A stretch of DNA of 64,000 nucleotides, taken from NCBI RefSeq assembly GCF_044324875.1, contig NZ_CP172185.1; one strand, given 5' to 3'. The position numbers were made by a program, and so were the translations under genes. Under the pieces are notes generated by a model. That model saw nothing but the letters and a program-made list of their open reading frames with translations, had not been told where the DNA came from and did not search any database. This document shows positions 1-64,000 of this stretch, piece by piece; positions within the stretch are counted from its first letter, which is position 1; every line of letters starts with the position of its first letter. This stretch comes from Escherichia coli. GTDB lineage: Bacteria > Pseudomonadota > Gammaproteobacteria > Enterobacterales > Enterobacteriaceae.

Positions 1-117
1 CAAAATGAAGGCCGGTGACCAGATACCACAGTTGAACGATAAACAGAAACCTGCTGATAAAACACCGTGGCGACATGACAAAACGCCAGAGCAAAAACCG
101 TAAGCGCATTATTCGTC

Positions 118-420
118 TTGTGGAACTCTGGCCTGAGTCATTCAACCGGGAAAAAAACAAAACCACTTAAAGTGGGGATACCTGACGACCTGATACAGGA
201 TATCGCCATCCGAGAACTGGCGTTTGGCGCTGGTACATTACATGCAGCAGTGGCGTCTTATGTGCAGTCTCCGCGCTATTACCGTGCGTTAATAGCAGGT
301 GGCGCCCGTTACAACCTGAACGGTCAGCCGTGCGGGGAAGTGACACCACAGGAACAGAAAGAGGCAGAGACCCGTTTAATGATGCTGAATGACCGACGAA
401 AAGACAGAAAACCTCGTTGA
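118..420 (+). CDS. hypothetical protein (island-borne)
   Basis: 100-aa ORF from the six-frame track; begins with TTG, no ATG near the 5' end; no family recognised; opposite strand to neighbouring island genes. Confidence 0.25.
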   Translation: MWNSGLSHSTGKKTKPLKVGIPDDLIQDIAIRELAFGAGTLHAAVASYVQSPRYYRALIAGGARYNLNGQPCGEVTPQEQKEAETRLMMLNDRRKDRKPR

Positions 421-437
421 CTGCACAACAGCGCTGT

Positions 438-1190
438 TCACTGAGCTGTAATCAATGTACAGCGCTGTACCGGGCGATGGGTAATACCGGTCACAACCGG
501 TAACCCCAGAGACAATGCAACTGTTTTTAACGCAATATACTGGCCGGATGTATCACCCCGGGCAGCCTGAAAACACCTTTCCACCCGGCATTGTCCGTCA
601 GCACTTATCACCCGCCATGTCTGTTGCAATAAATCCACCCGTTGCGAACATTCTTCATCAACCGTGGCACTGACCCGTGGATGGCAAATGCTCGTCTGGC
701 TGAGCAGCAACAGGCATCGCATTGTTGCTCCTCCATGTTGTTCCCGCAACCAGCGTAATACCACCGGTGGTGCTGGACTGGCCGTGTGATTACGTTCAGT
801 AATACGCTCGTGCACCTGTCGGTAAAAGGAAGTACAGAATGCATGAATCTGTTGTCCGTTGATGTTTCCTTCTGCCGAATGGAGTGTGAAGTGGACGGCC
901 AGCAGACGCGGCCAGTGATCCACCGCCTGCTGAATAAAACGCCGGATTTCCACCGGCTCTGAAAGTACGGTTTCGGTTATTTGCACGATTTGATCCCCTT
1001 GAATGTTGCTGAACCGGTGTCGGTACGCAGGAAAGCACGCCGAGACCGGTACGATGCCTGTTACAGCGAAGAACGAGGAATGACAGACGGGGGCAGCAGG
1101 TCGCCAGCACCAGGGACAGGGCTGATTTCCACAATACCAACGCTGGTATTTTGCACATTGCCAGCGTACCGGCATTACAACACGTTTCAT
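438..1190 (-). CDS. putative YfjJ/YagK-like (inovirus Gp2-type) island protein
   Basis: ORF 438..1232 trimmed to the ATG at 1190, which overlaps the alpA stop in an ATGA arrangement (possible translational coupling). Weak resemblance to the two paralogs at 1492-3152 (HFTLH..., ...CLLLLS). Family assignment is tentative. Confidence 0.4.
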   Translation of the reverse strand: MKRVVMPVRWQCAKYQRWYCGNQPCPWCWRPAAPVCHSSFFAVTGIVPVSACFPAYRHRFSNIQGDQIVQITETVLSEPVEIRRFIQQAVDHWPRLLAVHFTLHSAEGNINGQQIHAFCTSFYRQVHERITERNHTASPAPPVVLRWLREQHGGATMRCLLLLSQTSICHPRVSATVDEECSQRVDLLQQTWRVISADGQCRVERCFQAARGDTSGQYIALKTVALSLGLPVVTGITHRPVQRCTLITAQ

Positions 1191-1423
1191 GCGGCGACTC
1201 CCCGTGATGCTTCGATGCGCTGCTGCATCCACTGCTCCACTTCGCTTCTGTACCAGCGGCTGCTGCGGCCCAGTTTGATGGGTTTAGGGAAATGGCCTTC
1301 ACTGATCAGCTTGTAAAACCATTTGTCGGTCATACCAGTGAAGCTGGTGATGTAGTTCATGTCGATCAGGGGATCGTCGGCACGCAGCAATACGCTGTCG
1401 TGACCTGTCATTGAGGTCAACAT
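1187..1423 (-). CDS. alpA: AlpA-family prophage transcriptional regulator
   Basis: 78-aa protein with the C-terminal region FTGMTDKWFYKLISEGHFPKPIKLGRSSRWYRSEVEQWM, typical of AlpA/CP4-57 regulatory proteins; start may be an internal Met. Confidence 0.7.
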   Translation of the reverse strand: MLTSMTGHDSVLLRADDPLIDMNYITSFTGMTDKWFYKLISEGHFPKPIKLGRSSRWYRSEVEQWMQQRIEASRGVAA

Positions 1424-1491
1424 GGTCAGAATGTCCTCTGTGAGATTTATGAATGTTGGGCAAATGCGGGTGAATCTGCTGAGCTGAGCTT

Positions 1492-2064
1492 TCAGAGCTG
1501 GCCTGCTACGGGATACCAGGGATTACCGGCGAGGTAACGGGCTTCCGGATCGCGCACACCACGACGATCGCGGGCGAAATCACTGAACGCCCATATCAGC
1601 TCTTTGAGTCTCTCTTCGCAGTCCGGTGAACGGGGATCCAGCAGCACATCCCGGGTAATCTGCTTCTGGTACGGTGCCGCTTCACCCGGTGACGCGAAGC
1701 CCAGTACGTTGCTCCAGGCATCCAGAATCAGCCGATCCAGTTCAGGGCCGTCGAAATATTCCTCCCTGACGCACAGCACCACGTGGTATTCCGGTTTTTC
1801 AGGATGACGAGTCAGGAGCCAGCAGAGATCACGTCCGGGGGTTGCATTCATCAGCGCACTGACGGTTTCGATAAAGGCCATACCGAACCAGGTTTTTCTG
1901 TCGCTGAAGATGTTGCCATGTTCCCCCGGCAGACGAAGCAGGATCCGCCGTATTCGGGAGCAGGGCTGCTCACGCAGCGCACGCTCAAGGACACCGATAA
2001 CTTTGCTCTGATAAGATGGCCAGAAGGGCGCCATGCTATAGTCGAAATAAGGGATAGCATTCAT
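1492..2064 (-). CDS. YfjJ/YagK-family paralog, probably N-terminally degenerate
   Basis: ORF 1492..2094 (TTG start); first ATG at 2064 gives MNAIPYF..., alignable to MNQPIH... of the paralog at 2421..3152. The conserved leader element lies about 160 bp further upstream (2231-2261) with no in-frame ATG in between. Confidence 0.4.
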   Translation of the reverse strand: MNAIPYFDYSMAPFWPSYQSKVIGVLERALREQPCSRIRRILLRLPGEHGNIFSDRKTWFGMAFIETVSALMNATPGRDLCWLLTRHPEKPEYHVVLCVREEYFDGPELDRLILDAWSNVLGFASPGEAAPYQKQITRDVLLDPRSPDCEERLKELIWAFSDFARDRRGVRDPEARYLAGNPWYPVAGQL

Positions 2065-2230
2065 AAGATATGTTCCGTTATACGCAGCCCACAACGCGTC
2101 CTGCCCGTGGATGCGCTGACGTGTTATGGCTTGCGTATGGGGTTGATGGAATAAGTGAAAAACCGCGGCAGAACGGGAAGATCAGGTAACCGACAAGGGA
2201 CAGAACACCGGATGCAGGTTCAGAATGAAT

Positions 2231-2261
2231 GATCTCCGTTGACTTCGGTTCACATCATTAA
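2231..2261. repeat. conserved leader element, copy A (GATCTCCGTTGACTTCGGTTCACATCATTAA)
   Basis: Direct repeat of the element at 3160-3195; the shared core GATCTCCGTTGA...TTCACATCATTAA is visible in the sequence. Confidence 0.6.
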
Positions 2262-2420
2262 GCAGGACAGTAAGGTTTTACCGACGGAGTGTTTCCAGGA
2301 GCGAAAGCAGAGAAAAATACCGTTGCATGACTTCAGGACGACTTTTTCAGAAAACGAGCTAAGGGCGTCAGCCAACGTCCTGTAGCATAAGCTCAGGCAC
2401 CGGATGTCGTTTTACAGGGC

Positions 2421-3152
2421 TCACCTGCCATCCAGTAGACGCCCCGGCCCACGACTGCAACCATAATTACGTTGCCCGGAACCGTTATGCAACTTCGTTT
2501 CATATTTCACGAGATAACTGGCTCTGTTCCGGGCTTTCTGCATCGCTTCCACATCACCACGCTTGACCCAGAGCACAGCGGATTCACCCGGCTTTTTGTC
2601 TGAAGCCTTCCTGGTATCAGAACATCCACCCGACAAAGGCGTATCATCGGAAGAAGGGCGAGCATCAGATGATGTCGGTTTACGGAAAGGCGTCCGCCTG
2701 GAAAAATGAACCAGTCCATTACCCTGCCAGGGCTCAAGATGCAGAGCACTACACCATGCCAGCTTGATCAGTGTCGCCAGCGAAGAAGGAACGGTGAAAT
2801 CCCCTGGCGAGCACCAGGTATCTTTGTTGAGCAGCAATATCACGTGATAATGTTTCCTGCCTTTTTCCTTGCCAAACTCCCGGCACCAGAAATAACGCAG
2901 AGTGGTTGCACGCACACGCTTGTTGGCACGTCGTTTTTTCCGCTGGTAAGCCTGAATTTTGGCTTTCAGGGATGCAAAAAAACGAGAAATCACCGCTGAA
3001 TCCGGATCGGGATCCATGATGGTGACAGGCATATACTCAGGGAAACGTAAATCCACCCGGATTAACGAGACGGCACGGTGCTGCGCCAGGGCACTGTCGA
3101 GAAGGCTGTCAAAACGGGATAACCAGTAAGCATTATGTATTGGTTGATTCAT
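2421..3152 (-). CDS. YfjJ/YagK-family (inovirus Gp2-like) protein
   Basis: 243-aa protein with LIRVDLRFP and HYHVILLLN motifs as remembered for the YagK/YfjJ family of CP4-type islands; GGAG ribosome-binding site about 10 nt upstream of the ATG on the minus strand. Confidence 0.55.
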   Translation of the reverse strand: MNQPIHNAYWLSRFDSLLDSALAQHRAVSLIRVDLRFPEYMPVTIMDPDPDSAVISRFFASLKAKIQAYQRKKRRANKRVRATTLRYFWCREFGKEKGRKHYHVILLLNKDTWCSPGDFTVPSSLATLIKLAWCSALHLEPWQGNGLVHFSRRTPFRKPTSSDARPSSDDTPLSGGCSDTRKASDKKPGESAVLWVKRGDVEAMQKARNRASYLVKYETKLHNGSGQRNYGCSRGPGRLLDGR

Positions 3153-3159
3153 GATGAGA

Positions 3160-3195
3160 GATCTCCGTTGATTTGGATTGACTTCACATCATTAA
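3160..3195. repeat. conserved leader element, copy B (GATCTCCGTTGATTTGGATTGACTTCACATCATTAA)
   Basis: Immediately 5' of the 2421..3152 start codon on the minus strand (contains its GGAG ribosome-binding site); on the plus strand it contains TTGATT-17 bp-ATTAAT, a promoter-like arrangement. Confidence 0.6.
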
Positions 3196-4282
3196 TCACC
3201 GCAGTAAAACTTTACGGCGTCCTGTCATTAAGCAACACCAGTGGCTCCTGATTAGAACAGAATGAGTTTCCCACGAACAAAAAGACAAACCTACACGCAG
3301 GGTAAAAACACGCAACAACAGCATGAATGGATTTGAAAACAATATGGATGACGAAAAATGTCAAAAGTGAAACGGATCAACAGAACGTGCAAACAAAACG
3401 TCAGAAACGCAATCAGAGCACTTTCTGGCGCTGTGAATCAACAACAACACCAAAACCTACAGCTTAACCACATTACTCAATCACGAATGCGAATGACACG
3501 TTTAAAACCTGTTTACAGATAACGCCGTAACACGATCATCCCCATCACCATCAGAATCGATTTTCTCATCCCGAAAATGTTACGTTTCACTACGCACCAT
3601 AAAAACGATTAACCATCGATAACGTAAATCTCATCTGAATCAAAAAACCAAAACCAATCATCACACTTTCGCAATGCAAGAAGAAAAACCACATCATGAC
3701 GAAAACAATGACCTTACATGAAAAAGCAAAACGTCAGGAATCGTTAATGCCTCAATCTGATTGTTATCAAAACATCCAGAAAGTCGTTTAACAGAATCGT
3801 CGTAAGCACATCGAAAAGAACGTCAGATCACCTCAGGAAAGTTCGGGTTGATTTAGCGTAAAGATACTTTTCTCAGCTTAACGTCGAAACACAAACCAAA
3901 AACCACAAACAACCAAAGCTCAGGAAAGGTTAAACGTCACATCAGTAAAATCGAATAGCAGATTGATTGCTTAAACAGAAAGGTTTTACAGCAGCTTTAA
4001 ACTGATTTTAGCTAACGTAAAGATTTACTAAACTGGATGAGTTTCAGACAAAGCAATGTGTACAGCAATGCTTAATGAAAACACTTATAGGGCTGTTTAT
4101 GAAAACACGTGTATGTCTGGTAAAACACTTAGTAGAAAATACGTGTATAACACTTACTGAAATGCTTAGTAAAAATACTTAGTAAAATATGTAGACTGGC
4201 CCCCTGAATCTCCAGACAACCAGTATCACTTAAATAAGTGATAGTCTTAATACTAGTTTTTAGACTAGTCATTGGAGAACAG

Positions 4283-4648
4283 ATGATTGATGTCTTAGGG
4301 CCGGAGAAACGCAGACGGCGTACCACACAGGAAAAGATCGCAATTGTTCAGCAGAGCTTTGAACCGGGGATGACGGTCTCCCTCGTTGCCCGGCAACATG
4401 GTGTAGCAGCCAGCCAGTTATTTCTCTGGCGTAAGCAATACCAGGAAGGAAGTCTTACTGCTGTCGCCGCCGGAGAACAGGTTGTTCCTGCCTCTGAACT
4501 TGCTGCCGCCATGAAGCAGATTAAAGAACTCCAGCGCCTGCTCGGCAAGAAAACGATGGAAAATGAACTCCTCAAAGAAGCCGTTGAATATGGACGGGCA
4601 AAAAAGTGGATAGCGCACGCGCCCTTATTGCCCGGGGATGGGGAGTAA
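4283..4648 (+). CDS. insC: IS2 transposase OrfA (InsC)
   Basis: [56 protein letters not shown]... matches remembered IS2 InsC (121 aa). Confidence 0.95.
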
Positions 4649-5511
4649 GCTTAGTCAGCCGTTGTCTCCGGGTGTCGCGTGCGCAGTTGCACGTCATTCT
4701 CAGACGAACCGATGACTGGATGGATGGCCGCCGCAGTCGTCACACTGATGATACGGATGTGCTTCTCCGTATACACCATGTTATCGGAGAGCTGCCAACG
4801 TATGGTTATCGTCGGGTATGGGCGCTGCTTCGCAGACAGGCAGAACTTGATGGTATGCCTGCGATCAATGCCAAACGTGTTTACCGGATCATGCGCCAGA
4901 ATGCGCTGTTGCTTGAGCGAAAACCTGCTGTACCGCCATCGAAACGGGCACATACAGGCAGAGTGGCTGTGAAAGAAAGTAATCAGCGATGGTGCTCTGA
5001 CGGGTTCGAGTTCCGCTGTGATAACGGAGAAAAACTGCGAGTCACGTTCGCGCTGGACTGCTGTGACCGTGAGGCACTGCACTGGGCGGTCACTACGGGC
5101 GGCTTCAACAGTGAAACAGTACAGGACGTCATGCTGGGAGCGGTGGAACGCCGCTTCGGCAACGAGCTTCCGGCGTCTCCAGTAGAGTGGCTGACGGATA
5201 ATGGTTCATGCTACCGGGCTAATGAAACACGGCAGTTTGCCCGGATGTTGGGGCTTGAACCGAAGAGCACGGCGGTGCGGAGTCCGGAGAGTAACGGCAT
5301 AGCAGAGAGCTTCGTGAAAACGATAAAGCGTGACTACATCAGTGTCATGCCCAAACCAGACGGGTTAACGGCAGCAAAGAACCTTGCAGAGGCGTTCGAG
5401 CATTATAACGAATGGCATCCGCATAGTGCACTGGGTTATCGCTCGCCACGGGAATATCTACGGCAGCAAGCCAGTAATGGGTTAAGTGATAACAGGTGTC
5501 TGGAAATATAG
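4606..5511 (+). CDS. insD: IS2 transposase OrfB (InsD)
   Basis: 301-aa protein [34 protein letters not shown]... matches remembered IS2 InsD; overlaps insC as in IS2. Confidence 0.95.
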
Positions 5512-6227
5512 GGGCAAATCCAATATGTGTAGAATTATCTATTTAAAAAGATATGTATATAACACTTAATAAAAACATGTGTATATAGTATCATACCGAC
5601 ATTCTCAACATCTTCAGACTTCCATACATACTGGGTGTTGATTTCTCACTTTTACAGCCAGCATGGAGTTTTCTGTCCTAAAAACAGAGCAGATTTACTC
5701 TGGAATTATTTTTCTGCCCCCGTATTTCAGGCCCCAGAAAAGACAATCCGAAGCAAACCGTTTGTCAGCCTCCATATCATCTTTTACCCCCGGAAAGTGA
5801 TCGCGTTTTACAACCAGAATGACAGCCATACTGATTATGTCGTCTCCCGGCCCCCTTCACATATAACATGCATGTCTGTCATTGCTTACTGCTCCACATG
5901 ACCGGATTTCACATACAGGATGCACATTCAGTGTTTTTATCGCCACTATAACAGACAGATTACTGTCGTCTTTACTCTTCAGATTGTTAATCTGACCACA
6001 AGAACAGCCGAACGGCAAAACGCCCTCCACAAGGGGCACATGAACCATAGTTGATAGCATGTTTTTCCTAATCAAGGAATAGTTCAGGAATATTTTATTG
6101 CATTAATAACTGGCGAATAATCGTTCTGTGAACACAAAATGCTTTTATTTGTAAATTTTATTGCATTGCACTCGTTTTATTGATATGGGGTTTAATAACA
6201 GATAACCCGGAAAGAAGGAGAAAACAG

Positions 6228-7019
6228 ATGACATTACGGATTAACGATCAGGGGCGAGATAAACAGAATCAATTTTTATCGAAAAATGGAGAAAATCTGA
6301 ATTCGTTAAAATCGCGTCATGTGCAGGATAGGCATTTACCTGAATGGCTTAAGGATAAAGTTGCAGCATTCTGGTTTTGTCTGGTGATAAAGGATATGAA
6401 AGTGTCAGGGAGCAGTTACTATGAACTTACCATGCAACTTCCCACTTCTGAAGAATCTGTTTGCATCAGTAAGCTGTCATCCTCAACCCATGAGATTCGG
6501 CTGGAGATCATCAGGCGATGGATTGATAGTGTAGCACAGATAGAAACGGAAGCTTTTACTAAAAATCTCGTTGATGCCATCTATAAAAACTGGAAGGAAA
6601 TCGGGAACAAAAACCAGGCTACATGGCTTAAAAAAAATCCGGAACAACTCGAGTGGGCATGGAAATATATTAACATTCGTATTCCCGAGTCACATTTAAC
6701 CTGGTTTTGCCCCGTCAATAACGAAGAGAAACGCATTGCCATCTTAGCATTGCTTAAAATACTGTATCCCGGAGATATACCATGCCAGTACAACGACAAA
6801 GAGTTTCATGTCGGGATCTGCGCTGAAGAACATTTTTACAGAAGAATGCACGACGCTTTCAGAAAACAGTTTATCGACGGGAAAAAAGATAAACGGGTAC
6901 AAATTAACGTAAAGATATCACCGTCCGCAAAAAGCGCTCTGGACAGACTGACCAGAGCGAGGAAAACAACACAGCAGGCTATTCTGGAACAACTGATTCT
7001 GAACGGTAGACTGGATTAA
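6228..7019 (+). CDS. hypothetical protein with a possible C-terminal ribbon-helix-helix-like DNA-binding tail
   Basis: ORF 6180..7019 trimmed to the ATG at 6228, preceded by AAGGAG; AT-rich; C-terminus VQINVKISPSAKSALDRLTRARKTTQQAILEQLI resembles strand-helix RHH motifs (inference). No family recognised. Confidence 0.45.
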   Translation: MTLRINDQGRDKQNQFLSKNGENLNSLKSRHVQDRHLPEWLKDKVAAFWFCLVIKDMKVSGSSYYELTMQLPTSEESVCISKLSSSTHEIRLEIIRRWIDSVAQIETEAFTKNLVDAIYKNWKEIGNKNQATWLKKNPEQLEWAWKYINIRIPESHLTWFCPVNNEEKRIAILALLKILYPGDIPCQYNDKEFHVGICAEEHFYRRMHDAFRKQFIDGKKDKRVQINVKISPSAKSALDRLTRARKTTQQAILEQLILNGRLD

Positions 7020-8002
7020 CTTTCACTACTTCCACTCCTGGCAGTTTTCCTCTTTTTGTAGTGTCTCCCGGCTGCAGGCATCAGGTACTTTTCCGTCATT
7101 TCGTTGCAGAACTCTTCAATGTAGTTAATCAGCTTCTGGTGTGCTTTCACCTTTTCTTCCCCGGGGGACGCTTTCAGATAAATGTCCTCCTTTTCCACAA
7201 GTGTATTTATAAACTCTCCCGGACATCCCTGGTTATAAAGCAACGTGAAAAACAACACATTCCCCAGTCTCTCCAGTAACTGCGATTTAACCCTGTATTG
7301 TTGTTTGCTGAGGATTGATTGTTTTATAAAGCTTAGTCTTGTTAAAAGTTGTTCAAATCCCGGTTCCAGTTTAAAAACAGATTTTAATACCAGGGACTGA
7401 TACTCCTGATAAAAAAGTTCAAACGTCGGGGATGCAGACTGACGAACAGATTTGGCTACAACCCATGGACTAAATCCCATGATTGGGATTTCCTTCGCTC
7501 CCTCCAGCGCACTCAGAGGTAGTCCAGCAATCCATGCGTCCAGCTTAGCCGAATCAATATCCCCGCTCAAAACCTCATACAAACTGCCCGTGAACGGTTG
7601 AGTCGGTTTTTTTGTTGTTTTACCTTCTGATTGCCTGAATCCATCCACTTTTCTCCGGATATTACGCGGAATCAGCATAAAAGGCGGGACATTAAGTGAT
7701 AAACGTTTACCCGTCATACGATACCAGTGGCCCACCTCAACCTTAATCCGTGTATCTGGCCTTGTATCTGGCCTTGTATCTGGCCTTAGCTCAAGTGCTA
7801 TTATGTTAAGCAGGTACAGATAACGCACCGTATAACAGTCAAAATGTTTCTCCGGATCAAACGGCTCTGATCGTTCTCTGCACACAAGTCCGCTGCGCTT
7901 CAGTATTCGCTGGGTATCTTTCCAGGCCTTACTCTGAAGAATGGTGGTAACTCTGGCTTTATTAGCAATCTCACGCAGCGCATCACTTTGTTGTGCCGTC
8001 AT
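7016..8002 (-). CDS. hypothetical protein containing a tandem (RPDT)x3 repeat
   Basis: ORF 7016..8017 trimmed to the ATG at 8002, preceded by GGAGG; AT-rich; 12-bp unit repeated three times at 7752-7787; convergent with and overlapping the 3' end of 6228..7019 by 4 bp. Confidence 0.45.
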   Translation of the reverse strand: MTAQQSDALREIANKARVTTILQSKAWKDTQRILKRSGLVCRERSEPFDPEKHFDCYTVRYLYLLNIIALELRPDTRPDTRPDTRIKVEVGHWYRMTGKRLSLNVPPFMLIPRNIRRKVDGFRQSEGKTTKKPTQPFTGSLYEVLSGDIDSAKLDAWIAGLPLSALEGAKEIPIMGFSPWVVAKSVRQSASPTFELFYQEYQSLVLKSVFKLEPGFEQLLTRLSFIKQSILSKQQYRVKSQLLERLGNVLFFTLLYNQGCPGEFINTLVEKEDIYLKASPGEEKVKAHQKLINYIEEFCNEMTEKYLMPAAGRHYKKRKTARSGSSES

Positions 8003-8108
8003 CTCTTCCCTCCACACTTTGTCACTCCAGATTTTTTCACGTCCATATTACCTGAATGATAAACCGGATTAGTGTGATCCGGTTCAGCGAAATCAACAGG
8101 ATACCGGT

Positions 8109-8993
8109 ATGTCATTCAGCCATTCTTCCCTCTCTGCACAAGTGAAATCATATCTGACGTTTCTTCCTGAAGAAATTCGCCAGAAAATCCTTGAACATCT
8201 CCACGGTGTTATTCATTACGAGCCCGTGATTGGCATTATGGGTAAATCCGGCACAGGCAAAAGCAGCCTGTGTAATGCCATTTTTCAGTCCCATATCTGC
8301 GCCACGCATCCCCTGAACGGCTGCACCCGCCAGGCTCATCACCTCACCCTGCAGATCGGTGAACGCAGAATGACGCTGGTCGATCTGCCCGGCATTGGTG
8401 AGACACCGCAGCATGATCAGGAATACCGGGCACTTTATCATCAGTTGCTACCGGAACTGGATCTGATTATCTGGATCCTGCGGGCTGATGAACGTGCGTA
8501 TGCTGCCGATATTGCCATGCATCAGTTTTTACTGAATGAAGATGCCGATCCCTCGCGTTTTCTGTTTGTTCTCAGCCATGCCGATCGCGTGTTTCCTGCT
8601 GAAGAATGGAACGACACAGAAAAATGCCCGTCCCGTCAGCAGGAACTCTCACTGGCGACAGTAACAGCCCGGGTGGCCACCCTGTTCCCGTCATCATTTC
8701 CGGTACTCTCCGTTGCAGCGCCTGTCGGCTGGAATCTTCAGGCACTGGTGTCACTGATGATCCACGCACTGCCACCACAGGCAACCAGCGCGGTTTATTC
8801 GCATATCCGGAATGAAAAGCGCACTGCGCAGGATCAGCAACACGCACAGCAGGCTTTTGGTGACGCCATCGGCCAGAGTTTTGACGCTGCCATTGCCCGG
8901 TTCAGCTTTCCGGCCTGGATGCTGCAGCTTCTGCGCAAAGCCCGTGATCGCATTATCCGCCTGCTGATCACACTGTGGGATCGCCTGTTCTGA
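8109..8993 (+). CDS. YeeP/YkfA/YfjP-family GTPase (50S ribosome-binding GTPase domain)
   Basis: P-loop GIMGKSGTGKSSLCNA and DLPG motif; layout as remembered for YkfA/YfjP/YeeP of CP4 islands. Full length here (294 aa). Confidence 0.7.
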   Translation: MSFSHSSLSAQVKSYLTFLPEEIRQKILEHLHGVIHYEPVIGIMGKSGTGKSSLCNAIFQSHICATHPLNGCTRQAHHLTLQIGERRMTLVDLPGIGETPQHDQEYRALYHQLLPELDLIIWILRADERAYAADIAMHQFLLNEDADPSRFLFVLSHADRVFPAEEWNDTEKCPSRQQELSLATVTARVATLFPSSFPVLSVAAPVGWNLQALVSLMIHALPPQATSAVYSHIRNEKRTAQDQQHAQQAFGDAIGQSFDAAIARFSFPAWMLQLLRKARDRIIRLLITLWDRLF

Positions 8994-9102
8994 ATGTCCC
9001 CGCTTTTTGACCGGCCCCGGCGATAACCAGGAAACGCATTTCCGGTTGCGTCACCACAATGCTGAAGGGCTTCGGTAAACCCTCATTCATTTCATCCATC
9101 AG

Positions 9103-9133
9103 GCCGCGTCTTCTCCGTGAGACGCGGCTTTTT
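9103..9133 (+). terminator. putative intrinsic terminator downstream of the GTPase gene
   Basis: GCCGCGTC-loop-GACGCGGC stem followed by TTTTT. Confidence 0.55.
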
Positions 9134-9178
9134 CATTGATTACGTCATTCAGTCTTAACCACTGATAAGGAGCAAAGT

Positions 9179-9997
9179 ATGCGATTAGCCAGTCGTTTTG
9201 GTTATGCGAACCAGATACGCCGTGACCGTCCGCTGACCCGTGAAGAGCTGATGCACCATGTGCCCGGGATTTTCGGGGAAGATAAACACACCTCCCGGAG
9301 CCGGAACTATACATACATCCCCACCATCACCGTGCTGGAAAGCCTGCAGCGGGAAGGCTTTCAGCCATTCTTCGCCTGCCAGACCCGCGTACGTGACCCG
9401 GGTCGCCGGGGGTATACCAAACACATGCTGCGTCTGCGCCGTGACGGGGAGATAAACGGACAACATGTCCCTGAAATTATTCTGCTCAACTCTCATGACG
9501 GTACCTCCAGCTACCAGATGCTGCCGGGTTACTTCAGGTTCGTCTGCCAGAACGGATGCGTCTGCGGTCAGTCTCGGGGGGAAGTGCGTGTTCCGCACCG
9601 GGGAAATGTGGTGGACAGAGTCATTGAAGGGGCTTACGAGGTGGTGGGCGTGTTTGACCGGATAGAGGAGAAGCGTGATGCCATGCAGTCGCTGGTCCTG
9701 CCGCCACCGGCACGCCAGGCGCTGGCACAGGCGGCACTGACTTACCGTTATGGTGACGAACATCAGCCCGTCACCACCGCCGACATTCTGACACCACGAC
9801 GCCGGGAGGATTACGGTAAGGACCTGTGGAGTGCTTATCAGACCATCCAGGAGAATATGCTGAAAGGCGGGATTTCCGGTCGCAGTGCAAAAGGAAAACG
9901 TATCCATACCCGGGCCATTCACAGCATTGATACCGATATAAAACTCAACCGCGCATTGTGGGTGATGGCAGAAACGCTGCTGGAGAGCATGCGCTGA
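9179..9997 (+). CDS. DUF932-family protein (YfjQ/YafZ-like)
   Basis: 272-aa protein in the position and with the general sequence character of YafZ/YfjQ homologues that follow the GTPase in CP4-type islands. Confidence 0.6.
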   Translation: MRLASRFGYANQIRRDRPLTREELMHHVPGIFGEDKHTSRSRNYTYIPTITVLESLQREGFQPFFACQTRVRDPGRRGYTKHMLRLRRDGEINGQHVPEIILLNSHDGTSSYQMLPGYFRFVCQNGCVCGQSRGEVRVPHRGNVVDRVIEGAYEVVGVFDRIEEKRDAMQSLVLPPPARQALAQAALTYRYGDEHQPVTTADILTPRRREDYGKDLWSAYQTIQENMLKGGISGRSAKGKRIHTRAIHSIDTDIKLNRALWVMAETLLESMR

Positions 9998-10088
9998 TGC
10001 TGTTTCCCTGAAAGTGCAGCCCTGACTCACGTCTGTACCAGTCCCCAGGCATTCTTCCATTCATTTACTTTTTATAAGGAATCATCTC

Positions 10089-10574
10089 ATGACAACCTTT
10101 TCGCATAGCTCCACCACACCTTCTGTTTCCGCAACTACTGCATCAGGGAATAACCAGTCTCAACTGGTTGCCACTCCCGTCCCTGATGAACAGCGCATCA
10201 GCTTCTGGCCGCAGCACTTTGGCCTCATTCCACAGTGGGTGACCCTGGAGCCCCGTGTCTTCGGCTGGATGGACCGTCTGTGCGAAGACTACTGCGGTGG
10301 TATCTGGAATCTGTACACCCTGAACAACGGCGGGGCATTTATGGCCCCCGAACCGGATGATGATGATGACGAAACATGGGTACTGTTCAATGCCATGAAC
10401 GGTAACCGCGCTGAAATGAGCCCGGAAGCCGCCGGCATTGCCGCCTGTCTGATGACGTACAGTCATCACGCCTGCCGTACGGAGTGTTATGCCATGACGG
10501 TTCATTATTACCGTCTGCGGGATTACGCCCTGCAGCATCCGGAATGCAGCGCCATTATGCGCATCATTGACTGA
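10089..10574 (+). CDS. antirestriction protein (ArdB/KlcA-like; YfjX/YafX family)
   Basis: 161-aa acidic protein (DDDDDETW...), position between the DUF932 gene and the radC-like gene as in K-12 CP4 islands. Confidence 0.6.
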   Translation: MTTFSHSSTTPSVSATTASGNNQSQLVATPVPDEQRISFWPQHFGLIPQWVTLEPRVFGWMDRLCEDYCGGIWNLYTLNNGGAFMAPEPDDDDDETWVLFNAMNGNRAEMSPEAAGIAACLMTYSHHACRTECYAMTVHYYRLRDYALQHPECSAIMRIID

Positions 10575-10589
10575 AAGGGGGCCGGAACA

Positions 10590-11066
10590 ATGCAACAGAT
10601 TTCCTTTCTGCCCGGAGAAATGACAACCAGAGAGCGCAGCCTCATTCAGCGGGCCCTGAAAGCCCTGGACCGCCATCTTCATGAACCCGGCGTGGCCTTC
10701 ACCTCCACGCATGCGGCACGGGAATGGCTGATTCTGAACATGGCGGGACTGGAGCGTGAAGAATTCCGGGTGCTGTATCTGAACAACCAGAATCAGCTGA
10801 TTGCCGGTGAAACCCTCTTCACCGGCACCATCAACCGCACGGAAGTCCATCCCCGGGAAGTGATTAAACGCGCCCTGTACCACAATGCCGCTGCCGTGGT
10901 GCTGGCGCACAATCACCCGTCCGGTGAAGTCACACCCAGCAAGGCAGACCGCCTTATCACGGAACGTCTGGTACAGGCGCTGGCCCTGGTGGATATCCGG
11001 GTGCCGGACCATCTGATAGTCGGTGGCAGCCAGGTTTTCTCCTTTGCCGAACATGGTCTGCTTTAA
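10590..11066 (+). CDS. RadC-like JAB-domain protein (YeeS/YkfG/YfjY family)
   Basis: JAMM motif region HNHPSGEVTPSKADRLITERL typical of RadC-like proteins. Confidence 0.75.
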   Translation: MQQISFLPGEMTTRERSLIQRALKALDRHLHEPGVAFTSTHAAREWLILNMAGLEREEFRVLYLNNQNQLIAGETLFTGTINRTEVHPREVIKRALYHNAAAVVLAHNHPSGEVTPSKADRLITERLVQALALVDIRVPDHLIVGGSQVFSFAEHGLL

Positions 11067-11128
11067 CCCGTCACAACCACATCACACCTGTTTTCACTTT
11101 TATCTTCTGTCTTCAGAGGTATCCCATT

Positions 11129-11350
11129 ATGAAAATCATCACCCGTGGTGAAGCCATGCGTATTCACCAACAGCATCCTGCATCCCGTCTTTTTCCGTTC
11201 TGTACCGGCAAATACCGCTGGCACGGTGGCACTGAAGCGTATACCGGTCGTGAAGTGCAGGATATTCCCGGTGTGCTGGCCGTGTTTGCAGAACGCCGTA
11301 AGGACAGTTTTGGTCCGTATGTCCGGCTGATGAGCGTCACCCTGAACTGA
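11129..11350 (+). CDS. DUF987-family protein (YeeT/YkfH-like)
   Basis: 73-aa protein in the conserved position between the radC-like gene and the CbeA/CbtA module. Confidence 0.6.
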   Translation: MKIITRGEAMRIHQQHPASRLFPFCTGKYRWHGGTEAYTGREVQDIPGVLAVFAERRKDSFGPYVRLMSVTLN

Positions 11351-11364
11351 GTCAGGGCATTCTG

Positions 11365-12009
11365 ATGAGCAGAATTATCACCATCACAGTGTATACGCTG
11401 GATGAACTTTCCTGCCCGGCACGGGAAAAAGCCCGCGACGGGTACCGTCAGCATCATGCTGACAGCAGCTGGTATGAAAACGTGTATGAGGACTTCAGGG
11501 CGGTCTGTGACATTGTCGGGATTGCCCTCCGCCAGCGAGTTATCCGGCTCAGCAGCGGCAGGTTTATGGAAGAGCCGTGCATCTGGTTCAGCGGCTTCAG
11601 CAGCCAGGGGGACGGAGCCTGTTTTGACGGGCGCTGGCACTGGCAGCCGGCAACAGCCAGGAAAATCCGGGAATATGCCCCGCAGGACCGTGAGCTTCAT
11701 CGTATCGCGGATGCCCTGCAGGCGGTGCAGAAGCGTAACTTCCGGCAGCTTCAGGCTGAAATCCGCCACCGGGGACGCTACTGCCATCCGTACAGCATGG
11801 ATATCACCGTCACCCGGGACAGTCCGACTGGTCAGGCTATGACAGCCGATGCGGAAGCCGCTGTCAGCGAAGCCCTGCGCGACCTGGCCTTCTGGCTGTA
11901 CCGTCAACTGGAAAACGAGTACGACCAGATGACCTCAGACGCCGCTGTGGATGAGGCCATTCTCATCAATGCATACATCTTCACCGAAACCGGTCAGCGC
12001 ACCGGCTGA
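11365..12009 (+). CDS. hypothetical protein (214 aa) between DUF987 and cbeA
   Basis: Plus-strand ORF with mixed, protein-like composition. The competing minus-strand ORF 11164..11907 is Pro/Ala/Arg/Gly-rich, as expected of an antisense artefact in GC-rich DNA. No family recognised. Confidence 0.45.
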   Translation: MSRIITITVYTLDELSCPAREKARDGYRQHHADSSWYENVYEDFRAVCDIVGIALRQRVIRLSSGRFMEEPCIWFSGFSSQGDGACFDGRWHWQPATARKIREYAPQDRELHRIADALQAVQKRNFRQLQAEIRHRGRYCHPYSMDITVTRDSPTGQAMTADAEAAVSEALRDLAFWLYRQLENEYDQMTSDAAVDEAILINAYIFTETGQRTG

Positions 12010-12058
12010 CCTGTCATCGTTAAACCATTCTTAACCACTTTTCAGAGAGGATTTTATC

Positions 12059-12427
12059 GTGTCAGACACACTCTCCGGGATAACTCATCCCGACGACAAT
12101 CACGACCGCCCCTGGTGGGGGCTTCCCTGCACAGTGAGGCCCTGTTTTGGCGCCCGTCTGGTGCAGGAGGGTAACCGCCTGCATTACCTTGCCGACCGCG
12201 CCGGCATCAGAGGCCGGTTCAGCGATGCGGATGCATACCATCTGGACCAGGCCTTTCCGCTGCTGATGAAACAACTGGAACTCATGCTCACCAGCGGTGA
12301 ACTGAATCCCCGCCATCAGCATACCGTCACGCTGTATGCAAAAGGGCTGACCTGCGAAGCCGACACCCTCGGCAGTTGTGGTTACGTTTATCTGGCTGTT
12401 TATCCGACGCCCGAAACGAAAAAGTAA
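12059..12427 (+). CDS. cbeA: type IV toxin-antitoxin system antitoxin CbeA (YeeU/YfjZ/YagB family)
   Basis: MSDTLSGITHPDDNHDRPWWGLPCTVRPCFGARLVQEGNRLHYLADRAGIRG... near-identical to remembered K-12 YeeU. Confidence 0.85.
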   Translation: MSDTLSGITHPDDNHDRPWWGLPCTVRPCFGARLVQEGNRLHYLADRAGIRGRFSDADAYHLDQAFPLLMKQLELMLTSGELNPRHQHTVTLYAKGLTCEADTLGSCGYVYLAVYPTPETKK

Positions 12428-12517
12428 ACCACCGGAATAACCTTCTGCTCCGGCCAGGTGTTTTCACCACGCCACTCTCCCCATAATTTAATCTCTCATA
12501 TCAGGAAAATCTTCAGT

Positions 12518-12928
12518 ATGAAATTATTACCCGACACACATGTACGGGAGGCATCGTGCTGCCCGTCTCCCGTCACCATCTGGCAGACACTGCTCATCCG
12601 TCTGCTGGACCAGCACTATGGCCTCACACTGAATGACACACCGTTCGCTGATGAACGTGTGATTGAGCAGCATATTGAGGCCGGCATTTCACTGTGCGAT
12701 GCGGTGAACTTTCTCGTTGAAAAATACGCACTGGTACGTACCGACCAGCCGGGATTCAGCGCAGGAGCCCCGTCGCAGTTAATCAACAGCATCGATATTC
12801 TCCGGGCCCGCCGGGCAACAGGCCTGATGACACGTAATAACTACAGAATGGTAAATAACATTACCCTGGGTAGCATCCGGGGGCGAAACGATGAAACTTT
12901 CCCTGACGCTGGAAGCCGACAGCGTTAA
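12518..12928 (+). CDS. cbtA: type IV toxin-antitoxin system toxin CbtA (YeeV/YkfI/YpjF family)
   Basis: Internal Met of ORF 12458..12928; ...[62 protein letters not shown]... matches remembered YeeV. C-terminus differs from K-12 and overlaps the next gene. Confidence 0.8.
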
Positions 12929-13316
12929 CGTACAGGCGCTGAACATGGGGCGAATTGTCGTTGACATTGATGGTGTTGAGCTCACTGAACTGATTAACAA
13001 GGTCGCTGAAAACGGTTATTCACTCCGCGTGGTGGATGAACGTGACGCTACCGAAACACCGGCGACTTCTGCCAGCTCTCATCAGTTGCCGGAAGACAAT
13101 ACAGTGATACAGAGCGTGATGCCATTAACCACTGAAACAGCGCTGGATATCCTCATTGCGTGGCTGCAGGACAATATCGACTGCGGGTCCGGAATTATTT
13201 TCGACAACGATGAGGATAAAACGGATTCGGCAGCACTGCTGCCCTGTATCGAACAGGCCAGAGCAGATATCCGCACCCTGCGCCAGCTGCAGCAGCTTCT
13301 GCACCAGAACCGGTGA
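12891..13316 (+). CDS. YeeW-like protein (DUF5983)
   Basis: 141-aa ORF immediately after and overlapping cbtA, the position of yeeW in CP4-44. Confidence 0.55.
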
Positions 13317-13343
13317 GTCTCACTCACCACGATTCATTAACCT

Positions 13344-13377
13344 GACGCCAGTCCGAATACGACTGGCGTTTTCATTT
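13344..13377 (+). terminator. putative intrinsic terminator after the yeeW-like gene
   Basis: GACGCCAGTC-loop-GACTGGCGT followed by a T-rich tract. Confidence 0.5.
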
Positions 13378-13399
13378 ATCAGAAAAAAGGGAAACAGTT

Positions 13400-14248
13400 A
13401 TGTCAGACATCACCATCTCCCGTCCGGAAGCGCTTAACGGACATACGGACCTTATCTGCTCCACAGATATCCGGCACGTTGTGACGGTACGGAATGAAGC
13501 ACTGCAACAAACCGAAAGGCTTATCCGGCAACTGGCAGAAATCTCAGCAATGACAGAAAGTATTGGCGGTAAAACTGTCCGGGACTGGGCCGTGAAACAG
13601 GATTTTCGCTGTGGCTGCTGGCTGATGGAAAAACCGGAAACCGCAATGAAAGCCATCACCCGTAACCTTGACCGCGAAATCTGGCGTGACCTGATGCAAC
13701 GCTCCGGGATGCTGAGTCTGATGGATGTACAGACGCGTGATTAATGGTACCGTTCACTGGAGGAGGATAATTTCCCGGAAATCAGCGAAGCGAATATCCT
13801 GAGCACGGCTGAACAACTGCACCGTAACAGGTATGAAATGGCTGAACGCGGCGTCATCAACCTCTTCAGGGGACTGAGCCGGACGCACAACAGCAGGTCA
13901 CCCTGTAAATTCGGCAGTAAGATTATCCTCAACAATCTGGTGAAATGGGACTGGTGGGGATTTGGTCTGAACCATGGTCCGCAGGCCGGGCAGCTTGCCG
14001 ACCTGGAAAGGATACTGTATCAGTTCAGCGGCAAACCCATACCCGATTACAGGGACAATATTATCATTCGTCTGGATGAGCACATCCGGTCCGTTCAGGG
14101 TAAAGCGTGCTATGAGGATGAGATGTTCAGCATCAGATACTTCAGGAAGGGCTCCGCGCATATCACGTTTAAACACCCGGAACTGGTGGAGAAGCTGAAT
14201 GCTGTTCTGGCGAAACATTATTCGGTAAAGTTCCATTCTTCTGTATAA
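13400..14248 (+). pseudogene. DUF4942-family gene interrupted by an in-frame TAA (13742-13744)
   Basis: ORFs 13400..13744 and 13838..14248 are in the same frame and joined by an open in-frame stretch (…WYRSLEEDNFPEISEANILSTAEQLHRNRYE…) apart from the single stop; the DUF4942 assignment is from memory of genes that follow cbtA/yeeW. Confidence 0.5.
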
Positions 14249-14555
14249 ACTTACACATCATGGGTATTGTGTCTCGCCCTGAACAAGGCCGACAGGTATA
14301 CTGCATTCGCTGAGTCATTACAGATAATGCCTCAACTGAGTTCAATCTACCTCCATGTACAACAACAATACGATGGGGGCTACATTGGGGGCTATATTTT
14401 CAAGAAAAACGTATATAGTTCAATTAAATCAATAAACTGAAAAAATTTCACCATTCCCCTCTGGGGAGAGGATTAGGGTGAGGGGCGCAAACCCGCTCCG
14501 GGGCCATTAATTACCCTGAATTTGATTATTTACACCACGGTAACAGGAACAACAT

Positions 14556-15215
14556 ATGCAGTTTGACTGGAGTGCCATCTGGCCTGCCATTCCGCTTCTG
14601 ATTGAAGGTGCCAAAATGACCCTGTGGATTTCGGTCCTCGGTTTGGCTGGCGGTCTGGTGATCGGATTGCTGGCAGGTTTTGCACGCACCTTCGGTGGTT
14701 GGATAGCCAACCACGTCGCGCTGGTCTTTATTGAAGTGATCCGCGGCACACCTATCGTCGTCCAGGTGATGTTTATTTATTTCGCCCTGCCGATGGCGTT
14801 TAACGACTTACGCATCGACCCGTTTACTGCGGCGGTGGTCACCATCATGATCAACTCCGGCGCGTACATTGCGGAAATCACGCGTGGTGCGGTGCTGTCT
14901 ATTCACAAAGGTTTTCGTGAAGCAGGACTGGCGCTCGGTCTTTCACGTTGGGAAACCATTCGCTACGTCATTTTACCGCTGGCACTGCGTCGTATGCTGC
15001 CGCCGCTGGGTAACCAGTGGATCATCAGTATAAAAGATACCTCGCTGTTTATTGTTATCGGCGTGGCGGAACTGACCCGTCAGGGGCAAGAAATTATTGC
15101 CGGTAACTTCCGCGCCCTTGAGATCTGGAGCGCCGTGGCGGTGTTCTATCTGATTATTACCCTGGTGCTGAGCTTTATTCTGCGTCGTCTGGAAAGAAGG
15201 ATGAAAATCCTGTGA
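14556..15215 (+). CDS. glnP: glutamine ABC transporter permease GlnP
   Basis: 219 aa; matches remembered K-12 GlnP. Confidence 0.95.
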
Positions 15216-15934
15216 TTGAATTTAAAAACGTCTCCAAGCATTTTGGTCCAACCCAGGTGCTGCACAATATCGATTTGAACATTGCTCAGGGCGAAGTCGT
15301 GGTGATTATCGGGCCGTCCGGTTCCGGTAAATCGACCCTGCTGCGCTGCATCAACAAACTGGAAGAAATCACTTCCGGCGATCTGATTGTCGATGGCCTG
15401 AAGGTTAACGATCCGAAAGTTGACGAGCGCCTGATTCGCCAGGAAGCAGGTATGGTGTTCCAGCAGTTTTACCTCTTCCCGCATCTGACGGCGCTGGAAA
15501 ACGTCATGTTTGGTCCGCTACGCGTGCGTGGCGCGAACAAAGAAGAGGCGGAAAAACTGGCGCGTGAGCTGCTGGCGAAAGTCGGCCTGGCAGAACGCGC
15601 TCACCACTACCCTTCCGAGCTTTCTGGTGGTCAGCAACAGCGTGTGGCGATTGCCCGTGCGCTGGCGGTAAAACCGAAAATGATGCTGTTCGATGAACCG
15701 ACTTCCGCTCTTGACCCGGAACTGCGCCATGAAGTGCTGAAGGTTATGCAGGACCTGGCTGAAGAAGGGATGACGATGGTGATCGTGACCCACGAAATCG
15801 GTTTTGCCGAGAAAGTAGCTTCGCGCCTGATCTTTATCGACAAAGGCCGGATTGCGGAAGATGGCGATCCGCAGGTGTTAATCAAGAACCCACCGAGCCA
15901 GCGCTTGCAGGAATTTTTGCAGCACGTCTCTTAA
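15212..15934 (+). CDS. glnQ: glutamine ABC transporter ATP-binding protein GlnQ
   Basis: 240 aa; Walker [10 protein letters not shown] and signature LSGGQQQR; matches remembered K-12 GlnQ. Confidence 0.95.
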
Positions 15935-15942
15935 CTTCTCAG

Positions 15943-15966
15943 CCTCCCTTTCCCCCGAAAGGGAGG
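15943..15966 (+). terminator. GC-rich hairpin downstream of glnQ (possible terminator)
   Basis: CCTCCCTTT-CCCCCG-AAAGGGAGG; no clear U-tract, so low confidence. Confidence 0.3.
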
Positions 15967-16050
15967 CACACCAGATTCCTCTCATTTAAAATCGCCCCTC
16001 CCCCAGCATCTATACTTATCTTTTTGCTCTGTTTTCTCACTGGAGGAGTC

Positions 16051-18276
16051 ATGCGGTGGATCCTGTTCATCCTCTTCTGCCTGCTGGGCGCACCTGCCCA
16101 CGCGGTATCCATACCCGGCGTTACAACCACAACGACAACGGACTCAACGACTGAACCGGCCCCGGAACCGGATATCGAACAAAAAAAAGCGGCCTATGGC
16201 GCACTGGCGGATGTGCTGGATAATGACACCTCGCGTAAAGAGTTGATCGACCAGTTGCGCACCGTCGCCGCGACGCCCCCTGCGGAACCCGTACCGAAGA
16301 TCGTGCCGCCGACGCTGGTTGAAGAGCAAACCGTGCTGCAAAAAGTCACCGAAGTCAGCCGCCATTATGGTGAAGCCCTTTCCGCCCGCTTCGGACAGCT
16401 TTATCGCAATATCACCGGCTCCCCGCATAAGCCGTTTAATCCACAAACCTTCAGCAATGCGTTGACCCATTTTTCAATGTTAGCGGTATTAGTGTTTGGT
16501 TTTTACTGGCTGATTCGCCTGTGCGCACTGCCGCTGTATCGCAAAATGGGCCAGTGGGCGCGGCAAAAAAATCGTGAGCGCAGTAACTGGTTGCAGCTTC
16601 CGGCGATGATTATCGGGGCGTTTATTATCGACCTGCTGTTACTGGCACTGACATTATTTGTCGGTCAGGTTTTAAGCGACAACCTGAATGCGGGCAGTCG
16701 CACCATCGCTTTCCAACAAAGTTTGTTTCTCAACGCCTTTGCCCTGATTGAATTTTTCAAAGCTGTACTACGCCTGATTTTTTGCCCAAACGTGGCGGAA
16801 CTGCGCCCGTTCACGATTCATGACGAGACCGCCCGTTACTGGAGCCGTCGCCTGAGCTGGTTAAGCAGCCTGATTGGCTATGGCCTGATTGTGGCCGTGC
16901 CGATTATCTCTAATCAGGTGAATGTACAGATAGGTGCGCTGGCGAACGTCATCATTATGCTGTGCATGACGGTCTGGGCGTTGTACCTGATCTTTCGAAA
17001 TAAAAAAGAGATTACCCAGCATTTGCTCAACTTCGCGGAGCATTCGCTGGCCTTTTTCAGCCTGTTTATCCGCGCCTTTGCGCTGGTGTGGCACTGGCTG
17101 GCAAGCGCCTATTTTATCGTGCTGTTTTTCTTTTCGTTGTTCGATCCGGGCAACAGCCTGAAATTTATGATGGGTGCAACGGTGCGCAGCCTGGCGATTA
17201 TTGGTATCGCAGCATTTGTTTCCGGTATGTTTTCCCGTTGGCTGGCGAAAACCATCACTCTCTCGCCACATACTCAGCGTAACTATCCGGAGCTGCAAAA
17301 ACGGTTGAATGGCTGGCTGTCGGCGGCGCTGAAAACGGCGCGTATTCTGACAGTCTGCGTGGCGGTAATGTTGCTGTTGAGCGCATGGGGATTGTTCGAT
17401 TTCTGGAACTGGCTGCAAAACGGTGCGGGGCAGAAAACCGTAGATATCCTGATCCGTATCGCACTCATTCTTTTCTTCTCGGCGGTTGGCTGGACAGTGC
17501 TCGCCAGTTTGATCGAAAACCGGCTGGCTTCGGATATTCATGGCCGCCCGCTACCCAGCGCCCGTACGCGTACCCTGCTGACGCTGTTTCGTAACGCGCT
17601 GGCGGTGATTATCAGTACCATCACCATCATGATTGTGTTGTCGGAAATCGGCGTTAATATCGCGCCATTGCTGGCAGGTGCCGGGGCATTAGGTCTGGCT
17701 ATCTCTTTTGGTTCGCAAACACTGGTGAAAGATATTATCACCGGGGTATTTATTCAGTTTGAAAACGGCATGAACACTGGAGATTTGGTGACTATCGGGC
17801 CGTTGACCGGTACTGTGGAACGGATGTCGATTCGCTCCGTGGGCGTACGCCAGGATACCGGGGCGTATCACATCATTCCGTGGTCTTCGATTACCACCTT
17901 TGCTAACTTTGTCCGCGGCATTGGTTCGGTAGTGGCAAATTATGATGTTGATCGCCATGAAGATGCTGATAAAGCCAATCAGGCACTGAAAGATGCGGTA
18001 GCGGAATTAATGGAAAACGAAGAAATTCGCGGGTTGATTATCGGTGAACCGAACTTTGCCGGGATTGTCGGCTTAAGCAATACCGCATTTACACTGCGTG
18101 TTTCGTTCACCACGCTGCCACTCAAACAGTGGACGGTCCGCTTTGCCCTCGACAGCCAGGTGAAAAAACATTTCGACCTGGCGGGCGTTCGCGCGCCGGT
18201 GCAGACTTATCAGGTGCTGCCTGCTCCGGGCGCGGCCCCGGCTGAACCGCTGCCGCCGGGGGAGCCAACGCTTTAA
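16051..18276 (+). CDS. ybiO: mechanosensitive channel YbiO (MscS family)
   Basis: [18 protein letters not shown] signal-like N-terminus, multi-TM region and MscS-like C-terminal domain; start at the ATG at 16051 preceded by GGAGG. Confidence 0.9.
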
Positions 18277-19199
18277 CGTTGGCGATTGACAAAACGGCGG
18301 CGCTGCTCGTCGTTCATAAAGGTCCAGGCAATAAAGCGACTCTGCTTTTGCCCCTGGGCCATCTCTTTTTTTACCACCTTCACCGCGCCCACGTCCGTCA
18401 GAGCACGATACAACGGCGGTAAGTTTTCACCACGAGATACCAGCGAGGTAAACCACATCACCTGCTTCGCGAAGCCTTTGCTCTCTTCAATCATCTTTTT
18501 GATAAAAGCGACTTCACCGCCTTCACACCACAACTCCTGTTGCTGACCACCAAAGTTCAGTACATCGTCTTTGTTCAGCCCCAGGTTACGGCGTTTACGT
18601 TCACTACCTGCCCGTGCCGCAGCGGCGGAATCGTGGAATGGCGGGTTACACAAGGTCGCGTCGTATTGCTCGTTTTTATGGATGATGCCGTTAAAAATCG
18701 CCCCACTCTCTTTTTGCCGACGCAGACGAATGGCGCGGTTAAGCCCCGGATTAGCACTGATGATCGCCTGCGCACTGCTTAACGCCTGGCTGCTGGTTTC
18801 ACTACCAGTAAAACGCCAGCCATATTCATGTACGCCAATCAGCGGGTAAATACAGTTCGCACCAACGCCGATATCCAGAATGCTGGCATTCGCTGGAATT
18901 GTTCCGCTTGCTTCTGCCAGTAAATCGGCAAGGTGATGAATATAATCCGCCCGGCCCGGTACTGGTGGGCAGAGAAAACCGTCGGGGATATCCCAGTTCG
19001 CTACGGCGTAAAAATGGGCCAGCAACGCCTTATTGAGCGCCTTCACCGCCAGCGGATTGGCAAAGTCTACGCTTTGCTCCCCGGCGGGTGTAAGCGTGAG
19101 GAATTGCCTGAGTTCAGGATTGACCTGACAAAGCGTGGCGAGATCGTAGCGGCTGTGATGACGGTTGCGCGGATGCAACCCCGGTTTCTGGGCGGACAT
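18273..19199 (-). CDS. rlmF: 23S rRNA m6A1618 methyltransferase RlmF
   Basis: [24 protein letters not shown]... matches remembered K-12 RlmF (308 aa); ORF track extends further upstream. Confidence 0.9.
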
Positions 19200-19474
19200 A
19201 GCATTCTCCTTTAAGCAGCGGCGTAAGATACCCGCATAACGCGACAGGGTAAATATCTGGCTGCGTTTATCATTTCTATAAACCTTCACATGGCTATGGT
19301 TTATGGCAATTCATCATAAAAATCAGCATCATGCATGTCATTGATTTGTCTTATTTTGTAAAAATATATCGTTCAAAAAATAAGCGTATCTCTGTCAATT
19401 TTTTGCGTCATTTTCATCGCCCAGGCGACCTACACTTATCAGGCACTACCCGTTGTATTTATGAGGATGTCATT

Positions 19475-19735
19475 ATGAAAAAGTGCCTCACACTACTGAT
19501 TGCCACCGTCCTGAGCGGAATCTCTCTCACGGCTTATGCCGCGCAACCGATGAGTAACCTGGACAGCGGTCAGCTACGGCCCGCCGGTACCGTTTCGGCA
19601 ACTGGCGCATCAAACCTAAGCGATCTGGAGGATAAACTGGCAGAAAAAGCGCGCGAGCAAGGCGCGAAAGGTTATGTCATTAATTCCGCAGGCGGAAATG
19701 ACCAGATGTTCGGTACTGCAACCATCTACAAATAA
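19475..19735 (+). CDS. mcbA: McbA (YbiM), DUF1471-family periplasmic protein
   Basis: MKKCLTLLIATVLSGISLTAYA signal peptide and C-terminal ...TATIYK; paralog of ybiJ. Confidence 0.85.
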   Translation: MKKCLTLLIATVLSGISLTAYAAQPMSNLDSGQLRPAGTVSATGASNLSDLEDKLAEKAREQGAKGYVINSAGGNDQMFGTATIYK

Positions 19736-19749
19736 CCCCACCAACGTAA

Positions 19750-19785
19750 CTGCATTCGCCTCTGGATGCAGTTTTCGCCTGTTTT
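19750..19785 (+). terminator. putative terminator after mcbA
   Basis: Short hairpin CTGCAT...ATGCAG followed by TTTTCGCCTGTTTT. Confidence 0.35.
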
Positions 19786-38471: not shown

Positions 38472-39233
38472 ATGCCCGATCAAACACAACAATTTTCGTT
38501 CAAGGTGCTCACCATCAATATTCACAAAGGCTTTACCGCGTTTAACCGACGCTTCATTTTGCCGGAACTTCGCGACGCCGTGCGTACCGTCAGCGCCGAT
38601 ATTGTTTGCCTGCAGGAAGTGATGGGCGCGCACGAAGTTCATCCGCTGCATGTGGAAAACTGGCCCGATACCTCGCACTACGAGTTTCTCGCCGACACCA
38701 TGTGGAGCGATTTCGCCTACGGTCGCAATGCCGTATACCCGGAAGGACATCACGGTAACGCCGTTCTTTCACGTTATCCCATTGAACATTATGAGAATCG
38801 TGATGTTTCGGTCGATGGTGCGGAAAAGCGCGGCGTGCTCTACTGCCGCATTGTGCCGCCGATGACCGGGAAAGCGATTCATGTGATGTGCGTACATCTG
38901 GGCCTGCGTGAGGCGCACCGTCAGGCGCAGCTTGCGATGCTCGCCGAATGGGTGAATGAGCTGCCGGACGGCGAACCGGTATTGGTGGCGGGTGATTTCA
39001 ACGACTGGCGGCAAAAAGCTAATCATCCGTTAAAAGTGCAGGCCGGGCTGGATGAGATATTTACCCGCGCCCACGGACGCCCGGCGCGCACGTTTCCGGT
39101 GCAATTTCCTCTACTACGACTGGACAGGATCTACGTCAAAAATGCCAGCGCCAGCGCGCCAACCGCGTTGCCGCTGCGGACATGGCGACACCTTTCTGAT
39201 CATGCCCCTTTAAGTGCGGAGATTCATTTATGA
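38472..39233 (+). CDS. ybhP: endonuclease/exonuclease/phosphatase-family protein YbhP
   Basis: 253 aa. Confidence 0.9.
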
Positions 39234-40471
39234 AATGTAGCTGGCGCGAAGGCAATAAGATCCAGTTGCTGGAAAACGGCGAGCAATATTATCCCGCGGT
39301 GTTTAAGGCGATTGGCGAGGCGCAAGAACGTATCATTCTTGAAACGTTTATCTGGTTTGAGGATGACGTCGGCAAACAGCTGCATGCGGCGCTACTGGCA
39401 GCAGCACAACGCGGGGTTAAAGCGGAAGTCTTGCTGGATGGCTACGGTTCGCCGGATCTCAGCGATGAGTTTGTCAATGAACTGACGGCAGCTGGCGTGG
39501 TGTTCCGCTACTACGATCCCCGCCCTCGCCTTTTTGGTATGCGCACCAATGTGTTTCGCCGGATGCATCGCAAAATTGTGGTGATCGACGCGCGTATCGC
39601 CTTTATTGGCGGGCTGAATTACTCCGCCGAGCATATGTCCAGCTACGGTCCGGAGGCTAAACAGGATTACGCGGTACGCCTCGAAGGGCCGATTGTCGAA
39701 GATATTCTCCAGTTTGAGCTGGAAAACCTGCCAGGACAGAGCGCGGCACGACGCTGGTGGCGACGTCATCATAAAGCAGAAGAGAACCGCCAGCCGGGAG
39801 AAGCGCAGGTATTGCTGGTCTGGCGCGATAACGAAGAACATCGCGATGATATCGAACGCCACTATCTGAAAATGCTCACTCAGGCGCGGCGAGAAGTCAT
39901 TATCGCCAACGCCTACTTCTTCCCCGGCTATCGATTTTTACACGCCTTGCGTAAAGCGGCACGGCGCGGGGTGCGGATCAAACTGATCATTCAGGGCGAA
40001 CCGGATATGCCGATTGTCAGAGTCGGCGCGCGCTTGCTGTATAACTATCTGGTTAAAGGCGGCGTTCAGGTGTTTGAGTACCGCCGCCGTCCGCTCCACG
40101 GCAAAGTGGCATTGATGGACGATCACTGGGCGACGGTAGGGTCCAGTAATCTCGATCCGCTCAGTTTGTCACTGAATCTCGAAGCAAATGTCATCATCCA
40201 CGATCGTCATTTTAACCAGACGCTGCGTGATAATCTAAACGGCATTATCGCCGCAGATTGTCAGCAGGTCGATGAAACCATGCTGCCGAAACGCACCTGG
40301 TGGAACCTGACTAAAAGCGTGCTGGCCTTCCACTTTTTACGCCACTTCCCGGCTCTGGTGGGCTGGCTTCCGGCACACACACCACGTCTGGCGCAGGTTG
40401 ACCCGCCCGCCCAACCGACAATGGAAACGCAGGATCGGGTAGAAACTGAAAACACGGGGGTAAAACCCTGA
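39230..40471 (+). CDS. clsB: cardiolipin synthase B (phospholipase D family)
   Basis: Two HxK(x)4D motifs ([16 protein letters not shown]); 413 aa. Confidence 0.9.
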
Positions 40472-41427
40472 TGAGTAAATCACACCCGCGCTGGCGCTTA
40501 GCAAAGAAGATCCTCACCTGGCTGTTTTTTATCGCGGTGATTGTGTTGCTGGTGGTCTACGCCAAAAAGGTGGACTGGGAAGAGGTCTGGAAGGTCATCC
40601 GCGACTACAATCGCGTTGCGTTGCTCAGTGCGGTCGGGCTGGTGGTCGTCAGCTATCTGATTTACGGCTGCTATGACCTGCTCGCCCGCTTTTACTGCGG
40701 TCACAAACTGGCGAAGCGCCAGGTGATGCTGGTGTCGTTTATCTGCTACGCCTTCAACCTGACGCTCAGTACCTGGGTCGGCGGCATTGGTATGCGCTAT
40801 CGCTTGTACTCCCGGCTAGGGTTACCGGGCAGCACTATCACGCGGATTTTCTCGCTGAGTATTACCACCAACTGGCTGGGCTATATTTTACTGGCAGGGA
40901 TTATCTTTACCGCAGGCGTGGTGGAGTTGCCGGATCACTGGTATGTCGATCAAACTACACTGCGTATTCTCGGCATTGGCTTATTGATGATTATCGCGGT
41001 TTATTTGTGGTTTTGCGCTTTCGCGAAGCACCGCCATATGACCATCAAAGGGCAAAAACTGGTGCTGCCTTCATGGAAATTTGCCCTCGCCCAGATGCTG
41101 ATTTCCAGCGTTAACTGGATGGTAATGGGAGCAATTATCTGGCTGTTACTTGGTCAAAGCGTGAACTATTTCTTTGTACTGGGCGTGTTGCTGGTTAGTA
41201 GTATTGCCGGGGTGATTGTGCATATTCCGGCGGGGATTGGTGTGCTGGAAGCGGTATTTATCGCGCTACTGGCTGGGGAGCATACCTCCAAAGGCACAAT
41301 TATCGCCGCCCTGCTCGCTTACCGTGTGCTGTATTACTTTATCCCGCTGCTGCTGGCGCTGATCTGTTACCTGTTGCTGGAAAGCCAGGCGAAGAAGCTA
41401 CGAGCGAAAAATGAAGCGGCGATGTGA
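40471..41427 (+). CDS. ybhN: inner membrane protein YbhN
   Basis: 318 aa multi-TM protein directly downstream of clsB. Confidence 0.9.
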   Translation: MSKSHPRWRLAKKILTWLFFIAVIVLLVVYAKKVDWEEVWKVIRDYNRVALLSAVGLVVVSYLIYGCYDLLARFYCGHKLAKRQVMLVSFICYAFNLTLSTWVGGIGMRYRLYSRLGLPGSTITRIFSLSITTNWLGYILLAGIIFTAGVVELPDHWYVDQTTLRILGIGLLMIIAVYLWFCAFAKHRHMTIKGQKLVLPSWKFALAQMLISSVNWMVMGAIIWLLLGQSVNYFFVLGVLLVSSIAGVIVHIPAGIGVLEAVFIALLAGEHTSKGTIIAALLAYRVLYYFIPLLLALICYLLLESQAKKLRAKNEAAM

Positions 41428-41462
41428 AGTTTAGTTAAGTTCTTTAGTATGTGCATTTACGA

Positions 41463-42176
41463 CTAATGAAAAAAACGCGTATGCCTTTGCCAGACAAGCG
41501 TTATCGCTATTGCTGCAAGAATCCCAAAGAAGCCGATAAAATAGTAATAGTGTGTTAATGCACCTGTAACAGCGCAACGAACCGGACTCCACAACTCTTC
41601 GCTATGGCATTTTCCTGCCAGTTCAAGGAGCTTATTTCGTCCATGCGAGATAATGCCTGACCATAAAACAATCATTAAGCAACTTATTACCCAAATGGGC
41701 CGTTCACTCATTAATGCGGCATTCACGATGATCACCAGGGCCAACCCTGTCAACGTCATCATAATGATAAAACGGTGAGAACCAGGATCAACATTAAATA
41801 ATAAACCGGCCAGCATACTGATTAAAAACATCGCGCCCGCAGTGCTGAACACAAGGATAATGGCAGATACAGGAACTAAACTTGCAACGACAATCGCCAC
41901 CAAAGAGAGTAAAAACAGATATATTACGCCTGCGATGGCGGCATTTATCTTGTTGATATCCTTACTTAAACCATACATAGAAAGTAATAATAATCCTATG
42001 GCGACATACATTTGCGGTGAATCATATTTTGTTGCCGTAATTTCGAGATGCTTAGCTCCCCAGGCCAGTCCTGCGGTTGCCACCAAACCTAAAGCGGTAA
42101 TAAGCCATACGCCGTTTAATATCCTGGCTTCGTGCTGAAAATCTAATTTATTGCTGTTTTGCGAGTATGATTCCAT
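41463..42176 (-). CDS. ybhM: inner membrane protein YbhM (BAX inhibitor-1-like family)
   Basis: 237 aa multi-TM protein. Confidence 0.85.
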   Translation of the reverse strand: MESYSQNSNKLDFQHEARILNGVWLITALGLVATAGLAWGAKHLEITATKYDSPQMYVAIGLLLLSMYGLSKDINKINAAIAGVIYLFLLSLVAIVVASLVPVSAIILVFSTAGAMFLISMLAGLLFNVDPGSHRFIIMMTLTGLALVIIVNAALMSERPIWVISCLMIVLWSGIISHGRNKLLELAGKCHSEELWSPVRCAVTGALTHYYYFIGFFGILAAIAITLVWQRHTRFFH

Positions 42177-42380
42177 TCTTTAGTTATCCTTAGAAAAAAC
42201 ATTAATATTCACCATCAATAAATTTAAAACCACGCATACAAAATACTTTTGTATTTATGGATACGGAAAACACTTCCGCTCGGCCATAAGGCATATTTTA
42301 TACCTGATACTTGTTAAGTGTCGTTTTTAGTAAGAAAAAAAATCCCGACACATGGCCGGGATATTGATGGTGAAAAAGAA

Positions 42381-43085
42381 TTAACGGCGGTTGCCGAAGA
42401 TCCGCAACAACATCAGGAACAAGTTGATGAAGTCCAGATACAAGGTTAACGCGCCAAGAATGGAATATTTGCGCAGGTTCGACGTGTCGCGGGTATCAAT
42501 CTGCTCACCCATATTTTTCAATTTCTGAGTGTCATACGCCGTCAATCCGACAAAGACAATCACGCCGATGTAGGTAACTGCCCACATCAACGCTTCGCTT
42601 TTCAGCCAGAAGTTGACCAGCGATGCCAGCACAATGCCGATTAACGCCATAAACAGCATATTGCCAAAGCCGCTTAGATCGCGCTTCGTGGTGTAACCGT
42701 ACAGGCTCATTGCGCCGAACATCCCGGCAGTAACGACGAAAGTACTGGCGATAGAAGCAGCGGTATAGACAATGAAAATACTGGAAAGCGTAAGACCCGT
42801 CAGCGCCGAATAAAGCATAAAGAGCATCGTCGTTACACCTGCGCTCAGCTTTTGAATCATCGCTGATAACACAATAACCAATGCTAATTGCGCGATGATC
42901 AGACCGATTAAAAAGACACGGTTAGTGAACAACAGCTCCATCACGGCCGCGGAATTAGCCGCATACCAGGCAACAAATGCGGTCAGCAACAAGCCAACGG
43001 TCATCCAGCCATAGACTTGCGCCATATAAGTTTGCAAGCCAGCCCGGGGTTGTACAATTGAATCAGAACGTGGGAATCTGTCCAT
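42381..43085 (-). CDS. ybhL: BAX inhibitor-1/YccA-family inner membrane protein YbhL
   Basis: Start trimmed to MDRFPRSDSIVQPRAGLQTYMAQVYGWM... (234 aa). Confidence 0.9.
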   Translation of the reverse strand: MDRFPRSDSIVQPRAGLQTYMAQVYGWMTVGLLLTAFVAWYAANSAAVMELLFTNRVFLIGLIIAQLALVIVLSAMIQKLSAGVTTMLFMLYSALTGLTLSSIFIVYTAASIASTFVVTAGMFGAMSLYGYTTKRDLSGFGNMLFMALIGIVLASLVNFWLKSEALMWAVTYIGVIVFVGLTAYDTQKLKNMGEQIDTRDTSNLRKYSILGALTLYLDFINLFLMLLRIFGNRR

Positions 43086-43221
43086 GACGATCTCCTGAAG
43101 ATATAAGGAATATCTTAAGGATACTGCAAAATGATGAGGCTGTGCATCGACGCAGCGTAAACGCATGTACTGAGCGGTGAAATTGCCGGACGCAGCGGTG
43201 CCTTATCCGGCTAACAAAAAA

Positions 43222-43674
43222 CTACCAGCGTTTTGCCGCCTGCTGATCGCTCTCCCGAGCTTCGACCCAGCGGTCGCCTTCCGGCGTGGCTTCGCGCTTC
43301 CAGAACGGTGCGCGGGTTTTGAGATAATCCATAATAAACTGCCCGGCTTCAAACGCACTGCTGCGATGCGCACTGGTGACACCGACAAAAACGATTTCAT
43401 CGCCCGGCCATAATTCCCCGATGCGGTGAATCACCGTGACGCGCCCCAGCAGCCAGCGGTTACGCGCTTCATCGACAATTTCTGCCAGTGCTTTTTCAGT
43501 CATCCCCGGATAGTGTTCGAGGGTTAATGCTTTGACGCTGTCGCCAAGGTTATGGTTGCGCACCTTACCGGTAAAGGTGACTACCGCACCGTCTTCATCA
43601 CGCTCCGCCAGCCACGGATACTCTTCTCCTACGCTGAATGGCTGCGGGCCGACAACAATTTTGGTTTCTGCCAT
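43222..43674 (-). CDS. moaE: molybdopterin synthase catalytic subunit MoaE
   Basis: 150 aa. Confidence 0.95.
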   Translation of the reverse strand: MAETKIVVGPQPFSVGEEYPWLAERDEDGAVVTFTGKVRNHNLGDSVKALTLEHYPGMTEKALAEIVDEARNRWLLGRVTVIHRIGELWPGDEIVFVGVTSAHRSSAFEAGQFIMDYLKTRAPFWKREATPEGDRWVEARESDQQAAKRW

Positions 43675-43675
43675 C

Positions 43676-43921
43676 TTAACCTCCGGTTACCGGCGGGAAG
43701 AAAGCTACTTCGTCGCCGTCAGTCAGCGGATGGTCAAAACTCACCAGCGTCTGGTTGACGGCAGCCAGCAATTTGCCATCTTCCAGCGCCAGCGCCCAGC
43801 GATCGCTCTGCGCAGCCAGGTGCTGGCGTAACGCTTCAACGGTTGGGAAATCCGCAGCTACTTCGGTTGCATCTGTTCCCACCAACTCGCGCACCTGGGC
43901 GAAAAAAAGAACTTTAATCAT
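43676..43921 (-). CDS. moaD: molybdopterin synthase sulfur-carrier subunit MoaD
   Basis: 81 aa ending in GG (…FFPPVTGG); start trimmed to [12 protein letters not shown]. Confidence 0.95.
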
Positions 43922-44399
43922 CCGCTTCCACCTTAAAGTCACCCGACTTGCCGCCGCTCTTCGCCAGCAAACGTACCGGACCAATCACCATATCTTTTTG
44001 CACCGCTTTGCACATGTCATAAATGGTCAGCGCCGCCACGGAGGCCGCGGTTAATGCTTCCATTTCGACACCGGTTTTCCCGGTCAGGCGGCATAAGGTT
44101 TCTATACGTACCCGATTGTGCTCCGGCTCGGCCTGTAAATTGACTTCAACTTTGCTGAGCATCAGCGGGTGACAGAGCGGGATCAGATCCCAGGTGCGTT
44201 TTGCCGCCTGAATACCGGCAATACGCGCAGTGGCAAATACGTCGCCTTTGTGGTGGCGACCATCAATAATCATCGCCAGCGTCTCGCTGCGCATGGTGAC
44301 AAAGGCTTCGGCGCGCGCTTCACGCACGGTTTCCGCTTTGGCGGAGACATCCACCATGTGCGCTTCGCCAGCGGCGTTGATATGGGTCAGTTGCGACAT
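43914..44399 (-). CDS. moaC: cyclic pyranopterin monophosphate synthase MoaC
   Basis: 161 aa. Confidence 0.95.
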
Positions 44400-44401
44400 A
44401 C

Positions 44402-44914
44402 TTATTTCTTCAAATGTGGATGGAAATTACACGGACGCGTACGGGCATCCAGCTGCGGCGCGATGATATTTTCCCATGCGGTACGGCACGCTTTGGTCGA
44501 ACCCGGCATGGCGAAAATCAGCGTTTTGTTAGCGACGCCCGCTACCGCACGAGATTGCAACGTTGAGGTGCCAATCTCTTCGAACGACAACATCCGGAAC
44601 ACTTCACCAAAACCTTCAACCTCACGGTCGAACAACGGCAGCAGCGCTTCGGGAGCCTGATCACCTTCCGTCAGGCCAGTACCCCCCGTAATCAATACCA
44701 CTTGTACATCGTCGCTGGCGATCCACGCAGATACCTGAGCGCGAATAGCGTAGCGGTTTTCTTTCACAATGGCTTTATCGACAACGTGATGACCCGCTTC
44801 TTGCGCCGAATCGCGCAGATAGTGACCGGAGGTATCGTCTTCTTCACCGCGACGATTAGAAACCGTAAGAATAGCAATACGGGTCGGGATAAATTCAGTG
44901 CTTACCTGACTCAT
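44402..44914 (-). CDS. moaB: molybdenum cofactor biosynthesis protein MoaB
   Basis: 170 aa. Confidence 0.95.
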
Positions 44915-44935
44915 CTGATCTCTCCTTTTGACGTT

Positions 44936-45925
44936 TTAGCCGCCAATGTACGATAAGTTTTGCGTAATACCGGTGTTATTTTGATGCAGGAAATGGGTCT
45001 GTTTCTTCTCCCGCAGCGCCGCTGAAATACGCGCTTCCAGCGCCTGTTGCTGGGTATCGTCTTCCAGCAGATCGCGCAGGTTAACGCCGCCCTCACCAAA
45101 CAGGCAGAGATGGAGTTTACCAATGGAGGAAACGCGCAGGCGGTTGCAAGTGGCGCAGAAGTCTTTTTCATACGGCATGATAAGGCCAATCTCTCCGGCA
45201 TAATCTGGATGGCAAAAGACTTGCGCGGGACCGTCGCTGCGTTGACGTAATTGGTGGATCCAGCCGCGACGCAGTAGCTCGTCACGCAGAACCTGACCAG
45301 AGATGTGATGCTTACGGAAGAGCTCGCTGCCCTCGCCCGTTTCCATCAGTTCGATGAAACGCAGCTGGATGGGACGATGCTGTATCCAGTTCAGAAAGGT
45401 GTCGAGCTGATGATGATTAACATCACGCATCAGCACGGTATTGACTTTGACCTTCTCAAAACCGGCCTCAAATGCAGCATCGATCCCTGCCATGACCTGG
45501 TTGAATTTATCCTGCCCGGTAATAGCGTGAAACTGGCGGGCGTCCAGACTATCAACGCTGACGTTGATGCCAGTAAGTCCAGCATCGCGCCAGTTCGCCA
45601 CATCGCGTTCCAGACGGTAACCATTGGTGGTGACCGCAATCTGGCGGATAGCGTCGTTTTCTCGCACAGCGGCGATGATATCGGTAAAGTCGCGGCGTAA
45701 AGACGGCTCACCACCTGTCAGACGGACTTTTTCGGTGCCCAGACTGGCGAAGGCGCGTGTAACCCGGCGAATTTCATCGACGGTAAGAAAGCCTTTATTG
45801 GTGACGCCGCTCGGTTTGTAGCCATCCGGCAGGCAGTAGGTGCAACGAAAGTTACACACATCGGTAATCGACAGGCGCAAGTAGTAAAACTTACGCGCAA
45901 ATGCATCAGTCAGTTGTGAAGCCAT
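44936..45925 (-). CDS. moaA: GTP 3',8-cyclase MoaA (radical SAM)
   Basis: CNFRCTYC radical-SAM cluster motif; start trimmed to [24 protein letters not shown] (329 aa). Confidence 0.95.
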
Positions 45926-45929
45926 GTAC

Positions 45930-46075
45930 ACCTTTCCAGATACGGGAGGCGAAGTCATTTCTTCCTTCGCCCTGGTGGCAATCTTTACGAGCATTGTCAC
46001 GGCCAAAGCACCGTATCAGTTGACCCAGGTGCAGAGGCTAGAGTGTTTAGTGGTTAAGCCGATACTAGCGCGTAA
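45930..46075 (-). ncRNA. expected molybdenum-cofactor (Moco) riboswitch in the moaA 5' leader
   Basis: Placed by established knowledge that the E. coli moaABCDE leader carries the Moco RNA motif; I did not verify the conserved structure base by base. Confidence 0.45.
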
Positions 46076-46261
46076 ATGAGATTTTTACCATCCACACTTT
46101 CGCTATGTAATCATGTATATAGCGTCATAATCGTGCTATTTCGCTACAGAATAAGGGAAAATGGCGGTTTTACTTTGATATACATCATCAGAGAGGCATA
46201 GCGTGCATCGTCCTTTAGAGGTAGAAGAAAATAGTTTGTATCCTCAATATTGGCAGGTTAA

Positions 46262-47230
<969 letters not shown>

Positions 47231-47376
47231 TGTGGCCGAGATTGCTGACCAGGCTTCTGGTGCAATGCGACCTGTTCCCCTCACCCTCTCCCCGGAGGGA
47301 CGAGGGGACCGTTCGAGCACTTTTTTGACTTGATCGTTAATCTGAACCGGAAGAACATTCCGGCTTTTTCATCTTG

Positions 47377-49398
47377 TCACGACGCGGCAATGAACAATTC
47401 ACGCAGCTGATGCAACTGGTCACGAATTTGCGCCGCTTCTTCGAACTCCAGATTCTGCGCGTGTTGCATCATCAACCCTTCCAGTTCATGGATCTTCTGC
47501 TGCAACGCTTTAGGCGACATATCCATCGGCACATTATCCGGCTCAACAATCGGTCGCGATTTTCCTCTGCCCTTCGCTTTGGTTTTAGCAATGTTCTGCC
47601 CCAGCGCCAGGATATCGACCACTTTCTTGTTCAAGCCCTGCGGCGTAATACCGTGTTCCTCGTTGTACTTCTGCTGTTTCTCGCGGCGACGTTCGGTTTC
47701 GCCAATCGCTTTCGCCATTGACGGGGTGATCTTATCGCCGTAGAGAATCGCTTTACCGTTAACGTTACGCGCCGCACGACCAATAGTCTGGATCAACGAA
47801 CGTTCAGAACGCAGGAAGCCTTCTTTGTCGGCGTCGAGGATCGCCACCAGCGACACTTCTGGCATATCCAGACCTTCGCGCAGTAAGTTGATCCCCACCA
47901 GCACGTCGAACTCGCCCAGACGCAAGTCGCGGATAATCTCCATACGCTCGACGGTGTCGATATCGGAGTGAAGATAACGCACGCGCTCGCCGTGTTCTTC
48001 GAGATATTCCGTGAGATCTTCCGCCATTCGCTTGGTCAGAGTTGTAACCAGTACGCGTTCGTTAATTGCCGCTCGCTGACGAATCTCCGATAGAAGATCA
48101 TCGACCTGTGTCGCCACCGGCCGCACTTCAATTATCGGGTCAAGCAATCCGGTTGGACGCACCACCTGATCCACCACATCGCCGCCGGATTTTTCCAGCT
48201 CGTAATTACCCGGCGTCGCCGAAACATAGATGGTTTGCGGCGCTAATGCTTCGAACTCTTCAAATTTCAGCGGACGGTTATCCAGCGCTGATGGCAGGCG
48301 GAAGCCGTACTCCACCAGCGTCTCTTTACGCGCCCGGTCACCGCGATACATGCCGCCAATTTGCGGAATGGTGACGTGTGATTCATCGACCACCAGCAGC
48401 CCATCGGCAGGCAGGTAATCAAACAGCGTCGGCGGTGGCTCACCCGGTCCACGACCGGAGAGGAAGCGCGAGTAGTTCTCAATCCCAGAACAGTAGCCCA
48501 GCTCGTTCATCATCTCCAGATCAAACTGGGTACGCTGGGTCAGCCGCTGCTCTTCAAGCAACTTGTTGTTCTCCAACAGCACTTTGCGTCTGGCGGCCAG
48601 TTCTTCTTTGATCTCTTCCATCGCCTGTACGATGCGCTCGCGCGGCGTGACGTAGTGCGTTTTCGGGTAGATGGTAAAACGTGGAATAGTGGAAACAATC
48701 TGCCCGGTGAGCGGGTCAAATAACGACAATCGTTCCACTTCCTCGTCAAACAGCTCCACGCGAAGTGCAATGTCATCCGATTCTGCTGGGAAGATATCAA
48801 TCACCTCACCACGAACGCGGAAAGTACCACGCTGGAATGCCTGATCATTACGAGCGTATTGCAGCTCCGCCAGTCGGCGCAGGATCGCGCGCTGATCGAT
48901 AATCATGCCGACCGTGAGATGGAGCATCATCTTGAGATATAAATCAGGATCGCCCAGACCATAAATCGCGGAAACAGACGCCACCACAACCACATCACGC
49001 CGCTCCAGCATCGCTTTGGTGGCGGACAAACGCATCTGTTCAATATGTTCGTTAACCGAGGCATCTTTCTCAATGAAGGTGTCGGAACTCGGTACATAGG
49101 CTTCCGGCTGATAGTAGTCGTAGTAGGAGACGAAATATTCCACCGCGTTTTCCGGGAAGAACTCTTTCATTTCGCCATACAACTGGGCCGCCAGCGTTTT
49201 GTTGGGCGCAAGTACCATGGTAGGGCGCTGAAGATCAGCAATGACATTGGCAATGGTGAAGGTTTTCCCGGAGCCAGTCACGCCAAGTAACGTCTGATGC
49301 GCCAGGCCATCTTCCAGCCCCTCTTCGAGACGTCGAATCGCCTCTGGCTGATCGCCAGAAGGTTTAAAAGCGGAATTCAGTTTGAACGGTTTACTCAT
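47377..49398 (-). CDS. uvrB: excinuclease ABC subunit B
   Basis: 673 aa, [48 protein letters not shown]... Confidence 0.97.
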
Positions 49399-49474
49399 GA
49401 GTCGCTACCTGAAGGAGTTGGGCGGGCAGGTATGTAATTTTACTCGTCGTACTTAATTATGCCAACAAATTATA

Positions 49475-49490
49475 CTGGATAAAAAAACAG
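49475..49490 (-). promoter_or_regulatory. LexA (SOS) box of uvrB
   Basis: CTGGATAAAAAAACAG on the plus strand (CTG-N10-CAG), upstream of uvrB. Confidence 0.75.
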
Positions 49491-49976
49491 TTCCTCACCA
49501 TAATATTTCTGTTACAGCGTAAACTCCGCTGTCAATCATGAGCAAAATTTACTCTGTGGCGAGATAAAACTCCGGCCTTACCGGGTTATCCCCAAAGCAA
49601 CGGCTTTTTTAACATTTGTCAAGATGAGTGATGACAGTTTTATGGCAAGAGATGCCTCTTCAGTGACTGCCATTGCAATTATCTAACCAGTTAAAAAATA
49701 AAAGATATTTCTTTAAGCCGTCTTTAACGCCAATTCGCGTGCAAGCCGCGTATTCTCTCGCTTGCCTCGTGTTTTCTAACTCTAATACACATGGTTATCC
49801 ACAGGAATAGTGGATAACTGTCTGCAGCCCCTATCCCCCGCCGCCTGGGCAATTCCCACATTCATCGCATGATGCGGAAGTAAAATTTTTTTCGTGATTA
49901 TTTTAGAATTTAATTGGTTAAATTGCAGTCAATCGAAGACGCGATCTCGCTCGCAATTTAACCAAATACAGGATGG

Positions 49977-50654
49977 CTACAACAAGGCAAGGTTTATGTA
50001 CTTTCCGGTTGCCGCATTTTCTGGATTTTCTGCAAGCCAGGGAATTTCGCCCACCAGCGGAGCGGGAATCATGCGGGTGAGCGTGGTCATATATTCAGCG
50101 TGACGTTTTCCAGGAGGCGTGACATCATTCGCCACCCAACCCGCCAGAGTCAGTCCGGCGTGTTGTATTGCCTGTGCCGTCAACATCGCGTGATTAATAC
50201 AGCCGAGTTTCACACCAACTACCAGTATCACCGGCAGTTGTTCCTGTGTTACCCAATCTGCAAAAGTGAAAGTGTCAGAAAGCGGCGTAAACCAGCCGCC
50301 AGCACCTTCCACTAACACCCAGTCAGCCTGTTGTTCAAGCGCGCGTAATCCGGCGCTCATTACCAATGATTCTATCGGCCTGCCCTCTTGTGCGCTGATG
50401 ATGTGCGGCGAAGTGGGTTCTGCGAAGGTGTAAGGATTTACCGTTGCGTAATCCAGCTGCAGGCTGCTGTTGCGCTGTAACGCCAGCGCGTCACTATTAC
50501 GTAAGCCTTCCGGGGTCTTTTCGCTGCCAGAGGCGACCGGTTTATAACCTGCCGTCCGATAACCTGCTGCCTTCGCGGCTTGTAAAAGTGCACAACTGGC
50601 GACAGTTTTCCCCACTTCGGTATCCGTTCCGGTGACAAAATAACGTTTACTCAC
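49977..50654 (-). CDS. bioD: dethiobiotin synthetase BioD
   Basis: 225 aa if started at the GTG at 50654 (…[16 protein letters not shown]…); the ORF track starts 6 nt further upstream at a TTG. Confidence 0.9.
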
Positions 50655-51402
50655 GAGCAATCACTCCCAAAAAAAGATGATACGTCAGAGGATATCGCCC
50701 CTGTTGTTGCGGCCATGCCAGTTGCAATCGCTGCAACTGCGAACGCGTTAATATTCGTGGGTAGCGCCCTTCATGAAGATGCGTGGCACCGATGCCTTTC
50801 AGCGAACGCATAGCACTGAGCGCATCATCAAACCACAGCGTGATGGGCTGAATATGATGTTGATAATGCACTCCGTTCAGCGACTGTTCGATTTCATCTG
50901 GCGGTAAAAAGCGATTAGCATGCGGGCGCTCGTCCACCGCCTGCCACGCCTGATGTAATTCAGGGAGCGATCCCTGCACCAGCGTGGTAAACGCGACCAC
51001 GCCTCCGGGGCGCACCACCCGATACAGCTCGCGAAGTGCCGTGGATAAATTACCGCACCACTGCACCGCGAGATTGCTCCATGCAAGATCGAACGTCGCA
51101 GTCGCTAACGGCAGGGATTCGATATCTCCCGCCAGATAATGGTCTGCGGCATCTTTATGGCGTGCCTGAACAAGCATTGGCGGCGAGAGATCTAACGCCG
51201 TCACCTGCGCGTGACGCTCTCTCCAATGGCGGCTCATCCAGCCAGGTCCACAACCCGCGTCCAGTACGTGGGTGTATTTACGCTGTGGGAGCGTTGCCAG
51301 TAAGACGTCAGCACTCTGGCGCTGTAACTCTGCGTGTTGCTCATAGTGCGCGGCTGCCCGACCAAATGCCGCTGCAATGGCTTGTTTATTAACCGTTGCC
51401 AT
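50647..51402 (-). CDS. bioC: malonyl-ACP O-methyltransferase BioC
   Basis: Start trimmed to [27 protein letters not shown] (251 aa). Confidence 0.92.

Positions 51403-64000: not shown

Follow-up and report, generated by a model that had tools for sequence, protein, structure and literature searches.

The YagK/YfjJ protein family is widespread in enterobacterial and Pseudomonas islands, where its genes are usually paired with alpA (10.1101/2024.08.29.610337), and alpA also accompanies them in about half of the non-E. coli loci examined here. The Escherichia coli K-12 genes yfjJ and yagK belong to the same family, PF11726, as the gene at the centre of this study, but the leader element described below is absent from their upstream regions and their gene order, alpA-yfjI-yfjJ, is different; because of this, the label 'yfjJ-like' is valid at the family level only. 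Since the element is absent there, K-12 is unsuitable as a model for this leader and its transcript maps cannot help. The AlpA protein of Pseudomonas aeruginosa contacts DNA through residues 128-142 and has the binding element GGGACG (PMC9371919), a lead that we dropped because this is a different, larger protein that offers no usable motif. Our literature search turned up no description of this leader or of what YagK/YfjJ proteins do.

We detected two copies of a conserved element in the window, the whole 64-kb stretch of E. coli DNA that was analysed, and both copies and all relevant genes lie on the minus strand, to which the coordinates below refer unless stated otherwise. A pattern search of the whole window for GATCTCCGTTGA-N-TTCACATCATTAA returned two exact matches, at 2231-2261 and 3160-3195, where none was expected, and 100 shuffles of the sequence returned none. 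The similarity between the copies is longer than this motif pair, at about 63-85 nt depending on the method: the repeat finder and pairwise alignment gave ungapped similarity of ~63-68 nt in two blocks offset by one 5-nt indel, and a profile search of the 64-kb window recovered copy 1 at 2305-2214 (E 1e-25), copy 2 at 3238-3145 (E 5e-24) and no third copy. Aligned in gene direction, the copies share GTAAA..TTAC..TG.TTAATGATGTGAA-(6 or 11 nt)-TCAACGGAGATC..TCAT..TGAA over ~70 nt, the 5-nt indel being the only one, and the two leaders are ~78% identical. The sequence-only reading of this DNA had placed the same element at both genes, and it was right to do so, with the similarity longer than it had stated.

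Copy 2 (3148..3232) is the leader and translation start region of a gene for a 243-aa Gp2-like protein. It carries the palindrome GTAAAGTTTTAC (3215-3204), the box TTAATGATGTGAA (3195-3183), an 11-nt linker that contains the 5-nt insertion relative to copy 1, the box TCAACGGAGATC (3171-3160) and the start codon ATG (3152-3150). The GGAG inside the second box (3166-3163) stands 10 nt before this ATG, in agreement with the earlier proposal that the element supplies the ribosome-binding site of the intact paralogue. Copy 1 (2219..2303, with its conserved block at 2303-2226) is a start-less copy of the same leader, in which a hairpin-capable CGGTAAAACCTTACTG (approximately 2283-2269) is followed by TTAATGATGTGAA (2261-2249), a 6-nt linker, TCAACGGAGATC (2242-2231) and, opposite the ATG of copy 2 in the pairwise alignment, CTG (2223-2221). 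A short palindrome, CGGTAAA..TTTACCG, is adjacent to both copies. We also observed a two-codon open reading frame, ATG-ATG-TGA, that is invariant in both copies (3183-3195 and 2249-2261); as to its role, it is a recurrent feature only and may be ribosome-related.

The gene behind copy 2 (2421..3152) encodes a YagK/YfjJ protein named "inovirus Gp2 family protein" in RefSeq, which has a ~45-aa insertion compared with relatives of 189-207 aa. It matches Pfam PF11726 (YagK/YfjJ; 123.7 bits, cut-off 25.8, E 9.8e-36) as well as PF23343. His94, His96, Tyr168 and Lys171 (P0157 numbering) are invariant in 24 Gp2-like sequences and form the HxH and YxxK motifs, which the 243-aa protein carries as HYHVILLL and YLVK. 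The protein also has the Rep-like fold of the HUH endonuclease superfamily, with Foldseek matches that are weak (TM 0.25-0.35); site-specific nicking of single-stranded DNA through a covalent tyrosine link would be its putative activity. Copy 2 lies beside an 'inovirus Gp2 family protein' gene in 1873 of 5426 complete E. coli genomes, and the interval holding copy 1 is present in 1908 of them.

Directly upstream of the Gp2-like gene, ~1 kb of DNA (3196-4192) contains no open reading frame longer than 55 aa and has a GC content of 33-41%, an AT skew of +0.33 and a GC skew down to -0.39. This region holds three of the seven exact AAACGTCA words of the window along with looser copies, and AT-rich short repeats at 4061-4190; the gene-free gap measures ~1.74 kb in an uninterrupted relative (L001). 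Such a stretch beside an HUH-fold gene could be iteron-like, act as an origin or be regulatory DNA under silencing. An IS3-family element at ~4193-5530, IS2-like by eye and with open reading frames at 4238-4648 and 4606-5511, interrupts this non-coding region; in the closest genome, that of strain GF43, the 100% match to the window ends at position 4192 and the insertion is absent. Further right, relatives carry genes for a GTPase, a DUF932 protein, an antirestriction protein, RadC, a DUF987 protein and a toxin-antitoxin pair. At the other end of the module, a plus-strand ProQ/FinO-family gene (118-420, extending left of the window start) is convergent with the Gp2/alpA module and is annotated as frameshifted in relatives; by eye, the gene set from ProQ/FinO to the toxin-antitoxin pair resembles plasmid leading regions.

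Copy 1 lies ~155-190 nt upstream of a 190-aa gene (1492..2064), and in 49 of 51 unique sequences that gene was found 184-222 nt after it. In the window the distance from copy 1 to ATG 2064 is 166 nt, and the frame between them contains no ATG and one TGA (2184-2182), so the sequence-only reading, which gave about 160 bp and no in-frame ATG, described this arrangement correctly. Of the 138 instances that our pattern scan of metagenome contigs yielded, 69 were copy 2-like and 68 copy 1-like, and the remaining one was a chance match. In all 68 sampled copy 1 instances the codon aligned with the start of copy 2 was CTG, CTT or TTA, never ATG, and no canonical start lay within reach of the GGAG. 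Conservation of copy 1 is therefore not explained by translation control of an adjacent open reading frame. The scan pattern fixes 22 positions, and as evidence for conservation we used only the unforced positions and the second copies retrieved incidentally: the unforced positions of copy 1 were also nearly invariant, and the incidental second hits included no copy 1 variant without exact boxes in loci retrieved via copy 2, compared with ten such variants of copy 2.

The spacer between copy 1 and the 190-aa gene (2065..2225) is fast-evolving non-coding DNA of a type that we call A (~155 nt), which shares only patchy collinear similarity with the type B spacers (~180 nt) of other islands. We found no conserved open reading frame in it and no signal of a Gp2-type gene remnant, nor did it resemble the start of the 190-aa coding sequence (p 0.03-0.74), and with no signal in either comparison we rejected the spacer as a decayed Gp2-type gene or a duplicated 5' end. 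Antisense open reading frames on the plus strand (2239-2385 and its counterpart at copy 2) were also set aside, as their frames differ between the copies and are not conserved. For annotation, the interval 2065-2420 holds a constrained element.

The 190-aa gene has its own start. The spacer provides a Shine-Dalgarno sequence 8 nt before ATG 2064, GGAA in the window (2076-2073) and GGAG in relatives, and every family member that we read opens with MNAIPYFD at the equivalent ATG. The family is essentially restricted to E. coli, with a typical length of 190-191 aa. N-terminally longer homologues were looked for and do not exist; the longer cluster members are C-terminal extensions by frameshift. 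The protein has no hit to Pfam PF11726, even at E 10, and none in NCBIfam, and it matches the 243-aa protein at E 0.023 by BLASTP, with ~20% identity between the two proteins and no nucleotide similarity between their genes. In a profile comparison by hhalign, its residues 12-126 matched positions 4-142 of the Gp2 family (probability 91.8%, E 7.5e-7), residue 12 standing opposite residue 4, so the N-terminus begins 8 residues earlier than that of the family, and tblastn matched it to a Gp2-like gene of Budvicia (E 4e-4). Because of the hhalign alignment and the Budvicia match, the 190-aa gene is a true but very distant paralogue with a complete N-terminus. The sequence-only reading had called both genes yfjJ-like paralogues, which stands as remote homology in the profile comparison and not as a Pfam assignment of the 190-aa protein. 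Its suggestion that the second gene had lost its start region did not hold, and an intact start, here ATG 2064, was one part of what the same reading had said would speak against it.

The 190-aa paralogue lacks the catalytic residues expected of the HUH superfamily. It has EYH at the position of the family HYH, and the tyrosine of ARYLAG is a cysteine in its large cluster P0002 (2598 members); because of these two substitutions, the protein is probably non-catalytic. The gene stands at the alpA-adjacent position that Gp2-like genes occupy elsewhere, and for annotation its "hypothetical protein" is a degenerate Rep-like paralogue with a correct start. The neighbouring alpA-family gene (1187..1423; Pfam PF05930) encodes a helix-turn-helix protein. 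Beyond it, a 182-aa gene (438..986), sometimes labelled YagK/YfjJ domain-containing by PGAP/RefSeq, is a possible third family member; its product has no Pfam match even at E 10, and no element lies upstream of it. A 264-aa frame with a GTG start (438-1232) is an over-extension of this gene, which RefSeq places at 438-986 (182 aa).

Depth of conservation differed sharply along the module. When the window was compared with a locus that has the same upstream gene type (L005), identity was 77% upstream of copy 2, 91% in copy 2, 94% in the Gp2 coding sequence, 81% from its stop codon to copy 1, 92% in copy 1, 47% in the spacer and 92.5% in the 190-aa coding sequence. Both copies are kept at a coding-like level (~92%, with coding sequence at 90-94%) amid fast-changing non-coding DNA (47-81%). 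A 78-nt block (2303-2226) is common to islands that differ on either side of it: the gene upstream is either of the 243-aa type or a 188-aa gene of YagK type that looks unrelated and has a leader of another kind, the two combine with spacer types A and B, and the breakpoints fall at the block edges. Among ~140 instances none was a hybrid of copy 1 and copy 2, and the two copies share E. coli-specific features that are absent in other genera. As the leaders are ~78% identical and share these features while the proteins are ~20% identical, the history of the leader is not simply that of the genes downstream of it. The leader of the alternative 188-aa gene (L004, L006 and L007; for example, L006:2255-2414) begins TTTACAGC and contains AAAACGTCATTAAC, within which lies AAACGTCA, the same word that recurs at 3396-3939 of the window.

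Leaders of the same kind were detected outside E. coli. A Gp2 profile run against one genome per species recovered 67 loci, and in about half of the non-E. coli loci alpA follows the Gp2-like gene within 100-200 nt, the 190-aa gene being absent from that gap. Almost gap-free alignment with both copies was obtained for the leaders of Gp2-like genes from Tatumella, Kosakonia, Rosenbergiella, Hafnia, Siccibacter, Entomohabitans, Brenneria, one Providencia and several metagenomic contigs. The common order of columns is a T-run leading to TAC, a variable segment of 9-10 nt, a box centred on (A/G)TGAA, ~8 nt, (C/T)GGAG, 8-10 nt and ATGAA. With a profile built from E. coli alone, four of the best five foreign hits lay directly upstream of Gp2-like genes. 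The element is a homologue of the leaders found in at least eight other genera before Gp2-like genes that are followed by alpA. Copy 1 is closer to these leaders than copy 2 is, because it is without the 5-nt insertion. The viral contigs that were searched gave only one exact match. At the position of ATG-ATG-TGA, relatives in other genera have ATG-TGA, ATG-AAT-TAA, ATG-AAA-TAA or ATG-ACA-TAA, or an in-frame upstream start; in many, an upstream ATG or GTG in the box runs to a stop after 0-2 codons or opens into the main ATG.

The other-genus leaders also suggest a structure. The variable stretch that follows TAC in them can base-pair with the GGAG region as an 8-pair helix with 77% of cells paired, against 25-40% in a slid-partner control, and one pair covaries, being GC in five sequences and AU in four. 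RNAalifold finds a 4-pair core of this helix on its own, at only -1.9 kcal/mol, and the mismatches (G-T 7 against A-C 5) do not distinguish the level or the strand of the pairing. When the E. coli copies were added, pairing fell to 64% and RNAalifold returned no consensus structure; the 5' arm is the most variable segment of the E. coli copies and is unpaired in them. In the minimum-energy RNA fold of copy 2, GGAG and AUG are both paired within a long imperfect hairpin (z = -2.3), of which natural copy 2 variants break predicted pairs without compensation, and in copy 1 CUCCGU can pair with ACGGAG around a small hairpin whose energy does not beat that of shuffled sequences (z = +0.4). Folded as single-stranded DNA, either strand of both copies was unremarkable (z from -0.9 to +0.5). 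Rfam 15 had no match at the element, the only hit at E <= 1 in window 1-4300 being an unrelated PhotoRC-I match at 2662-2729, which scored 19.9 bits where the gathering score is 45. We found no sigma-70-like promoter or intrinsic terminator in or beside either copy, and the totals were below shuffle expectation. By-eye -35/-10 hexamers (TTTACA, TATTTT and GAGATT) had no consistent spacing and are not claimed, and a likeness to CRP or IHF half-sites (TGTGA, WATCAA), seen by eye only, was asymmetric and not conserved across genera.

We tentatively favour, at somewhat less than an even chance, the reading in which the element is a conserved cis-acting leader that controls expression in the alpA-linked Gp2-like family, with copy 1 as a selected, start-less duplicate. 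Copy 2 would be the working leader that gives the 243-aa gene its ribosome-binding site and ATG, and copy 1 a second leader without a start codon that heads the region before the 190-aa paralogue and alpA and would be kept by selection as a cis-acting site. A single sequence-reading factor may then act on the 243-aa gene through copy 2 and on the 190-aa/alpA unit through copy 1; candidates are a protein of the island, for example AlpA or a Gp2-like one, or the ribosome at ATG-ATG-TGA and GGAG. Outside E. coli, the leader carries an inverted repeat that would be able to occlude the ribosome-binding site. The sequence-only reading had suggested a shared control site, and the copies are indeed a shared and conserved site; that they control expression, and whether at the level of transcription, translation or RNA, is what we infer from sequence. 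A conserved element with defined boxes, next to an HUH-fold gene, provides concrete reagents for testing what the YagK/YfjJ proteins bind and how the module is controlled.

The strongest alternative is that the element is the DNA recognition or nick site of the HUH Rep-like protein, that is, an origin, an oriT-like site or a termination site whose two copies flank the nuclease gene, so that the Gp2-like/alpA module would serve the island as its core for replication or mobilisation. Origins of HUH proteins typically lie just upstream of rep and have a conserved loop with covarying arms, a pattern that is present in the non-E. coli leaders; the Gp2-like family has the invariant HxH and YxxK, copy 1 is conserved despite having no start codon, and the 7 to 5 split of helix mismatches contains nothing that demands reading as RNA. 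However, every lineage places GGAG 8-10 nt ahead of its ATG and the spacing from box to ATG is near-constant, which is a requirement of a start region and not of an origin. Neither window copy forms a significant hairpin as single-stranded DNA, a 5-nt indel lies between the two boxes, the ~140 instances contain no hybrids that would record cleavage and joining, and the Foldseek match is weak. We consider this explanation unlikely. Its more ambitious form is more doubtful still: the leader would be the cognate nick or recognition site of an uncharacterised YagK/YfjJ HUH family, the Gp2-like/alpA pair with this site would form the replication or mobilisation core of a very common class of enterobacterial islands, present in ~35% of complete E. 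coli genomes, and the two direct copies flanking the nuclease gene would serve as initiation and termination sites.

It is improbable that the element has no function of its own and that its copies are kept alike and conserved as patches of homology at which island modules are exchanged, whether through gene conversion or as linker sequences. The mosaic flanks, in which 243-aa and 188-aa genes are combined with spacers A and B at the edges of the 78-nt block, are what such exchange might leave behind, as are the E. coli-only features shared by copies 1 and 2 in front of very distant genes. Against this, the leader is conserved in genera that have only one copy, the missing copy 1/copy 2 hybrids offer no trace of exchange between copies, and the 5-nt indel and the distinct upstream halves are fixed for each copy type, which argues against ongoing conversion.

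We also regard as improbable, and a shade less credible, the explanation that builds on the sequence-only reading: a gene with its leader was duplicated in tandem and the downstream copy is decaying, with copy 1 then a relic that has no function and in which the ATG has changed to CTG. The CTG does align with the ATG and is in frame with the 190-aa gene, with one TGA between, and in E. coli 042 (L006) the frame is open into the gene; the 190-aa protein is without the first HUH histidine and has cysteine for tyrosine in a large cluster; and the sequence around the start of that gene, AACGGA(G/A)-N8-ATGAAT, is similar to the element's 3' end. By our estimate, though, a single frame match with at most one stop in 52 codons arises by chance in ~10% of cases, the 190-aa protein has a complete N-terminus that begins 8 residues ahead of that of the family, and ATG 2064 is universal in its own family. 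Copy 1 is conserved to the same degree as coding sequence, the adjoining spacer being at 47%, and neither a Gp2 remnant nor similarity to the gene 5' end was found in that spacer. Recent tandem duplication and decay is therefore unlikely, because the leaders are ~78% identical in front of genes without nucleotide similarity, because none of 68 copy 1 instances keeps the ATG and because the spacer holds no remnant.

A hidden small open reading frame or leader peptide that runs from copy 1 through the spacer, translationally coupled to the 190-aa gene, is very improbable and was rejected: one frame is open through spacer types A and B, type B ends in an ATGA overlap with the 190-aa start, the first 19 codons of the two types share 10 residues and ATG-ATG-TGA is invariant in both copies, but that frame has no ATG, GTG or TTG start, a common variant (L007/L008) breaks it with a 1-nt deletion, differences between A and B are distributed 9:6:9 by codon position with no third-position excess, and a C/T polymorphism (CCGAAG/CTGAAG, 28 against 40 instances) toggles a stop in the GTG frame.

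Compared with known systems, the element shares features with three of them. Leaders that hide the ribosome-binding site, such as translational operators and the ROSE and fourU RNA thermometers, likewise stand directly before the start codon and include GGAG; in relatives, a CUCC-containing upstream arm pairs with GGAG with some covariation, and the fold of copy 2 pairs GGAG and AUG. Unlike them, our element matches no Rfam family, the pairing is lost in the E. coli copies and copy 1 has no open reading frame to control, and RNA thermometers do not have a conserved loop box. The double-strand origins and nick sites of HUH proteins, including the dso of pMV158, the stem-loops of geminiviruses and circoviruses and the oriT of relaxases, resemble it in lying directly upstream of an HUH-fold gene, in the box with covarying arms seen in relatives and in the palindrome adjacent to the copies. 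They differ in that the GGAG/ATG spacing is fixed here, the window copies have no significant hairpin and the element has no sequence match to a characterised nick site. The autoregulated operators of mobile elements, such as those read by Vis of phage P4 and AlpA/Xis-type helix-turn-helix proteins, are alike in that an alpA-family gene lies in the same direction one to two genes downstream and in that two copies of one site stand before two units. The element is a previously undescribed member of an ordinary class, the conserved leaders and cis-sites of mobile-element genes.

Follow-up and report, generated by a model that had tools for sequence, protein, structure and literature searches.

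A strand-skewed non-coding spacer that keeps its composition but not its sequence, next to a predicted HUH endonuclease gene of Escherichia coli islands

Genes and features of the locus

The window analyzed here is a 64,000-nt stretch of Escherichia coli DNA, in which positions 3204-4070 were initially singled out as free of open reading frames (ORFs) and strongly skewed in strand composition. The flanks are as originally described, with a yfjJ-like gene on one side and IS2 on the other (Table 1). The flagged stretch belongs to a gene-free intergenic region that is natively 1.74 kb long and is split by IS2; strain GF43 has a copy without IS2, otherwise 100% identical, in which 1,739 bp lie between the start of the YagK/YfjJ-type (hereafter, Gp2-like) gene and the next gene. 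The insertion sits in a direct-repeat array that is a recurrent target of IS2.

Judged by its motifs and fold, the Gp2-like protein is an endonuclease of the HUH superfamily, and it matches the Pfam family REP_ORF2-G2P. An AlpA-family gene is located downstream in the same operon, and a gene encoding a ProQ/FinO-domain protein is present in the same island arm. The 263-aa protein encoded at the opposite end of the intergenic region shows 25% identity (7e-24) to a protein of a related island that is named 'replication regulatory RepB family protein' by PGAP, and weakly matches the model of IncFII RepA2-type repressors. From sequence, this protein is a candidate for binding to the repeat array.

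The proximal block adjacent to the Gp2-like gene includes a ribosome-binding site on the minus strand (GGAG) and an 18-bp near-palindrome read from the sequence, GCAGTAAAACTTTACGGC, at 3201-3218. Column identity in this block is 84-99% across eight lineages in which the spacers are merely 73-90% identical. The array lies about 870 bp from the Gp2-like gene. Its left part contains the direct repeats D2, D3, D6, D9 and D12, and TRF resolves a 13-bp unit in 5.2 copies at 4122-4187. Copy number differs by lineage, so that the array spans 130-235 bp, with block indels that correspond to whole units.

Table 1. Features of the intergenic region and its neighborhood (positions in the 64,000-nt window)
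Feature	Coordinates	Strand	Remarks
YagK/YfjJ-type ('inovirus Gp2 family') gene, 243 aa	2421..3152	-	HUH motif HYHVILLLNKD, Tyr motif SYLVKYETK
Proximal block, nearly invariant, immediately upstream of the Gp2-like start codon	3153..3232		Defined by cross-lineage column identity
Promoter-like site TTGATT-17-ATTAAT, noted earlier	3168..3196 (TTGATT 3168-3173, ATTAAT 3191-3196)	+	Weak sigma-70 match
Non-coding spacer, A+C-rich (plus) / G+T-rich (minus)	3233..4054		Composition and length kept, sequence not
Direct-repeat array, A/T-rich, left part	4055..4191		Units of ~12-13 bp alternating AAAAYACTTAGTA / AAAAYACGTGTAT
IS2, non-native insertion	4192..5522	+	Ends read from the sequence; 5-bp target duplication ATATG at 4187-4191 and 5523-5527
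Direct-repeat array, right part	5523..5590		Ends in conserved GTATATAGTATCAT; plus-strand -10-like TATAGT and TATCAT
Hairpin CAGAGCAGATTTACTCTG with a minus-strand T-run after it	5685..5702		Terminator-like site
Intergenic region, right part	5703..6227		C>G skew without A>T skew; unrelated sequence instead in some lineages
263-aa protein, weak ribbon-helix-helix-like C-terminus	6228..7019	+	Pfam RHH_1 E = 0.065

Composition, coding capacity and structure of the stretch

The strong A+C strand skew reported for 3204-4070 is confirmed. This stretch consists of 40.1% A, 22.5% C, 16.1% G and 21.2% T (A+C, 62.6%), with an AT skew of +0.31 and a GC skew of -0.17; among the 867-bp segments of the window, 0.1% are as A+C-extreme (z = 4.3), and the maximum in the entire 64 kb, 63.1%, is reached in the 867-bp segment that starts at 3185. 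Likewise, no ORF of 60 aa or more was found in any frame between 3153 and 4192, in agreement with the claim that 3204-4070 is ORF-free; the longest run without a stop codon in any frame is 56 codons. The short motifs AAAAC (17 occurrences vs 8.6 expected) and AACGTC (5 vs 0.6) are enriched in the spacer, and are conserved no better than the flanking spacer sequence. Origin of the spacer from degenerate or tandem repeats was rejected: TRF detects no tandem repeats beyond the 13-bp array, and the autocorrelation peaks are weak (lag 25, z ~4, due to the array). A-tract phasing in the spacer, a sign of curved DNA, shows no clear 10-11-bp peak, and no RfaH ops element was found within or close to the region.

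A degraded gene, or else a string of very small genes, has in its favor that PGAP annotates 'hypothetical proteins' of 46-82 aa inside the region in some genomes. These small ORF calls vary by lineage. Moreover, the translated searches that could have exposed a degraded gene were empty: six-frame translations had no match to PHROGs even at E <= 1, and the six frames concatenated had none at E <= 1e-3 among 5.8 billion protein clusters. Indels in the spacer mostly break the frame (66 of 74, or 89%, are not multiples of 3, and 8 are), and substitutions lack codon 3-periodicity, with flat phase counts in 15 of 16 sliding windows. A pseudogene or protein-coding gene was rejected on these grounds, which leave the coding explanation scarcely credible; the original view of the stretch as non-coding holds.

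The same prediction had proposed that the region might be structured, and this part is not supported. Scanning positions 1-12000 on both strands with Rfam 15 produced nothing in the region; the only match in those 12 kb is sub-threshold and lies outside it (PhotoRC-I, 19.9 bits against a gathering score of 45). RNA folding over 801 nt yields z scores of +0.11 (plus) and +1.34 (minus) relative to shuffled controls, and predicts only weak structure in the plus-strand RNA (-134 kcal/mol for the 801 nt). RNAalifold, applied to 12 of the 18 aligned lineages after near-duplicates were dropped, detects no conserved structure (-2 to -14 kcal/mol per 120-nt window); the sole element that stands out is the small near-palindrome at 3201-3218. 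As single-stranded DNA, this near-palindrome does not form a significant hairpin (z -0.1 and -0.5), the distal hairpin at 5685-5702 folds no better than shuffles, and no significant single-stranded DNA hairpin is found in the invariant block, in the flank of the array or at the distal hairpin (z -0.1 to -0.9). Thus, with no folding or covariation signal, both a structured RNA and a hairpin-rich single-stranded DNA origin were rejected.

The promoter-like site that was thought to point into the region (Table 1) has the sequence as written, but is a poor sigma-70 match and is not conserved. Each hexamer matches at four of six positions, and the site is missing from a consensus scan because its -10 element lacks an A at position 2; in a position-weight scan it scores 4.6 bits, with better-scoring sites within the same 300 bp, and in the MS7163/UPEC132/98889 group of relatives, the -10 element reads ATTCAT. 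Sigma-70-like sites shared by several lineages (3-6 of 8) occur only around the repeat array, on both strands; the promoter-like sites at the array are weak (6.6-6.9 bits) and occur in 5-6 of 8 lineages. No shared sites of this kind were found near the Gp2-like start.

Distribution and linkage

Relatives of the spacer are present in 1870 of 5426 complete E. coli genomes (about a third), mostly at 60-90% identity, and are essentially unannotated in ~2,800 copies. The search for the region in related islands, which the original prediction called for, shows that its position is conserved, which supports the original interpretation in this respect. With the HUH endonuclease gene to one side and, to the other, the array and the gene for the ribbon-helix-helix-like protein, the stretch seems to occupy the control region of an island module. 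The spacer and the array always accompany the Gp2-like gene, even when the right-hand neighbor differs, and the ~850-bp spacer persists in at least 1350 genomes. About half of the E. coli matches listed, which are a sample, end at query positions 1224-1228, that is, at position ~5712 of the window. With this limit, ~10 bp past the distal end of the hairpin, the unit that always accompanies the Gp2-like gene is ~1.2 kb long.

No counterpart of the region was found in CP4-6, CP4-44 or CP4-57 of strain K-12. A phage or satellite origin was rejected, given that there is no match among 50,697 phage records and that a conserved 40-mer is absent from IMG/VR. For the Gp2-like protein, the sole match in phage databases is an unverified low-coverage contig of 4.5 kb. 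In 63 distant Gp2-family genes from other genera, the upstream gap has a median length of 478 bp and a mean G+T of 0.506, that is, no skew; because of this, a skewed leader as a family-wide trait is ruled out. Our literature search found nothing on this non-coding region.

The skew is maintained by strand-asymmetric substitution

Across 18 lineages with pairwise identities of 76-100%, A+C of the region remains at 0.59-0.63. In 17 of these, the base composition is almost constant (A.40, C.21-.23, G.15-.165, T.21-.23), with one outlier (A.386, C.200, T.262), and in 17 of 18 the spacer is 811-921 bp long; one lineage carries a ~200-bp deletion and one a 0.9-kb insertion. Spacer identity is 0.80-0.95, on average below the 0.83-0.99 seen at the 4-fold sites in the adjacent gene. 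The spacer thus evolves at about the synonymous-site rate or faster.

Changes in the spacer were polarized by block-wise tree parsimony with a simulation control, which replaced an underpowered minor-allele version (149 changes). Among the 366 polarized changes, 153 are AC>GT and 141 GT>AC; equal flux between the two classes is not rejected (p = 0.52), whereas the strand-symmetric expectation is rejected (p = 1e-4). Per site, T>C exceeds A>G (0.286 vs 0.169, p = 0.009) and G>A exceeds C>T (0.565 vs 0.383, p = 0.025), an asymmetry that did not arise in any of 100 simulations run strand-symmetrically along the same tree; for transversions between the A+C and G+T classes, the asymmetry is weaker and non-significant. 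We conclude that the skew is not decaying but is stationary and actively maintained, through strand-asymmetric substitution. It may stem from mutation bias or from selection.

The 4-fold sites of the Gp2-like gene are 65% G+T on the sense strand, in agreement with the sign of the skew. In the genes beyond it, A+C at these sites is 0.36 (alpA) and 0.53 (last gene), and a region-wide mutational skew was rejected because the neighboring genes do not consistently share it. To the right of the array, a C>G skew of the same sign continues.

A candidate leader of the HUH-AlpA operon

The explanation that we favor, tentatively, is that the flagged stretch forms the middle of a ~1.2-kb cis-acting non-coding unit, in which the spacer would be a leftward-transcribed leader and the array a control hub. 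In order from the Gp2-like gene, this unit comprises the almost invariant 80-bp block, the ~850-bp spacer, the array of 13-bp repeats and, near the distal edge, the terminator-like hairpin. The array would serve as a promoter/operator hub, and transcription of the spacer on the minus strand would give the Gp2-like/AlpA operon a long leader, neither translated nor structured, that is G+U-rich and C-poor as RNA. C>T and A>G changes are in excess on the minus strand and sustain the skew, the substitution pattern to be expected if this strand spent much time single-stranded, as a non-template strand would, for instance. Selection may reinforce the skew, since a C-poor untranslated RNA would be a poor substrate for Rho. 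Transcription of the spacer, its direction, the role of the array and the link to Rho are what we infer from the observations above; if an RNA is made, the substitution asymmetry points to the minus strand (the Gp2 sense strand) rather than the plus strand, the one originally proposed, as the one it corresponds to.

Several observations count against such a leader. The C>G skew to the right of the array is not predicted by simple divergent transcription from the array, and the transcription-coupled asymmetry known from E. coli genes is far smaller than that of the spacer. The weakness of the promoter-like sites at the array, the lineage that tolerates a ~200-bp deletion in the spacer and the unskewed upstream gaps of the 63 distant Gp2-family genes also speak against it.

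Alternative explanations

The rapid substitution of the spacer, at or above the pace of the neighboring gene's synonymous sites, together with frequent indels, would also be compatible with inert filler between two modules, retained by chance or to avoid harm to nearby control sites, its skew being a by-product of local strand-biased mutation. Such a functionless spacer would fit with the tolerated 0.9-kb insertion and 200-bp deletion, with the IS2 insertions in the adjoining array, and with the enriched AAAAC and AACGTC motifs being no better conserved than their surroundings. However, useless DNA gets deleted from bacterial genomes, whereas here ~850 bp are retained in 17 of 18 lineages whose sequences differ by as much as 24%, as well as in 1350 genomes or more, and the composition stays within very tight limits; were so large a skew purely mutational, it would still require an unusual local process, informative in its own right. 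We consider this explanation doubtful. Less probable, in our view, is a DNA-level origin region for the HUH endonuclease, with the array acting as iterons and a nick site nearby, where the skew would be the deamination footprint of the G+T-rich strand displaced as single-stranded DNA once the enzyme has initiated rolling-circle or strand-displacement synthesis on the (excised) island, comparable to the heavy strand of vertebrate mitochondrial DNA. The identity of the adjoining gene as judged by motifs and fold, the variable-copy array in the same intergenic region, the neighboring 263-aa protein with its weak ribbon-helix-helix or plasmid copy-control-like C-terminus, and the C>T and A>G surplus of the G+T-rich strand, the classical pattern of single-stranded DNA deamination, all argue for it. 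Yet no significant single-stranded DNA hairpin is found at the invariant block, the array side or the distal hairpin, distant Gp2-family members lack a skewed upstream region, and, to our knowledge, no nicking or replication activity is known for YagK/YfjJ proteins. Displacement of an island of more than 60 kb should, furthermore, produce a shallow gradient, unlike the observed skew, which is limited to ~0.9 kb and does not extend to the 4-fold sites of the genes past the Gp2-like gene. An origin region is therefore unlikely on balance.

If it is instead the plus strand that is transcribed, in the direction leading away from the Gp2-like gene, the product would be an untranslated, A/C-rich and G-poor RNA without structure, as in the original idea of a long non-coding RNA. 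It might act as a Rho-loading (rut-like) insulator that prevents read-through into the right arm, or be a long RNA of the antisense or Hfq-binding type. High C/G and low structure are properties of Rho-utilization sites, and the plus strand, with C/G of 2.0-3.2 in 78-nt windows over 3400-3700 and weak predicted RNA structure, has a rut-type composition; AAN/ARN-type tracts such as AACAACAACACC are visible, and the ProQ/FinO-domain gene lies in the island arm. Nevertheless, the plus strand offers a single promoter candidate, a weak one in which the key adenine of the -10 element is missing and which carries mutations in several lineages, there is no match to an Rfam family, and evolution at about the neutral rate speaks against a base-pairing antisense RNA or a specific sRNA. 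The sign of the asymmetry, if it is mutational, marks the minus strand as the exposed non-template strand. All considered, plus-strand transcription appears distinctly improbable. Cutting across these possibilities, the skew itself could be the mutational trace of a 0.85-kb segment whose Gp2-sense strand is chronically single-stranded in vivo, a possibility to which we assign a similarly low likelihood. The cause could be repeated nicking by the HUH endonuclease with strand displacement beside the array, or equally a persistent R-loop or very heavy transcription of a long leader.

Comparison with known systems

As in the filamentous phages (Ff, Pf), whose intergenic region sits just before replication gene II, a non-coding region immediately precedes a gene of G2P/Rep (HUH) descent, and the gene's sense strand is the T-rich one. 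However, the phage intergenic region is ~0.5 kb long and dense in origin and packaging hairpins, whereas here ~0.85 kb gives no hairpin signal on either strand, and the locus is a chromosomal island without similarity to any phage record. The combination of an HUH protein, a ribbon-helix-helix-like protein and direct repeats resembles rolling-circle plasmids such as pMV158, with its CopG ribbon-helix-helix repressor and RepB HUH initiator. There, no more than ~100 bp separate the repeats from the nick hairpin, both close to the genes; in contrast, an 850-bp spacer separates the array from the HUH gene here, no nick hairpin is evident, and the ribbon-helix-helix assignment is weak (E = 0.065).

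To judge from the sequence, the stretch is also similar to rut regions and Rho-controlled leaders in being long, untranslated and unstructured, with a C/G ratio that is 2-3 for the plus strand and correspondingly inverted for the minus strand, although known rut regions span ~80-150 nt and the skew here extends over ~850 nt and is dominated by A>T. Antiterminator leaders of the Q or AlpA type come to mind given the AlpA-family gene in the HUH operon and the length of the proposed leader. Unlike in those systems, the spacer has no intrinsic terminator beyond one weak, unconserved candidate, the AlpA gene is located downstream rather than supplied in trans, and no AlpA-binding element was identified. 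A keto/amino skew of the same kind and similar size is typical of vertebrate mitochondrial DNA, with an A+C-rich light strand and a G+T-rich heavy strand, and the two transitions in excess on the G+T-rich strand, C>T and A>G, are likewise the same. The mitochondrial skew, however, is genome-wide and tracks the time spent single-stranded during replication, whereas here it is confined to 0.85 kb of an ordinary E. coli chromosome.

Implications

YagK/YfjJ ('Gp2 family') proteins and the P4-type islands that carry them are widespread in E. coli, and many pathogenicity islands are among the latter. The present analysis contributes the assignment of the Gp2-like protein to the HUH endonucleases and the constant 1.2-kb non-coding companion unit, which annotation leaves blank. 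A mitochondrial-type asymmetry that is kept amid sequence drift is hard to explain without a strand-specific process. The candidate cis site, the repeat array and the predicted direction of transcription provide handles on the regulation, replication and silencing of these islands. If the region is merely a leader or spacer, the result would be a useful annotation for ~2,800 loci and a case in which composition, not sequence, is conserved. If, on the other hand, the skew is indeed the footprint of a single-stranded state, the chromosome would harbor a biochemically active island module that is widespread in E. coli, and a first function, together with a cis site, could be assigned to the YagK/YfjJ family.

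Extent and composition of the gene-free region

The stretch 3204-4070 was originally predicted to be free of ORFs and strongly A+C-skewed on the plus strand, and both properties hold. Its base content is 40.1% A, 22.5% C, 16.1% G and 21.2% T; A+C is thus 62.6%. Over the whole 64 kb, all 867-bp windows average 50.8% (sd 2.7%), which places the stretch at z = 4.3, and just 0.1% of them are equally extreme. The maximum, 63.1%, is reached by the 867-bp stretch beginning at 3185, and plus-strand C/G rises to 2-3 over 3400-3700. Between 3153 and 4192, no stop-free run exceeds 56 codons in any frame. The flanks are also as predicted: a yfjJ-like gene on the left, named 'inovirus Gp2 family protein' in identical DNA (hereafter, Gp2-like), and IS2 on the right. 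The gene-free stretch is thus real, but its extent was underestimated, because IS2 split a larger gene-free region of which this stretch is a part. In strain GF43, which carries an IS2-free copy at 100% identity, the interval from the Gp2-like start codon to the next gene spans 1,739 bp, equivalent to 3153-4191 plus 5523-6227 in the window. Plus-strand C/G of at least 1.2 also extends over a long run in the right part of the same region (5666-6076); the longest such run in the window is at 59248-59871.

Features of the intergenic region and its neighbors
Feature	Position	Strand	Remarks
ProQ/FinO-domain gene	1-420	plus	cut by the window edge
Gp2-like gene	2421-3152	minus	
(a) Invariant block	3153-3232		84-99% column identity where spacers are only 73-90% identical
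Ribosome-binding site of Gp2-like gene	inside 3153-3232		
18-bp near-palindrome	3201-3218		inside invariant block
(b) Skewed spacer	3233-4054		822 bp
Shared promoter-like sites	near 4075 and 4005-4022	minus	
(c) A/T-rich repeat array	4055-4191 + 5523-5590		alternating ~12-13-bp units AAAAYACTTAGTA and AAAAYACGTGTAT
IS2	4192-5522	plus	target duplication ATATG
Shared promoter-like sites	near 5590	both	
(d) Hairpin	5685-5702		followed by T-run on minus strand
(e) Right part of intergenic region	5703-6227		C>G skew, no A>T skew
263-aa protein gene	6228-7019	plus	
333-aa ORF	7016-8017	minus	overlaps 263-aa gene, convergent

Tandem Repeats Finder describes the array as 5.2 copies of a 13-bp unit; its span varies between 130 and 235 bp across lineages (related island copies) through gain or loss of whole units. 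About half of the E. coli matches among those listed, which are a sample, stop at query positions 1224-1228 (window ~5712), about 10 bp past the distal end of the hairpin, and parts (a)-(d) are retained in lineages with a different right-hand neighbor. The conserved unit therefore comprises the Gp2-like gene and ~1.2 kb upstream of it.

IS2 entered the array independently in two lineages (window 4187-5527; positions 1250-2590 of the locus of strain WCHEC025985), in the latter case in the opposite orientation, in a different repeat unit and with the target duplication ACTTA, which suggests that IS2 targets the array repeatedly. In strain WP4-W18-ESBL-09, an insertion of ~0.9 kb encoding a 176-aa hypothetical ORF lies within the spacer (locus positions ~3330-4240, equivalent to window ~3324), indicating that the spacer tolerates cargo insertion.

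The predicted promoter-like TTGATT-17-ATTAAT is present but is a weak match and is altered in several lineages. No good sigma-70 site was detected near the Gp2-like start on either strand, and the promoter-like sites common to several lineages flank the array only. There is no ops element in or near the region.

Distribution of the spacer

The same region occurs in related islands. Relatives of the 822-bp spacer were identified in 1870 of the 5426 complete E. coli genomes, with 2861 copies in total and up to 6 per genome, all but two chromosomal; coverage is at least 80% in 1350 genomes, and identities are mostly 60-90%. Only four plasmids carry the spacer. It was not found in any phage record searched or in the three P4-type cryptic prophages of K-12 examined, and a conserved 40-mer is absent from IMG/VR. 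PGAP leaves the spacer blank except for occasional 'hypothetical' ORFs of 46-82 aa that differ between lineages, and a literature search found neither a paper mentioning the spacer nor a prior description of the element.

Outside E. coli, the upstream gaps of 63 distant Gp2 family members from other genera are fairly long (median 478 bp) and unskewed (mean G+T 0.506, TA skew 0.00), so a skewed upstream spacer is not a family trait. The Gp2/YfjJ genes of Providencia, Proteus, Vibrio, Yersinia and others typically have an AT-rich, ORF-free gap of ~430-480 bp upstream, and long, unskewed non-coding DNA upstream may be characteristic of the family in general. In this survey, the spacer was shared only by two metagenome bins with E. 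coli-like copies; in its long, skewed form, the spacer is confined to the E. coli-type sublineage.

The Gp2-like gene and its neighborhood

The Gp2-like protein matches Pfam YagK_YfjJ_C (3e-35) and REP_ORF2-G2P (1.3e-8). A set of 29 diverse relatives, taken from 591 representative clusters, has H101 and H103 (HYHVILLLNKD) without exception and keeps Y213, K216 and K220 (SYLVKYETK) in at least 90% of cases. Foldseek alone gives weak matches (E >= 0.01). By its Pfam matches and these motifs, the protein is an HUH endonuclease. Compared to the ~200-225-aa family, it contains a low-complexity, Ser/Asp/Pro-rich insertion (residues ~154-195) between the HUH and Tyr motifs, which is predicted to be disordered (pLDDT < 50). 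A 41%-identical protein is encoded in OR844780.1, a 4.5-kb 'UNVERIFIED' record named Escherichia phage ECO111 5-P, which is probably host-island DNA rather than phage, given its coverage of 3.7x.

Downstream of the Gp2-like gene, on the same strand, an AlpA-family gene lies between two hypothetical genes. The ProQ/FinO-domain gene (NCBIfam ProQ, 5.7e-11; FinO, 1.9e-10), whose counterpart in the identical locus of GF43 carries a frameshift annotation, converges on this operon. Across the intergenic region from the Gp2-like gene, the 263-aa protein is 25% identical (7e-24) to a PGAP-named 'replication regulatory RepB family' protein and weakly matches an IncFII RepA2-type repressor model; its C-terminus is weakly RHH-like (Pfam RHH_1, E = 0.065), resembling plasmid copy-control proteins. 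Searches of Pfam, NCBIfam and PHROG bring up nothing for the 333-aa ORF, and in other lineages it and the 263-aa gene are replaced with an unrelated 407-aa ORF. Beyond the 263-aa gene lie a GTPase gene and then the usual DUF932, antirestriction, RadC and CbeA/CbtA genes.

Evolution of the spacer

Across 18 lineages with pairwise identities of 76-100%, A+C stays at 0.59-0.63. Base fractions hardly differ among 17 of these (A 0.40, C 0.21-0.23, G 0.15-0.165, T 0.21-0.23), while one lineage departs from them (A 0.386, C 0.200, T 0.262). A conserved anchor at the array edge lies 811-921 bp from the Gp2-like start in 17 lineages, and 655 bp from it in the remaining one. Spacer identity (0.80-0.95) is on average lower than that of 4-fold degenerate sites in the adjacent gene (0.83-0.99), and the mosaic pattern of identity between lineages indicates recombination.

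Polarization of substitutions by parsimony on block-wise neighbor-joining trees yielded 366 changes, in which A+C-lowering (153) and A+C-raising (141) ones are balanced (p = 0.52); the strand-symmetric expectation of 63% A+C-lowering changes is rejected (p = 1e-4). On the plus strand, T>C exceeds A>G (0.286 vs 0.169 per site, p = 0.009) and G>A exceeds C>T (0.565 vs 0.383, p = 0.025). Strand-symmetric evolution simulated 100 times on the same tree never attained the flux balance seen in the data, nor both rate ratios together. Thus, the skew is stationary and actively maintained, not a fading relic. Seen from the minus strand, the excess changes are C>T and A>G, a deamination-type pattern characteristic of DNA strands frequently left single-stranded. 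The 4-fold sites of the Gp2-like gene are 65% G+T in the sense orientation, above other nearby genes, and this trend is not continued in genes further along the operon.

Possible origins of the skew

A degraded gene is rejected and hardly credible. Translating the intact 1,739 bp in six frames yields no PHROG hit even at E <= 1, and the concatenated translations have no match at E <= 1e-3 among 5.8 billion protein clusters; in seven lineages, 66 of the 74 indels have lengths that three does not divide, and codon phase is absent from the variable sites. The suggestion of a structured region fares no better, and a known or structured RNA is likewise rejected: an Rfam search was empty, the 801-nt plus-strand RNA (-134 kcal/mol, z = +0.11) and the minus-strand RNA (-192 kcal/mol, z = +1.34) fold no better than shuffles, and, once near-duplicates are removed from the 18 aligned lineages, the consensus folds of the remaining 12 reach no more than -2 to -14 kcal/mol per 120-nt window. 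A hidden tandem repeat as the source of the spacer is rejected as well, the 13-bp array being the sole tandem repeat in the region; the words AAAAC and AACGTC are enriched in the spacer, yet conserved no better than their surroundings. What we observe is a non-coding, unstructured, fast-evolving segment of conserved length and composition, located beside a variable repeat array and physically tied to the HUH endonuclease gene.

The most likely reading, which we hold tentatively, is that the array would serve as a promoter/operator hub and that the HUH-AlpA operon would have the spacer as its long, untranslated leader, with the minus strand as the sense strand. Exposure linked to transcription would then explain why the non-template strand is rich in G+T; selection may contribute as well, since untranslated RNA that is short of C is a poor substrate for Rho. 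Against this reading stand the weak promoter matches, a C>G skew that persists with unchanged sign beyond the right end of the array, and a skew far in excess of known transcription-coupled asymmetries. Transversions between the A+C and G+T classes show a weaker, non-significant asymmetry, so that mutation bias and selection on composition are inseparable by these data. An inert spacer whose skew is purely a product of mutation is possible, if doubtful. An origin region for the HUH enzyme, skewed by strand displacement, appears unlikely; its hairpin-rich version is rejected, the single-stranded DNA folds of the invariant block, array flank and distal hairpin resembling shuffled sequence (z -0.1 to -0.9). 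Quite unlikely is an A/C-rich plus-strand RNA that would load Rho as an insulator, or work by antisense pairing or Hfq binding.

The spacer is a non-coding element that is real, widespread and unannotated, and its strand asymmetry is unusual and actively maintained. Its kind is familiar, that is, a regulatory or leader region of a mobile-element module; what makes it of interest is the conservation of composition without conservation of sequence, together with the tie to an uncharacterized HUH endonuclease.

Follow-up and report, generated by a model that had tools for sequence, protein, structure and literature searches.

Short repeated motifs flank an IS2 element in the window (the whole 64-kb stretch of E. 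coli DNA analysed here), and this arrangement raises the question of what the repeats are for. The preliminary description of this DNA took them for binding sites of a replication initiator or regulator, possibly inactivated by the insertion. We confirm that the repeat array is real and is part of a conserved, previously undescribed control region beside an HUH "Rep-like" gene; the array may mark an origin of replication or transfer.

The repeat array and its interruption by IS2

Each motif quoted in the preliminary description was found where it had been placed. The array consists of ~14 same-strand units of 11–14 bp, of two types, AAAAYACTTAGTA and AAAAYACGTGTAT. Its left part (positions 4055–4191, plus strand) holds ~10 units (AATGTGTAC, AATGCTTAATG, AAAACACTTATAG, AAAACACGTGTATG, AAAACACTTAGTAG, AAAATACGTGTAT, AACACTTACTG, AAATGCTTAGTAA, AAATACTTAGTAA and AATATG, the last cut by IS2), and its right part (5528–5584, plus strand) begins with TGTAG, the remainder of the split unit, and continues with AATTATCTATTT, AAAAAGATATGTATAT, AACACTTAATAA and AAACATGTGTAT. 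A 52-bp stretch of the right part is an extra internal duplication found in some islands only. All units have the same orientation and share a YAC-N2/3-GTA core that follows an A-tract; the two types alternate, with irregular spacing (11–39 bp) and no helical phasing. In the uninterrupted allele (locus L001), Tandem Repeats Finder reported a 13-bp period with 5.2 copies and the consensus AAAATACTTAGTA, and a repeat search found four copies of AAAAYAYGTGTAT together with longer internal duplications of 24–27 nt.

The repeats are far more numerous than chance in AT-rich DNA would produce, which was the doubt that the preliminary description had itself raised. Counting pairs of 9-mers with at most one mismatch in the 225-bp reconstructed region (GC 28%), we observed 111 direct pairs, compared with 14.0 ± 7.4 (maximum 56) in first-order Markov simulations and 27.6 ± 14.9 in second-order simulations. 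Inverted pairs in the same region showed no excess (7, with ~12 expected). Matches to the unit consensus within the window concentrate in the array. The array has a GC content of 24–28%, and no other 100-bp duplex in the 22.6-kb locus is as unstable (−103.7 versus −139.2 ± 9.3 kcal/mol).

The insertion is identified as IS2 by its length (1331 bp; 4192–5522, plus strand), its termini (TAGACTGG...GCAAATCCA), its 5-bp target duplication and the existence of an empty site. Its transposase ORFs lie at 4238–4648 and 4606–5511 on the plus strand, and the ATATG duplication is intact, as had been described, with copies at 4187–4191 and 5523–5527. Deletion of IS2 and one ATATG copy, the reconstruction proposed in the preliminary description, yields a 665-nt sequence that three complete E. 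coli genomes contain from end to end with 100% identity, indicating that the pre-insertion site is real. No second case of the identical IS2 junction was found among 5,426 E. coli genomes; in other genomes, IS elements have inserted near the array too. IS2 cuts one unit, so that 1.3 kb now separates ~10 units and the HUH gene from the remaining 4–5 units and two conserved sequences, box 1 and box 2, on the far side of the element. The HUH gene is intact despite the insertion. Because the 4–5 units and both boxes are also left intact, inactivation by IS2 is no more than a possibility, and natural islands with only ~5 units function or at least persist.

An HUH gene and two conserved boxes

The array lies upstream of an intact gene (2421–3152, minus strand) for a 243-aa protein of the YagK/YfjJ family, annotated as "inovirus Gp2 family". 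Judged by its motifs and fold, this "inovirus Gp2/YagK-YfjJ" product is an HUH endonuclease. It matches the Pfam domains REP_ORF2-G2P and YagK_YfjJ_C and has an intact HUH motif and catalytic Tyr, and these motifs are retained in homologues down to 34% identity. A PDB sequence search with the protein gave no match, so a fold search was needed; this showed resemblance to parvovirus NS1, AAV Rep, SIRV Rep, Helitron and RepB of pMV158. The leftward gene string that includes the HUH gene continues downstream with a gene for an AlpA-family regulator (1187–1423, minus strand; annotated in the syntenic locus L001). In most distant loci, too, AlpA is a neighbour of the HUH gene, but it may lie to either side. 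A non-coding spacer (3153–4054), A/C-rich on the plus strand with a recurring AACGTCA(G), separates the HUH gene from the array and places the array ~0.9 kb from the gene in E. coli; the spacer is specific to the E. coli lineage and missing in distant lineages. The genes to the right of the array are transcribed away from it.

Box 1 (5584–5602, plus strand; TATAGTATCATACCGACAT, TATATTACCWATC-like) directly adjoins the last repeat unit and has the family consensus TATATTACC(W)ATC..GACAT. Its order and orientation are the same in all E. coli loci, in L014, L015, L017, L020–L022, L031, L033 and L150, and at K-12 yfjJ. Box 2 (5697–5710, plus strand; ACTCTGGAATTATT, ACTCTGGAATTAT) follows box 1 by 102 bp. 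The exact box 2 12-mer, CTCTGGARTTAT, has a single match in the window and occurs once per locus, at a constant relative position, in 14 of the 18 loci; in five distant lineages the two boxes are 78–82 bp apart. Both boxes recur upstream of homologues that are 30–42% identical, including K-12 yfjJ, where other intergenic DNA is unalignable. Between genera, only box 1 and box 2 are conserved, not the sequence between them. The K-12 region that contains intA (L013) has a single exact box 1, located 60 bp upstream of yfjJ. In the IMG/VR collection, where only 12 Gp2 loci were found in all, six of the 120 loci with the exact box 1 15-mer carry a Gp2 gene, and in all six the 15-mer is upstream of that gene on the opposite strand.

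Box 1 is a candidate HUH recognition or nick region, or alternatively a −10 region: it includes a −10-like hexamer (TATATT/TATAGT), and a sigma-70 promoter-like match, TTAATA-17-TATCAT (5566–5594, plus strand), reads rightward and overlaps both box 1 and the final units. It is only a match to the consensus, and sigma-70-like matches number 2 in the region versus 5.9 expected. A terminator-like element at 5685–5702, made up of an imperfect hairpin, CAGAGCAGATTTACTCTG, with a T-run behind it on the minus strand, is not conserved between island types. DNA folding of the box 1–box 2 region from 12 lineages showed no common stem-loop around either box. Two other interpretations of box 2, as a sigma-54 promoter and as an inverted copy of box 1, were judged by eye to be too weak.

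The HUH gene, spacer, array and ~125-bp block flanked by the boxes occur together in ~1,880 of 5,426 complete E. coli genomes. Islands in E. coli cease to be homologous within a few bases past box 2 (many matches end at query position ~1227–1241), and the cargo beyond differs. Within E. coli, identity is 83–100% for the array and 84–98% for the box 1–box 2 block, compared with 74–90% for the adjacent spacer. Unit number differs between islands by whole-unit indels and by internal duplications of 24–94 bp. The array is always on the gene side of the family-wide box 1, and the repeats there vary in sequence between lineages or are absent: a significant excess was found in four of ~13 lineages (z = 3.2, 2.1, 2.7 and 9.0), never on the far side of box 1, while ~9 of the 13, among them K-12 yfjJ with no repeat excess, have no array or none that is significant. 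The left half of box 1 (GTGTAT + TAGTA) has a partial counterpart in the units, and in L015 and L020 the repeated unit includes a box-1-like copy. The order gene–array–box 1–box 2 is held whether AlpA lies downstream of the HUH gene or, as in L020 and L022, upstream.

Related islands, plasmids and P4-like elements had been named as places where the repeats might recur. Islands carry them, in the ~1,880 genomes just described; plasmids essentially do not (3 of 72,556 records match the region), the phage collection contained no DNA match, and there is no similarity to the P4 repeats. The sole protein match in the phage collection, on a 4.5-kb contig that is unverified and unannotated, was set aside. 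A protein search of genome contigs returned two close loci only, and our search of the literature on yfjJ/yagK, the protein family and the motifs found no account of this region.

Candidate functions of the array

We favour, with a probability of roughly 0.4, the reading that the array is the AT-rich repeat part of a conserved cis-acting region belonging to the island's HUH gene (YagK/YfjJ, "inovirus Gp2"), where it would serve an HUH origin-like site as a lineage-specific iteron array or as an unwinding array. The head-to-tail units would be bound as double-stranded DNA by the HUH protein, alone or together with a partner, and strand opening would be helped by the very unstable duplex of the array. 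The enzyme would then nick the adjacent box 1 (TATAGTATCATACCGACAT here, TATATTACC... in relatives) or box 2 (ACTCTGGAATTAT), and from the nick the excised island would begin to replicate as a rolling circle or to be transferred as a single strand. In this scheme, binding, nicking, the choice of box and any replication or transfer are argued by analogy; the features established directly are the repeats with their conservation and variable copy number, the fixed position that they have relative to the boxes and the gene, the HUH nature of the protein and the weakness of the duplex.

The analogy is to HUH Rep proteins whose double-strand origins combine separate "bind" repeats with a nick locus, such as pMV158 RepB and AAV/parvovirus Rep-NS1; there, as here, an HUH-Tyr protein is encoded beside the site. 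HUH proteins of these kinds bind tandem direct repeats beside nick sites: tandem tetranucleotide repeats for AAV/parvovirus Rep-NS1, direct repeats for pMV158 RepB and, in geminiviruses and circoviruses, iterons beside TAATATTAC/TAGTATTAC. In the island, same-orientation tandem repeats likewise directly adjoin a short sequence conserved across the family, and the repeats vary between lineages while the box does not, the pattern expected of specificity repeats at a conserved nick site. The cis region goes with the HUH gene and not with AlpA, since its order relative to the gene is kept whichever side AlpA lies. Box 1 (TATATTAC) is superficially similar to the CRESS nonanucleotide.

Unlike many HUH origins, which present the nick site in a hairpin, the island region has no conserved stem-loop or cruciform that would present either box. 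To our knowledge a hairpin is not universally required by HUH enzymes, and its absence therefore lowers the claim of an HUH origin and does not exclude it. The island also differs from known HUH Rep origins in having two conserved boxes, 50–120 bp apart, many relatives with no repeats, a protein of only 190–243 aa with no helicase domain, and an element that is chromosomally integrated in a 20–60-kb island. Because the array is lacking or not significant in ~9 of 13 lineages, it is not essential to the mechanism of the family. Also against the favoured reading are the short units, their two types, the irregular spacing, the distance of ~0.9 kb from the gene in E. coli and the direction of the rightward genes, which point away from the array. 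Box 1, with its −10-like hexamer and overlapping promoter-like match, could also be a promoter. The proposal of an initiator or regulator binding array stands in part: the array is conserved, its nearest conserved gene is of the HUH (Rep-type) class and it lies on the gene side of a conserved box, whereas its kinship with classical iterons and its presence throughout the family do not hold.

A rather unlikely but serious alternative is that the array is a set of operator or activator sites for a small island regulator, most plausibly AlpA, an excisionase-type winged-helix protein, whose head-to-tail binding would control a rightward promoter at box 1, transcription toward the HUH and AlpA genes, or both. 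Xis/Cox/Apl-type proteins bind arrays of same-orientation repeats with units ~10–13 bp apart, and an AlpA-like regulator is an equally legitimate binder of the array: its gene is in the same gene string and adjoins the HUH gene in most distant loci, the same-orientation repeats ~11–14 bp apart near promoter-like sequence resemble the P2/186/lambda-like operator arrays with a roughly compatible orientation and spacing, the sigma-70-like match overlaps the last units and box 1, and the array lies between divergent gene sets where the locus is compact, as in the L015 lineage. The position of the array, however, tracks the HUH gene, and not alpA or the attachment site, and the cis region keeps its order and orientation to that gene wherever AlpA sits. 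A rightward box 1 promoter in L020, L022 and K-12 would yield only RNA antisense to alpA or yfjI, and the 13–19 nt conserved through and past the −10-like hexamer exceed what a promoter needs. AlpA activates intA, yet in the K-12 region with intA the only exact box 1 is the one upstream of yfjJ. Another possible binder is the product of a 279-aa ORF, which has a weak RHH_1 match and a homologue annotated as RepB regulatory family; the match is not significant (E = 0.07), and the ORF is variable cargo that is absent from many islands that retain the array. It is similarly doubtful that the repeats have no sequence-specific partner at all and are easily melted or curved, slippage-variable AT-rich DNA, at most a generic unwinding, H-NS or IS-target region beside functional boxes. 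Changes in unit number by whole-unit indels and internal duplications, the many lineages with no repeats, the low GC content and duplex stability, and the repeated IS insertions nearby would all fit such DNA, as would an array that arose by local duplication, given the partial likeness of the units to box 1 and the box-1-like copies in the L015 and L020 units. What speaks against it is that the array is better conserved between islands than the spacer, that in four lineages the repeats arose on the gene side of box 1 and in none on the far side, and that the units share a single orientation and a common core.

We consider it very unlikely that the box 1–box 2 block is a gene for a small RNA of ~100 nt with the array as its upstream promoter region. 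The promoter-like site, the hairpin and T-run (5685–5710) and the conservation of the block within E. coli would suit such a gene, but an Rfam search of the uninterrupted locus gave no credible family, the hairpin is disrupted in islands of other types, the lineages share no fold, and between genera only the boxes are conserved. A classical theta-type origin, with iterons for a plasmid- or P4-type initiator and DnaA boxes, is highly improbable. Such origins likewise have tandem direct repeats in AT-rich DNA near an initiator gene, an analogy drawn in the preliminary description; the array is the most AT-rich segment, and the B-type units read on the minus strand match the DnaA box TTATNCACA at eight of nine positions (four such matches in the array). 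However, motif scans of the array found no exact DnaA box, IHF consensus or P4 iteron, the DnaA-like core does not keep its orientation in L015, and the region is nearly absent from plasmids and absent from phages. Iterons of the RepA/pi/TrfA type are 17–22 bp long, and in P4 the TGTTCACC repeats of ori and crr are bound by the alpha protein. The array differs in its unit length of 11–14 bp, its irregular spacing of 11–39 bp, its two unit types and its class of initiator; a plasmid iteron origin was rejected on these grounds and for the lack of a Rep_3/RepA-type initiator in the module, and P4 ori/crr for the lack of the TGTTCACC octamer in the array, of a DNA match in the phage collection and of an alpha gene in the locus.

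Islands that carry the region

The islands also resemble mobilizable elements with a Rep-type relaxase and an oriT, in that an integrase/AlpA island with no transfer machinery of its own encodes a small HUH protein and has a conserved non-coding region; unlike those elements, no relaxase family signature was found and the rightward genes are transcribed away from the site. An oriT with a leading region to the right, formed by the antirestriction, DUF932 and RadC genes, was given no extra weight, as those genes point away from the site; leading regions of the F-like type are not known to have such a gene orientation. We found no report of helper-dependent conjugative transfer of these E. coli islands in the literature searched. 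Excision, and movement by a jumbo phage as helper, have been described for related islands of Pseudomonas that carry intY, alpA, RadC and a Gp2-like gene (PMC12595487).

Roughly one complete E. coli genome in three has islands with this backbone (AlpA, the HUH gene, a GTPase, DUF932, antirestriction, RadC and CbtA/CbeA), which carry virulence and defence cargo. An origin-like site associated with an intact nickase would supply a concrete mechanism for their movement after excision. More tentatively than for the array itself, we suggest that YagK/YfjJ HUH endonucleases with box 1, box 2 and sometimes an iteron array may form an unrecognised origin of rolling-circle replication or mobilisation, shared, in E. 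coli and other Gammaproteobacteria, by the commonest family of integrase–AlpA islands, to which CP4-57 of K-12 belongs. If so, a shared HUH origin would explain how pathogenicity and defence islands called "non-mobile" come to be amplified or transferred once excised. K-12 offers a simple test bed, since its exact box 1 is 60 bp upstream of yfjJ, whose function is unknown.

Truncated copies of the HUH gene are numerous in E. coli, and these, together with the IS elements near the array in other genomes, suggest that the islands tolerate loss of the proposed function. The IS2 allele in the window is itself a natural insertion mutant of the array, with isogenic-like empty sites in sequenced strains.

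An AT-rich repeat array at the IS2 insertion

The repeated motifs that the preliminary description had noted in the DNA flanking IS2 belong to one array, which spans both flanks and comprises ~14 units of 11–14 bp, all on the same strand. Unit starts lie at 4055, 4067, 4078, 4102, 4122, 4136, 4149, 4160, 4173 and 4186 to the left of IS2, which splits the last of these, and at 5533, 5545, 5561 and 5573 to the right. In both unit types, A (AAAAYACTTAGTA) and B (AAAAYACGTGTAT), a small YAC-N2/3-GTA core comes after an A-tract. TRF reported a 13-bp period with 5.2 copies, and a repeat search recovered the unit families together with higher-order duplications of 24–27 nt. We compared 9-mer pairs with ≤1 mismatch in this 225-bp region (GC 28%) with Markov simulations. 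Direct pairs numbered 111, as against 14 ± 7 (maximum 56) in first-order and 28 ± 15 in second-order simulations, indicating that the repeats exceed what chance produces in AT-rich DNA; inverted pairs were no more frequent than expected, or less frequent. Consensus matches across the 64-kb window are concentrated at the array, which is also the 100-bp duplex of lowest stability in the 22.6-kb reference locus (-103.7 versus -139.2 ± 9.3 kcal/mol).

IS2 (4192–5522, 1331 bp) inserted into the interior of one B-type unit, and its ATATG duplication is intact, as had been described, with copies at 4187–4191 and 5523–5527. Deletion of IS2 and one ATATG in silico, the reconstruction proposed earlier, yielded a 665-nt sequence that is 100% identical over its full length to three complete E. 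coli genomes, one of which, strain GF43, served as the uninterrupted reference (L001). The same IS2 junction was absent from all other complete genomes in the collection. Other strains carry independent IS3-family insertions a few hundred bp or less from the array (genomes H41 and H79–H84); none is at the same junction, and their occurrence suggests either that the region is a hot spot for insertion or that its disruption is tolerated.

The array within a conserved island module

The first 14 kb of the window is the backbone of a CP4-57-like integrative island. A ~1.7-kb non-coding region holding the array separates leftward genes (ProQ/FinO remnant, hypothetical, AlpA, hypothetical and "inovirus Gp2 family protein") from variable cargo, beyond which lie rightward genes for a GTPase, DUF932, antirestriction, RadC, DUF987 and toxin-antitoxin proteins. 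The Gp2-family gene (2421–3152, minus strand) has the array 0.9–1.1 kb upstream. Its 243-aa protein matched Pfam YagK_YfjJ_C (3e-35) and REP_ORF2-G2P (1.3e-8), and a PDB sequence search gave no match. Across 17 aligned homologues, with identity down to 34% (K-12 YfjJ), the IRVDLRxP motif, the HUH motif (K-K-H-Y-H-V-L-L-L-L-N) and the catalytic Tyr motif (R-x-x-Y-L-x-K-x-x-x-K) are retained. By these domains and motifs, the product of the array's neighbouring gene is an HUH endonuclease, a nickase of the Rep-type class. The window copy is full length; truncated copies are common elsewhere in E. coli. At one locus (L150, 6259–7467), two Gp2-like ORFs stand in tandem with box 1 and box 2 (see below) upstream of the first, and the second, which lacks the HUH histidines (PYLMVLLLNND), is possibly an inactive paralogue.

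In a homology search of 5,426 complete E. coli genomes, 1,878 carried the gene together with an A/C-rich spacer, the array and the ~125-bp block that follows it. The module was nearly missing from plasmids (3 records matched) and was not found in the phage collection. Many matches stop right after the block (query positions ~1227–1241), and in a 12-locus alignment conservation extends up to ...GATTTACTCTGGAATTATTT, with at least five unrelated cargo sequences following within a few bases. Unit count ranges from ~5 to 13 across islands, differing by whole-unit indels. Identity at aligned positions is 83–100% for the array and 84–98% for the block, compared with 74–90% for the spacer and 92–98% for the coding gene.

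The spacer (3200–4040, ~0.85 kb) is non-coding, confined to the E. coli lineage and strand-asymmetric (A 338, C 192, G 134, T 177 on the plus strand), with AACGTCA(G) at 3397, 3730, 3819 and 3933 and AACGTAAA at 3621 and 4014. Some genomes have small ORFs annotated within the spacer, and a 176-aa ORF is inserted in it at two loci (L011 and L012). A terminator-like hairpin and T-run (CATGCTGTTGTTGCGTG TTTTT) at 3309–3325, on the gene's own minus strand and ~160 bp upstream of its start, would be predicted to block transcription arriving from the array side.

Two boxes shared across the family

We also compared loci of homologues with 30–42% identity from Brenneria, Providencia, Jinshanibacter, metagenomes and IMG/VR. 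Although intergenic DNA of the distant loci cannot be aligned to that of E. coli, two short boxes are found again there. Box 1 (5584–5602, window sequence TATAGTATCATACCGACAT), next to the array, has the consensus TATATTACC(W)ATC, then GACAT within a few bases. Box 2 (CTCTGGARTTAT, 5697–5710) is found as a single copy in 14 of 18 loci, and its side and strand with respect to the gene never change. In E. coli 102 bp separate the boxes; the distance is 78–82 bp in five distant lineages and 123 bp in one lineage. Box 2, box 1, (repeats) and gene follow one another in this order whichever side alpA occupies: downstream of the HUH gene in the window and three other loci (L014, L015, L017), upstream of the boxes in L020 (Jinshanibacter) and L022. 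In a reverse test, 6 of 120 IMG/VR loci with the exact box 1 15-mer encoded a Gp2-family protein, with the 15-mer upstream and on the opposite strand in 6/6; the entire collection yielded only 12 Gp2-family genes. The exact box 1 13-mer TATATTACCTATC lies upstream of four IMG/VR homologues and 60 bp upstream of K-12 yfjJ (minus strand, 7488 of the MG1655 locus L013). The K-12 yfjI-yfjJ intergenic region (7396–7547) holds a degenerate box 2 (GTTTTTACTCTTAAATTAAG) ~50 bp past box 1 and no repeat array.

The repeats that other lineages carry between box 1 and the gene are quite different in sequence. The clearest example of repeats beside box 1 is L020 (~3570–3770, reverse strand, upstream of the Gp2 gene), where 5–6 near-perfect copies of TACTAACACTCTATTTATTA ± GTATTAATATTATTAA (tandem unit 20/36 bp, GC 12%) abut the box; L015 has AAACACATA-type units and L017 TTCTATAYAYTCTCTRTAA units. 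The repeat excess over simulations was z = 3.2 in E. coli and 2.1, 2.7 and 9.0 in these three lineages; it was not significant in the other nine, K-12 included, and beyond box 1, away from the gene, no lineage had an excess. Within the family's conserved cis region, it is the repeats that vary. The arrays look like local duplications of box-1-proximal sequence, because the E. coli unit cores GTGTAT and TAGTA also occur in the left half of box 1, and box-1-like copies are present within the units of L015 and L020.

A possible nickase origin and its alternatives

We tentatively favour, at a probability of roughly 0.4, an HUH origin in which the protein would bind the tandem repeats and nick a nearby conserved sequence; from binding onward, every step is one that we infer. 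Repeat binding with nicking nearby is the established mechanism of pMV158 RepB, AAV/parvovirus Rep-NS1 and CRESS-virus Reps, and the arrangement here resembles their origins in that repeats adjoin a conserved box near a nickase gene. An HUH origin fits the intact nickase, the fixed-geometry boxes found family-wide, the lineage-specific same-strand repeats abutting one box, and the very easily melted duplex. Against it, no conserved hairpin presents box 1 or box 2, most lineages do without repeats, and box 1 contains a -10-like hexamer and is overlapped by a promoter-like match. Of the main rivals, two are rather unlikely, and equally so: an array of operators for AlpA or a different regulator, and AT-rich DNA of structural or slippage type that has no specific partner. 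A small RNA encoded between box 1 and box 2 is highly improbable. The iteron-like reading of the preliminary description holds insofar as a repeat array lies near a predicted HUH initiator gene; the least probable reading of all, a classical theta-type iteron origin, conflicts with the size of the units and with the lack of DnaA, IHF and P4 motifs.

IS2 now separates ~10 units and the HUH gene by 1.3 kb from the other 4–5 units, box 1 and box 2. Inactivation of the element, as suggested earlier, is only possible, because ~5 units are the full complement in some natural islands and, in the window, neither the boxes nor the gene are disrupted.

Full-text literature searches found no description of the array, the boxes, or YagK/YfjJ proteins as HUH nickases. 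The closest published context for the module is a study of Pseudomonas islands that undergo excision, form circles or concatemers, and spread by jumbo-phage transduction; an "inovirus Gp2-like protein" is among their core genes and is given no function (PNAS 2025, PMC12595487). The system occurs very widely, and K-12, with box 1 upstream of yfjJ and no array, offers a ready experimental setting in which to test it directly.

On the minus strand (4102–4191 and 5528–5590), B-type units match the DnaA box TTATNCACA at 8/9 positions (TTATACACG, TTCTACACA, TTATATACA, ATATACACA), none exactly; the orientation of such matches differs in Providencia and is not conserved. Minus-strand ORF remnants at 5690–6075 (a 72-aa ORF at 5857–6075 and a downstream frame, a plausible protein by hand translation) are unannotated in RefSeq relatives, terminate at a hairpin and T-run (5685–5702), and look like a frameshifted cargo gene. 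A 279-aa ORF (6180–7019, plus strand) sits in variable cargo outside the conserved module; its C-terminal segment is ribbon-helix-helix-like (weak Pfam RHH_1 match, E 0.07), and a homologue at locus L007 is annotated as a "replication regulatory RepB family protein".

Follow-up and report, generated by a model that had tools for sequence, protein, structure and literature searches.

Two convergent genes, here called gene A and gene B, form a pair that on sequence comparison is a conserved backbone module of the CP4-like integrative islands of Enterobacterales. The pair was analyzed in a stretch of Escherichia coli DNA of 64,000 nucleotides (the window). Gene A probably encodes a DNA-binding regulator, as predicted from family alignments and a structural model, and the two genes look more like a control module of the island than like imported defense cargo. 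We tentatively favor the reading, which is close to evenly balanced, that A and B make up a backbone regulatory module in which A would be a ribbon-helix-helix (RHH) repressor and B a partner of novel fold. CP4-like islands are among the commonest integrated elements of E. coli (of 5426 complete genomes, 2680 have their GTPase marker), and they carry virulence, defense, and toxin-antitoxin (TA) genes. With its predicted DNA-binding module and a candidate operator, the pair lies between two divergent operons and is therefore a candidate control point of the island.

Two intact convergent genes without characterized relatives

The preliminary description of this DNA, made from the letters alone, reported two convergent, AT-rich open reading frames (ORFs) of 263 and 328 amino acids. 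Both are borne out by ribosome-binding sites and by RefSeq coding sequences with identical bounds, each carrying the product name hypothetical protein.

6228 to 7019, + strand: gene A, 263 amino acids; ORF with ribosome-binding site; RefSeq CDS WP_000175256.1
7016 to 8002, − strand: gene B, 328 amino acids; ORF and RefSeq CDS WP_029396404.1

Gene A is preceded by AAGGAG, 8 nt 5′ of its ATG, and gene B by GGAGG, 9 nt 5′ of its ATG. The genes face each other, and their stop codons overlap (4 bp). Overlaps of 4 to 26 bp at the 3′ ends are found in the window and in several other loci and are missing from L013, L014, L016, and L017. In each of the nine loci that contain the two genes complete, neither ORF is broken, and the A gene of L014 is truncated by the end of the contig alone. 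Protein-level conservation down to ~21 to 30% identity shows that A and B are not chance ORFs.

The GC content is 0.41 in gene A and 0.45 in gene B, compared with 0.52 to 0.61 in the GTPase-to-CbtA module on their right. The AT-richness had been taken as a sign of separate acquisition. This interpretation is not supported by the comparison of loci, because all islands examined, even those with proteins of just ~21 to 30% identity, have the pair at one and the same place in the backbone, and A and B are AT-rich relative to their own flanks in every one of them; low GC is thus a family trait.

A and B are basic in 9 of 9 full-length pairs (pI 8.2 to 9.8). The invariant residues in the alignments of both families are aromatic, hydrophobic, or basic; residues of catalytic type are absent from among them, and no conserved His/Asp/Cys/Ser set was seen. 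A and B share no homology (hhalign probability, 0.7%), and their pairwise identities across loci are weakly correlated (r=0.37).

That both proteins are uncharacterized, as had been stated, was upheld by the remote homology and structure searches that the preliminary description had proposed, which uncovered no characterized relative of A or B. Searches of Pfam, NCBIfam, and PHROGs returned nothing significant, the only signal being a weak RHH match at the C terminus of A. The defense profiles of PADLOC-DB v2 gave zero families at E≤1 for either protein, and profile searches of PDB sequences gave no match. A fold search with the confident AlphaFold model recovered only uncharacterized members of the A and B families. 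Toxin, nuclease, or NTPase domains or folds were not matched by B or by the N-terminal domain of A (Pfam, NCBIfam, PADLOC, structure). A literature search with the two accessions found no paper mentioning either; a profile search of genome contigs with alignment A4 and an Rfam search over positions 1 to 15000 were also without a match. RgdR, a prophage regulator of a P4-like element, was considered as a relative and rejected, since it is an unrelated protein of 99 amino acids. A and B would define new families, with B representing a confidently modeled fold without a characterized relative.

A constant slot in the island backbone

Each of the 10 contexts compared has a B homologue and, next after it in convergent orientation, an A homologue, down to ~21 to 30% identity. 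This is the result of the co-occurrence check suggested earlier, and it shows A and B to be linked to each other. The slot of the pair is constant, between an AlpA/Gp2-like operon and, usually, a YeeP-like GTPase operon. Pair and flanks are kept in the E. coli loci L002 to L009, and metagenomic loci L010 to L018 have the same arrangement as E. coli even though their B proteins are merely 22 to 30% identical; family members are also found in Serratia, Salmonella, Citrobacter, and Hafnia. The backbone of the CP4-like islands reads P4-type integrase, AlpA, Gp2/YagK-like protein, the A and B pair, YeeP-like GTPase, DUF932 protein, antirestriction protein, RadC, and CbeA/CbtA. Gene A is divergent to the REP_ORF2-G2P/YagK_YfjJ operon in every locus that reaches that side. 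The antirestriction and TA neighbors noted previously are indeed present in the window, the former at 10089 to 10574 and the latter as CbeA/CbtA-type genes near the pair. The near-identical island L001 also contains ParDE, and a TIR-domain gene lies near the pair in L018.

The pair thus has the constant position and orientation of a backbone component across divergent islands and genera; it does not occur in all or most islands. Among 5426 complete E. coli genomes, 742 carry B, at a total of 821 places, and 2680 carry the GTPase, at 3643 places. Every B-like gene in the 742 genomes is annotated as hypothetical. Searches of other types of elements gave almost no matches: none among 50,697 phage records, two among 72,556 plasmids, and a single IMG/VR contig.

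In CP4-57 of E. coli K-12, the slot from YfjJ to YfjP contains the defense genes AbpAB/YfjKL and RnlAB, and this island can excise even with those genes in the place of the pair. Together with the many related islands that lack A and B, this suggests that the pair is not indispensable and that its slot also hosts cargo. The K-12 genes share with the pair the position between a Gp2/YfjJ-like gene and a YeeP/YfjP-type GTPase gene. They have no homology to A or B, however, and are defense cargo, whereas A and B are kept in the slot across genera.

An RHH-like module at the C terminus of protein A

According to the family alignment and the AlphaFold model, protein A consists of a variable helical N-terminal domain (amino acids 1 to 215) and a C-terminal RHH-like domain. 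The model is that of an A-B fusion, in which B corresponds to residues 294 to 621.

6882 to 7004, + strand: RHH-like module of A, amino acids ~219 to 259 (KRVQINVKIS strand, helix, turn, helix)

An RHH-like C terminus had been proposed for A. It recurs in the homologues and is matched by the helices of the model, but in the window protein the signal is weak: Pfam RHH_1 aligns over amino acids 226 to 259 with an E value of 0.065, short of Pfam significance, and an NCBIfam RepA/CopB-like profile reaches a weak 0.057. Among 12 A homologues, PF10723 (RepB-RCR_reg) gives a best E value of 4.6e-5, with one protein at E≤0.001 and four at E≤0.1, and RHH_1 matches five at E≤0.1 in the same C-terminal place. 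The PF10723 matches on five divergent A partners are weak or faint. When all members of the A and B alignments were compared with Pfam, the RHH module of A was the sole signal.

The module reads RVQINVKIS-PSAKSALDRLTRA-RKTT-QQAILEQLIL, with hydrophobic and polar residues alternating in the strand. The model places helices at residues 232 to 245 and 249 to 259, preceded by an extended segment of low confidence at 221 to 228, so that the alternating strand, the two helices, and the short turn of an RHH fold are all represented. Low confidence at 221 to 228 is to be expected because the RHH strand pairs only in the dimer. Between the window and L002, identity is 42% in the N-terminal domain of A, 71% in its RHH module, and 85 to 92% in B; the N-terminal domain diverges far more quickly than either the module or B.

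A candidate operator upstream of gene A

Two sets of repeats lie upstream of gene A.

6092 to 6104 and 6155 to 6167, + strand: two 13-bp direct repeats ATTTTATTGCATT, 63 bp apart, with a TGCA core; candidate operator of A
6076 to 6092, + strand: two copies of GGAATA with 11-bp spacing, from the upstream alignment

The two TTATTGCATT motifs described previously upstream of 6228 are exact. They are the only copies in the window and lie at 6095 to 6104 and 6158 to 6167, each inside a copy of ATTTTATTGCATT. Their suggested role as an operator gains support from other islands, as the core ATTGCAT recurs at similar distances upstream of A genes in 4 of 8 other divergent loci and in 0 of 5000 shuffles (a prespecified test on the 8 loci with mononucleotide shuffling). 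The core is at position −128 in L006 and L015, compared with −131 in the window, and L010 has two copies of ATGCAT 64 bp apart, compared with 63 bp in the window. When k-mers were screened without bias in the AT-rich regions upstream of A, the shared motifs were no better than those of shuffled sequences. A cluster of near matches to TTATTGCATT at 57.0 to 58.3 kb was discarded as chance; it falls in a gtrABC-like region with 29 to 34% GC. The RHH families closest to A have CopG as their type member, and this protein recognizes two TGCA boxes in its operator (PMC2724298).

The GAATA core of the second set does not vary among the three different upstream sequences that were aligned (the fourth row, L001, equals the window), and L002 has four copies of GAATAG at ~11- to 12-bp spacing upstream of A. 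On the Gp2-like side of gene A, an AT-rich spacer of 1.74 kb is 80 to 91% conserved and contains iteron-like repeats.

Protein B

Protein B is basic and mostly helical, and in the fusion model most of it has a pLDDT of >85; an AlphaFold model of B from 23 close homologues had a pLDDT of 44.8 and was uninformative. Its conserved motifs are AW.(N/D)TQ..LKRSG, IRRK..(G/A)F.Q, GSLY, and LLE.LG.ALFF.LLY. The family is mosaic, with C-terminal modules swapped among homologues. In L019, a B-like gene occurs without A, and its product bears an additional N-terminal CxxxxC...CxxH motif, which is compatible with a requirement of B for a DNA-binding module.

7751 to 7787, − strand: 12-bp tandem repeat, 3.1 copies, encoding RPDT-RPDT-RPDT in B (TRF, 100% matches)

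The RPDTRPDTRPDTR repeat that had been noticed in B is real (12-bp unit, 3.1 copies), but it is not a feature of the family. Most homologues have one copy of RPDT, P0001 and P0057 have two, and the window protein has three; from this polymorphism in sequence, the repeat is a recent 12-bp slippage.

A regulatory module and its alternatives

If A and B constitute a backbone regulatory module, A would dimerize via its RHH module and bind TGCA-containing sites upstream of its own gene, thereby repressing its own promoter and/or the divergent alpA/Gp2-like operon for excision and replication. The variable N-terminal domain of A might serve as a sensor or oligomerization domain and would in this resemble the variable domains found in SaPI Stl repressors. 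B would bind nucleic acid or A through the helix with the invariant AW.NTQ..LKR motif and the IRRK patch, and it may act on the divergent GTPase/antirestriction/TA operon. Because no terminator lies between A and B, convergent transcription could make their expression mutually antagonistic and so create a switch. In the convergent-promoter switches of pCF10 (prgX/prgQ) and coliphage 186 (PR/PL), the genes likewise face each other with no terminator between them and the transcripts enter each other; unlike there, A and B overlap at the 3′ ends of long coding genes and not at promoters. In favor of the regulatory reading are the constant synteny, the recurrent RHH signal, the basic character of both proteins, the recurrence of ATTGCAT, the fast divergence of the N-terminal domain of A, the AT-richness shared by all loci, the near absence from phages and plasmids, and the solo B-like variant. 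Against it are the subthreshold RHH match of the window protein, the k-mer screen that did not exceed shuffles, the many related islands that lack the pair, and the palindrome between B and the GTPase gene, which goes with the GTPase.

A may be compared with SaPI Stl, the HTH-type master repressor of phage-inducible chromosomal islands. Like Stl, A is a mid-sized, repressor-like protein encoded divergently to an excision/replication operon, and it joins a conserved DNA-binding module to a remainder that diversifies quickly between similar islands (71% identity in the RHH module versus 42% in the N-terminal domain). A is RHH-like and not HTH, however, the islands have no packaging genes, and there is no similarity in sequence or fold. 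A bolder version of the regulatory reading would make the pair the master switch of these very common enterobacterial islands, with A as a sensor-repressor, its conserved RHH module joined to a hypervariable domain that would sense a ligand or protein, and with an effector or anti-repressor of novel fold in B. The pair might then time excision and replication as well as the antirestriction/TA "establishment" operon, cued, for example, by a helper phage or plasmid. We consider this version doubtful.

It is unlikely that the pair is instead an addiction (TA-like) or anti-phage/abortive-infection module of novel folds, in which A would serve as RHH antitoxin or sensor-repressor and B as the effector; were it one, it would be a new system at a known hotspot. 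An RHH domain is a typical component of type II antitoxins, and the pair has in common with the ParD, CcdA, and RelB-type systems an RHH module, a two-gene makeup, and a TA-rich mobile island (CbeA/CbtA in the window, ParDE in L001). The K-12 slot with its RnlAB and AbpAB genes, the TIR-domain neighbor in L018, and the mosaic B and hypervariable N-terminal domain of A, patterns that are common in conflict systems, point in the same direction. However, type II TA systems consist of two small, codirectional, cotranscribed genes, whereas A and B are convergent in all loci and each exceeds the usual size two- to threefold. Antitoxins usually have the RHH module at the N terminus, and in A it is C-terminal. 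No toxin family, nuclease/NTPase domain, or fold and no PADLOC profile at E≤1 was matched, and B has no conserved residues of catalytic type. The position of the pair is fixed across genera and not mobile like that of cargo. The B-like gene without A in L019 also counts against addiction, since it would be lethal were B a toxin that needs A.

The resemblance of A to CopG raises an alternative that we regard as improbable, namely that A is a CopG-like copy-control repressor of the Gp2/YagK-like rolling-circle-type initiator, B an accessory replication or maintenance factor, and the 1.74-kb spacer an origin. The C-terminal ~40 amino acids of A match CopG, RepB-RCR_reg (a regulator of rolling-circle plasmid replication), and RHH_1 (PF01402) at levels from subthreshold to significant across homologues. 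The strand-helix-turn-helix pattern with its alternating VQINVKIS strand, the TGCA-containing repeat upstream of A that resembles the CopG operator, the conserved spacer with iteron-like repeats, and the initiator-like gene in the divergent operon wherever that side is visible all agree with such a role. On the other hand, the RHH repressors of rolling-circle plasmids are small (~45 amino acids) and are cotranscribed with rep. Members of the A family have 263 to 366 amino acids, comprising an N-terminal domain of ~215 residues without a known fold and a C-terminal RHH module, and A is not cotranscribed with the initiator-like gene. In E. coli, A is 1.7 kb from the Gp2-like gene, the ATTGCAT sites adjoin A and not that gene, and nothing ties B to replication.

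The lack of homology between A and B, the weak correlation of their identities, and the solo B-like gene might suggest that the two are mutually unrelated neighbors by island history alone, or decaying remnants, but this is very improbable given the convergent pairing in every context down to 21 to 30% identity, the intact ORFs in all complete loci, the overlapping 3′ ends, and the intact coding sequences annotated in hundreds of genomes.

Sequence elements flanking gene B

Beyond the ends of gene B, two regions with possible regulatory elements were noted.

6935 to 6959, − strand: terminator-like hairpin with UUUUU tract (−15.1 kcal/mol, z = −2.95)
8003 to 8108, no strand assigned: divergent promoter region of 106 bp from B to the GTPase gene (two alignments)

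The hairpin with its U tract lies 57 to 85 nt 3′ of the B stop codon and is antisense inside the RHH-coding region of A; it is not conserved at that position in other loci, and a promoter/terminator scan gave results not above those of shuffled sequences. The spacer between B and the GTPase gene contains a conserved ATATTACC element at 8045 to 8052 and a palindrome, AACCGGAT-N7-ATCCGGTT, at 8062 to 8084. From ~8036 to the GTPase ATG, all but ~3 positions are as in the window in an island with a very different B-like gene, so that this segment with its conserved palindrome travels with the GTPase and not with the type of B.

Layout of the island

The window opens with 14 kb from the right-hand side of a CP4-like E. 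coli integrative island, near-identical to that of another strain, GF43.

Features of the island
118-420 (+), ORF with a FinO/ProQ-family RNA-chaperone domain (annotated ProQ/FINO, and frameshifted, in GF43)
1187-1423 (-), AlpA
2421-3152 (-), Gp2/YagK-YfjJ-like gene
4192-5522, IS2, inside a long noncoding stretch, with a 5-bp duplication (ATATG)
6228-7019 (+), gene A, RefSeq "hypothetical protein" WP_000175256.1
7016-8002 (-), gene B, RefSeq "hypothetical protein" WP_029396404.1
8109-8993 (+), YeeP/YkfA-type GTPase
Right of the GTPase, in order: DUF932, antirestriction gene, RadC, DUF987, CbeA/CbtA-type genes, truncated DUF4942 gene, glnP

Genes A and B in RefSeq are the same ORFs that the preliminary description had picked out as two AT-rich convergent genes, with GC contents of 0.41 and 0.45, respectively, versus 0.52 to 0.61 further right in the island. 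At the island's right end (13838-14556), the truncated DUF4942 gene is fused straight to glnP; no integrase remnant was found there, and no tRNA within positions 1-20000. This junction occurs in 4 of 5,426 complete E. coli genomes, while near-identical islands elsewhere adjoin cadC, which suggests a rare rearrangement or a secondary insertion site.

A and B are a conserved pair

Close relatives of B form 67 clusters, all from Escherichia/Enterobacteriaceae, and 17 distant full-length relatives (22 to 32% identity) emerged from an exhaustive profile search. Close relatives of A are few, and its profile extends to proteins of Serratia, Salmonella, and Citrobacter. The contigs of nine different B homologues were inspected, making ten contexts with the window (comparison loci are designated L002 to L020, of which L002 to L009 are from E. 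coli and L010 to L018 are metagenomic). The proposed linkage of the two genes held throughout, as a convergent A homologue of 256 to 320 aa adjoins B in all ten. The overlap of the 3' ends measures 4 bp in L002, L006, L010, and the window; it is longer in L015 and L018, and a gap of 13 to 121 bp takes its place in L013, L014, L016, and L017. A YeeP-like GTPase gene usually lies about 100 bp from the other end of B, in divergent orientation, with DUF932, antirestriction, RadC, and CbeA/CbtA genes behind it; the far side of A holds a divergent AlpA/Gp2-like operon. Thus, the pairing of A and B is conserved, as is their backbone position, and chance adjacency is very unlikely. Because both genes are AT-rich in all loci (GC of 0.35 to 0.45), low GC is a trait of the module and not a sign of recent separate acquisition; the earlier surmise of such an origin is not borne out.

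The pair is essentially chromosomal: no match was found among 50,697 phage records, and matches elsewhere comprise 2 of 72,556 plasmids and one IMG/VR contig. B-like DNA is present in 742 of 5,426 complete E. coli genomes, in up to three copies and always annotated as hypothetical, and the identical pair occurs in 52 genomes. The pair is not universal; the count for the related GTPase is 3,643 places in 2,680 genomes. In L019 (NZ_CP123346.1), the B slot is filled by a 407-aa "hypothetical protein" (5677-6900, -; WP_001773856.1), remotely homologous to B (hhalign, 94.7%, E = 6e-8), and there is no A gene. This protein bears an added N-terminal CxxxxC...CxxH motif, which may be a built-in DNA-binding module standing in for A.

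Family, fold, and evolution of A and B

Both proteins are uncharacterized, as first described: neither has a significant match in PADLOC, NCBIfam, PHROGs, or Pfam, profile searches against PDB sequences gave none, and a literature search by their accession numbers found no mention. The sole consistent signal is the C terminus of A, which resembles a ribbon-helix-helix (RHH) domain (RHH_1, E = 0.065, aa 226-259; RepA/CopB-like, E = 0.057). Among A homologues, the best match to PF10723 (RepB-RCR_reg, CopG-type RHH) reaches 4.6e-5, 4 to 5 of 12 family members match PF10723 or RHH_1 at E ≤ 0.1, and precomputed PF10723 matches on divergent A partners agree. An AlphaFold model of B alone on close homologues had a pLDDT of 44.8, and one of A fused to B through a 30-aa linker, using a paired alignment of divergent pairs, reached 74.9 (B mostly >85; structured parts of A, 75 to 91). 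In the fusion model, A ends in an extended segment followed by two helices, as an RHH monomer should look. Foldseek returned no PDB match at E < 1 and, in AFDB50, only uncharacterized family members from E. coli, Salmonella, Hafnia, and Citrobacter. A and B share no homology. Both are basic in 9/9 full-length pairs (pI 8.2 to 9.8). In their family alignments, no catalytic-type set of residues is conserved; the invariant positions hold aromatic, aliphatic, and basic residues and Gln/Glu. In these searches, neither A nor B could be placed in a described family or fold.

Conservation is uneven along the module. Identity in A drops to 42% and 21% in the N-domain (aa 1-215) versus 71% and 42% in the RHH-like module (aa ~219-259). 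B has a mosaic makeup: E. coli variants are 83 to 85% identical over its N-terminal ~205 aa, and its C-terminal ~120 aa exist in at least two types with 38% identity. The RPDT repeat pointed out earlier in B is real, with three copies of a 12-bp unit standing in tandem at 7751-7787 without mismatch; most homologues have one copy and two have two, so the array reflects recent slippage and is incidental rather than a functional hallmark. Between islands, the block that varies starts ~160 bp ahead of A, takes in A, and extends into the 3' half of B; conservation is far higher in the flanking noncoding spacer and in the GTPase-proximal part of the B-GTPase spacer.

The spacer between the Gp2/YagK-like gene and A measures 1.74 kb (3153-4191 plus 5528-6227, split by an IS2 missing from near-identical islands of other strains, e.g., GF43) and is A-rich and G-poor (A 0.36, G 0.16). 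It is 80 to 91% conserved in L002, L004, L006, L019, and L020, more than gene A itself, although A/B differ strongly there or A is absent. It matches nothing in Rfam and contains no ORF >54 aa. A role as a long leader, noncoding RNA, or origin region is conceivable. Iteron-like direct repeats at 4060-4190 and 5544-5587 flank the IS2 insertion point, with units GAAAACAC(T/G)T.. at 24- to 50-bp spacings and TAAAAA(G/C)AT(A/G)TGTATATA twice.

Candidate cis elements

The 64-kb window contains exactly two copies of TTATTGCATT, for which an operator role had been proposed; they lie upstream of A, 63 bp apart and in a 13-bp direct repeat. The motif was examined in eight other loci as a hypothesis fixed beforehand, and ATTGCAT lies ≤200 bp upstream of A in four of them (0 of 5,000 shuffles), at -128 in L006 and L015 and -131 in the window; L010 has two ATGCAT 64 bp apart. 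A resembles RHH families whose archetype, CopG, binds two TGCA boxes that overlap its promoter (PMC2724298). The motif is thus plausible, and the sequence evidence suggestive, as a candidate operator for A. An unbiased k-mer screen of these AT-rich upstream regions was not significant; they share a GAATA repeat with 11-bp spacing.

The B-GTPase spacer contains an invariant GGTAATAT/ATATTACC element and a palindrome with 8-bp arms, kept in distant loci and co-inherited with the GTPase, not with the B type. Three imperfect 15-bp direct repeats lie in the B leader/promoter region (8006-8049; consensus TTCACTCCACATTTT, TRF score 44; TGGA(C/G)GTG-like units on B's strand). For the B transcript, a hairpin with a U-tract that resembles a terminator (6935-6959, -) lies antisense to the coding part of A's RHH helix 1; it is specific to the window variant and not conserved at other loci.

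A proposed regulatory module

On the best-supported reading, A/B are a regulatory module of the island backbone. A, whose N-domain evolves fast, would be a DNA-binding regulator of the RHH type, divergent to an excision/replication-type operon (alpA, Gp2-like), and B a basic, nonenzymatic partner of novel fold, divergent to the GTPase/antirestriction/toxin-antitoxin operon. From the RHH-like C terminus and suitable placement of A, we infer that it may repress these promoters; B might have a role, and convergent transcription might provide a switch. A narrower alternative, CopG-like copy control of the Gp2-like initiator by A, still stands. A toxin-antitoxin or defense module of novel folds also stays under consideration, as the slot is a known cargo site in K-12, although the gene architecture, the absence of catalytic residues, and the B-like gene that stands alone in L019 speak against it.

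In a widespread island class with defense cargo, a 2025 study of Pseudomonas islands counts AlpA, RadC, Gp2-like, and HTH proteins among the likely core functions (PMC12595487); the general element type is therefore already recognized, and the A/B pair is not described there. There is as yet no evidence for anything mechanistically unprecedented; A/B make up a module that has gone unannotated in a very common family of islands, and the regulatory hypothesis is testable.

The FinO/ProQ ORF (118-420, +) may be relevant should the convergent transcripts of A and B work as antisense RNAs. A gtrA/gtrB/gtrC-like O-antigen modification cluster (55940-58702, 29 to 34% GC) adjoins phage tail-fiber-like genes; near-matches to TTATTGCATT clustered there are due to chance in very AT-rich DNA. 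Further cargo near the module includes a TIR-domain protein in L018 (9471-10445) and a large HTH plus dynamin-like GTPase protein in L006 (10987-12957), consistent with islands of this family also carrying defense genes.

Follow-up and report, generated by a model that had tools for sequence, protein, structure and literature searches.

The locus studied here raises the question of whether a short perfect tandem repeat inside an Escherichia coli gene varies in copy number between strains and, if it does, how the variation arises and whether it matters to the encoded protein. The repeat lies in a stretch of 64,000 nucleotides of E. coli DNA (RefSeq assembly GCF_044324875.1, contig NZ_CP172185.1), hereafter called the window.

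The repeat array

An initial annotation, made from the sequence of the window, had described a 12-bp unit repeated three times in tandem at 7752-7787 within a coding sequence, and had translated it as RPDT repeats. Direct reading and Tandem Repeats Finder bear out this description on all points. The plus-strand unit, GTATCTGGCCTT, is present in three perfect, uninterrupted copies (7752-7763, 7764-7775 and 7776-7787). The coding strand is the minus strand, on which the unit is AAGGCCAGATAC and the codon register AGG CCA GAT ACA, three times in frame, gives RPDT. Tandem Repeats Finder places the array at 7751-7787 (period 12, 3.1 copies, 100% matches, no indels) with a score of 74, the highest among the 22 arrays listed for the window. 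In a repeat search, the periodicity reaches position 7748 (7748-7787) with one mismatch. The three RPDT units form residues 73-84 of a 328-aa open reading frame (ORF) at 7016-8002 on the minus strand; the array lies 216 bp inside this coding sequence and is outside the promoter.

Such an array is not expected by chance. When the window was simulated 300 times with a first-order Markov model, no perfect three-copy repeat with a period of 6-30 appeared, and the number expected analytically is about 2e-10. An artefact of sequencing or assembly, or a repeat that arose by chance in a non-coding pseudo-ORF, has virtually no probability as an explanation. The identical three-copy tract recurs in 50 complete genomes from unrelated projects and in 2,935 blocks of a public assembly index, and at 36-72 bp the tract fits within a single sequencing read. 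The ORF itself is conserved, is under purifying selection and has a confident in silico fold. Both explanations were rejected on the recurrence of the three-copy state, the chance figure, the dN/dS values and the AlphaFold2 model, the last two of which are described below.

Copy number in public assemblies

The protein was built with zero to seven RPDT units, and each version was looked up by exact sequence in the public assembly index. The three-unit protein, which is the state of the window, matched 2,935 index blocks, the two-unit protein 574 and the four-unit protein 57; the one-unit and five-unit proteins were found in 5 and 4 contigs, the six-unit protein in a single contig seen in 5 samples, and the versions with no unit and with seven units were absent from the index. 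The blocks cannot be treated as independent, some classes being inflated by repeated sampling of E. coli clones, and the counts are therefore to be read in rank order only. With this reading, three units is the modal state (approximately 82% of the exact-match blocks) and two units is common. Contraction is more frequent than expansion among the blocks, the two-unit class being far larger than the four-unit class.

The six length variants are full-length ORFs of 320, 324, 328, 332, 336 and 340 aa, and in the DNA of every locus fetched, from one unit to six, all units are perfect copies of AAGGCCAGATAC. It had been proposed from the window that a unit length divisible by three would allow the copy number to change without loss of frame, with an altered protein as the result, and that the locus might be variable. 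Both proposals hold, as one to six RPDT units were found on an otherwise identical protein. An on/off phase switch is ruled out: the 12-bp unit corresponds to four codons and every state is in frame, so that a change in copy number never switches the gene off.

Complete E. coli genomes were compared by means of a 261-bp probe across the repeat. Fifty records carry three units and are otherwise identical, against three in which exactly one unit has been lost and the rest is identical. Approximately 690 further records have diverged alleles with one non-identical unit. A metagenome scan for two or more units gave only two true loci, both contigs with two units, along with one unrelated gene that has a similar repeat. 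Copy number is thus not the same in all homologues, ranging from one to six in public assemblies, and the array is a real variable-number tandem repeat (VNTR), low in copy number and in frame.

On short time scales the array seems to change little. Four pairs of near-duplicate genomes (222/103, 2779/5283, ES1/ST38 and CT30/EC12) have three units in all members, and the six-unit contig is identical in the five samples in which it occurs. The rate of change is therefore probably not very high; these data argue against very high switching rates and suggest a locus that is stable over short periods.

A match to the 12-bp unit was also seen in the metagenome contig Ga0066388_101143611 (locus L012, 346-369), where GGTCAGATAC is followed by three AAGGCCAGATAC-type units in an unrelated gene and context. 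This match is coincidental.

Origin and recurrence of the length states

At the position of the repeat, diverged alleles read KSDT, REDT, RSDT, KPDT or an unrelated segment, and in distant homologues the loop is variable but keeps roughly the same length; RSVS is a further example of the unit in these relatives. Because the diverged alleles and the distant homologues have only a single, non-identical unit, the expansion is recent and allele-specific. One unit is therefore the ancestral state, and the array arose within a single allele lineage. A mosaic allele, RSDT-RPDT, was also found.

The same comparisons bear on a role of the array at the DNA level, as an iteron-like or operator-like array of binding sites or as an antisense or regulatory RNA feature. 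Such a role could be read into three perfectly identical direct repeats, each with a GGCC palindrome able to pair with that of the next unit. The array is nevertheless not conserved, since both the diverged alleles and the distant homologues keep a single unit of differing sequence and the copy number ranges from 1 to 6, and sites 12 bp apart do not stay in phase with the DNA helix. No Rfam match was found in the repeat region, and the ORF list of the window contains no plus-strand ORF across the repeat. A scan for promoters and terminators gave nothing at the repeat, the nearest consensus-like site (7345-7318, minus strand) being more than 400 bp away. A DNA-level function is extremely unlikely, and an iteron or operator array in particular was rejected because homologous loci keep neither the number nor the sequence of the units.

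Haplotypes of the locus can be told apart by their flanks, the adjacent GTPase gene differing by 3-8% between them. On haplotype A, arrays of one, three and four units are found with no SNP over about 1 kb upstream, the gene itself and 0.9 kb downstream. Haplotype B carries one, two, five and six units, haplotype C (that of the window) two and three, and haplotype D one and two; the three complete genomes with two units represent three different backgrounds. Since several copy numbers occur on one flanking haplotype, the changes are recurrent, and the strict minimum number of copy-number events is five. The six states overall, with several on one identical haplotype, require repeated gains or losses of whole units.

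The level of divergence changes abruptly along the locus. The 987-bp repeat-bearing gene shows 0-3 SNPs across loci, with six length states, and the adjacent GTPase genes (loci L006-L023, L028 and L029) differ by 27-71 SNPs in 885 bp. Near invariance of one gene across GTPase backgrounds that are 3-8% apart implies that the allele moved by recombination, with putative breakpoints near the 106-bp intergenic region, or that one allele may have spread recently across island backbones. A copy number common to several backgrounds may thus reflect transfer in part, and not independent slippage.

Other alleles have a second in-frame tandem duplication, of 9 bp, in another linker (GFRQSE to GFRQSRQSE; residues 123-125, window positions 7628-7636). 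Small in-frame repeat indels seem to recur in this protein.

The repeat-bearing gene

The coding sequence at 7016-8002 (minus strand) is identical to that of the hypothetical protein WP_029396404.1, for which RefSeq uses the ATG start that gives 328 aa. A longer alternative with a GTG start at 8017 would encode 333 aa (7016-8017). The corresponding DNA of E. coli strain 222 is 100% identical and is annotated with the same hypothetical protein. Of 5,426 complete E. coli genomes, 742 (approximately 14%) contain related DNA. Among alleles with 59-93% amino-acid identity the frame is kept and every length difference is a multiple of three. Pairwise dN/dS is 0.37-0.59 for this gene, and the partner gene beside it has values of 0.24-0.36. 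When 1.84 billion representative proteins were searched with a profile, only 50 relatives were returned at E<1e-3, of which about 17 are full-length with 22-32% identity, and the gene neighbourhood is preserved around relatives with only 24-32% identity. Conservation, the dN/dS values, a confident AlphaFold model and synteny in relatives establish the ORF as a real gene.

Searches with the 328-aa protein against Pfam, NCBIfam, PHROG and PADLOC gave no match, and no structural neighbour was found. A sequence search of the PDB gave nothing meaningful, the best hit being TenA (E 0.56). The protein therefore belongs to a small family without annotation or detectable structural relatives. Its N-terminus is hydrophilic by inspection, a surface location seems unlikely, and it is predicted to be a cytoplasmic, helical protein.

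The codon composition of the unit might have an effect on expression, in which copy number would set the dose of AGG codons toward the 5' end and so modulate the speed or yield of translation. AGG is the rarest arginine codon in E. coli, and each unit contributes one (residues 73, 77 and 81). The gene is AT-rich (44.8% GC) and already encodes 13 of its 24 arginines by AGA or AGG. Strong effects of AGG, however, are known for consecutive codons or for codons near the start; here three other codons separate one AGG from the next, and the array lies 72 codons from the start. We consider an effect of this kind very unlikely.

Predicted structure and the most probable mechanism

An AlphaFold2 model computed from 16 close homologues alone was unusable (pLDDT 47.8). 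With a deep alignment that included distant relatives, the mean pLDDT rose to 84.4, with a pTM of 0.84. The model is all-helical with the addition of a small sheet. The repeat is predicted as a coil between the helix at residues 56-72 and the strand at residues 88-92, with a local pLDDT of approximately 75-78, and the elements on either side are well predicted. In the alignment of alleles and homologues the repeat segment has the lowest conservation within the N-terminal half of the protein. The modelled loop is probably exposed to solvent, and residues 73-84 evidently accept insertions.

The explanation that we favour, and judge to be probable, is a low-copy in-frame VNTR that varies by replication slippage in a tolerant loop, with near-neutral changes in length. 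An ancestral single 12-bp unit encoding R/K-x-D-T, situated in this poorly conserved loop, would have been duplicated in one allele lineage. Later gains and losses of whole units would have followed, most probably through slipped-strand misalignment during replication, to give proteins that differ by four-residue steps in loop length. Slippage between short tandem repeats during replication is an established mechanism that is independent of RecA. Pairing of GGCC between adjacent units could stabilize the slipped intermediates. As the loop tolerates changes in length, they are most likely close to neutral and affect function little or not at all.

Comparison with other repeat loci

Coding VNTRs used in multilocus VNTR analysis (MLVA) of E. 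coli, Shigella and Salmonella, such as the O157 and generic CVN loci, consist of short head-to-tail units with a copy number that varies between strains. The RPDT array resembles them in its conserved flanks, in presumed replication slippage and in the tolerance of in-frame units within an ORF. It differs in its 12-bp unit, its range of 1-6 copies with a mode of 3, its restriction to one allele lineage and its position on a mobile island present in a minority of complete E. coli genomes.

The Xr region of Staphylococcus aureus protein A, with 24-bp in-frame repeats, is the basis of spa typing. As in Xr, the RPDT unit is a multiple of three, whole units change without a frameshift, and the region is spacer-like with low constraint. 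The Xr repeats are numerous and degenerate and belong to the cell-wall-spanning region of a surface protein, whereas the RPDT array consists of few, perfect units and lies in a loop of a helical protein that is predicted to be cytoplasmic.

Contingency loci of Haemophilus, Neisseria and Campylobacter have units of 1-7 bp that are not divisible by three, or have repeats located in promoters, and they switch on and off at high rates. The RPDT array shares with them repeat-mediated, reversible and recurrent mutation at a defined site. In contrast to these loci, its 12-bp unit is always in frame and near-duplicate genomes have the same count.

A full-text search of open-access papers for the unit in its six rotations returned only unrelated eukaryotic primer matches. 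The protein accessions had no match in the open-access literature, in which no E. coli MLVA scheme with a 12-bp unit was found either. The locus does not seem to be an established typing marker. It is an ordinary small coding VNTR and no new kind of system; in practice it is of use as a minor length polymorphism by which one allele of a common E. coli island can be followed.

Gene neighbourhood and the question of selection

Pfam hits, ORF order and the RefSeq annotation of the identical locus show that the window carries the gene set of a CP4-like island, co-linear and in the usual order. A YagK/YfjJ-type gene lies at 2421-3152 (minus strand). It is followed by an IS3-family element at 4238-5511, composed of an HTH_Tnp_1 orfA (4238-4648) and an orfB-like ORF (4606-5511). 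The partner gene (6228-7019, plus strand; 263 aa, hypothetical protein WP_000175256.1 in the identical locus) is convergent with the repeat-bearing gene, and their 3' ends overlap by 4 bp. In Pfam, NCBIfam, PHROGs and PADLOC the partner has sub-threshold hits only, with a weak similarity to ribbon-helix-helix proteins. On the other side, a GTPase gene of the YeeP/YfjP/YkfA type (8109-8993, plus strand; MMR_HSR1 domain, PF01926, E 7e-15) is divergent from the repeat-bearing gene and always adjacent to it in the loci examined. A search of open-access papers for YeeP, YfjP and YkfA gave nothing relevant.

The position of the repeat gene between a YagK/YfjJ-type gene and a GTPase gene is that of the CP4-57, CP4-44 and CP4-6 backbone, as in related islands. 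Unlike the backbone genes, the repeat gene and its partner belong to no named family and are replaced in some islands, for example in isolate ECCNB12-2, where a 407-aa ORF occupies their position. The trio of GTPase, repeat gene and convergent ORF (259-320 aa) is otherwise kept down to approximately 25-30% identity, including in record CP011132.1. The host gene family, always paired with a YeeP/YfjP-type GTPase, is of more interest than the repeat itself.

This association bears on a second reading of the length variation, in which the loop would be a functional contact with the GTPase, the convergent partner or a phage or host factor, and would be subject to adaptive tuning or diversifying selection. 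If the three-gene module serves in defence or island maintenance, copy-number changes would be selected for altered spacing or for escape from an antagonist. The conservation of the module across genera is consistent with such a role, and the GTPase has a weak match to the PADLOC candidate-defence model LeoBC (E 4e-7), although the PADLOC defence models match neither the repeat-bearing protein nor its partner. Among close alleles no stretch varies more than the loop, which has P, S or E at the second position of the unit and is replaced wholesale in the MS7163-type allele; multiple length states persist in the population; and other alleles show the further in-frame duplication described above, RQS to RQSRQS. 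A loop free of constraint would, however, be expected to be just as variable and as tolerant of length change, the gene as a whole has a dN/dS below 1, and the single three-unit state dominates. We consider selection on loop length to be unlikely, and near-neutral slippage remains our preferred explanation.

A more specific proposal is that the GTPase, the 328-aa protein and the 263-aa partner form a functional module, for example in defence or island maintenance, in which the RPDT loop acts as a specificity or spacer element with its length under fluctuating selection. We give this proposal a low probability; if it were true, the VNTR would be an in-frame tuning knob of the island module and not neutral slippage noise. 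Should loop length affect function in any way, the natural series of one to six units would be a ready-made allelic series for the module.

The 106-bp intergenic region (8003-8108), from which the repeat-bearing gene and the GTPase gene diverge, presumably holds the promoters of both, and a scan of it for sigma-70 consensus sequences found no promoter-like site. It contains a degenerate 15-bp direct repeat at 8006-8049 (2.9 copies, 75% matches; Tandem Repeats Finder). A 16-nt inverted repeat has arms at 8052-8067 and 8104-8119, the second of which overlaps the GTPase start codon. These repeats are possible operator or regulatory sites.

Other features of the window

In strain 222, whose repeat gene is 100% identical over 7016-8017, the spacer that separates the partner gene from the YagK/YfjJ-type gene is approximately 1.4 kb shorter than in the window, and the IS3-family insertion therefore looks specific to the island of the present strain. 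Beyond the GTPase gene lie, in order, genes for DUF932, antirestriction, RadC, CbeA/CbtA, DUF5983 and DUF4942 proteins, and then chromosomal glnP, which is named from a related locus. The DUF4942 gene is split into ORFs at 13400-13744 and 13838-14248, lacks domain positions 28-60 and is probably a pseudogene. The island ends approximately 300 bp before glnP (14556-15215), with no glnH between them within the window. The same junction between island and glnP is present in ECCNB12-2, and the island appears to be inserted at the glnHPQ operon.

Rfam searches of the window also identified a Moco riboswitch (45913-46057, minus strand, 103 bits), naRNA4 (23872-23942, plus strand, 78 bits) and the ES036 sRNA (30615-30657, plus strand, 41.5 bits). 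These are ordinary features of the E. coli chromosome, unrelated to the repeat.

Follow-up and report, generated by a model that had tools for sequence, protein, structure and literature searches.

The locus considered here raises the question of whether a block of an Escherichia coli island, at positions 8109–12928 of the window (that is, the 64,000-nucleotide stretch of GCF_044324875.1 NZ_CP172185.1 that was analysed), is unusual in its composition and gene content. The initial annotation had described it as a markedly GC-rich part of a mosaic island, with a full-length and possibly functional YeeP-family GTPase, in contrast to the yeeP pseudogene of K-12. We consider it very probable that the region represents the conserved accessory module at one end of an integrative E. 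coli island of the CP4-6/CP4-44/CP4-57 type, lying beside an exchangeable AT-rich cassette and containing a maintained GTPase that is not the orthologue of yeeP. The observation is real but ordinary and already known: the module is widespread, and the GTPase is a common paralogue of yeeP, not a revived copy.

The GTPase gene (8109–8993, plus strand) is an uninterrupted open reading frame of 294 amino acids, and the protein represents a divergent lineage within the YkfA/YfjP/YeeP family (Pfam MMR_HSR1, E=7.4e-15; Dynamin_N, E=9.6e-11). It can be aligned end to end with YkfA and YfjP, and the description of it as full length is thus correct. The G1/Walker A motif, GKSGTGKS at residues 45–52, fits GxxxxGK[ST], with G45, G48, G50, K51, S52 and S53 invariant in 39 homologues, as are the G3 motif DLPG (92–95) and D159. 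The latter is part of a G4-like SHAD at 156–159, which corresponds to SQSD in YkfA and YfjP (family motif [ST][QH]xD). In total, 42 columns are invariant across the 39 homologues, whose identity goes down to 34%, and the P-loop and DxxG are among them. Five comparisons with diverged copies give omega values of 0.13–0.28, and the gene is thus under purifying selection. These values and the intact G1, G3 and G4-like motifs make it plausible that the protein is functional, as had been proposed. The subfamily, which forms protein clusters of 294 aa that comprise thousands of members, occurs in 1870 genomes; in 1866 of these, the match extends over 80% or more of the gene. The RefSeq names of close copies include 'YfjP family GTPase', and all NCBIfam matches are far under the curated cut-offs.

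K-12 yeeP (b1999) is indeed an annotated pseudogene, of 426 bp. It is 5'-truncated, its open frame lacking approximately the first 107 residues, with the P-loop and G3 among them. The window gene was rejected as its orthologue: it has no match to K-12 at the nucleotide level, and the protein shares 32% identity with the yeeP remnant over 182 aa, compared to 35–36% with YkfA and YfjP (for YfjP, 35% over 283 aa, BLASTP E=1e-62). The remnant, on the other hand, shares 47–49% identity with this pair, whose two members are 83% identical. With an identity of only 32%, the alignments therefore indicate that the window GTPase and yeeP are deep paralogues instead of a single gene in two states. Since, in addition, K-12 has two intact members of the family, YkfA and YfjP, and the gene is nearly full length in 1866 genomes, the contrast between an intact copy here and a pseudogene in K-12 is not meaningful. 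The comparison with yeeP, ykfA and yfjP, which had been suggested as a check, reveals no disruption of the window GTPase.

The order of the module is the GTPase followed by six further positions, all on the plus strand. These are a DUF932 protein of the YafZ/YfjQ family (9179–9997, Pfam PF06067, E=5.3e-52; omega 0.05–0.08, 72–73% nucleotide identity to K-12 yafZ and yfjQ), an antirestriction protein (10089–10574, Pfam Antirestrict, PF03230, E=2.4e-37; YafX and YfjX/LfgA in K-12), a RadC-like JAB-domain protein of the YeeS/YkfG/YfjY family (10590–11066, Pfam PF04002, E=4.9e-45; region 95.7% identical in nucleotides to K-12 yeeS-yeeT), a DUF987 protein of the YeeT family (11129–11350, Pfam PF06174, E=1.4e-38), an optional 214-aa protein (11365–12009), and the type IV toxin-antitoxin pair CbeA/CbtA, in which the genes are adjacent and the antitoxin comes first. 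CbeA (YeeU) is found at 12059–12427 (Pfam PF06154, E=7.8e-55), and the frameshifted gene of the toxin CbtA (YeeV) at 12518–12928 (Pfam PF06755, E=2.4e-59, whole profile). The 214-aa protein matches PHROG 5162 (unknown function, E=1.2e-35) and has no match in Pfam or NCBIfam. Its RefSeq name is 'antitoxin of toxin-antitoxin stability system' and its omega is 0.40, and the gene is missing from all three K-12 module copies, with 11384–12023 lacking a K-12 match. After CbtA, the genes for DUF5983, DUF957 and DUF4942 lead to the right edge of the island. A strong hairpin with a T-run behind it, resembling an intrinsic terminator, lies between the GTPase and DUF932 genes (9101–9130, plus strand; 12-pair stem with 7 GC pairs), and the GTPase gene thus appears to be a transcription unit of its own, ahead of an operon from DUF932 to cbtA. 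The other genes of the module probably aid the establishment of the element (antirestriction) and its persistence (toxin-antitoxin).

No integrase, tRNA or att repeat was found in the window, and the element type is therefore deduced from the module and its relatives. Matches to the block are found in 5008 of 5426 complete E. coli genomes, the median number of places per genome being 3 and the maximum 18. Its gene order is common to seven other strains and to CP4-6, CP4-57 and CP4-44 of K-12, with a YagK/YfjJ-family gene upstream. In the window, this gene ('inovirus Gp2' family; 2421–3152, minus strand, Pfam PF11726, E=9.8e-36) adjoins the variable slot on the left, a position that is conserved and is kept in five other strains. 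The right junction of the island is in the glnH-glnP intergenic region at ca 14450, and its left end lies beyond window position 1. Relatives of the island adjoin an integrase or an integrase fragment, the close ones adjoining cadC, with an integrase fragment.

As to the composition, a windowed calculation shows that it is not uniform. The GC content is 55.3% in 8109–12928 and 42.1% in 5512–8108 (42.8% in the cassette proper, 5727–8032), compared to 51.8% across the whole window and 52.2% in the backbone at 14556–64000. The claim of a GC-rich GTPase-to-cbtA block beside an AT-rich stretch at 5.5–8.1 kb thus holds, but the excess is modest and 'markedly' overstates it, as 7.8% of 4820-bp backbone windows reach at least the same GC content. 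Similarly, 5.1% of 2597-bp backbone windows equal or exceed the AT content of 5512–8108, and a contrast of at least 13.3 points is found in 5.0% of neighbouring backbone window pairs. Because ca 5–8% of backbone windows are equally extreme, a mosaic structure judged from composition by itself is only suggestive. It is the comparative data that confirm the island as a mosaic: homology to strain Br_112 is lost over 5727–8032 and regained from 8033, and the block is a patchwork of pieces that are 96%, 87%, 72–76% and 0% similar to the K-12 copies.

The elevated GC content is a trait of the whole module family and is not peculiar to the window copy. The values are 55.2% for CP4-6, 54.4% and 52.6% for CP4-57, 53.9% for CP4-44, 56.0% for Br_112 and 55.2% for GF43, and cargo beside the modules is AT-rich (GC content of rnlA 44%, yfjW 31%, yfjH 37%, and 35.7% for the stretch upstream of the module in Br_112). 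The module has a signature of its own, of ca 53–55% GC and a GC3 of 55–70%, kept in every copy examined, and the GC step arises where it abuts a slot in which islands exchange AT-rich cassettes, to the left from 8033. Instead of reflecting the composition of a foreign donor, the excess could stem from GC-biased gene conversion, or homogenisation, among the copies in each genome, a reading that we regard as possible but unlikely. The median of 3 and maximum of 18 places per genome are consistent with it, the patchwork similarity to the K-12 copies points to frequent recombination between copies, and most of the GC excess is held by third codon positions (GC3 0.54–0.70). Donor ancestry, however, predicts the GC3 enrichment equally well, and homologues of the GTPase are also present in Citrobacter, Klebsiella, Serratia and Enterobacter. 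The genomes of these genera generally have a higher GC content than E. coli.

The left edge of the conserved module is placed by sequence comparison at 8033, where homology to Br_112 is regained. From here, a conserved 76-bp leader (8033–8108, plus strand) precedes the GTPase gene and holds a perfect 8-bp inverted repeat, AACCGGAT-N7-ATCCGGTT, at ca 8063–8085. The region 5727–8108 is matched in 1826 genomes, most of which share just these 76 bp (query positions 2307–2382). The AT-rich variable cassette itself, delimited by homology breakpoints at 5727–8032, is present at full length in 52 of the 5426 complete genomes. It consists of two convergent genes, encoding 263 aa (6228–7019, plus strand) and 328 aa (7016–8002, minus strand, divergent from the GTPase gene), and omega values of 0.2–0.5 indicate that both are coding. 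Neither protein has a match in Pfam, NCBIfam, PADLOC, PHROG or PDB, and the homologues of the 328-aa protein are nearly all from Escherichia.

Concerning the role of the GTPase, a search of the literature returned no biochemical study of any member of the YkfA/YfjP/YeeP family, and a fluorescent fusion of K-12 YfjP was reported to be membrane-associated (PMC1874593). The AF2 model of the window protein (pLDDT 87) has a predicted G-domain fold (Foldseek probability 1.00, E ~1e-6), with Toc34, Irga6/IIGP1, Era, EngB and GIMAP as the best structural matches, at query-normalised TM-scores of at most 0.56. For the IRG proteins (0.52–0.56), the flanking helical elements align too. The matches are to a model, cover the generic G domain with modest TM-scores, and come with 12–20% sequence identity and high rmsd for Toc34, IRG, GIMAP and Era/EngB, so that the likeness is one of fold only and implies no family membership or shared role. 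No transmembrane segment was found in the GTPase, and its C-terminal helix (272–294) has a hydrophobic moment of 0.55–0.60 compared to a protein mean of 0.24. The protein may thus be a nucleotide-dependent, membrane-associated GTPase that has a G domain of the TRAFAC class, N-terminal helices and a C-terminal amphipathic helical hairpin. The Eleos (LeoA/LeoBC) dynamin-like defence system was considered as an identification and rejected: the LeoBC match is partial (residues 183–284 to profile positions 458–548 of 601; PADLOC, weak, E=3.9e-7), and there is no LeoA-like gene nearby.

Another option is that the GTPase works together with the divergent, fast-evolving AT-rich gene or genes upstream of it as a single functional unit, for instance a defence or anti-defence system that is as yet uncharacterised. 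An IRG/GIMAP/dynamin-like membrane GTPase would then act as effector or sensor, and specificity would come from the variable partner. An opposite-strand hypothetical gene is located directly upstream of the GTPase in 8/8 subfamily copies examined (the window and seven strains), and these partners diverge faster, with 72–76% amino acid identity (21–24% between architectural variants) compared to 90–93% for the GTPase. In K-12 CP4-57, furthermore, rnlA and rnlB (annotated RNase LS toxin/antitoxin) and abpA ('anti-bacteriophage protein') are upstream of yfjP, and the GTPase has, in addition to the weak LeoBC match, sub-threshold Pfam matches to IIGP and AIG1 next to the Dynamin_N match above threshold. 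However, PADLOC matches neither cassette protein, a conserved partner of this sort is lacking for YkfA and YfjP, the leader is conserved independently of the cassette, and adjacency at a recombination hot spot is not the same as functional coupling. A unit of this kind is therefore improbable, and a module next to an exchangeable cassette is the preferred reading.

It should be pointed out that this copy of the island is probably a decaying remnant, as suggested by the damage to cbtA, DUF5983 and DUF4942 together with an IS2 insertion. In cbtA, a 1-nt deletion near the 3' end leads to replacement of the final few codons and lets the frame run into the next gene (GGGT-AG here, where three relatives have GGGTAAG or GGGTAAA). 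The reading frame is thus not intact, though the Pfam toxin domain is fully covered, and the end of the examined block, 12928, is the stop of the frameshifted gene. The identical allele in GF43 is flagged 'frameshifted' by RefSeq. At 12891–13316 (plus strand), an N-terminal fragment of DUF5983 (Pfam DUF5983_N, residues 4–57) is fused in frame to DUF957 through deletion of the C-terminal part of DUF5983, and the C-terminal 65 residues of the fusion match the DUF957 protein of Br_112. The DUF4942 gene (13400–14248, plus strand) has one in-frame stop at ca 13745–13747, which splits the Pfam matches (MDVQTRD*WYRS, compared to MDAQARDEWYRS in Br_112). The IS2 element (4192–5522, plus strand, 1331 bp, 98.1% identical to K-12 IS2F) forms a GC-rich patch within the AT-rich stretch and is missing from the otherwise identical island of GF43. 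Given these damaged neighbours, and that a promoter-like site was not detected in 8033–8108, the GTPase frame could be intact by chance only and the gene functionally dead like the rest of the island. The omega values against the five diverged copies, the 42 invariant columns and the coverage in 1866 of 1870 genomes speak against this, and we consider it quite unlikely; a maintained GTPase is the better description.

Finally, it is highly improbable that the long antisense ORFs of the block (9185–10060, 10143–11054 and 11164–11907, minus strand; 291, 303 and 247 aa) are real overlapping genes, since their omega is 0.8–2.5 compared to 0.05–0.4 in the sense direction, the DUF932 antisense frame is interrupted by 3 stops in Br_112 compared to 1 in the window, and the one result in their favour, that 0/1000 pooled synonymous-codon shuffles yield three open antisense stretches of 256 codons or more, comes from a null that imports TTA, CTA and TCA codons from other genes. 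No other sense codon gives a stop when read in the mirror frame. Over most of their length, the ORFs run in this frame, where each codon is the reverse complement of a sense codon, and they are long because the module genes almost never use the three codons (0 or 1 in each overlapped gene). They are thus by-products of codon usage, not genes, and had rightly been called spurious.

Several known systems resemble the locus. For integrative elements, a module of RadC/ArdB, CbtA/CbeA and DUF genes is described at the end distal to the integrase (PMC12458937). The components that the consulted part of this source lists for the terminal 'moron' module of integrative defence-island elements do not include a GTPase, and for the present island the integrase end is outside the window. 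In STEC and UPEC 536, an intact YeeP/NgrB is found upstream of yeeS-to-yeeV at the ends of islands at pheU, pheV and selC (PMC6174562). The window is similar in having an intact YeeP-family GTPase before yeeS-yeeV, a likeness of gene arrangement, but its copy abuts glnP and not a tRNA gene. YkfA (CP4-6) and YfjP (CP4-57) share with the window GTPase the G1, G3 and G4-like motifs, a C-terminal W-D-x-x-F ending and a location in a CP4-type island with a DUF932 gene directly downstream. The window protein nevertheless forms a separate deep branch, with only 35% identity to both, is 294 aa long instead of 287, with an insertion at residues 169–172, and has a divergent AT-rich partner gene, which they lack. 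In K-12 CP4-44, yeeP belongs to the same GTPase family but is a remnant without the P-loop, and flu and yeeR take the place between the GTPase and RadC genes that the DUF932 and antirestriction genes have in the window, while yeeS-yeeT and cbeA-cbtA-yeeW are 96% and 87% identical to RadC-DUF987 and CbeA-CbtA, respectively.

The GTPase gene at 8109-8993 was found to encode a full-length protein of 294 aa. Its alignment with K-12 YkfA and YfjP covers the entire length (35% identity, E=1e-62), and the protein carries the G1 (GKSGTGKS), G3 (DLPG) and G4-like (SHAD) motifs. Over 39 homologues, with identities down to 34%, 42 columns are invariant, and omega, a measure of selection on coding frames obtained by pairwise comparison with diverged copies, is 0.13-0.28 in five comparisons. 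The initial annotation had described the gene as full length and potentially functional, and both points are borne out: the intact motifs and the signature of purifying selection indicate that it probably is functional.

The annotation had further set this intact gene against the pseudogene yeeP of K-12. The pseudogene status is correct: yeeP is annotated as such and survives as a remnant that is truncated at the 5' end and lacks the P-loop. However, the contrast that was intended does not hold. The window GTPase is only 32% identical to the yeeP remnant, which is closer to YkfA and YfjP (47-49%), and the two are thus deep paralogues rather than two states of one gene. K-12 itself holds two intact family members, and no nucleotide-level match to the window gene was found there. 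At a threshold of at least 90% nucleotide identity, the subfamily occurs in 1870 of 5426 complete E. coli genomes, about a third, and at least 80% of the gene is covered in 1866 of these. Protein clusters of the 294-aa GTPase have thousands of members, and full-length relatives with 51-73% identity are present in Citrobacter, Serratia, Klebsiella, Enterobacter, Hafnia and Salmonella. The gene is neither an intact version of yeeP nor unusual. It should be stressed that an intact "YeeP-like" gene is not to be read as a restored K-12 pseudogene, since the family comprises several deeply separated paralogous branches.

As to base composition, the module from the GTPase gene to cbtA (8109-12928) has a GC content of 55.3% and the adjoining 5512-8108 one of 42.1%, compared to 51.8% for the whole window and 52.2% for the chromosomal backbone (14556-64000). 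The direction of the difference claimed in the initial annotation is therefore right, but the module cannot be called markedly GC-rich: in the backbone, its GC content is equalled or exceeded in 7.8% of windows of the same size, a composition as AT-rich as that of the neighbouring block, or more so, occurs in 5.1% of windows, and adjacent windows differ by 13.3 points or more in 5.0% of pairs. Similar values were obtained for the related modules, namely 55.2% for CP4-6, 54.4% and 52.6% for CP4-57, 53.9% for CP4-44, and 56.0% and 55.2% for the islands of the E. coli strains Br_112 and GF43, respectively. The GC excess is a trait of the whole module family. AT-rich cargo also adjoins the K-12 modules (rnlA, 44% GC; yfjW, 31%; yfjH, 37%).

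The proposed mosaic structure of the island is demonstrated better by comparative data than by composition. While the module block is matched in 5008 of the 5426 genomes, where the median number of places is three, the AT-rich cassette (5727-8032) is found at full length in only 52. The region 5727-8108 is matched in 1826 genomes, but most of them have just its final 76 bp (8033-8108). Homology with Br_112 is likewise lost over 5727-8032 and returns from 8033. According to the alignments, the conserved module in fact starts on the left at 8033, 76 bp ahead of the GTPase start codon, and the GC step is a recombination boundary at this position, where cassettes are exchanged. The module itself is a patchwork, in which 10614-11383 is 95.7% identical to K-12 yeeS-yeeT, 12024-13145 is 87% identical to cbeA-cbtA-yeeW, and the DUF932 and antirestriction genes reach just 72-76% identity to CP4-6 and CP4-57. 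The gene for a 214-aa protein is absent from all three K-12 copies of the module. In the conserved 76-bp leader, a promoter scan found no sigma-70-like site; the leader contains a perfect 8-bp inverted repeat, AACCGGAT-N7-ATCCGGTT (8063-8085), which may serve as an operator or form a hairpin in the 5'-UTR.

Following the GTPase (Pfam MMR_HSR1 and Dynamin_N), the ORFs of the module were assigned by Pfam to DUF932 (9179-9997), an antirestriction protein (10089-10574), a RadC-like JAB protein (10590-11066), DUF987 (11129-11350), the antitoxin CbeA (12059-12427) and the toxin CbtA (12518-12928). The 214-aa protein (11365-12009) has no Pfam family and no NCBIfam match. Sequences of DUF5983, DUF957 and DUF4942 lie 3' of cbtA, to ca 14450. 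A strong terminator-like hairpin (9101-9130) stands between the GTPase gene and the remaining module genes. With Rfam at gathering thresholds, no RNA family was found in 1-16000, which means that the window lacks an isrC-like sRNA after the GTPase gene, in contrast to K-12. The interval between the GTPase and DUF932 genes (8994-9178) is a second variable slot: in the window it holds only the terminator, whereas at four loci compared in other strains it is filled by one to three extra genes; three of the four loci have an HTH regulator, and a 225-aa hypothetical protein and DUF905 also occur.

Long antisense ORFs of 291, 303 and 247 aa overlie the module, and the initial annotation had considered them spurious. 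Over most of their length they are read in the mirror frame of the sense codons, where stops can come only from sense TTA, CTA or TCA, and each of the overlapped genes has zero or one of these codons. In comparisons with Br_112, omega is 0.05-0.40 for the sense frames and 0.8-2.5 for the antisense frames, and the antisense frame of DUF932 contains three stops in that strain. The long antisense ORFs are thus artefacts of codon usage. Another option considered was that they are unexpectedly long, as a pooled synonymous-codon shuffle at first indicated with a null model that brings TTA, CTA and TCA codons in from other genes. This was rejected, since the overlapped genes lack these codons and the antisense frames evolve without constraint.

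The right junction of the island lies at ca 14450-14556, where K-12 homology starts, inside the glnH-glnP intergenic region and ca 100 bp upstream of glnP. As a consequence, glnH is not adjacent to glnPQ in the window. The same junction is present in Br_112 and other strains, while close relatives of the island instead adjoin cadC. A tRNA scan of the window gave no tRNA genes, so that no tRNA attachment site accounts for the junction. The Br_112 island is composite and exceeds 60 kb, with an S6 peptidase and a tellurite-resistance operon among its contents; a search of the 50 kb upstream of the locus there did not turn up glnH.

The island copy in the window is decaying. Loss of 1 nt from cbtA at ca 12871 (GGGTAAG to GGGT-AG) changes its final few codons and carries the reading frame on into the next gene, as far as 12928; in GF43, RefSeq labels the same allele frameshifted. 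The cbeA antitoxin gene is intact. Deletion has removed the C-terminal part of DUF5983, the remainder of which continues in frame into DUF957 (12891-13316), and the DUF4942 gene (13400-14248) has a single in-frame stop at ca 13745 (MDVQTRD*WYRS). A complete IS2 (4192-5522, 1331 bp), 98% identical to K-12 IS2F, forms a GC-rich patch within the AT-rich stretch. It is missing from the GF43 island, which is otherwise 100% identical there, and the matches flanking it overlap by ca 7 bp, consistent with a target-site duplication. A 100-aa ProQ/FinO-like ORF was also observed at 118-420; its counterpart in GF43 and Br_112 is annotated as frameshifted.

Concerning the action of the GTPase, the AlphaFold model (pLDDT 87, pTM 0.86) predicts a G domain between N-terminal helices and a C-terminal helical hairpin. 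Among PDB structures it most closely resembles Toc34, the IRG proteins Irga6/IIGP1 and relatives, Era, EngB and GIMAP, with query-normalised TM-scores of at most 0.56, and profile searches of PDB sequences returned Der, Era and Toc33. NCBIfam gave only matches to Der, Era, YsxC and MnmE, all far below threshold, and PADLOC a weak, partial one to LeoBC. No transmembrane segment was found in the protein, and amphipathic character is strongest in its last helix (272-294). A fluorescent fusion of K-12 YfjP has been reported to be membrane-associated (PMC1874593). On the basis of the fold matches, this helix and the YfjP fusion, the GTPase would most likely associate with the membrane and act through nucleotide-dependent dimerisation.

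The cassette contains two convergent genes, at 6228-7019 (plus strand) and 7016-8002 (minus strand). For the two proteins, nothing usable was obtained from PADLOC, PHROGs, Pfam or PDB sequence searches, and NCBIfam gave no match. Almost all relatives of the 328-aa protein are Escherichia hypothetical proteins; it has an RPDT repeat whose length varies between homologues. The C-terminal tail of the 263-aa protein is strongly conserved and by eye resembles a ribbon-helix-helix motif. In all eight subfamily copies examined, a hypothetical gene, a fast-diverging homologue or analogue, is located upstream of the GTPase gene in divergent orientation. It evolves much faster than the GTPase, with 72-76% identity and just 21-24% between architectural variants, and matches nothing in any family library searched. 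One can speculate, as a rather improbable scenario, that the GTPase subfamily and its divergent AT-rich upstream gene or genes form a two- or three-gene island unit, possibly an IRG/GIMAP-like membrane system for defence, anti-defence or transfer control, in which the variable partner would give specificity.

A literature search on yeeP, ykfA, yfjP and NgrB returned no functional study of any member of the GTPase family; yeeP appears there chiefly as a neutral integration site for metabolic engineering. RefSeq annotation and the literature already cover the module, the presence in it of an intact GTPase, and its location at island ends. One report (PMC12458937) describes integrative elements in which a module of RadC/ArdB, CbtA/CbeA and DUF genes occupies the end away from the integrase, and islands of STEC and of UPEC 536 have been reported to carry intact YeeP/NgrB GTPases together with YeeS-YeeV (PMC6174562).

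Follow-up and report, generated by a model that had tools for sequence, protein, structure and literature searches.

The window analysed here is a stretch of 64,000 nt from Escherichia coli (contig NZ_CP172185.1 of RefSeq assembly GCF_044324875.1), and its ORF listing contains an ATG-initiated plus-strand ORF for a protein of 214 aa. As stated in the initial annotation, this ORF lies between a DUF987 gene and the antitoxin gene cbeA, with 14 nt separating the DUF987 stop codon from the ORF and 49 nt separating the ORF end from cbeA (Table 1). RefSeq gene names at a twin locus of E. coli GF43 (99.9–100% identical; 99.9% over 1.5 kb) were transferred to the neighbouring genes; the RadC name was also backed by NCBIfam and related loci were named from precomputed Pfam matches. 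At the DNA level, the 214-aa gene and the GF43 gene encoding WP_072648643.1 are 100% identical. No second copy of this gene was found within the 64,000-nt window.

Table 1. Coordinates of the 214-aa gene and of surrounding features in the window.
Feature	Position	Strand	Basis
GTPase gene, upstream on the same strand as the block	8109..8993	+	GF43 annotation
Terminator-like hairpin 5′ of the block	9101..9130	+	Hairpin scan
DUF932 gene, first in the putative operon	9179..9997	+	RefSeq annotation of GF43 twin locus
Antirestriction gene (PF03230, ArdB/KlcA-type)	10089..10574	+	GF43 annotation, Pfam on related loci
RadC/JAB-domain gene	10590..11066	+	GF43 annotation, NCBIfam
DUF987 (YeeT-like) gene, 73 aa, upstream neighbour of the 214-aa gene	11129..11350	+	GF43 annotation
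Shine-Dalgarno-like AGGG, 7 nt 5′ of the ATG of the 214-aa gene	11354..11357	+	Read directly from sequence
214-aa gene, RefSeq 'antitoxin of toxin-antitoxin stability system' / 'DUF8835 domain-containing protein' family	11365..12009	+	Homology, model, dN/dS
CbeA/YeeU-family type IV antitoxin gene, 122 aa, downstream neighbour	12059..12427	+	GF43 annotation
CbtA-family toxin gene, frameshifted near the 3′ end	12518..12928	+	GF43 annotation, sequence comparison
Terminator-like hairpin 3′ of the block	13344..13370	+	Hairpin scan

The genes from DUF932 to DUF5983 share one strand and are bracketed by two terminator-like hairpins, with no hairpins of comparable quality on the plus strand between 9179 and 13316. 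These genes, including the 214-aa gene, therefore probably form one transcription unit. Across positions 8000–14600, 12 terminator-like sites were detected as compared to 5.7 expected, the two bracketing hairpins being the strongest, and a consensus scan of the same region detected no sigma-70-like promoters as compared to 4.9 ± 1.9 expected from shuffles.

Several features of the flanking genes were apparent. The cbtA gene has a 1-nt deletion near 12874, such that the last ~8 residues are replaced and the protein is 12 residues longer; the RefSeq record for the GF43 twin marks cbtA as a frameshifted pseudogene. A 141-aa ORF at 12891–13316 is a chimera of the N-terminal part of DUF5983 (aa 1–94 of a 162-aa reference) and most of DUF957 (13125–13277), implying an internal deletion. 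The DUF4942 gene (13400–14248) contains an in-frame stop codon at 13742–13744 and is split into two same-frame ORFs (13400..13744 and 13838..14248). Similarity to other island copies ends at ~14485, and a glutamine-permease-like ABC transporter gene was read from the sequence at 14556..15215. The near-identical GF43 island occupies another chromosomal context, beside cadC. On the minus strand, a 333-aa ORF at 7016–8017 has a short peptide repeated in tandem (RPDT RPDT RPDT) and is only a 'hypothetical protein' in the twin RefSeq record.

The coding status of the 214-aa ORF was examined by homology, selection and structure prediction. A word-indexed search of 5.8 billion proteins detected homologues in at least 3482 clusters of 90% identity at E ≤ 1e-3, and 214 aa was the exact length of most clusters among the matches listed. 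When 1.84 billion representatives of clusters at 50% identity were searched exhaustively with HMMER, 3345 matched, 1849 of them at E ≤ 1e-10. By the Nei-Gojobori method, dN/dS was 0.37–0.46 for the window allele against two E. coli alleles of 90–93% DNA identity and 0.21 between those two alleles. The annotated frame exhibited the lowest dN/dS of all six frames in every comparison (range 0.21–0.46), indicating that an overlapping antisense ORF of 247 aa (11164..11907) is not the coding one but a shadow ORF. AlphaFold2, run with a 79-sequence alignment, produced a compact alpha/beta model of the 214-aa protein with a mean pLDDT of 96.3 and a pTM of 0.88. The ORF is an intact, conserved protein-coding gene. 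The doubt voiced in the initial annotation, that homologues and coding signals such as a ribosome-binding site might be absent, was dispelled by the thousands of full-length homologues, the dN/dS values, the AGGG motif and the pLDDT of 96.

Conserved positions in the family include E14-L15, A19 and A23, a loop of G77-F78-x-x-Q81-G82-D83-G84-A85-x-F87-x-G89, H141, and W177, Y179, L182, N202, F206 and G210. All of the family motifs are present in the window protein (i.e. D-E-L-S..A..A at the N-terminus, F-S-G-F-x-S-Q-G-D-G-A-x-F-x-G, H141, W177/Y179/L182 and N-x-Y-x-F-x-x-x-G at the C-terminus), which departs from the ≥70% consensus at six positions (R20, G26, D88, W91, W93 and A193). The family has a median pI of 4.78 and a net charge of −16; the window copy has a pI of 5.7 and a net charge of −5. 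The loop and H141 are invariant in the family. The gene probably encodes a soluble alpha/beta protein that stands alone and, across the family, is usually acidic.

The homology searches proposed in the initial annotation, by profile and by structure, detected no characterised relative, and its statement that the function is unknown was correct for what is a large, annotated family. Pfam-A produced no match even at E ≤ 10 for the 214-aa protein or 79 relatives, NCBIfam produced nothing for the gene and PADLOC produced nothing for the gene or its neighbours. Sequence searches of the PDB with the single protein and with a profile produced chance-level matches only, and Foldseek with the 214-aa model detected nothing in the PDB at E ≤ 1e-3. 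Against AFDB50, the best 50 Foldseek matches seem, from their names and/or identities, to belong to the family. Searches of the literature turned up no paper about the gene and no experiment on a member of the family.

In the initial annotation, the gene was considered an extra in an otherwise conserved cassette, on the basis that in the K-12 islands CP4-44, CP4-6 and CP4-57 the DUF987 gene is followed directly by the antitoxin gene. This layout was borne out in MG1655, in which no gene intervenes in the pairs yeeT-cbeA, ykfH-yafW and ypjJ-yfjZ, with spacers of 73, 18 and 37 nt, respectively. In CP4-44 (NC_000913.3), the 73-nt spacer between yeeT and cbeA, equivalent to window positions 11351–12058, contains GGGAATTCTGATGAGCAGAATTATCGCCA, of which 27 of 29 positions are identical to window positions 11355–11383. 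Thus CP4-44 retains the Shine-Dalgarno region together with the start codon and the opening ~19 nt of the 214-aa gene, and the match restarts at window position 12024, 15 nt past the ORF stop codon, the equivalent of 11384–12023 (~640 bp) being absent. Judged from this alignment, the CP4-44 spacer is a deletion scar of the 214-aa gene. A residual ORF of 16 codons can be read in the scar. The short spacers of CP4-6 and CP4-57 contain no scar of the gene. In current K-12 annotation of CP4-57 (NC_000913.3), yfjX and yfjY have been renamed lfgA and lfgB, with lfgB described as 'CP4-57 prophage protease'; LfgB, a RadC-like paralogue of the product of the window's radC gene with a tested activity, has been reported to cleave the antitoxin MqsA (PMC10846083).

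A different scar is present in islands of O145:H28 (RM13516) and O157:H7, in which only ORF nucleotides 533–645 (i.e. the last 113 nt) are left, directly after the DUF987 stop codon; this 113-nt remnant is unannotated in RefSeq. The two deletion scars are independent and show that cassettes of this type ancestrally contained the 214-aa gene, which has been lost repeatedly, and hence that the K-12 arrangement is the derived state.

Occurrence was surveyed in 5426 complete E. coli genomes. By megablast, a full-length copy (≥80% of the ORF covered) was present in 1942 genomes; the K-12-type junction was present in 3494, and ~885 E. coli genomes exhibited only a partial match of some kind. Other E. 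coli alleles are 85–93% identical in protein to the 214-aa product, and RefSeq names for the gene comprise 'antitoxin of toxin-antitoxin stability system', 'hypothetical protein' and, recently, 'DUF8835 domain-containing protein'. The survey of CbeA/CbtA loci that had been suggested therefore upheld the absence of the gene from the K-12 islands but not its status as an addition, as the gene is a regular, RefSeq-annotated member in 1942 of the 5426 genomes and the K-12 cassettes are the deleted form. Its presence within the same cassette in Salmonella, in Klebsiella and in a divergent lineage of E. coli likewise marks it as a known conserved member. The 214-aa gene is an ordinary, already annotated member of E. 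coli island cassettes.

The order of genes varied among Enterobacteria. A 63%-identical variant in E. coli has the order DUF987, gene, cbeA and cbtA, as in the window, and both Klebsiella michiganensis and Salmonella enterica have the order DUF987, cbeA, gene and cbtA. In Salmonella, the cbeA stop codon and the ATG of the 214-aa-family gene overlap by 4 nt; a second, divergent cbeA paralogue precedes the family gene at this locus. The gene touches the toxin-antitoxin (TA) pair in every enterobacterial locus examined, in two different orders, and a TA-linked role is therefore a live rival to other readings. In-frame fusions of the gene to cbeA, encoding proteins of 342–343 aa, recur in some E. 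coli, with PF06154 matching only the C-terminal half. The fusions arise by a small spacer deletion, and their junction reads ...RAG-LPEDFIV-SDKL.... In an AlphaFold model of a natural CbeA fusion, generated with both halves in the alignment, the linker (225–252) was disordered (pLDDT < 50) and pTM was 0.69; the absence of confident packing between the two domains in this model is uninformative or at most weak negative evidence.

Outside Enterobacteria the family was widespread. A scan of one genome per species for 100,044 species detected at least 488 relatives, and the best 80 of these loci were nearly all from Alphaproteobacteria, with 57–62% identity over all 214 residues. Using tblastn with the cassette proteins of the window, CbeA, CbtA and DUF987 were detected within 6 kb at one of the 80 best loci (i.e. 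the Salmonella one) and RadC at 15 of the 80. De novo clustering of neighbours revealed an alphaproteobacterial order of ArdC, DUF2958, a ParB-like protein of 712 aa, two small ORFs, this family's gene, a strawberry-notch-like protein of ~1400 aa and a toprim protein. The conserved upstream neighbours (185 aa and 145 aa) in Alphaproteobacteria had no Pfam or NCBIfam name. On annotated conjugative plasmids the family gene is accompanied by radC, antirestriction, DUF932, methyltransferase and strawberry notch genes, and ICE-like regions also have ArdC, ParB and strawberry notch beside it. The 214-aa protein matched phrog_5162 (E 1e-35), and tblastn detected homologues in lytic phages of Caulobacter, Brevundimonas, Acinetobacter, Pseudomonas and Escherichia. 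In several Caulobacter phages the homologue is inside the terminal repeats, distant phage copies are often near genome ends, and in the two phage loci examined the homologue was amid successive small hypothetical genes. For most of the family there is no linkage to CbtA/CbeA, and mobile elements of several unrelated kinds (i.e. islands, conjugative plasmids or ICE-like regions, and lytic phages) have the family gene in their entry or establishment clusters. RadC, ArdC-N, ParB, methylase-helicase pairs and CbtA have been described as parts of a toolkit deployed early after entry by conjugative elements and phages (Iyer et al. 2017, PMC5512222).

Comparison with known systems bears on the RefSeq name. 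The 214-aa product is the same protein as the DUF8835 or 'antitoxin of toxin-antitoxin stability system' entries (WP_072648643.1, WP_000086755.1 and WP_000094916.1), with membership of DUF8835 resting on the RefSeq naming of near-identical loci, as the Pfam-A copy used was without a DUF8835 profile; Salmonella, Klebsiella and alphaproteobacterial members of this RefSeq family are ~60% identical to it. CbeA/YeeU (PF06154) is adjacent in the block and occasionally fused in frame, and the YeeU label is sometimes given to the 214-aa gene, but the two proteins have no sequence similarity and differ in size and in the order of secondary structures. An obligate partnership with CbtA of the CbeA/YeeU type was rejected, as the pairing holds in Enterobacteria but was found at one of the 80 loci outside E. 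coli, and lytic phages also encode a homologue. Likeness to Phd/RelB-type antitoxins is in name only; the phrase 'toxin-antitoxin stability system' is usually borne by antitoxins of this type. Assignment as a type II antitoxin (Phd/YefM or RelB) was also rejected, there being no Pfam or NCBIfam match and the protein being modelled as a 214-aa alpha/beta globule rather than a small DNA-binding antitoxin. The names among the best 50 AFDB50 matches are mostly propagated and include 'Antitoxin of the YeeV-YeeU toxin-antitoxin system', suggesting that RefSeq's 'antitoxin' most likely spread to this gene from its neighbour yeeU. The name 'antitoxin of toxin-antitoxin stability system' is without support from homology, family-wide context or the literature found. 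Antirestriction proteins ArdB/KlcA (PF03230), ArdA and ArdC share neighbourhoods with the family in islands, conjugative plasmids and ICEs and are likewise small, mostly acidic and soluble; however, no homology to ArdA, ArdB/KlcA, ArdC or Ocr was detected for the 214-aa protein, nor any fold similarity to ArdA, ArdB/KlcA or ArdC.

Because of the consistent gene company and the presence of the family in three kinds of mobile element, we infer that the 214-aa gene of the DUF932-to-CbtA block may encode a protein for mobile-element entry or establishment, counter-defence or host takeover and not a CbtA antitoxin, a reading whose chances we consider evenly balanced. The gene is a regular and ancestral member of the enterobacterial island block, which comprises DUF932, antirestriction, RadC, DUF987, the 214-aa gene, CbeA and CbtA in this order, on the same strand with short gaps. 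Under this proposal, integrative islands, conjugative plasmids, ICEs and lytic phages would produce the protein alongside antirestriction and DNA-processing gene products when element DNA enters or establishes in the cell. The product would most likely bind or modify a broadly conserved component of the host or of its defences, acting as a counter-defence or host-takeover factor autonomous from CbtA/CbeA, and would not serve as the antitoxin of CbtA. The CbtA/CbeA module of K-12, the experimentally studied one, is without the 214-aa gene, and this was counted in favour of autonomy from the TA pair. The acidity of the family was counted in favour of the entry role. Against the entry role, the adjacency to TA genes in Enterobacteria, the Salmonella overlap and the CbeA fusions are also compatible with a TA-linked role, and the protein of the window is itself no more than mildly acidic. 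Reasoning from gene neighbours cannot specify a target.

A third component of the enterobacterial CbtA/CbeA module, acting as second antitoxin, regulator or adaptor in line with what its RefSeq and UniProt names suggest, is an unlikely reading of the gene. The consistent position of the gene against the TA genes (before cbeA in E. coli, between cbeA and cbtA in Salmonella and Klebsiella) favours such a component, as do the stop/start overlap with cbeA in Salmonella and the recurring 342–343-aa fusions in E. coli. Set against this, all but one of the 80 best loci outside E. coli are without CbtA/CbeA within 6 kb despite ~60% identity, lytic phages encode a homologue, and the K-12-type cassettes of 3494 genomes have kept cbeA-cbtA without the 214-aa gene; the protein also has no similarity to CbeA (PF06154), Phd or RelB, and the fusion model, with its pTM of 0.69 and disordered linker, weighs weakly in the same direction. 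An enzymatic activity, as a hydrolase or a nucleic-acid- or nucleotide-modifying enzyme, would be centred on the Q81-G-D83-G loop, H141 and E14 and could coexist with an entry role. Such an activity would fit the near-invariant polar residues (E14, Q81, D83, H141 and N202), which persist down to 34% identity, the compact and confidently folded model and the DNA-processing enzymes encoded by neighbours; we regard it as improbable.

For this island alone, the gene might be a passenger in a decaying element, an intact-looking remnant that no longer matters. The 3′ part of the block has decayed (i.e. the cbtA frameshift, the DUF5983-DUF957 fusion by deletion and the in-frame stop codon of DUF4942), the window allele has G26 where 73% of the family has W, its dN/dS of 0.37–0.46 against other E. 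coli alleles exceeds the 0.21 between those alleles, and E. coli has lost the gene by deletion more than once. However, the reading frame is complete, all of the near-invariant motif residues are kept except for a conservative Asp for Glu at position 88, and dN/dS is still <1 and lowest in the annotated frame; a passenger status is thus very improbable.

The 214-aa gene belongs to the standard, annotated content of these islands, and the K-12 cassettes used as the reference are the deleted form. The family is already catalogued, and the remaining interest is in an uncharacterised family with a probably misleading name. More tentatively than the entry role itself, the protein could be a structurally orphan entry or counter-defence effector that has a Proteobacteria-wide target and is hidden from anti-defence surveys by the misnomer 'antitoxin'. 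If so, islands of Enterobacteria and conjugative elements of Alphaproteobacteria would share one effector at ~60% identity, with lytic phages having more distant versions. The family is very large, is spread by mobile elements, has a confidently predicted fold but no solved relative and is found near antirestriction genes, and is a reasonable candidate for an anti-defence screen.

Follow-up and report, generated by a model that had tools for sequence, protein, structure and literature searches.

A frameshifted CbtA (YeeV)-family type IV toxin gene with a replaced C-terminal tail in an Escherichia coli island

The toxin gene of a CP4-44-like island module in Escherichia coli ends late and runs into the gene behind it. 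Is this long end a common form of the toxin or the product of a frameshift? Does it change the activity of the toxin, and does the overlap couple the translation of the next gene? These possibilities were raised by an original prediction, and they were followed up computationally in the whole 64,000-nt stretch of DNA, which is called the window here. The module consists of the following features (window positions).

10089-10574, + strand, antirestriction gene (ORFs and annotation of segment L001)
10590-11066, + strand, RadC/JAB gene (ORFs and L001 annotation)
11129-11350, + strand, DUF987/YeeT-like gene (ORFs and L001 annotation)
11365-12009, + strand, gene of a 214-aa protein (ORFs and L001 annotation)
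12059-12427, + strand, intact CbeA/YeeU-family type IV antitoxin gene, 122 aa (Pfam PF06154, E=7.8e-55)
12518-12928, + strand, frameshifted CbtA-family toxin ORF, 136 aa, ATG start (ORF list and translation)
12891-13316, + strand, yeeW-like ORF, 141 aa, a DUF5983 N-domain fused in frame to a DUF957-type protein (Pfam and alignment)
13344-13370, + strand, terminator-like hairpin with a T-run just 3' of the yeeW-like ORF (consensus scan, a pattern match only)
13400-14248, + strand, DUF4942 gene with an in-frame TAA at 13742-13744 (Pfam matches on both halves)

The segment 9542-14485 was 98.8% identical to the annotated island segment L001. The order in L001 is DUF932, antirestriction, RadC, DUF987, the 214-aa protein, the YeeU-family antitoxin, CbtA (frameshifted), DUF5983 (partial), DUF957, and DUF4942. 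This CP4-44-like order was also found in L002 and L005-L009. The CP4-44 module of K-12 resembles the window in its upstream order of RadC, DUF987, and antitoxin, in the CbeA/YeeU antitoxin before the toxin and in a yeeW-type gene after it. Unlike K-12 CP4-44, the window has the extra 214-aa gene between DUF987 and the antitoxin. This ORF, which did not match any Pfam or NCBIfam model, is broken in several relatives by a frameshift or an internal stop, and its RefSeq names are 'antitoxin of toxin-antitoxin stability system', 'hypothetical protein', and DUF8835 domain protein. NCBIfam likewise gave no match for the toxin, the antitoxin, or the yeeW-like ORF. The antitoxin matches WP_039023579.1 exactly, a protein annotated in L001, L002, L003, and L018, and the antitoxin ORF precedes the toxin on the same strand by 90 nt. 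The TAA codon in the DUF4942 gene is aligned with ACA in the intact gene of L003, and PGAP annotates the interrupted gene as two CDSs in L001. The hairpin at 13344-13370 has 10 pairs, 6 of them G-C. A sigma-70-like promoter scan of 9000-14600 found none, a result which says nothing about expression.

The toxin ORF, an E. coli cell-shape toxin gene, belongs to a well-known family and is already marked as frameshifted in public annotation. Its residues 1-112 covered the whole profile of Pfam CbtA_toxin PF06755 (1-112 of 112, E=1.6e-59), and the score of 199.2 bits was far above the cut-off of 25. Phe65, which is invariant at this position in alignments A1 and A2, is present. The window toxin is 83% identical to CbtA (YeeV) of K-12 CP4-44, with the full PF06755 domain and F65 conserved, and it shares 57% and 63% identity with YkfI (CP4-6) and YpjF (CP4-57) of the same family. 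Residue 15 is Cys in the window toxin, YkfI, and YpjF, whereas it is Arg in K-12 CbtA. YkfI and YpjF carry C15 and still block elongation (PMC5624674). R15, which is specific to K-12 CbtA and serves its MreB interaction, is therefore no defining residue of the family. No relative of the toxin at E<=1 came out of a PDB sequence search, which leaves no solved structure in which to place the tail. The window toxin departs from its relatives at the end. The usual relatives have 124-126 residues with a tail of GK[HY]P[EG]AK[QR] among the protein cluster representatives. The canonical end GK[HY]PxAK[QR] with its ATGA stop/start is lacking in the window toxin. Conservation in the family alignment reaches G118-K119 and becomes variable beyond, and K119, nearly invariant among intact CbtA-type sequences, is missing from the window allele. 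This non-canonical C-terminus is a defect at the level of the allele and no ground for leaving the CbtA/YeeV family.

The cause was located by DNA alignment with the intact relatives ZYB39 (L005), MS7163 (L006), ATCC 25922 (L007), Br_112_kylling (L009), and K-12 (L004). The features at the toxin end are given below.

12871-12872, + strand, 1-nt deletion site, where the AAG codon of Lys119 has lost one A (DNA alignments with L005, L006, L007, L009, and K-12)
12872-12925, + strand, out-of-frame tail, codons 119-136 (translation and alignments A1/A2)
12879-12883, + strand, G-run GGGGG, putatively Shine-Dalgarno-like, 7 nt 5' of the downstream ATG (read from the sequence)
12891-12928, + strand, 38-nt overlap of the toxin and yeeW-like ORFs in different frames (ORF coordinates)
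12892-12894, + strand, ancestral toxin TGA, now out of frame (PGAP pseudogene end and intact relatives)

A single gap was seen across the toxin gene, where the window reads CTGGGT-AGCATCC and the intact relatives read CTGGG(T/G/C)AAGCATCC. At the Lys119 codon, GGTAAGCAT of the intact form is changed to GGTAGCAT in the window. When the A was put back in silico, a 125-aa protein ending in ...NNITLGKHPGAKR*, that is ...GKHPGAKR, was obtained. The deletion swaps the last seven residues (KHPGAKR) for 18 unrelated residues, and the part of the tail from 12891 onward is the 5' end of the downstream gene read in another frame. Translation of the window toxin passes the ancestral TGA and halts at the TAA at 12926-12928. 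PGAP in RefSeq describes identical or near-identical sequences as 'TA system toxin CbtA family protein, frameshifted' and places the extent of the pseudogene at 3001-3377 of L001, which corresponds to 12518-12894 of the window. The original prediction of an altered and extended C-terminus, with a frameshift relative to close relatives as the thing to look for, was thus borne out: the protein has 136 residues and the deletion separates it from every intact relative. The predicted 38-nt overlap with the next ORF agrees with the coordinates. The statement that K-12 YeeV ends about 13 residues earlier was right as to the shorter end and slightly off in the figure. K-12 CbtA has 124 residues in NC_000913.3, ending in ...NNITLGKYPEAK, so the difference is 12 residues, and the window toxin is frameshifted after G118. 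The intact 125-aa alleles of EC0585 (WP_000771610.1), ZYB39 (WP_000854919.1), and Br_112_kylling (WP_000847116.1) represent the same gene in the same module with the same antitoxin. In contrast to the window allele, they keep the A of AAG and end in GK[HY]PxxK[QRP] with the TGA inside ATGA.

The frequency of the allele, whose junction reads GGGTAGCATCC against GGGTAAGCATCC in the intact form, was determined in 5,426 complete E. coli genomes. The 31-mer of the deleted junction occurred in 44 genomes at 48 places, and the matching 32-mer with the A present occurred in 1,246 genomes at 1,331 places. The whole region, counting all copies of the family, was found in 4,928 genomes at 13,142 places, with a median of three paralogous copies per genome. 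The frameshift allele is present in 0.8% of genomes and makes up about 0.4% of copies. The long form is not the common form but a rare one, carried by a minority. An alignment with homologues had been suggested as the way to find out whether this C-terminus is the usual one, and it speaks for the deviation, with 124-126 residues as the usual length and 44 genomes standing against 1,246. The exact 136-aa protein was present on at least 999 public contigs. A sequencing error is thereby excluded as the source of the deletion. Over the 351 nt that precede the deletion, 37 complete genomes were 100% identical. The window carries a CbtA (YeeV)-family type IV toxin gene in a frameshifted form that is real and inherited. 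As a raw count, 23 of the 44 complete genomes with the deleted junction had a chicken or poultry-meat source, several APEC strains among them.

The islands with the frameshift were found at several chromosomal sites, namely tusA/yhhQ, cadC, parDE, and ygfF/bglA, and at glnP in the window. The mosaic toxin loci L008, L013, L016, L017, and L018 were compared. Three different 5' parts are found in front of the frameshifted 3' segment, namely the window type, the K-12 type (TUM9803, PK-F-10122, and a Logan contig), and a third type (23CRST013). The reverse combination is seen in EC0585, which has an antitoxin identical to that of the window and a window-type 5' part, its first 82 residues matching exactly, followed by an intact K-12-type 3' end. 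The frameshift allele is paired with at least five antitoxin variants, all of them intact in complete genomes. Since the partners of the 3' segment and of the antitoxin vary in these mosaics, the toxin gene is shuffled by recombination among paralogous island copies, and the frameshift moves with its 3' segment. Counts of synonymous and non-synonymous differences among the frameshift alleles gave no estimate of selection, because the differences are recombined blocks of older polymorphism and not new mutations.

Three more 1-nt deletions within the last ten cbtA codons, those of variants P0003, P0020, and P0021, open the same long frame from different sites. GGGG is reduced to GGG in L012, the T of a CTG is lost in L010, and a base is lost in a GG(A/G)GG run in L011, an E. 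fergusonii genome. In two of the three, namely in L011 and L012 by locus and in P0003 and P0021 by variant, the coding sequence of the upstream antitoxin is divided over two frames. The three were rejected as solid recurrence, since each was read from one contig and the antitoxin is broken in two of them. These deletions may be assembly errors.

The overlap of the two ORFs was considered next to the intact arrangement. In every intact relative, the downstream ATG (12891-12893) and the toxin TGA form ATGA, a 4-nt overlap, which in K-12 stands against the 38 nt of the window. Such an ATGA stop/start overlap is the classic layout for termination-reinitiation coupling. The frameshift removes it, and the toxin now terminates 34 nt inside the downstream gene. 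Ribosomes translating the toxin would pass the downstream ATG out of frame. The termination-reinitiation coupling at ATGA would be lost, and the truncated yeeW-like gene would depend on its own Shine-Dalgarno-like G-run, which is GGAGG in most intact relatives in the alignment. The original prediction that the overlap may couple the translation of the downstream gene has to be reversed in direction: the ATGA layout belongs to the intact arrangement and is what the frameshift takes away. From the arrangement of the reading frames, the stop-start coupling would be ancestral, and the frameshift would weaken or change it rather than create it.

The yeeW-like ORF is itself a shortened form. Its sole Pfam match was DUF5983_N PF25638 of the YeeW family (E=7.8e-30), and it shares this N-terminal domain and the same ATG with the YeeW/DUF5983 proteins. 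The C-terminal domain PF19419 is absent, so that the ORF runs in frame into the DUF957-type gene. In the full-length relative L007, the DUF5983 gene encodes 162 residues with both PF25638 and PF19419, and a separate 65-aa gene follows. The alignment with the full-length relative shows a gap of about 280 nt, the stretch of this missing C-domain. The yeeW of K-12 is a different remnant of 64 residues. The DUF957 label comes from the PGAP annotation alone; Pfam gave no match for this part even at E<=1. PGAP splits the one open frame into a partial pseudogene and a DUF957 CDS. The short DUF5983-DUF957 fusion form is common in E. coli, with 297 members in its cluster. Literature searches found no paper on the frameshift allele of the toxin or on the function of yeeW. 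A paper on F-plasmid translocation deals with the antitoxins and not with the toxin C-terminus.

Is the 136-aa protein still a toxin? The sequence change begins at residue 119, past the Pfam domain of residues 1-112, and F65, which is needed for the interaction with FtsZ (Heller et al. 2017, PMC5624674), is kept. YkfI and YpjF are toxic and bind FtsZ (PMC5624674, PMC5371832). Both lack a C-terminal tail, their ends falling at alignment positions 113 and 109, which is 11-15 positions ahead of the frameshift site. The main argument is that the tail would be dispensable because these two paralogues are toxic without it. Moreover, C-terminal GFP leaves toxicity in place, as in His6-CbtA-GFP and in CbtA, YkfI, and YpjF fused in this way (PMC5624674). 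An AlphaFold2 model was built from 35 sequences and was weak (mean pLDDT of 60, pTM of 0.44). In this model, the last helix spans 108-116 and residues 118-136 form a coil with pLDDT below 50. The changed tail is probably disordered, a suggestion drawn from a weak model. The protein is probably still an active toxin, given its intact domain and F65, a tail that starts past the points where YkfI and YpjF end, the variability of the family after G118-K119, and the toxicity of C-terminal GFP fusions, and the coil model is consistent with this. The suggestion that the new C-terminus may affect toxin activity found no support in these comparisons, and the effect on the toxin is probably small, as the change falls after the domain, past the ends of the tail-less paralogues and in a low-confidence coil. 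The determinant of FtsZ binding and the toxin fold would be untouched, and the part replaced would be a dispensable tail. The 136-aa toxin would be neutralised by the intact CbeA-type antitoxin encoded upstream. The swap of the tail would be tolerated and near-neutral, without a new function. The rare allele moves among the paralogous island copies through recombination.

There is evidence against an active toxin, and it points to an inactivated pseudogene, in which the frameshift destroys the function or stability of the toxin while the whole module decays. The PGAP flag, which implies the same, is set at all identical or near-identical loci. The near-invariant K119 is gone. The adjoining DUF5983 gene is truncated and the DUF4942 gene has a premature stop; this decay of the neighbours fits a module-wide loss of function. 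Relaxed constraint is suggested by at least three further 1-nt deletions within the last ten codons in other assemblies. The structure model in favour of a harmless tail is weak, and an older report, as it is cited in PMC5371832, describes a C-terminally His-tagged YpjF as non-toxic. However, the complete Pfam domain and F65 are kept, the region concerned is absent altogether from the toxic YkfI and YpjF, and toxicity survives the fusion of GFP to the C-terminus. No second disabling mutation was found in the 351 nt 5' of the deletion, which are identical in the 37 complete genomes, and the antitoxin is intact at every inspected frameshift locus from a complete genome. An inactivated gene is less likely in our judgement, yet a serious rival of the active toxin, which we prefer.

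It is very improbable that selection favoured the basic tail of 18 residues or the overlap of 38 nt through toxin stability, antitoxin control, or yeeW expression. Several different deletions do lead into one long frame, the frameshifted 3' segment has reached several island backgrounds and chromosomal sites, and 23 of the 44 carrier genomes are poultry-derived. Nevertheless, the allele is rare in genomes and in copies, the tail sequence is dictated by the coding frame of the downstream gene, and the tail differences among the alleles follow the yeeW polymorphism. The other deletion variants are single contigs, two with a broken antitoxin, which may be assembly errors. By our own estimate, chance alone would leave an alternative frame open over 12 codons in about half of all cases. 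A bolder form of this idea would see a selected isoform instead of decay, with a basic tail that alters the half-life or the control by CbeA and uncouples the yeeW-type gene, spread by island recombination notably in poultry-associated E. coli. It is a long shot. An error of sequencing or assembly in the window, or a programmed ribosomal frameshift restoring the normal protein, is hardly credible. Single-base indels are common as assembly artefacts and a G-run lies near the site, but 44 independent complete genomes and the contigs mentioned above share the identical sequence, and the base was lost from an AA dinucleotide and not from a homopolymer run. Programmed frameshifting was rejected on reading the sequence, as CTGGGTAGCATCC shows neither a slippery heptamer nor a stop-codon-stimulated +1 site.

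The locus adds a further allele, decaying or tolerated, to a prophage-island toxin that is well studied, and is in this sense ordinary. The pseudogene flag may hide a toxin which is probably still active, and this affects how many toxin-antitoxin systems are counted in E. coli genomes. The frameshift allele is also a handy natural marker for recombination among the paralogous CbtA islands in E. coli.

The surroundings of the island were also inspected. Its right end lies at about 14455-14556 in the glnH-glnP intergenic region, where the homology to K-12 begins 37 nt short of the glnH stop. Coverage of at least 80% of this 10-kb region was reached in 18 complete genomes. The genes glnH, dps, and rhtA are found nowhere in the 64-kb window. 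Therefore, glnPQ is parted from glnH and its upstream promoters. An island in which all four genes are intact stands at this glnP site in the related genome Br_112_kylling.

Follow-up and report, generated by a model that had tools for sequence, protein, structure and literature searches.

The DUF4942 frame at 13400-14248 of the window (the whole 64,000-nucleotide stretch of Escherichia coli DNA under analysis) is, with high confidence, an ordinary, fixed pseudogene due to an inherited nonsense mutation, and not a natural arrangement of two genes. Translated on the plus strand, this interval gives 283 codons with one internal stop, a TAA at codon 115, whereas a random frame of that length would contain some 13 by chance. 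The two open reading frames (ORFs) delimited mechanically, 13400-13744 (114 aa) and 13838-14248 (136 aa), lie in an identical reading frame, and an earlier note, which had reported two ORFs in one frame with a lone TAA between them, proved exact in all coordinates against the translation and the ORF list (Table 1).

Membership in the Pfam family PF13708 (DUF4942) is defined by an HMM score above the gathering score of 25 bits. With codon 115 repaired to Glu, the window protein belongs to this family by score (202 bits, E 9e-60, aa 87-274). The C-terminal fragment alone reaches 162.6 bits, above the gathering score, and the N-terminal fragment alone 21.3 bits (aa 87-113), under it. The profile is matched collinearly, at positions 1-27 on the 5′ side of the stop and at positions 30-188 on its 3′ side; with GAA at the stop codon in the nearest intact alleles and homologues that are single genes, the reading in the earlier note of a nonsense mutation in a DUF4942-type gene is supported. 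The continuous polypeptide of about 255-295 aa found in the family, an N-terminal helical part followed by the domain, is broken at codon 115. As in a nonsense pseudogene, the stop stands where full-length homologues have a sense codon, and the two sides are collinear with them.

The following course of events would account for these features. A single DUF4942 gene for a protein of about 282 aa would have stood last in a CP4-type module that lies at the right end of a large genomic island. One G>T change at 13742 would have replaced the Glu-115 codon GAA by TAA and thereby inactivated the gene, so that translation begun at the native start ended after 114 residues. This mutation would have arisen once in the island lineage and been inherited during the spread of the island to many chromosomal sites, as part of the ordinary decay of accessory genes that are dispensable, at least in cis, for island maintenance or movement.

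Table 1. Coordinates of the DUF4942 pseudogene and of other features in the window
Feature	Position	Strand	Remarks
cbtA toxin gene	12518..12928	+	1-nt deletion near 12871; Pfam CbtA_toxin
DUF5983/DUF957 fusion ORF	12891..13316	+	141 aa; Pfam DUF5983_N only
Terminator-like hairpin	13344..13370	+	Between the DUF5983/DUF957 fusion ORF and the DUF4942 start; consensus scan
N-terminal DUF4942 fragment	13400..13744	+	114 sense codons and the premature TAA; equals WP_225103084.1
Premature TAA, codon 115	13742..13744	+	G>T at 13742 from ancestral GAA (Glu)
In-frame DUF4942 remainder	13745..14248	+	167 sense codons, fully open, and the native terminal stop (TAA, 14246-14248)
PGAP CDS WP_225103085.1	13757-14248	+	163 aa, CTG start
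First ATG in the remainder	13838	+	Would give 136 aa
Tandem pair TGGGGGCTACATT / TGGGGGCTATATT	14374..14398	+	58-82 bp inside the island end; only two matches in 64 kb
Right junction (attR-like)	14455..14485	.	Core CCCC-TCT-GGGG (14456-14466) and GGGGAGAGGATTAGGGTGAGGGG (14463-14485)
naRNA4	23872-23942		Rfam
ES036	30615-30657		Rfam
Moco riboswitch	45913-46057	-	Rfam

Ancestral state of the gene and translation around the stop

In a megablast search of 5,426 complete E. coli genomes with the 849 nt as query, the DUF4942 gene family was detected in 3,562, and carriers have 2-7 DUF4942 paralogues per genome. The closest intact alleles, those of AR_0085 (WP_053287709.1) and Br_112_kylling (WP_001280451.1), show 94.9% nucleotide identity to the window allele and are each annotated as a single DUF4942 protein of 282 aa. 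Both have GAA in the DNA alignment where the window has TAA, so that a single G>T transversion at 13742, converting Glu115 to a stop, accounts for the lesion. Homologues from E. coli, Salmonella, Citrobacter, Serratia and Enterobacter (1,331 sequences) are almost all about 280-282 aa long, and the nearest cluster representative has 93% protein identity to the window DUF4942 protein. An exhaustive HMMER search over 1.84 billion cluster representatives retrieved 1,989 relatives (representatives of 50%-identity clusters), typically of 255-295 aa, whose alignments span query residues 17-275 or so. With a single protein of 255-295 aa as the typical form among these roughly 2,000 representatives, the ancestral state is one gene. 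The comparison with intact homologues that the earlier note had proposed has thus yielded single genes of about 280 aa, with GAA at codon 115 in the nearest alleles. Homologues laid out as two genes, which would have spoken for a natural two-gene arrangement, are found only among carriers of the same TAA allele, so they do not refute the pseudogene.

The position of the stop within the protein is also informative. In a 67-sequence alignment, the residue-115 column (E32/Q10/D10/K8) belongs to a gap-free block containing M108, D109, R113 and the near-invariant W116, and the block has neither linker nor insertion. A confident AlphaFold2 model built on this alignment (pLDDT 86.7, pTM 0.79) forms one unit, in which residue 115 is placed inside a predicted helix (110-121), with all beta strands and most of the DUF4942 domain downstream. 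The gap-free block and the helix indicate that the break cuts through the fold and not through a domain boundary.

These observations bear on the idea of a functional split gene, in which both polypeptides would be made, the second re-initiated at CTG 13757 or ATG 13838, and kept by selection. Such a gene is highly improbable, because no diverged homologue is split at codon 115 among the roughly 2,000 family representatives, over which one polypeptide is the form found, and because the predicted structure is one compact fold, with the break inside a helix. A Shine-Dalgarno (SD)-like motif, GGAGGAGGA, is indeed present shortly 3′ of the premature stop (13759-13767), but no canonical in-frame start lies 5-12 nt past it, and the scan found no in-frame ATG, GTG or TTG between the stop and 13838. 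The TAATG overlap at 13742-13746 opens a different frame, which closes after 8 codons, and a product from ATG 13838 would omit residues 115-145. It could further be said for a split gene that the downstream frame is open and identical in hundreds of assemblies, that RefSeq holds two CDSs with no pseudogene label and that the C-terminal fragment attains its DUF4942 score unaided. However, the conservation of the C-terminal part is explained by the recency of the mutation, with dN/dS as among intact alleles, although a retained function would account for it as well, and the neighbouring genes are decaying too.

For the interrupted pseudogene, the product from the native start would be a helical fragment of 114 residues covering 27 of the 190 domain positions, and the start-codon scan suggests that the 167 codons of the C-terminal part most probably remain untranslated. 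UAA with a following U is the most efficient termination signal in E. coli. The premature stop is UAA then U, and readthrough is therefore unlikely. Programmed recoding, by which the TAA would be read through or bypassed to give the full-length protein at a regulated low level, has a negligible probability: the frame is clean on either side of the stop, with nothing specific otherwise in favour of recoding, but neither stimulatory structure nor slippery sequence is apparent in 13700-13800, and Glu in the sister alleles marks the stop as derived and lineage-specific rather than a conserved recoding site. Consensus scans of 13000-14700 detected no sigma-70-like promoter, and no terminator-like hairpin besides the one in Table 1.

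Distribution and age of the TAA allele

An allele identical over 849/849 nt, including the TAA, is carried by five complete E. coli genomes, namely strain 135 (China), TUM9803 (Japan), PK-F-10122 (Pakistan), HCM-27C-1 (Viet Nam) and GPEC1040 (USA), most of which have chicken sources. In all five, PGAP annotates two CDSs, WP_225103084.1 and WP_225103085.1, the second being CTG-started as at window position 13757. In a collection of about 15 billion proteins, the exact 114-aa product occurs on 865 contigs (886 sample blocks) and the exact 163-aa product on 859 contigs, and 10/10 further loci inspected by exact look-up have the identical 849 nt. Single-substitution variants of the 114-aa fragment, on 25, 16, 9 and 6 contigs, represent some diversification after the truncation. 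Exact search of the same collection found neither the intact ancestor nor a single-step revertant (E, Q, K, S, L or Y at residue 115).

The earlier note had ascribed the TAA to a recent nonsense mutation or a sequencing error, and of these the nonsense mutation stands. An error of sequencing or assembly as the source of the TAA, in a gene that is really intact, can be practically dismissed, although a single-base difference is a plausible type of error and other frameshift calls occur nearby in some carrier genomes. The allele is identical in five independent complete genomes from five countries and in all ten further loci, its exact truncated product recurs on hundreds of contigs, the corresponding intact protein is absent from the roughly 15 billion sequences, and the change is a substitution rather than a homopolymer indel. 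The allele is public already as two RefSeq fragments, for which a flag as one pseudogene would be more apt.

The description of the mutation as recent holds on one scale and fails on another. By the method of Nei and Gojobori, the window allele gives dN/dS values of 0.17 and 0.22 against the two intact alleles, and the intact pair gives 0.21, so nearly all of the divergence accrued under purifying selection, with no sign of long neutral decay. Downstream of the stop the ratio is 0.13-0.22, not more relaxed than in the rest, and the downstream codons are all still open, consistent with an event that is recent relative to the divergence of the alleles. The allele is, on the other hand, shared beyond one genome, and its origin precedes a considerable dispersal. 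The genes found to the right of the identical allele are glnP (in the window and four other assemblies), fabI, frlR, ygfF, tusA, a phnP-like gene, gldA and an ABC-transporter gene. Given an identical allele beside so many chromosomal genes, one mutation in the island lineage followed by spread is the most parsimonious account, and the TAA mutation predates the dispersal of the island to at least nine chromosomal sites. Chromosomal rearrangement was considered as the origin of the varied right flanks and rejected for GPEC1040, where the island is a clean insertion with an integrase gene at its left end.

The presence of the TAA allele at at least nine sites indicates that an intact copy of DUF4942 in cis is not needed for transfer or integration of the island; the function could be supplied in trans by the paralogues present in each genome. 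The G>T at codon 115 can also serve as a clean marker for the lineage of a single, widely disseminated variant of the island, found mostly in poultry-associated E. coli.

The right end of the island and its surroundings

The module ending in DUF4942 has the order GTPase, DUF932, antirestriction, RadC, DUF987, an unnamed 214-aa ORF, CbeA, CbtA, DUF5983/DUF957 and DUF4942, and Pfam matches, together with the RefSeq annotation of near-identical islands, identify it as a CP4-type right-end module with a CbeA/CbtA type IV toxin-antitoxin pair. The cbeA antitoxin ORF (12059-12427) is intact. Two neighbours of the DUF4942 gene are also damaged. In cbtA the deletion alters and lengthens the C-terminus, giving 136 aa against 125 aa in the aligned intact AR_0085 copy, and PGAP labels the identical cbtA of other genomes 'frameshifted'. 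About 283 nt are deleted in the next gene, as shown by gapped alignment to AR_0085, so that the N-terminal domain of DUF5983 is joined to DUF957; PGAP labels DUF5983 as 'missing C-terminus'. Both lesions are found in all examined carriers of the TAA allele, and with DUF4942 there are three lesions within 1.7 kb. Read from the gene sequences, the right-end module of the island is one in decay.

Several further observations concern the island as a whole. An IS3-family element at 4238-5511, IS2-like, contains a 136-aa HTH_Tnp_1 ORF and a 301-aa rve ORF. The GPEC1040 island is 99.5% identical and aligns in two pieces over 91% of window positions 1-14500; the IS3-family insertion probably accounts for the gap. 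In related island copies there are a cluster for tellurite resistance (ter), an autotransporter peptidase of the S6 family (SPATE), sodC and a YadA-like adhesin, along with sit remnants and numerous IS elements. The island, seen mostly in poultry-associated strains, is a large virulence and fitness island.

Island-free genomes, K-12 among them, are homologous to the window from 14455 onwards, and the right end of the island lies not at a tRNA gene but in what appears to be a BoxC/PIT/TMECO palindromic repeat. The consensus of this repeat is CCCTCNCCC-N3-6-GGGNGAGGG-N3-GGGNGAGGG, with 23 copies in K-12 (PMC4666352). The empty glnH-glnP site of K-12, CCCTCTCCCCTATGGGGAGAGGATTAGGGTGAGGGG, differs from the consensus by one mismatch. 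The window keeps only the two purine blocks as GGGGAGAGGATTAGGGTGAGGGG, the retained right part of the repeat, and the island end takes the place of the left block: the K-12 site reads TTCCCTCTCCCCTATGGGGAGAGGATTAGGGTGAGGGG where the window reads caccaTTCCCCTCTGGGGAGAGGATTAGGGTGAGGGG. At all the other loci the same island end gives the junction ...CCCCT / nTGGGGAGAGGGTTAGGGTGAGGGG, and perfect type-A right halves of the repeat occur at other junctions. The type-A copies at 29′, 66′, 75.5′ and 78′ correspond to fabI, ygfF/bglA, frl and tusA on the K-12 map.

In GPEC1040, where the island spans about 83 kb and is inserted cleanly between yhfS and frlR, its left end carries a tyrosine recombinase gene, and each junction shows the palindromic core CCCC-TyT-GGGGAG. 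The island integrase is WP_138031529.1. Just inside each end there is a tandem TGGGGGCTAYWYT pair, at 14374-14398 in the window and, just upstream of the integrase gene, at 32535-32559 of the GPEC1040 locus (L013). These pairs look like putative arm-type sites for integrase binding. The island appears to be a tyrosine-recombinase island that uses BoxC/TMECO repeats as its attachment sites. In a 2015 study of TMECO repeats, integrases were not seen near them (PMC4666352), and a literature search found no report of island integration into BoxC/TMECO, and none later than that study. This context of the island end has more potential than the DUF4942 stop and is independent of it.

The AR_0085 sister island, with intact DUF4942, ends at a non-BoxC pseudo-site, CACCACTCCCCGCCGGGGAGTG (L002, ~6950-7080), inside a CDS annotated as L-ribulose-5-phosphate 3-epimerase (ula-like), which suggests that the island now and then integrates off target, into a short CCCC-N3-GGGG palindrome. 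The island region of Br_112_kylling that ends at the glnP BoxC site begins on its left at tRNA-Pro, beside yejM and with a different integrase; this arrangement points to an island that is composite or tandem, or else to a rearrangement of the chromosome.

The island in the window lies between glnH, which is outside the window, and glnP, which starts at 14556; the glnHPQ operon is thereby split, and the whole island cuts glnPQ off from the glnH promoters. The same junction between island and glnP is present in 18 of the 5,426 complete genomes. The DUF4942 pseudogene, as the last island gene, is co-oriented with glnP and 307 bp upstream of it, and the scan found no terminator-like site between the two. 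From this layout, expression of glnPQ may be reliant on read-out from the island.

Elsewhere, the window from 41000 to 64000 consists of chromosomal backbone (uvrB, bio operon) and then a prophage with baseplate and glucosyltransferase-domain genes, and the ORFs at about 59-64 kb resemble this phage block. Three RNA elements were assigned by Rfam (Table 1), and no tRNA gene was found in the 64-kb window.

The DUF4942 family and known systems

Several searches for the function of DUF4942 had negative outcomes: a profile search of PDB sequences gave no match, the best Foldseek E-value was 0.44, with no significant similarity to a solved fold, and NCBIfam and PADLOC did not match the protein. In the literature, the term DUF4942 was found in four papers, once in each and never in title or abstract. 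Matches in BFVD and PHROGs are limited to uncharacterised proteins or methyltransferase fusions. Relatives of 468 aa (P0209, P0247) have DUF4942 followed by an MTS-type SAM methyltransferase domain, and the DUF4942 domain is also present in PHROG 6263 ('DNA methyltransferase') and in the viral BFVD entry A0A8S5RG17 ('Type I restriction enzyme'). The 282-aa window protein has no methyltransferase domain, Pfam finding DUF4942 only, and the names 'restriction methylase' and 'restriction endonuclease subunit M' are therefore not applicable to it; the domain shared with the fusions accounts for such names. The methyltransferase fusions of these distant relatives are the one hint at the biochemical role of DUF4942.

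Five residues are invariant in the family according to the 67-sequence alignment (W95, G151, D201, H254 and N267), and all are retained in the window sequence. The near-invariant L159-S160-W161-x-Y-K-T-N166 and F137 are not, the window having LSRTHNSR and A137, and 9 of the 39 highly conserved C-terminal columns are missed by the window protein. The intact sister P0001 shows the same motif losses, and throughout the clade the motif reads LSRTHNSR or LSRTQNSG and F137 is changed to A or S. A compensated frameshift was tried as the source of LSRTHNSR and rejected, since the DNA alignment shows clustered substitutions without indels. On this pattern, the clade-wide loss of the motif suggests functional drift before the nonsense mutation.

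This drift enters into one more alternative, that loss of DUF4942, perhaps along with the cbtA and DUF5983 lesions, was selected and aided the spread of the lineage, or that the clade was non-functional before the stop arose. It is unlikely, although the sequence data fit neutral decay and selected loss alike. The abundance of the TAA allele (about 865 contigs, at least nine sites, no intact twin or revertant on record) can reflect hitch-hiking with a successful island or clone. The lesions are indeed clustered, and the clade, its intact members included, lacks the LSW-YKTN motif and F137, but dN/dS of about 0.2 within the clade argues for purifying selection on the intact alleles. A bolder version, in which DUF4942, the gene beside attR and in distant relatives a partner of DNA methyltransferases, normally restrains or directs the island and its loss accompanied the expansion into BoxC/TMECO sites, is very unlikely, as is its weaker counterpart, that both fragments form a working split protein. 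With the ordinary pseudogene as the preferred reading, the stop in DUF4942 matters little in itself, being one more decayed accessory gene.

In cryptic CP4-type islands of E. coli, accessory genes gather nonsense, frameshift and deletion lesions, and the DUF4942 copy, like cbtA and DUF5983 next to it, is a typical case of such decay, with no material difference. The pseudogene can also be compared with the stand-alone PF13708 proteins of enterobacterial CP4-type islands (WP_053287709.1 and WP_001280451.1; 'Aec79' in one source). After repair, the window protein has the same length and the same C-terminus, and its gene occupies the same last place, after CbeA/CbtA, DUF5983 and DUF957. Unlike these proteins, the window copy has TAA at codon 115 and belongs to a clade without LSW-YKTN. 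The RefSeq records WP_225103084.1 and WP_225103085.1 correspond exactly to the window allele, but are treated there as two proteins and not as the halves of a pseudogene. Finally, the fusions represented by P0209, P0247, PHROG 6263 and A0A8S5RG17 share the DUF4942 domain with the window protein, whereas the methyltransferase domain is theirs only.

Follow-up and report, generated by a model that had tools for sequence, protein, structure and literature searches.

The non-coding gap at 14249-14555 is, with high probability, the attR junction of a large genomic island that was inserted site-specifically in the glnH-glnP spacer by a P4-like tyrosine integrase. The gap lies in the window, the whole stretch of 64,000 nucleotides of Escherichia coli DNA (64 kb) that was analysed. 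Judged on sequence, the anatomy of attR and attL is that of an integrase-mediated site-specific insertion and not that of a deletion. The claim of the initial annotation that the island lies next to glnP and that glnH is absent was confirmed, with the refinement that the island DNA ends 101 nt before the glnP start. The features of the island and of its junction are as follows.

1-14454, plus strand: ~14.4 kb at the right-hand end of the island, from its ORFs and its similarity to the island of strain GPEC1040
8109-8993: GTPase, ORF in the island module
9179-9997: DUF932, ORF in the island module
10089-10574: antirestriction, ORF in the island module
10590-11066: RadC, ORF in the island module
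13400-14248, plus strand: DUF4942, the last island gene, in two ORFs (13400-13744 and 13838-14248), codirectional with glnP
14249-14454, plus strand: island-derived attR arm, non-coding, with no K-12 counterpart at this locus
14375-14394, plus strand: two direct GGGGGCTA(C/T)AT repeats, candidate arm-type integrase sites; the same pair is found in attL arms
14455-14468, plus strand: attR core TCCCCTCTGGGGAG, a 14-bp direct repeat common to attL and the crossover region; K-12 homology starts here
14463-14485, plus strand: two G-blocks of the BoxC/PIT/TMECO repeat, GGGGAGAGGATTAGGGTGAGGGG; the C-rich arm is replaced by island DNA
14469-14555, plus strand: native distal glnH-glnP spacer with the glnP ribosome-binding region (AGGAA near 14543), aligning base for base with K-12
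14556-15215, plus strand: glnP, intact, 219 aa, protein identical to K-12 GlnP
15212-15934, plus strand: glnQ, intact, 240 aa, N219D being the sole difference from K-12

Island ORFs end at 14248 with a DUF4942 fragment, and the 307 nt that follow are non-coding, in agreement with the earlier statement that the ~300 bp 5′ of glnP hold no glnH coding sequence. The gap is only partly of island origin: positions 14249-14454 are island DNA, and the 101 nt at 14455-14555 are native and align with the 3′ part of the 138-nt K-12 glnH-glnP spacer. Alignment of 14249-14555 to that spacer placed the breakpoint at 14455, where K-12 homology restarts 38 nt past the glnH stop (in the coordinates of the K-12 locus, glnH stop at 2463, start of the window match at 2501 and glnP start at 2602). 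Of the spacer, the window thus retains the final 101 nt; only glnH and the first 37 nt are missing. The switch from island to chromosome takes place inside the 14-bp core TCCCCTCTGGGGAG, whose aligned K-12 counterpart is TCCCCTATGGGGAG. Over 14455-15934 the identity to K-12 is 97.6%, and glnQ is followed by ybiO, rlmF, mcbA and fiu in the K-12 order. The glnQ-ybiO spacer has 260 nt in K-12 and ~116 nt in strains Br_112_kylling and ECCNB12-2, to which window 15935-16050 is similar; the 750-aa ybiO ORF, which has a TTG start at 16024, was probably called too long.

Position 1 of the window already lies within the island, and the genes of the preceding 14 kb are, as had been proposed, island genes: a CP4-like module extends over the 14.4 kb in the order Gp2-family, GTPase, DUF932, antirestriction, RadC, DUF987, YeeU/CbtA and DUF4942. 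The closest island relatives of the window (99.5-99.7% identity) are located not at gln but at other loci, beside frlR, fabI and ygfF. With the island of GPEC1040, which occupies a different locus, identity is 99.5% over 90% of the length and the 14.4 kb are co-linear except for one IS insertion: ~1.35 kb missing from the GPEC1040 island coincide with the ORFs of an IS3-family (IS2-like) element at 4238-5511 (~4.2-5.5 kb). The same split of DUF4942 (WP_225103084.1 / WP_225103085.1) is present in GPEC1040, strain 135 and TUM9803, which suggests a recent common ancestor of these copies despite their four different loci. The arm at 14249-14454 is likewise conserved in other genomes, beside frlR, fabI, ygfF and ulaD. 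A tRNA-like target was considered and rejected: the core and its flanks contain no tRNA, and an Rfam E-value scan of 13800-14800 was empty.

The distribution of the junction was analysed with a 601-nt query (window 14100-14700) in 5426 complete E. coli genomes. It matched 5420 of them, in all but four only at query positions 356-601, that is, from window 14455 onward. The remaining four, Br_112_kylling, ECCNB12-2, 23CRST013 and UTME-7, carry a DUF4942-glnP junction like that of the window with 87-96% identity over the query, and across the island side no match in the 5426 genomes exceeded 96%. The crossover point is moreover common to eight junctions read at six other loci. The same junction in four independent complete genomes and the shared crossover point argue that it did not arise by chance.

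In K-12 the empty site consists of glnH, the 138-nt spacer and glnP, with no insert. A BoxC/PIT/TMECO repeat begins ~30 nt past the glnH stop, and its first hairpin, which reads CCCTCTCCCC-TAT-GGGGAGAGG in K-12, is the attB site; in every junction examined the change from chromosome to island occurs at the same CCCC-NNN-GGGGAG core. The core TCCCCTCTGGGGAG is found at window 14455-14468, the only end of the core repeat visible for the window genome, and at the attL of Br_112_kylling and ECCNB12-2, and K-12 has the single copy TCCCCTATGGGGAG. The gln attL reads ...cagttccctctCCCCTCTGGGGAG|gatctattgatatc..., and attL and attR together rebuild the K-12 spacer. Pairs of GGGGGCTA repeats are located in the attR arm (14375 and 14387) and in the attL arms just 5′ of the integrase start at gln, frl and ula; from this placement, the paired GGGGGCTA(C/T)AT repeats are plausible arm-type integrase binding sites. 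The integrase at the gln attL, WP_001131672.1, is a 397-aa tyrosine integrase, and the integrase domains (Arm-DNA-bind_3, Phage_int_M and Phage_integrase) correspond to a P4-like architecture.

We propose that the integrase would catalyse the insertion of a circular island, with an attP of the form ...caccattCCCCTCTGGGGAGgatctattg..., into the BoxC hairpin. The predicted attP of the excised circle is ...TTCACCATTCCCCTCTGGGGAGGATCTATTGATATC..., and the attL expected for the island of the window is ...CCCTCTCCCCTCTGGGGAG|GATCTATTGATATC...; the attL arm of these islands reads GATCTATTGATATCAACTGATTTCAACAGAG. After integration, the left end would keep glnH and the 37 nt of spacer that follow it, with the core beside the integrase gene; at the right end the core would precede the other 87 nt of spacer and glnPQ, as is seen in the window; glnH would be displaced by the length of the island, 27-108 kb in related copies, and not deleted. 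Strand exchange presumably takes place within or beside GGGGAG. At the frl site attL has the chromosomal loop TTT and attR the island loop TCT, pointing to an exchange 3′ of the loop. One exchange position does not explain every junction, since the loop at the glnH junction of SCU-387 is GCC (core CCCCGCCGGGGAG), versus TAT or TCT in the chromosomal site, and that of the TUM9803 attR is TTT. The GCC loop may reflect another position of exchange in SCU-387 or another native allele. The end of island homology varies among the other loci, falling at 14459, 14468 or 14485-14489.

Regarding the missing gene, neither K-12 GlnH (tblastn) nor the K-12 dps-glnH DNA (blastn) gave other than chance matches to the 64-kb window (E of at least 0.3), so that glnH, glnP and glnQ are not contiguous and glnH is found neither in the 14.5 kb 5′ of glnP nor elsewhere in the window. 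No integrase was found by tblastn either, and attL is likewise outside. Because the window contains no integrase, attL or glnH, the left half of the argument rests on other genomes. A left-end query running from the glnH 3′ end through attL into the 5′ end of the integrase gene was compared with the 5426 complete genomes and fully covered in 18 of them (0.3%), including all four with the DUF4942-glnP junction. Under every one of these 18 matches glnH is annotated, and the glnH CDS entry, read in three genomes, each time gives WP_000843866.1, the K-12 protein; for Br_112_kylling and ECCNB12-2 the reading covered the complete CDS. In ECCNB12-2 the order is dps, glnH, integrase WP_001131672.1, an island of ~27 kb, DUF4942 and glnP, and the distance from glnH to glnP, co-linear and on the same strand, is 27 kb in ECCNB12-2, 40 kb in 23CRST013 and 73 kb in UTME-7.

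The fourth genome is arranged differently. In Br_112_kylling glnH and its integrase are at 2.568 Mb and glnP at 4.196 Mb, 1.63 Mb apart. To the left of glnP an 82-kb composite runs back to an integrase at tRNA-Pro (proL) near yejM, and the left part of the gln island is with glnH and the gln-type integrase, 1.63 Mb away. This layout is consistent with a large inversion between two islands, roughly symmetric about the terminus. An inversion between a repeat at proL and the one at gln was discarded as the primary cause: downstream of proL K-12 has no copy of the target repeat, and in Br_112_kylling an integrase follows glnH. On the simplest account of both facts, integration at gln came first and the rearrangement later. 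Hence contiguity of glnH and the island in the source genome of the window is not guaranteed. By analogy with these genomes, glnH in the strain of the window has very probably been displaced by the island and not lost. Thus, of the two outcomes offered by the initial annotation, replacement of glnH by the island does not agree with a breakpoint that lies in a recombination core 38 nt downstream of the K-12 glnH end and leaves the sequence on the glnP side complete. Location of glnH beyond the island is favoured by analogy, as glnH followed by the integrase is found in all four genomes with the same junction; its contiguity with the island holds in three of the four.

The BoxC/PIT/TMECO repeats have been known since the 1990s. 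The repeat follows the consensus CCCTCNCCC-N3-6-GGGNGAGGG-N3-GGGNGAGGG, with one mismatch allowed (PMC4666352). The K-12 element at gln, CCCTCTCCC-CTATG-GGGAGAGGA-TTA-GGGTGAGGG, fits it with one mismatch. Only the BoxC G-blocks are left in the window (14463-14485), as the sole copy there, against a chance expectation of 0. A 70-nt query that covers the K-12 element matched a median of 15 places per E. coli genome, and the same arms and crossover point are found at yhfS-frlR, ycjD-fabI, gcvP-ygfF, lptG, zntA, ypfG and ulaD-ulaE. Junctions at BoxC loci other than gln were read as follows.

yhfS-frlR: GPEC1040, attL and attR
ycjD-fabI: strain 135, attL and attR; PK-F-10122, attL
gcvP-ygfF: TUM9803, attL and attR
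downstream of lptG: CM2, attL
downstream of zntA: HCM-27C-1, attL
downstream of ypfG: 23CRST013, attL

K-12 carries the repeat between yhfS and frlR, and its listed BoxC copies include frlR-yhfS, fabI-ycjD, ygfF-gcvP and zntA-tusA (PMC5100583). The nine BoxC attL sites examined resemble ...cccctcgCCCC(T/C)T(T/C)GGGGAG|gatctattgatatc..., with single-base variants of the C-rich half at some loci, and all BoxC attR sites read ...ttcaccattCCCCT(C/T)TGGGGAG|agg(g/a)ttagggtgagggg and continue into locus-specific sequence. The identical integrase WP_001131672.1 is present at the gln, lptG, ycjD and ypfG copies, and the near-identical WP_072648864.1 at those of ycjD, gcvP and zntA; identical or near-identical integrases are found at no fewer than six BoxC loci besides gln. 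We advance tentatively, as a reading with somewhat less than even support, that a single family of P4-like island integrases may use the dispersed BoxC repeats as attachment sites.

The islands at the ula site carry a more distant branch of the integrase family, with DNA that is 84-90% identical, and share with the others the attL and attR arms, the GGGGGCTA repeats and the shape of the core (CCCCGGCGGGGAG). They differ in their target, which is not a BoxC repeat but a site within the first ~60 nt of ulaE, at the 5′ end of its coding sequence. The use of CCCCGGCGGGGAG at ula suggests that the enzyme reads the short palindromic core and does not need the whole BoxC repeat. The ula site is occupied far more often than gln (64 versus 18 of the 5426 complete genomes). 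Insertion there replaces the native 5′ end of ulaE; the ulaE annotated by PGAP is nonetheless full-length and has a new start. Strain 23CRST013 (NZ_AP045773.1) has three integrase copies of this family, at gln, ula and ypfG, providing ample homology for rearrangement between islands.

Other origins of the junction have to be weighed against site-specific insertion. That the island deleted or replaced glnH, leaving the permease and the ATPase without their periplasmic glutamine-binding protein, would agree with the absence of glnH sequence from the 64-kb window, yet it is highly improbable: the breakpoint falls in a conserved recombination core 38 nt downstream of the glnH stop, attL and attR rebuild the whole spacer, glnH is annotated in 18 of the 18 genomes with an integrase at the site and all three copies read encode WP_000843866.1. 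A more serious alternative, although still unlikely, is that glnH is intact but was moved megabases away by a later inversion or rearrangement between islands, as in Br_112_kylling, where the glnP-side half of the island runs back to proL and yejM; several homologous islands per genome are frequent, three integrase copies being present in 23CRST013. Against it, glnH and glnP flank one continuous, co-linear island in three of the four analogues (27, 40 and 73 kb), and the window shows no sign of a second breakpoint, its 14.4 kb being co-linear with the GPEC1040 island apart from the one IS.

Homologous or illegitimate recombination between dispersed BoxC repeats, with no involvement of the integrase, could also bring island DNA to glnP, for instance by transfer of an island end that was at another BoxC locus. 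The 23 nt at 14463-14485 equal those of junctions at other BoxC loci but for one base, the island of the window is 99.5-99.7% identical to the copies at the frlR, fabI and ygfF BoxC loci, and BoxC/TMECO loci have been reported as unstable (PMC4666352). This origin is nevertheless very unlikely, for the transitions occupy the same core position at every locus, ula included, where the target is coding and has no BoxC homology beyond the core of 13-17 nt, and each island has its integrase immediately inside attL and conserved sequences in both arms. An assembly artefact caused by repeats might be suspected at a junction that lies on a dispersed repeat, with island modules that are multi-copy in E. 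coli; it is scarcely credible when the same DUF4942-core-glnP junction occurs in four independently finished genomes with exactly the structure that site-specific integration predicts.

Site-specific insertion by the integrase bears on the expression of glnPQ. The glnH promoters are one σ70 and one NtrC/σ54 promoter. With tens of kb inserted, glnPQ would no longer be transcribed from them, and the initial annotation was right in regarding the two genes as cut off from their native promoters. A transcript of glnPQ could come by read-through from codirectional island genes or from a weak local promoter. A consensus scan of 13300-14700 found no σ70-like promoter, and the sole terminator-like hairpin in that interval lies at 13344-13370, upstream of DUF4942, with none between 13371 and glnP. 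On these two results, read-through from the DUF4942 region is the most likely source of the glnPQ transcript. Folding of the spacer RNA with and without the island indicated that the first hairpin is weakened or shortened and the second kept, which is not decisive on function. GlnH, being periplasmic, could serve GlnPQ in trans if glnPQ is expressed. The predicted phenotype is a reduced or deregulated high-affinity glutamine uptake, and not the loss of the binding protein.

The insertion site itself is already published, and the window contains another island there. Pathogenicity islands carrying papGII have been described at a ‘gln’ site, defined as glnP-glnH, with integrases specific for the insertion site (Biggel et al. 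2020, PMC7686366), and an insertion “between glnH and glnP genes” is mentioned by Royer et al. 2021 (PMC8097792). Like the island of the window, papGII islands such as PAI SCU-387 occupy the glnH-glnP spacer; their integrase gene follows glnH directly. SCU-387 is one of the 18 genomes and carries a pap/ireA island beside glnH. Over the stretch read, which stops short of glnP, its module facing glnP has the gene families of the window (Gp2-family, GTPase, DUF932 and antirestriction) in the same order. Its attL and integrase DNA are ~92% identical to those of the closest relatives of window type, with the attL loop GCC, and its cargo is pap and ireA, in contrast to the poultry-isolate type of the closest relatives of the window. 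Neither the att core nor its BoxC identity appeared in the published text searched of the two papGII-island papers (PMC7686366, PMC8097792).

P4/CP4-type islands are found at tRNA genes, as are CP4-44, CP4-57 and CP4-6 of K-12. The island of the window resembles them in the P4-like integrase domains and in the end module of GTPase, DUF932, antirestriction, RadC, YeeU/CbtA and DUF4942, and differs in that its target is not a tRNA or tmRNA gene but a short palindromic core in an intergenic repeat (or in coding sequence, at ula).

The papers on the BoxC/PIT/TMECO/HPGQ repeat assign it no function (Holder et al. 2015, PMC4666352; Kaplan et al. 2016, PMC5100583), and transposase or integrase remnants were “never found” around TMECO sites (Holder et al. 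2015, PMC4666352). The window differs from the repeats treated there in that the C-rich arm is replaced and the full triplex/hairpin motif is gone. In the literature searched, with incomplete coverage, no description was found of the att core, of its BoxC identity or of one integrase that uses several BoxC loci, and a search for links between frl, ycjD or BoxC and integrases, with the same incomplete coverage, found nothing relevant. The link to BoxC is the only part of the analysis that possibly holds something new.

As the question was posed, the junction of the window matters little, being an ordinary attR at a published and uncommon insertion site. For the strains that carry such an island, splitting of the operon means that high-affinity glutamine uptake may escape nitrogen control by NtrC/σ54. 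Use as an attachment site would give BoxC a concrete biological role, near-identical islands being found at a minimum of seven copies of the repeat in different strains, and the typing of islands on the premise that one integrase means one site calls for caution. If BoxC targeting is true, an island of 80-110 kb could land at many positions of the E. coli chromosome, sometimes splitting operons, and targeting of multiple sites would explain some of the ‘genomic instability’ that has been described around BoxC repeats.
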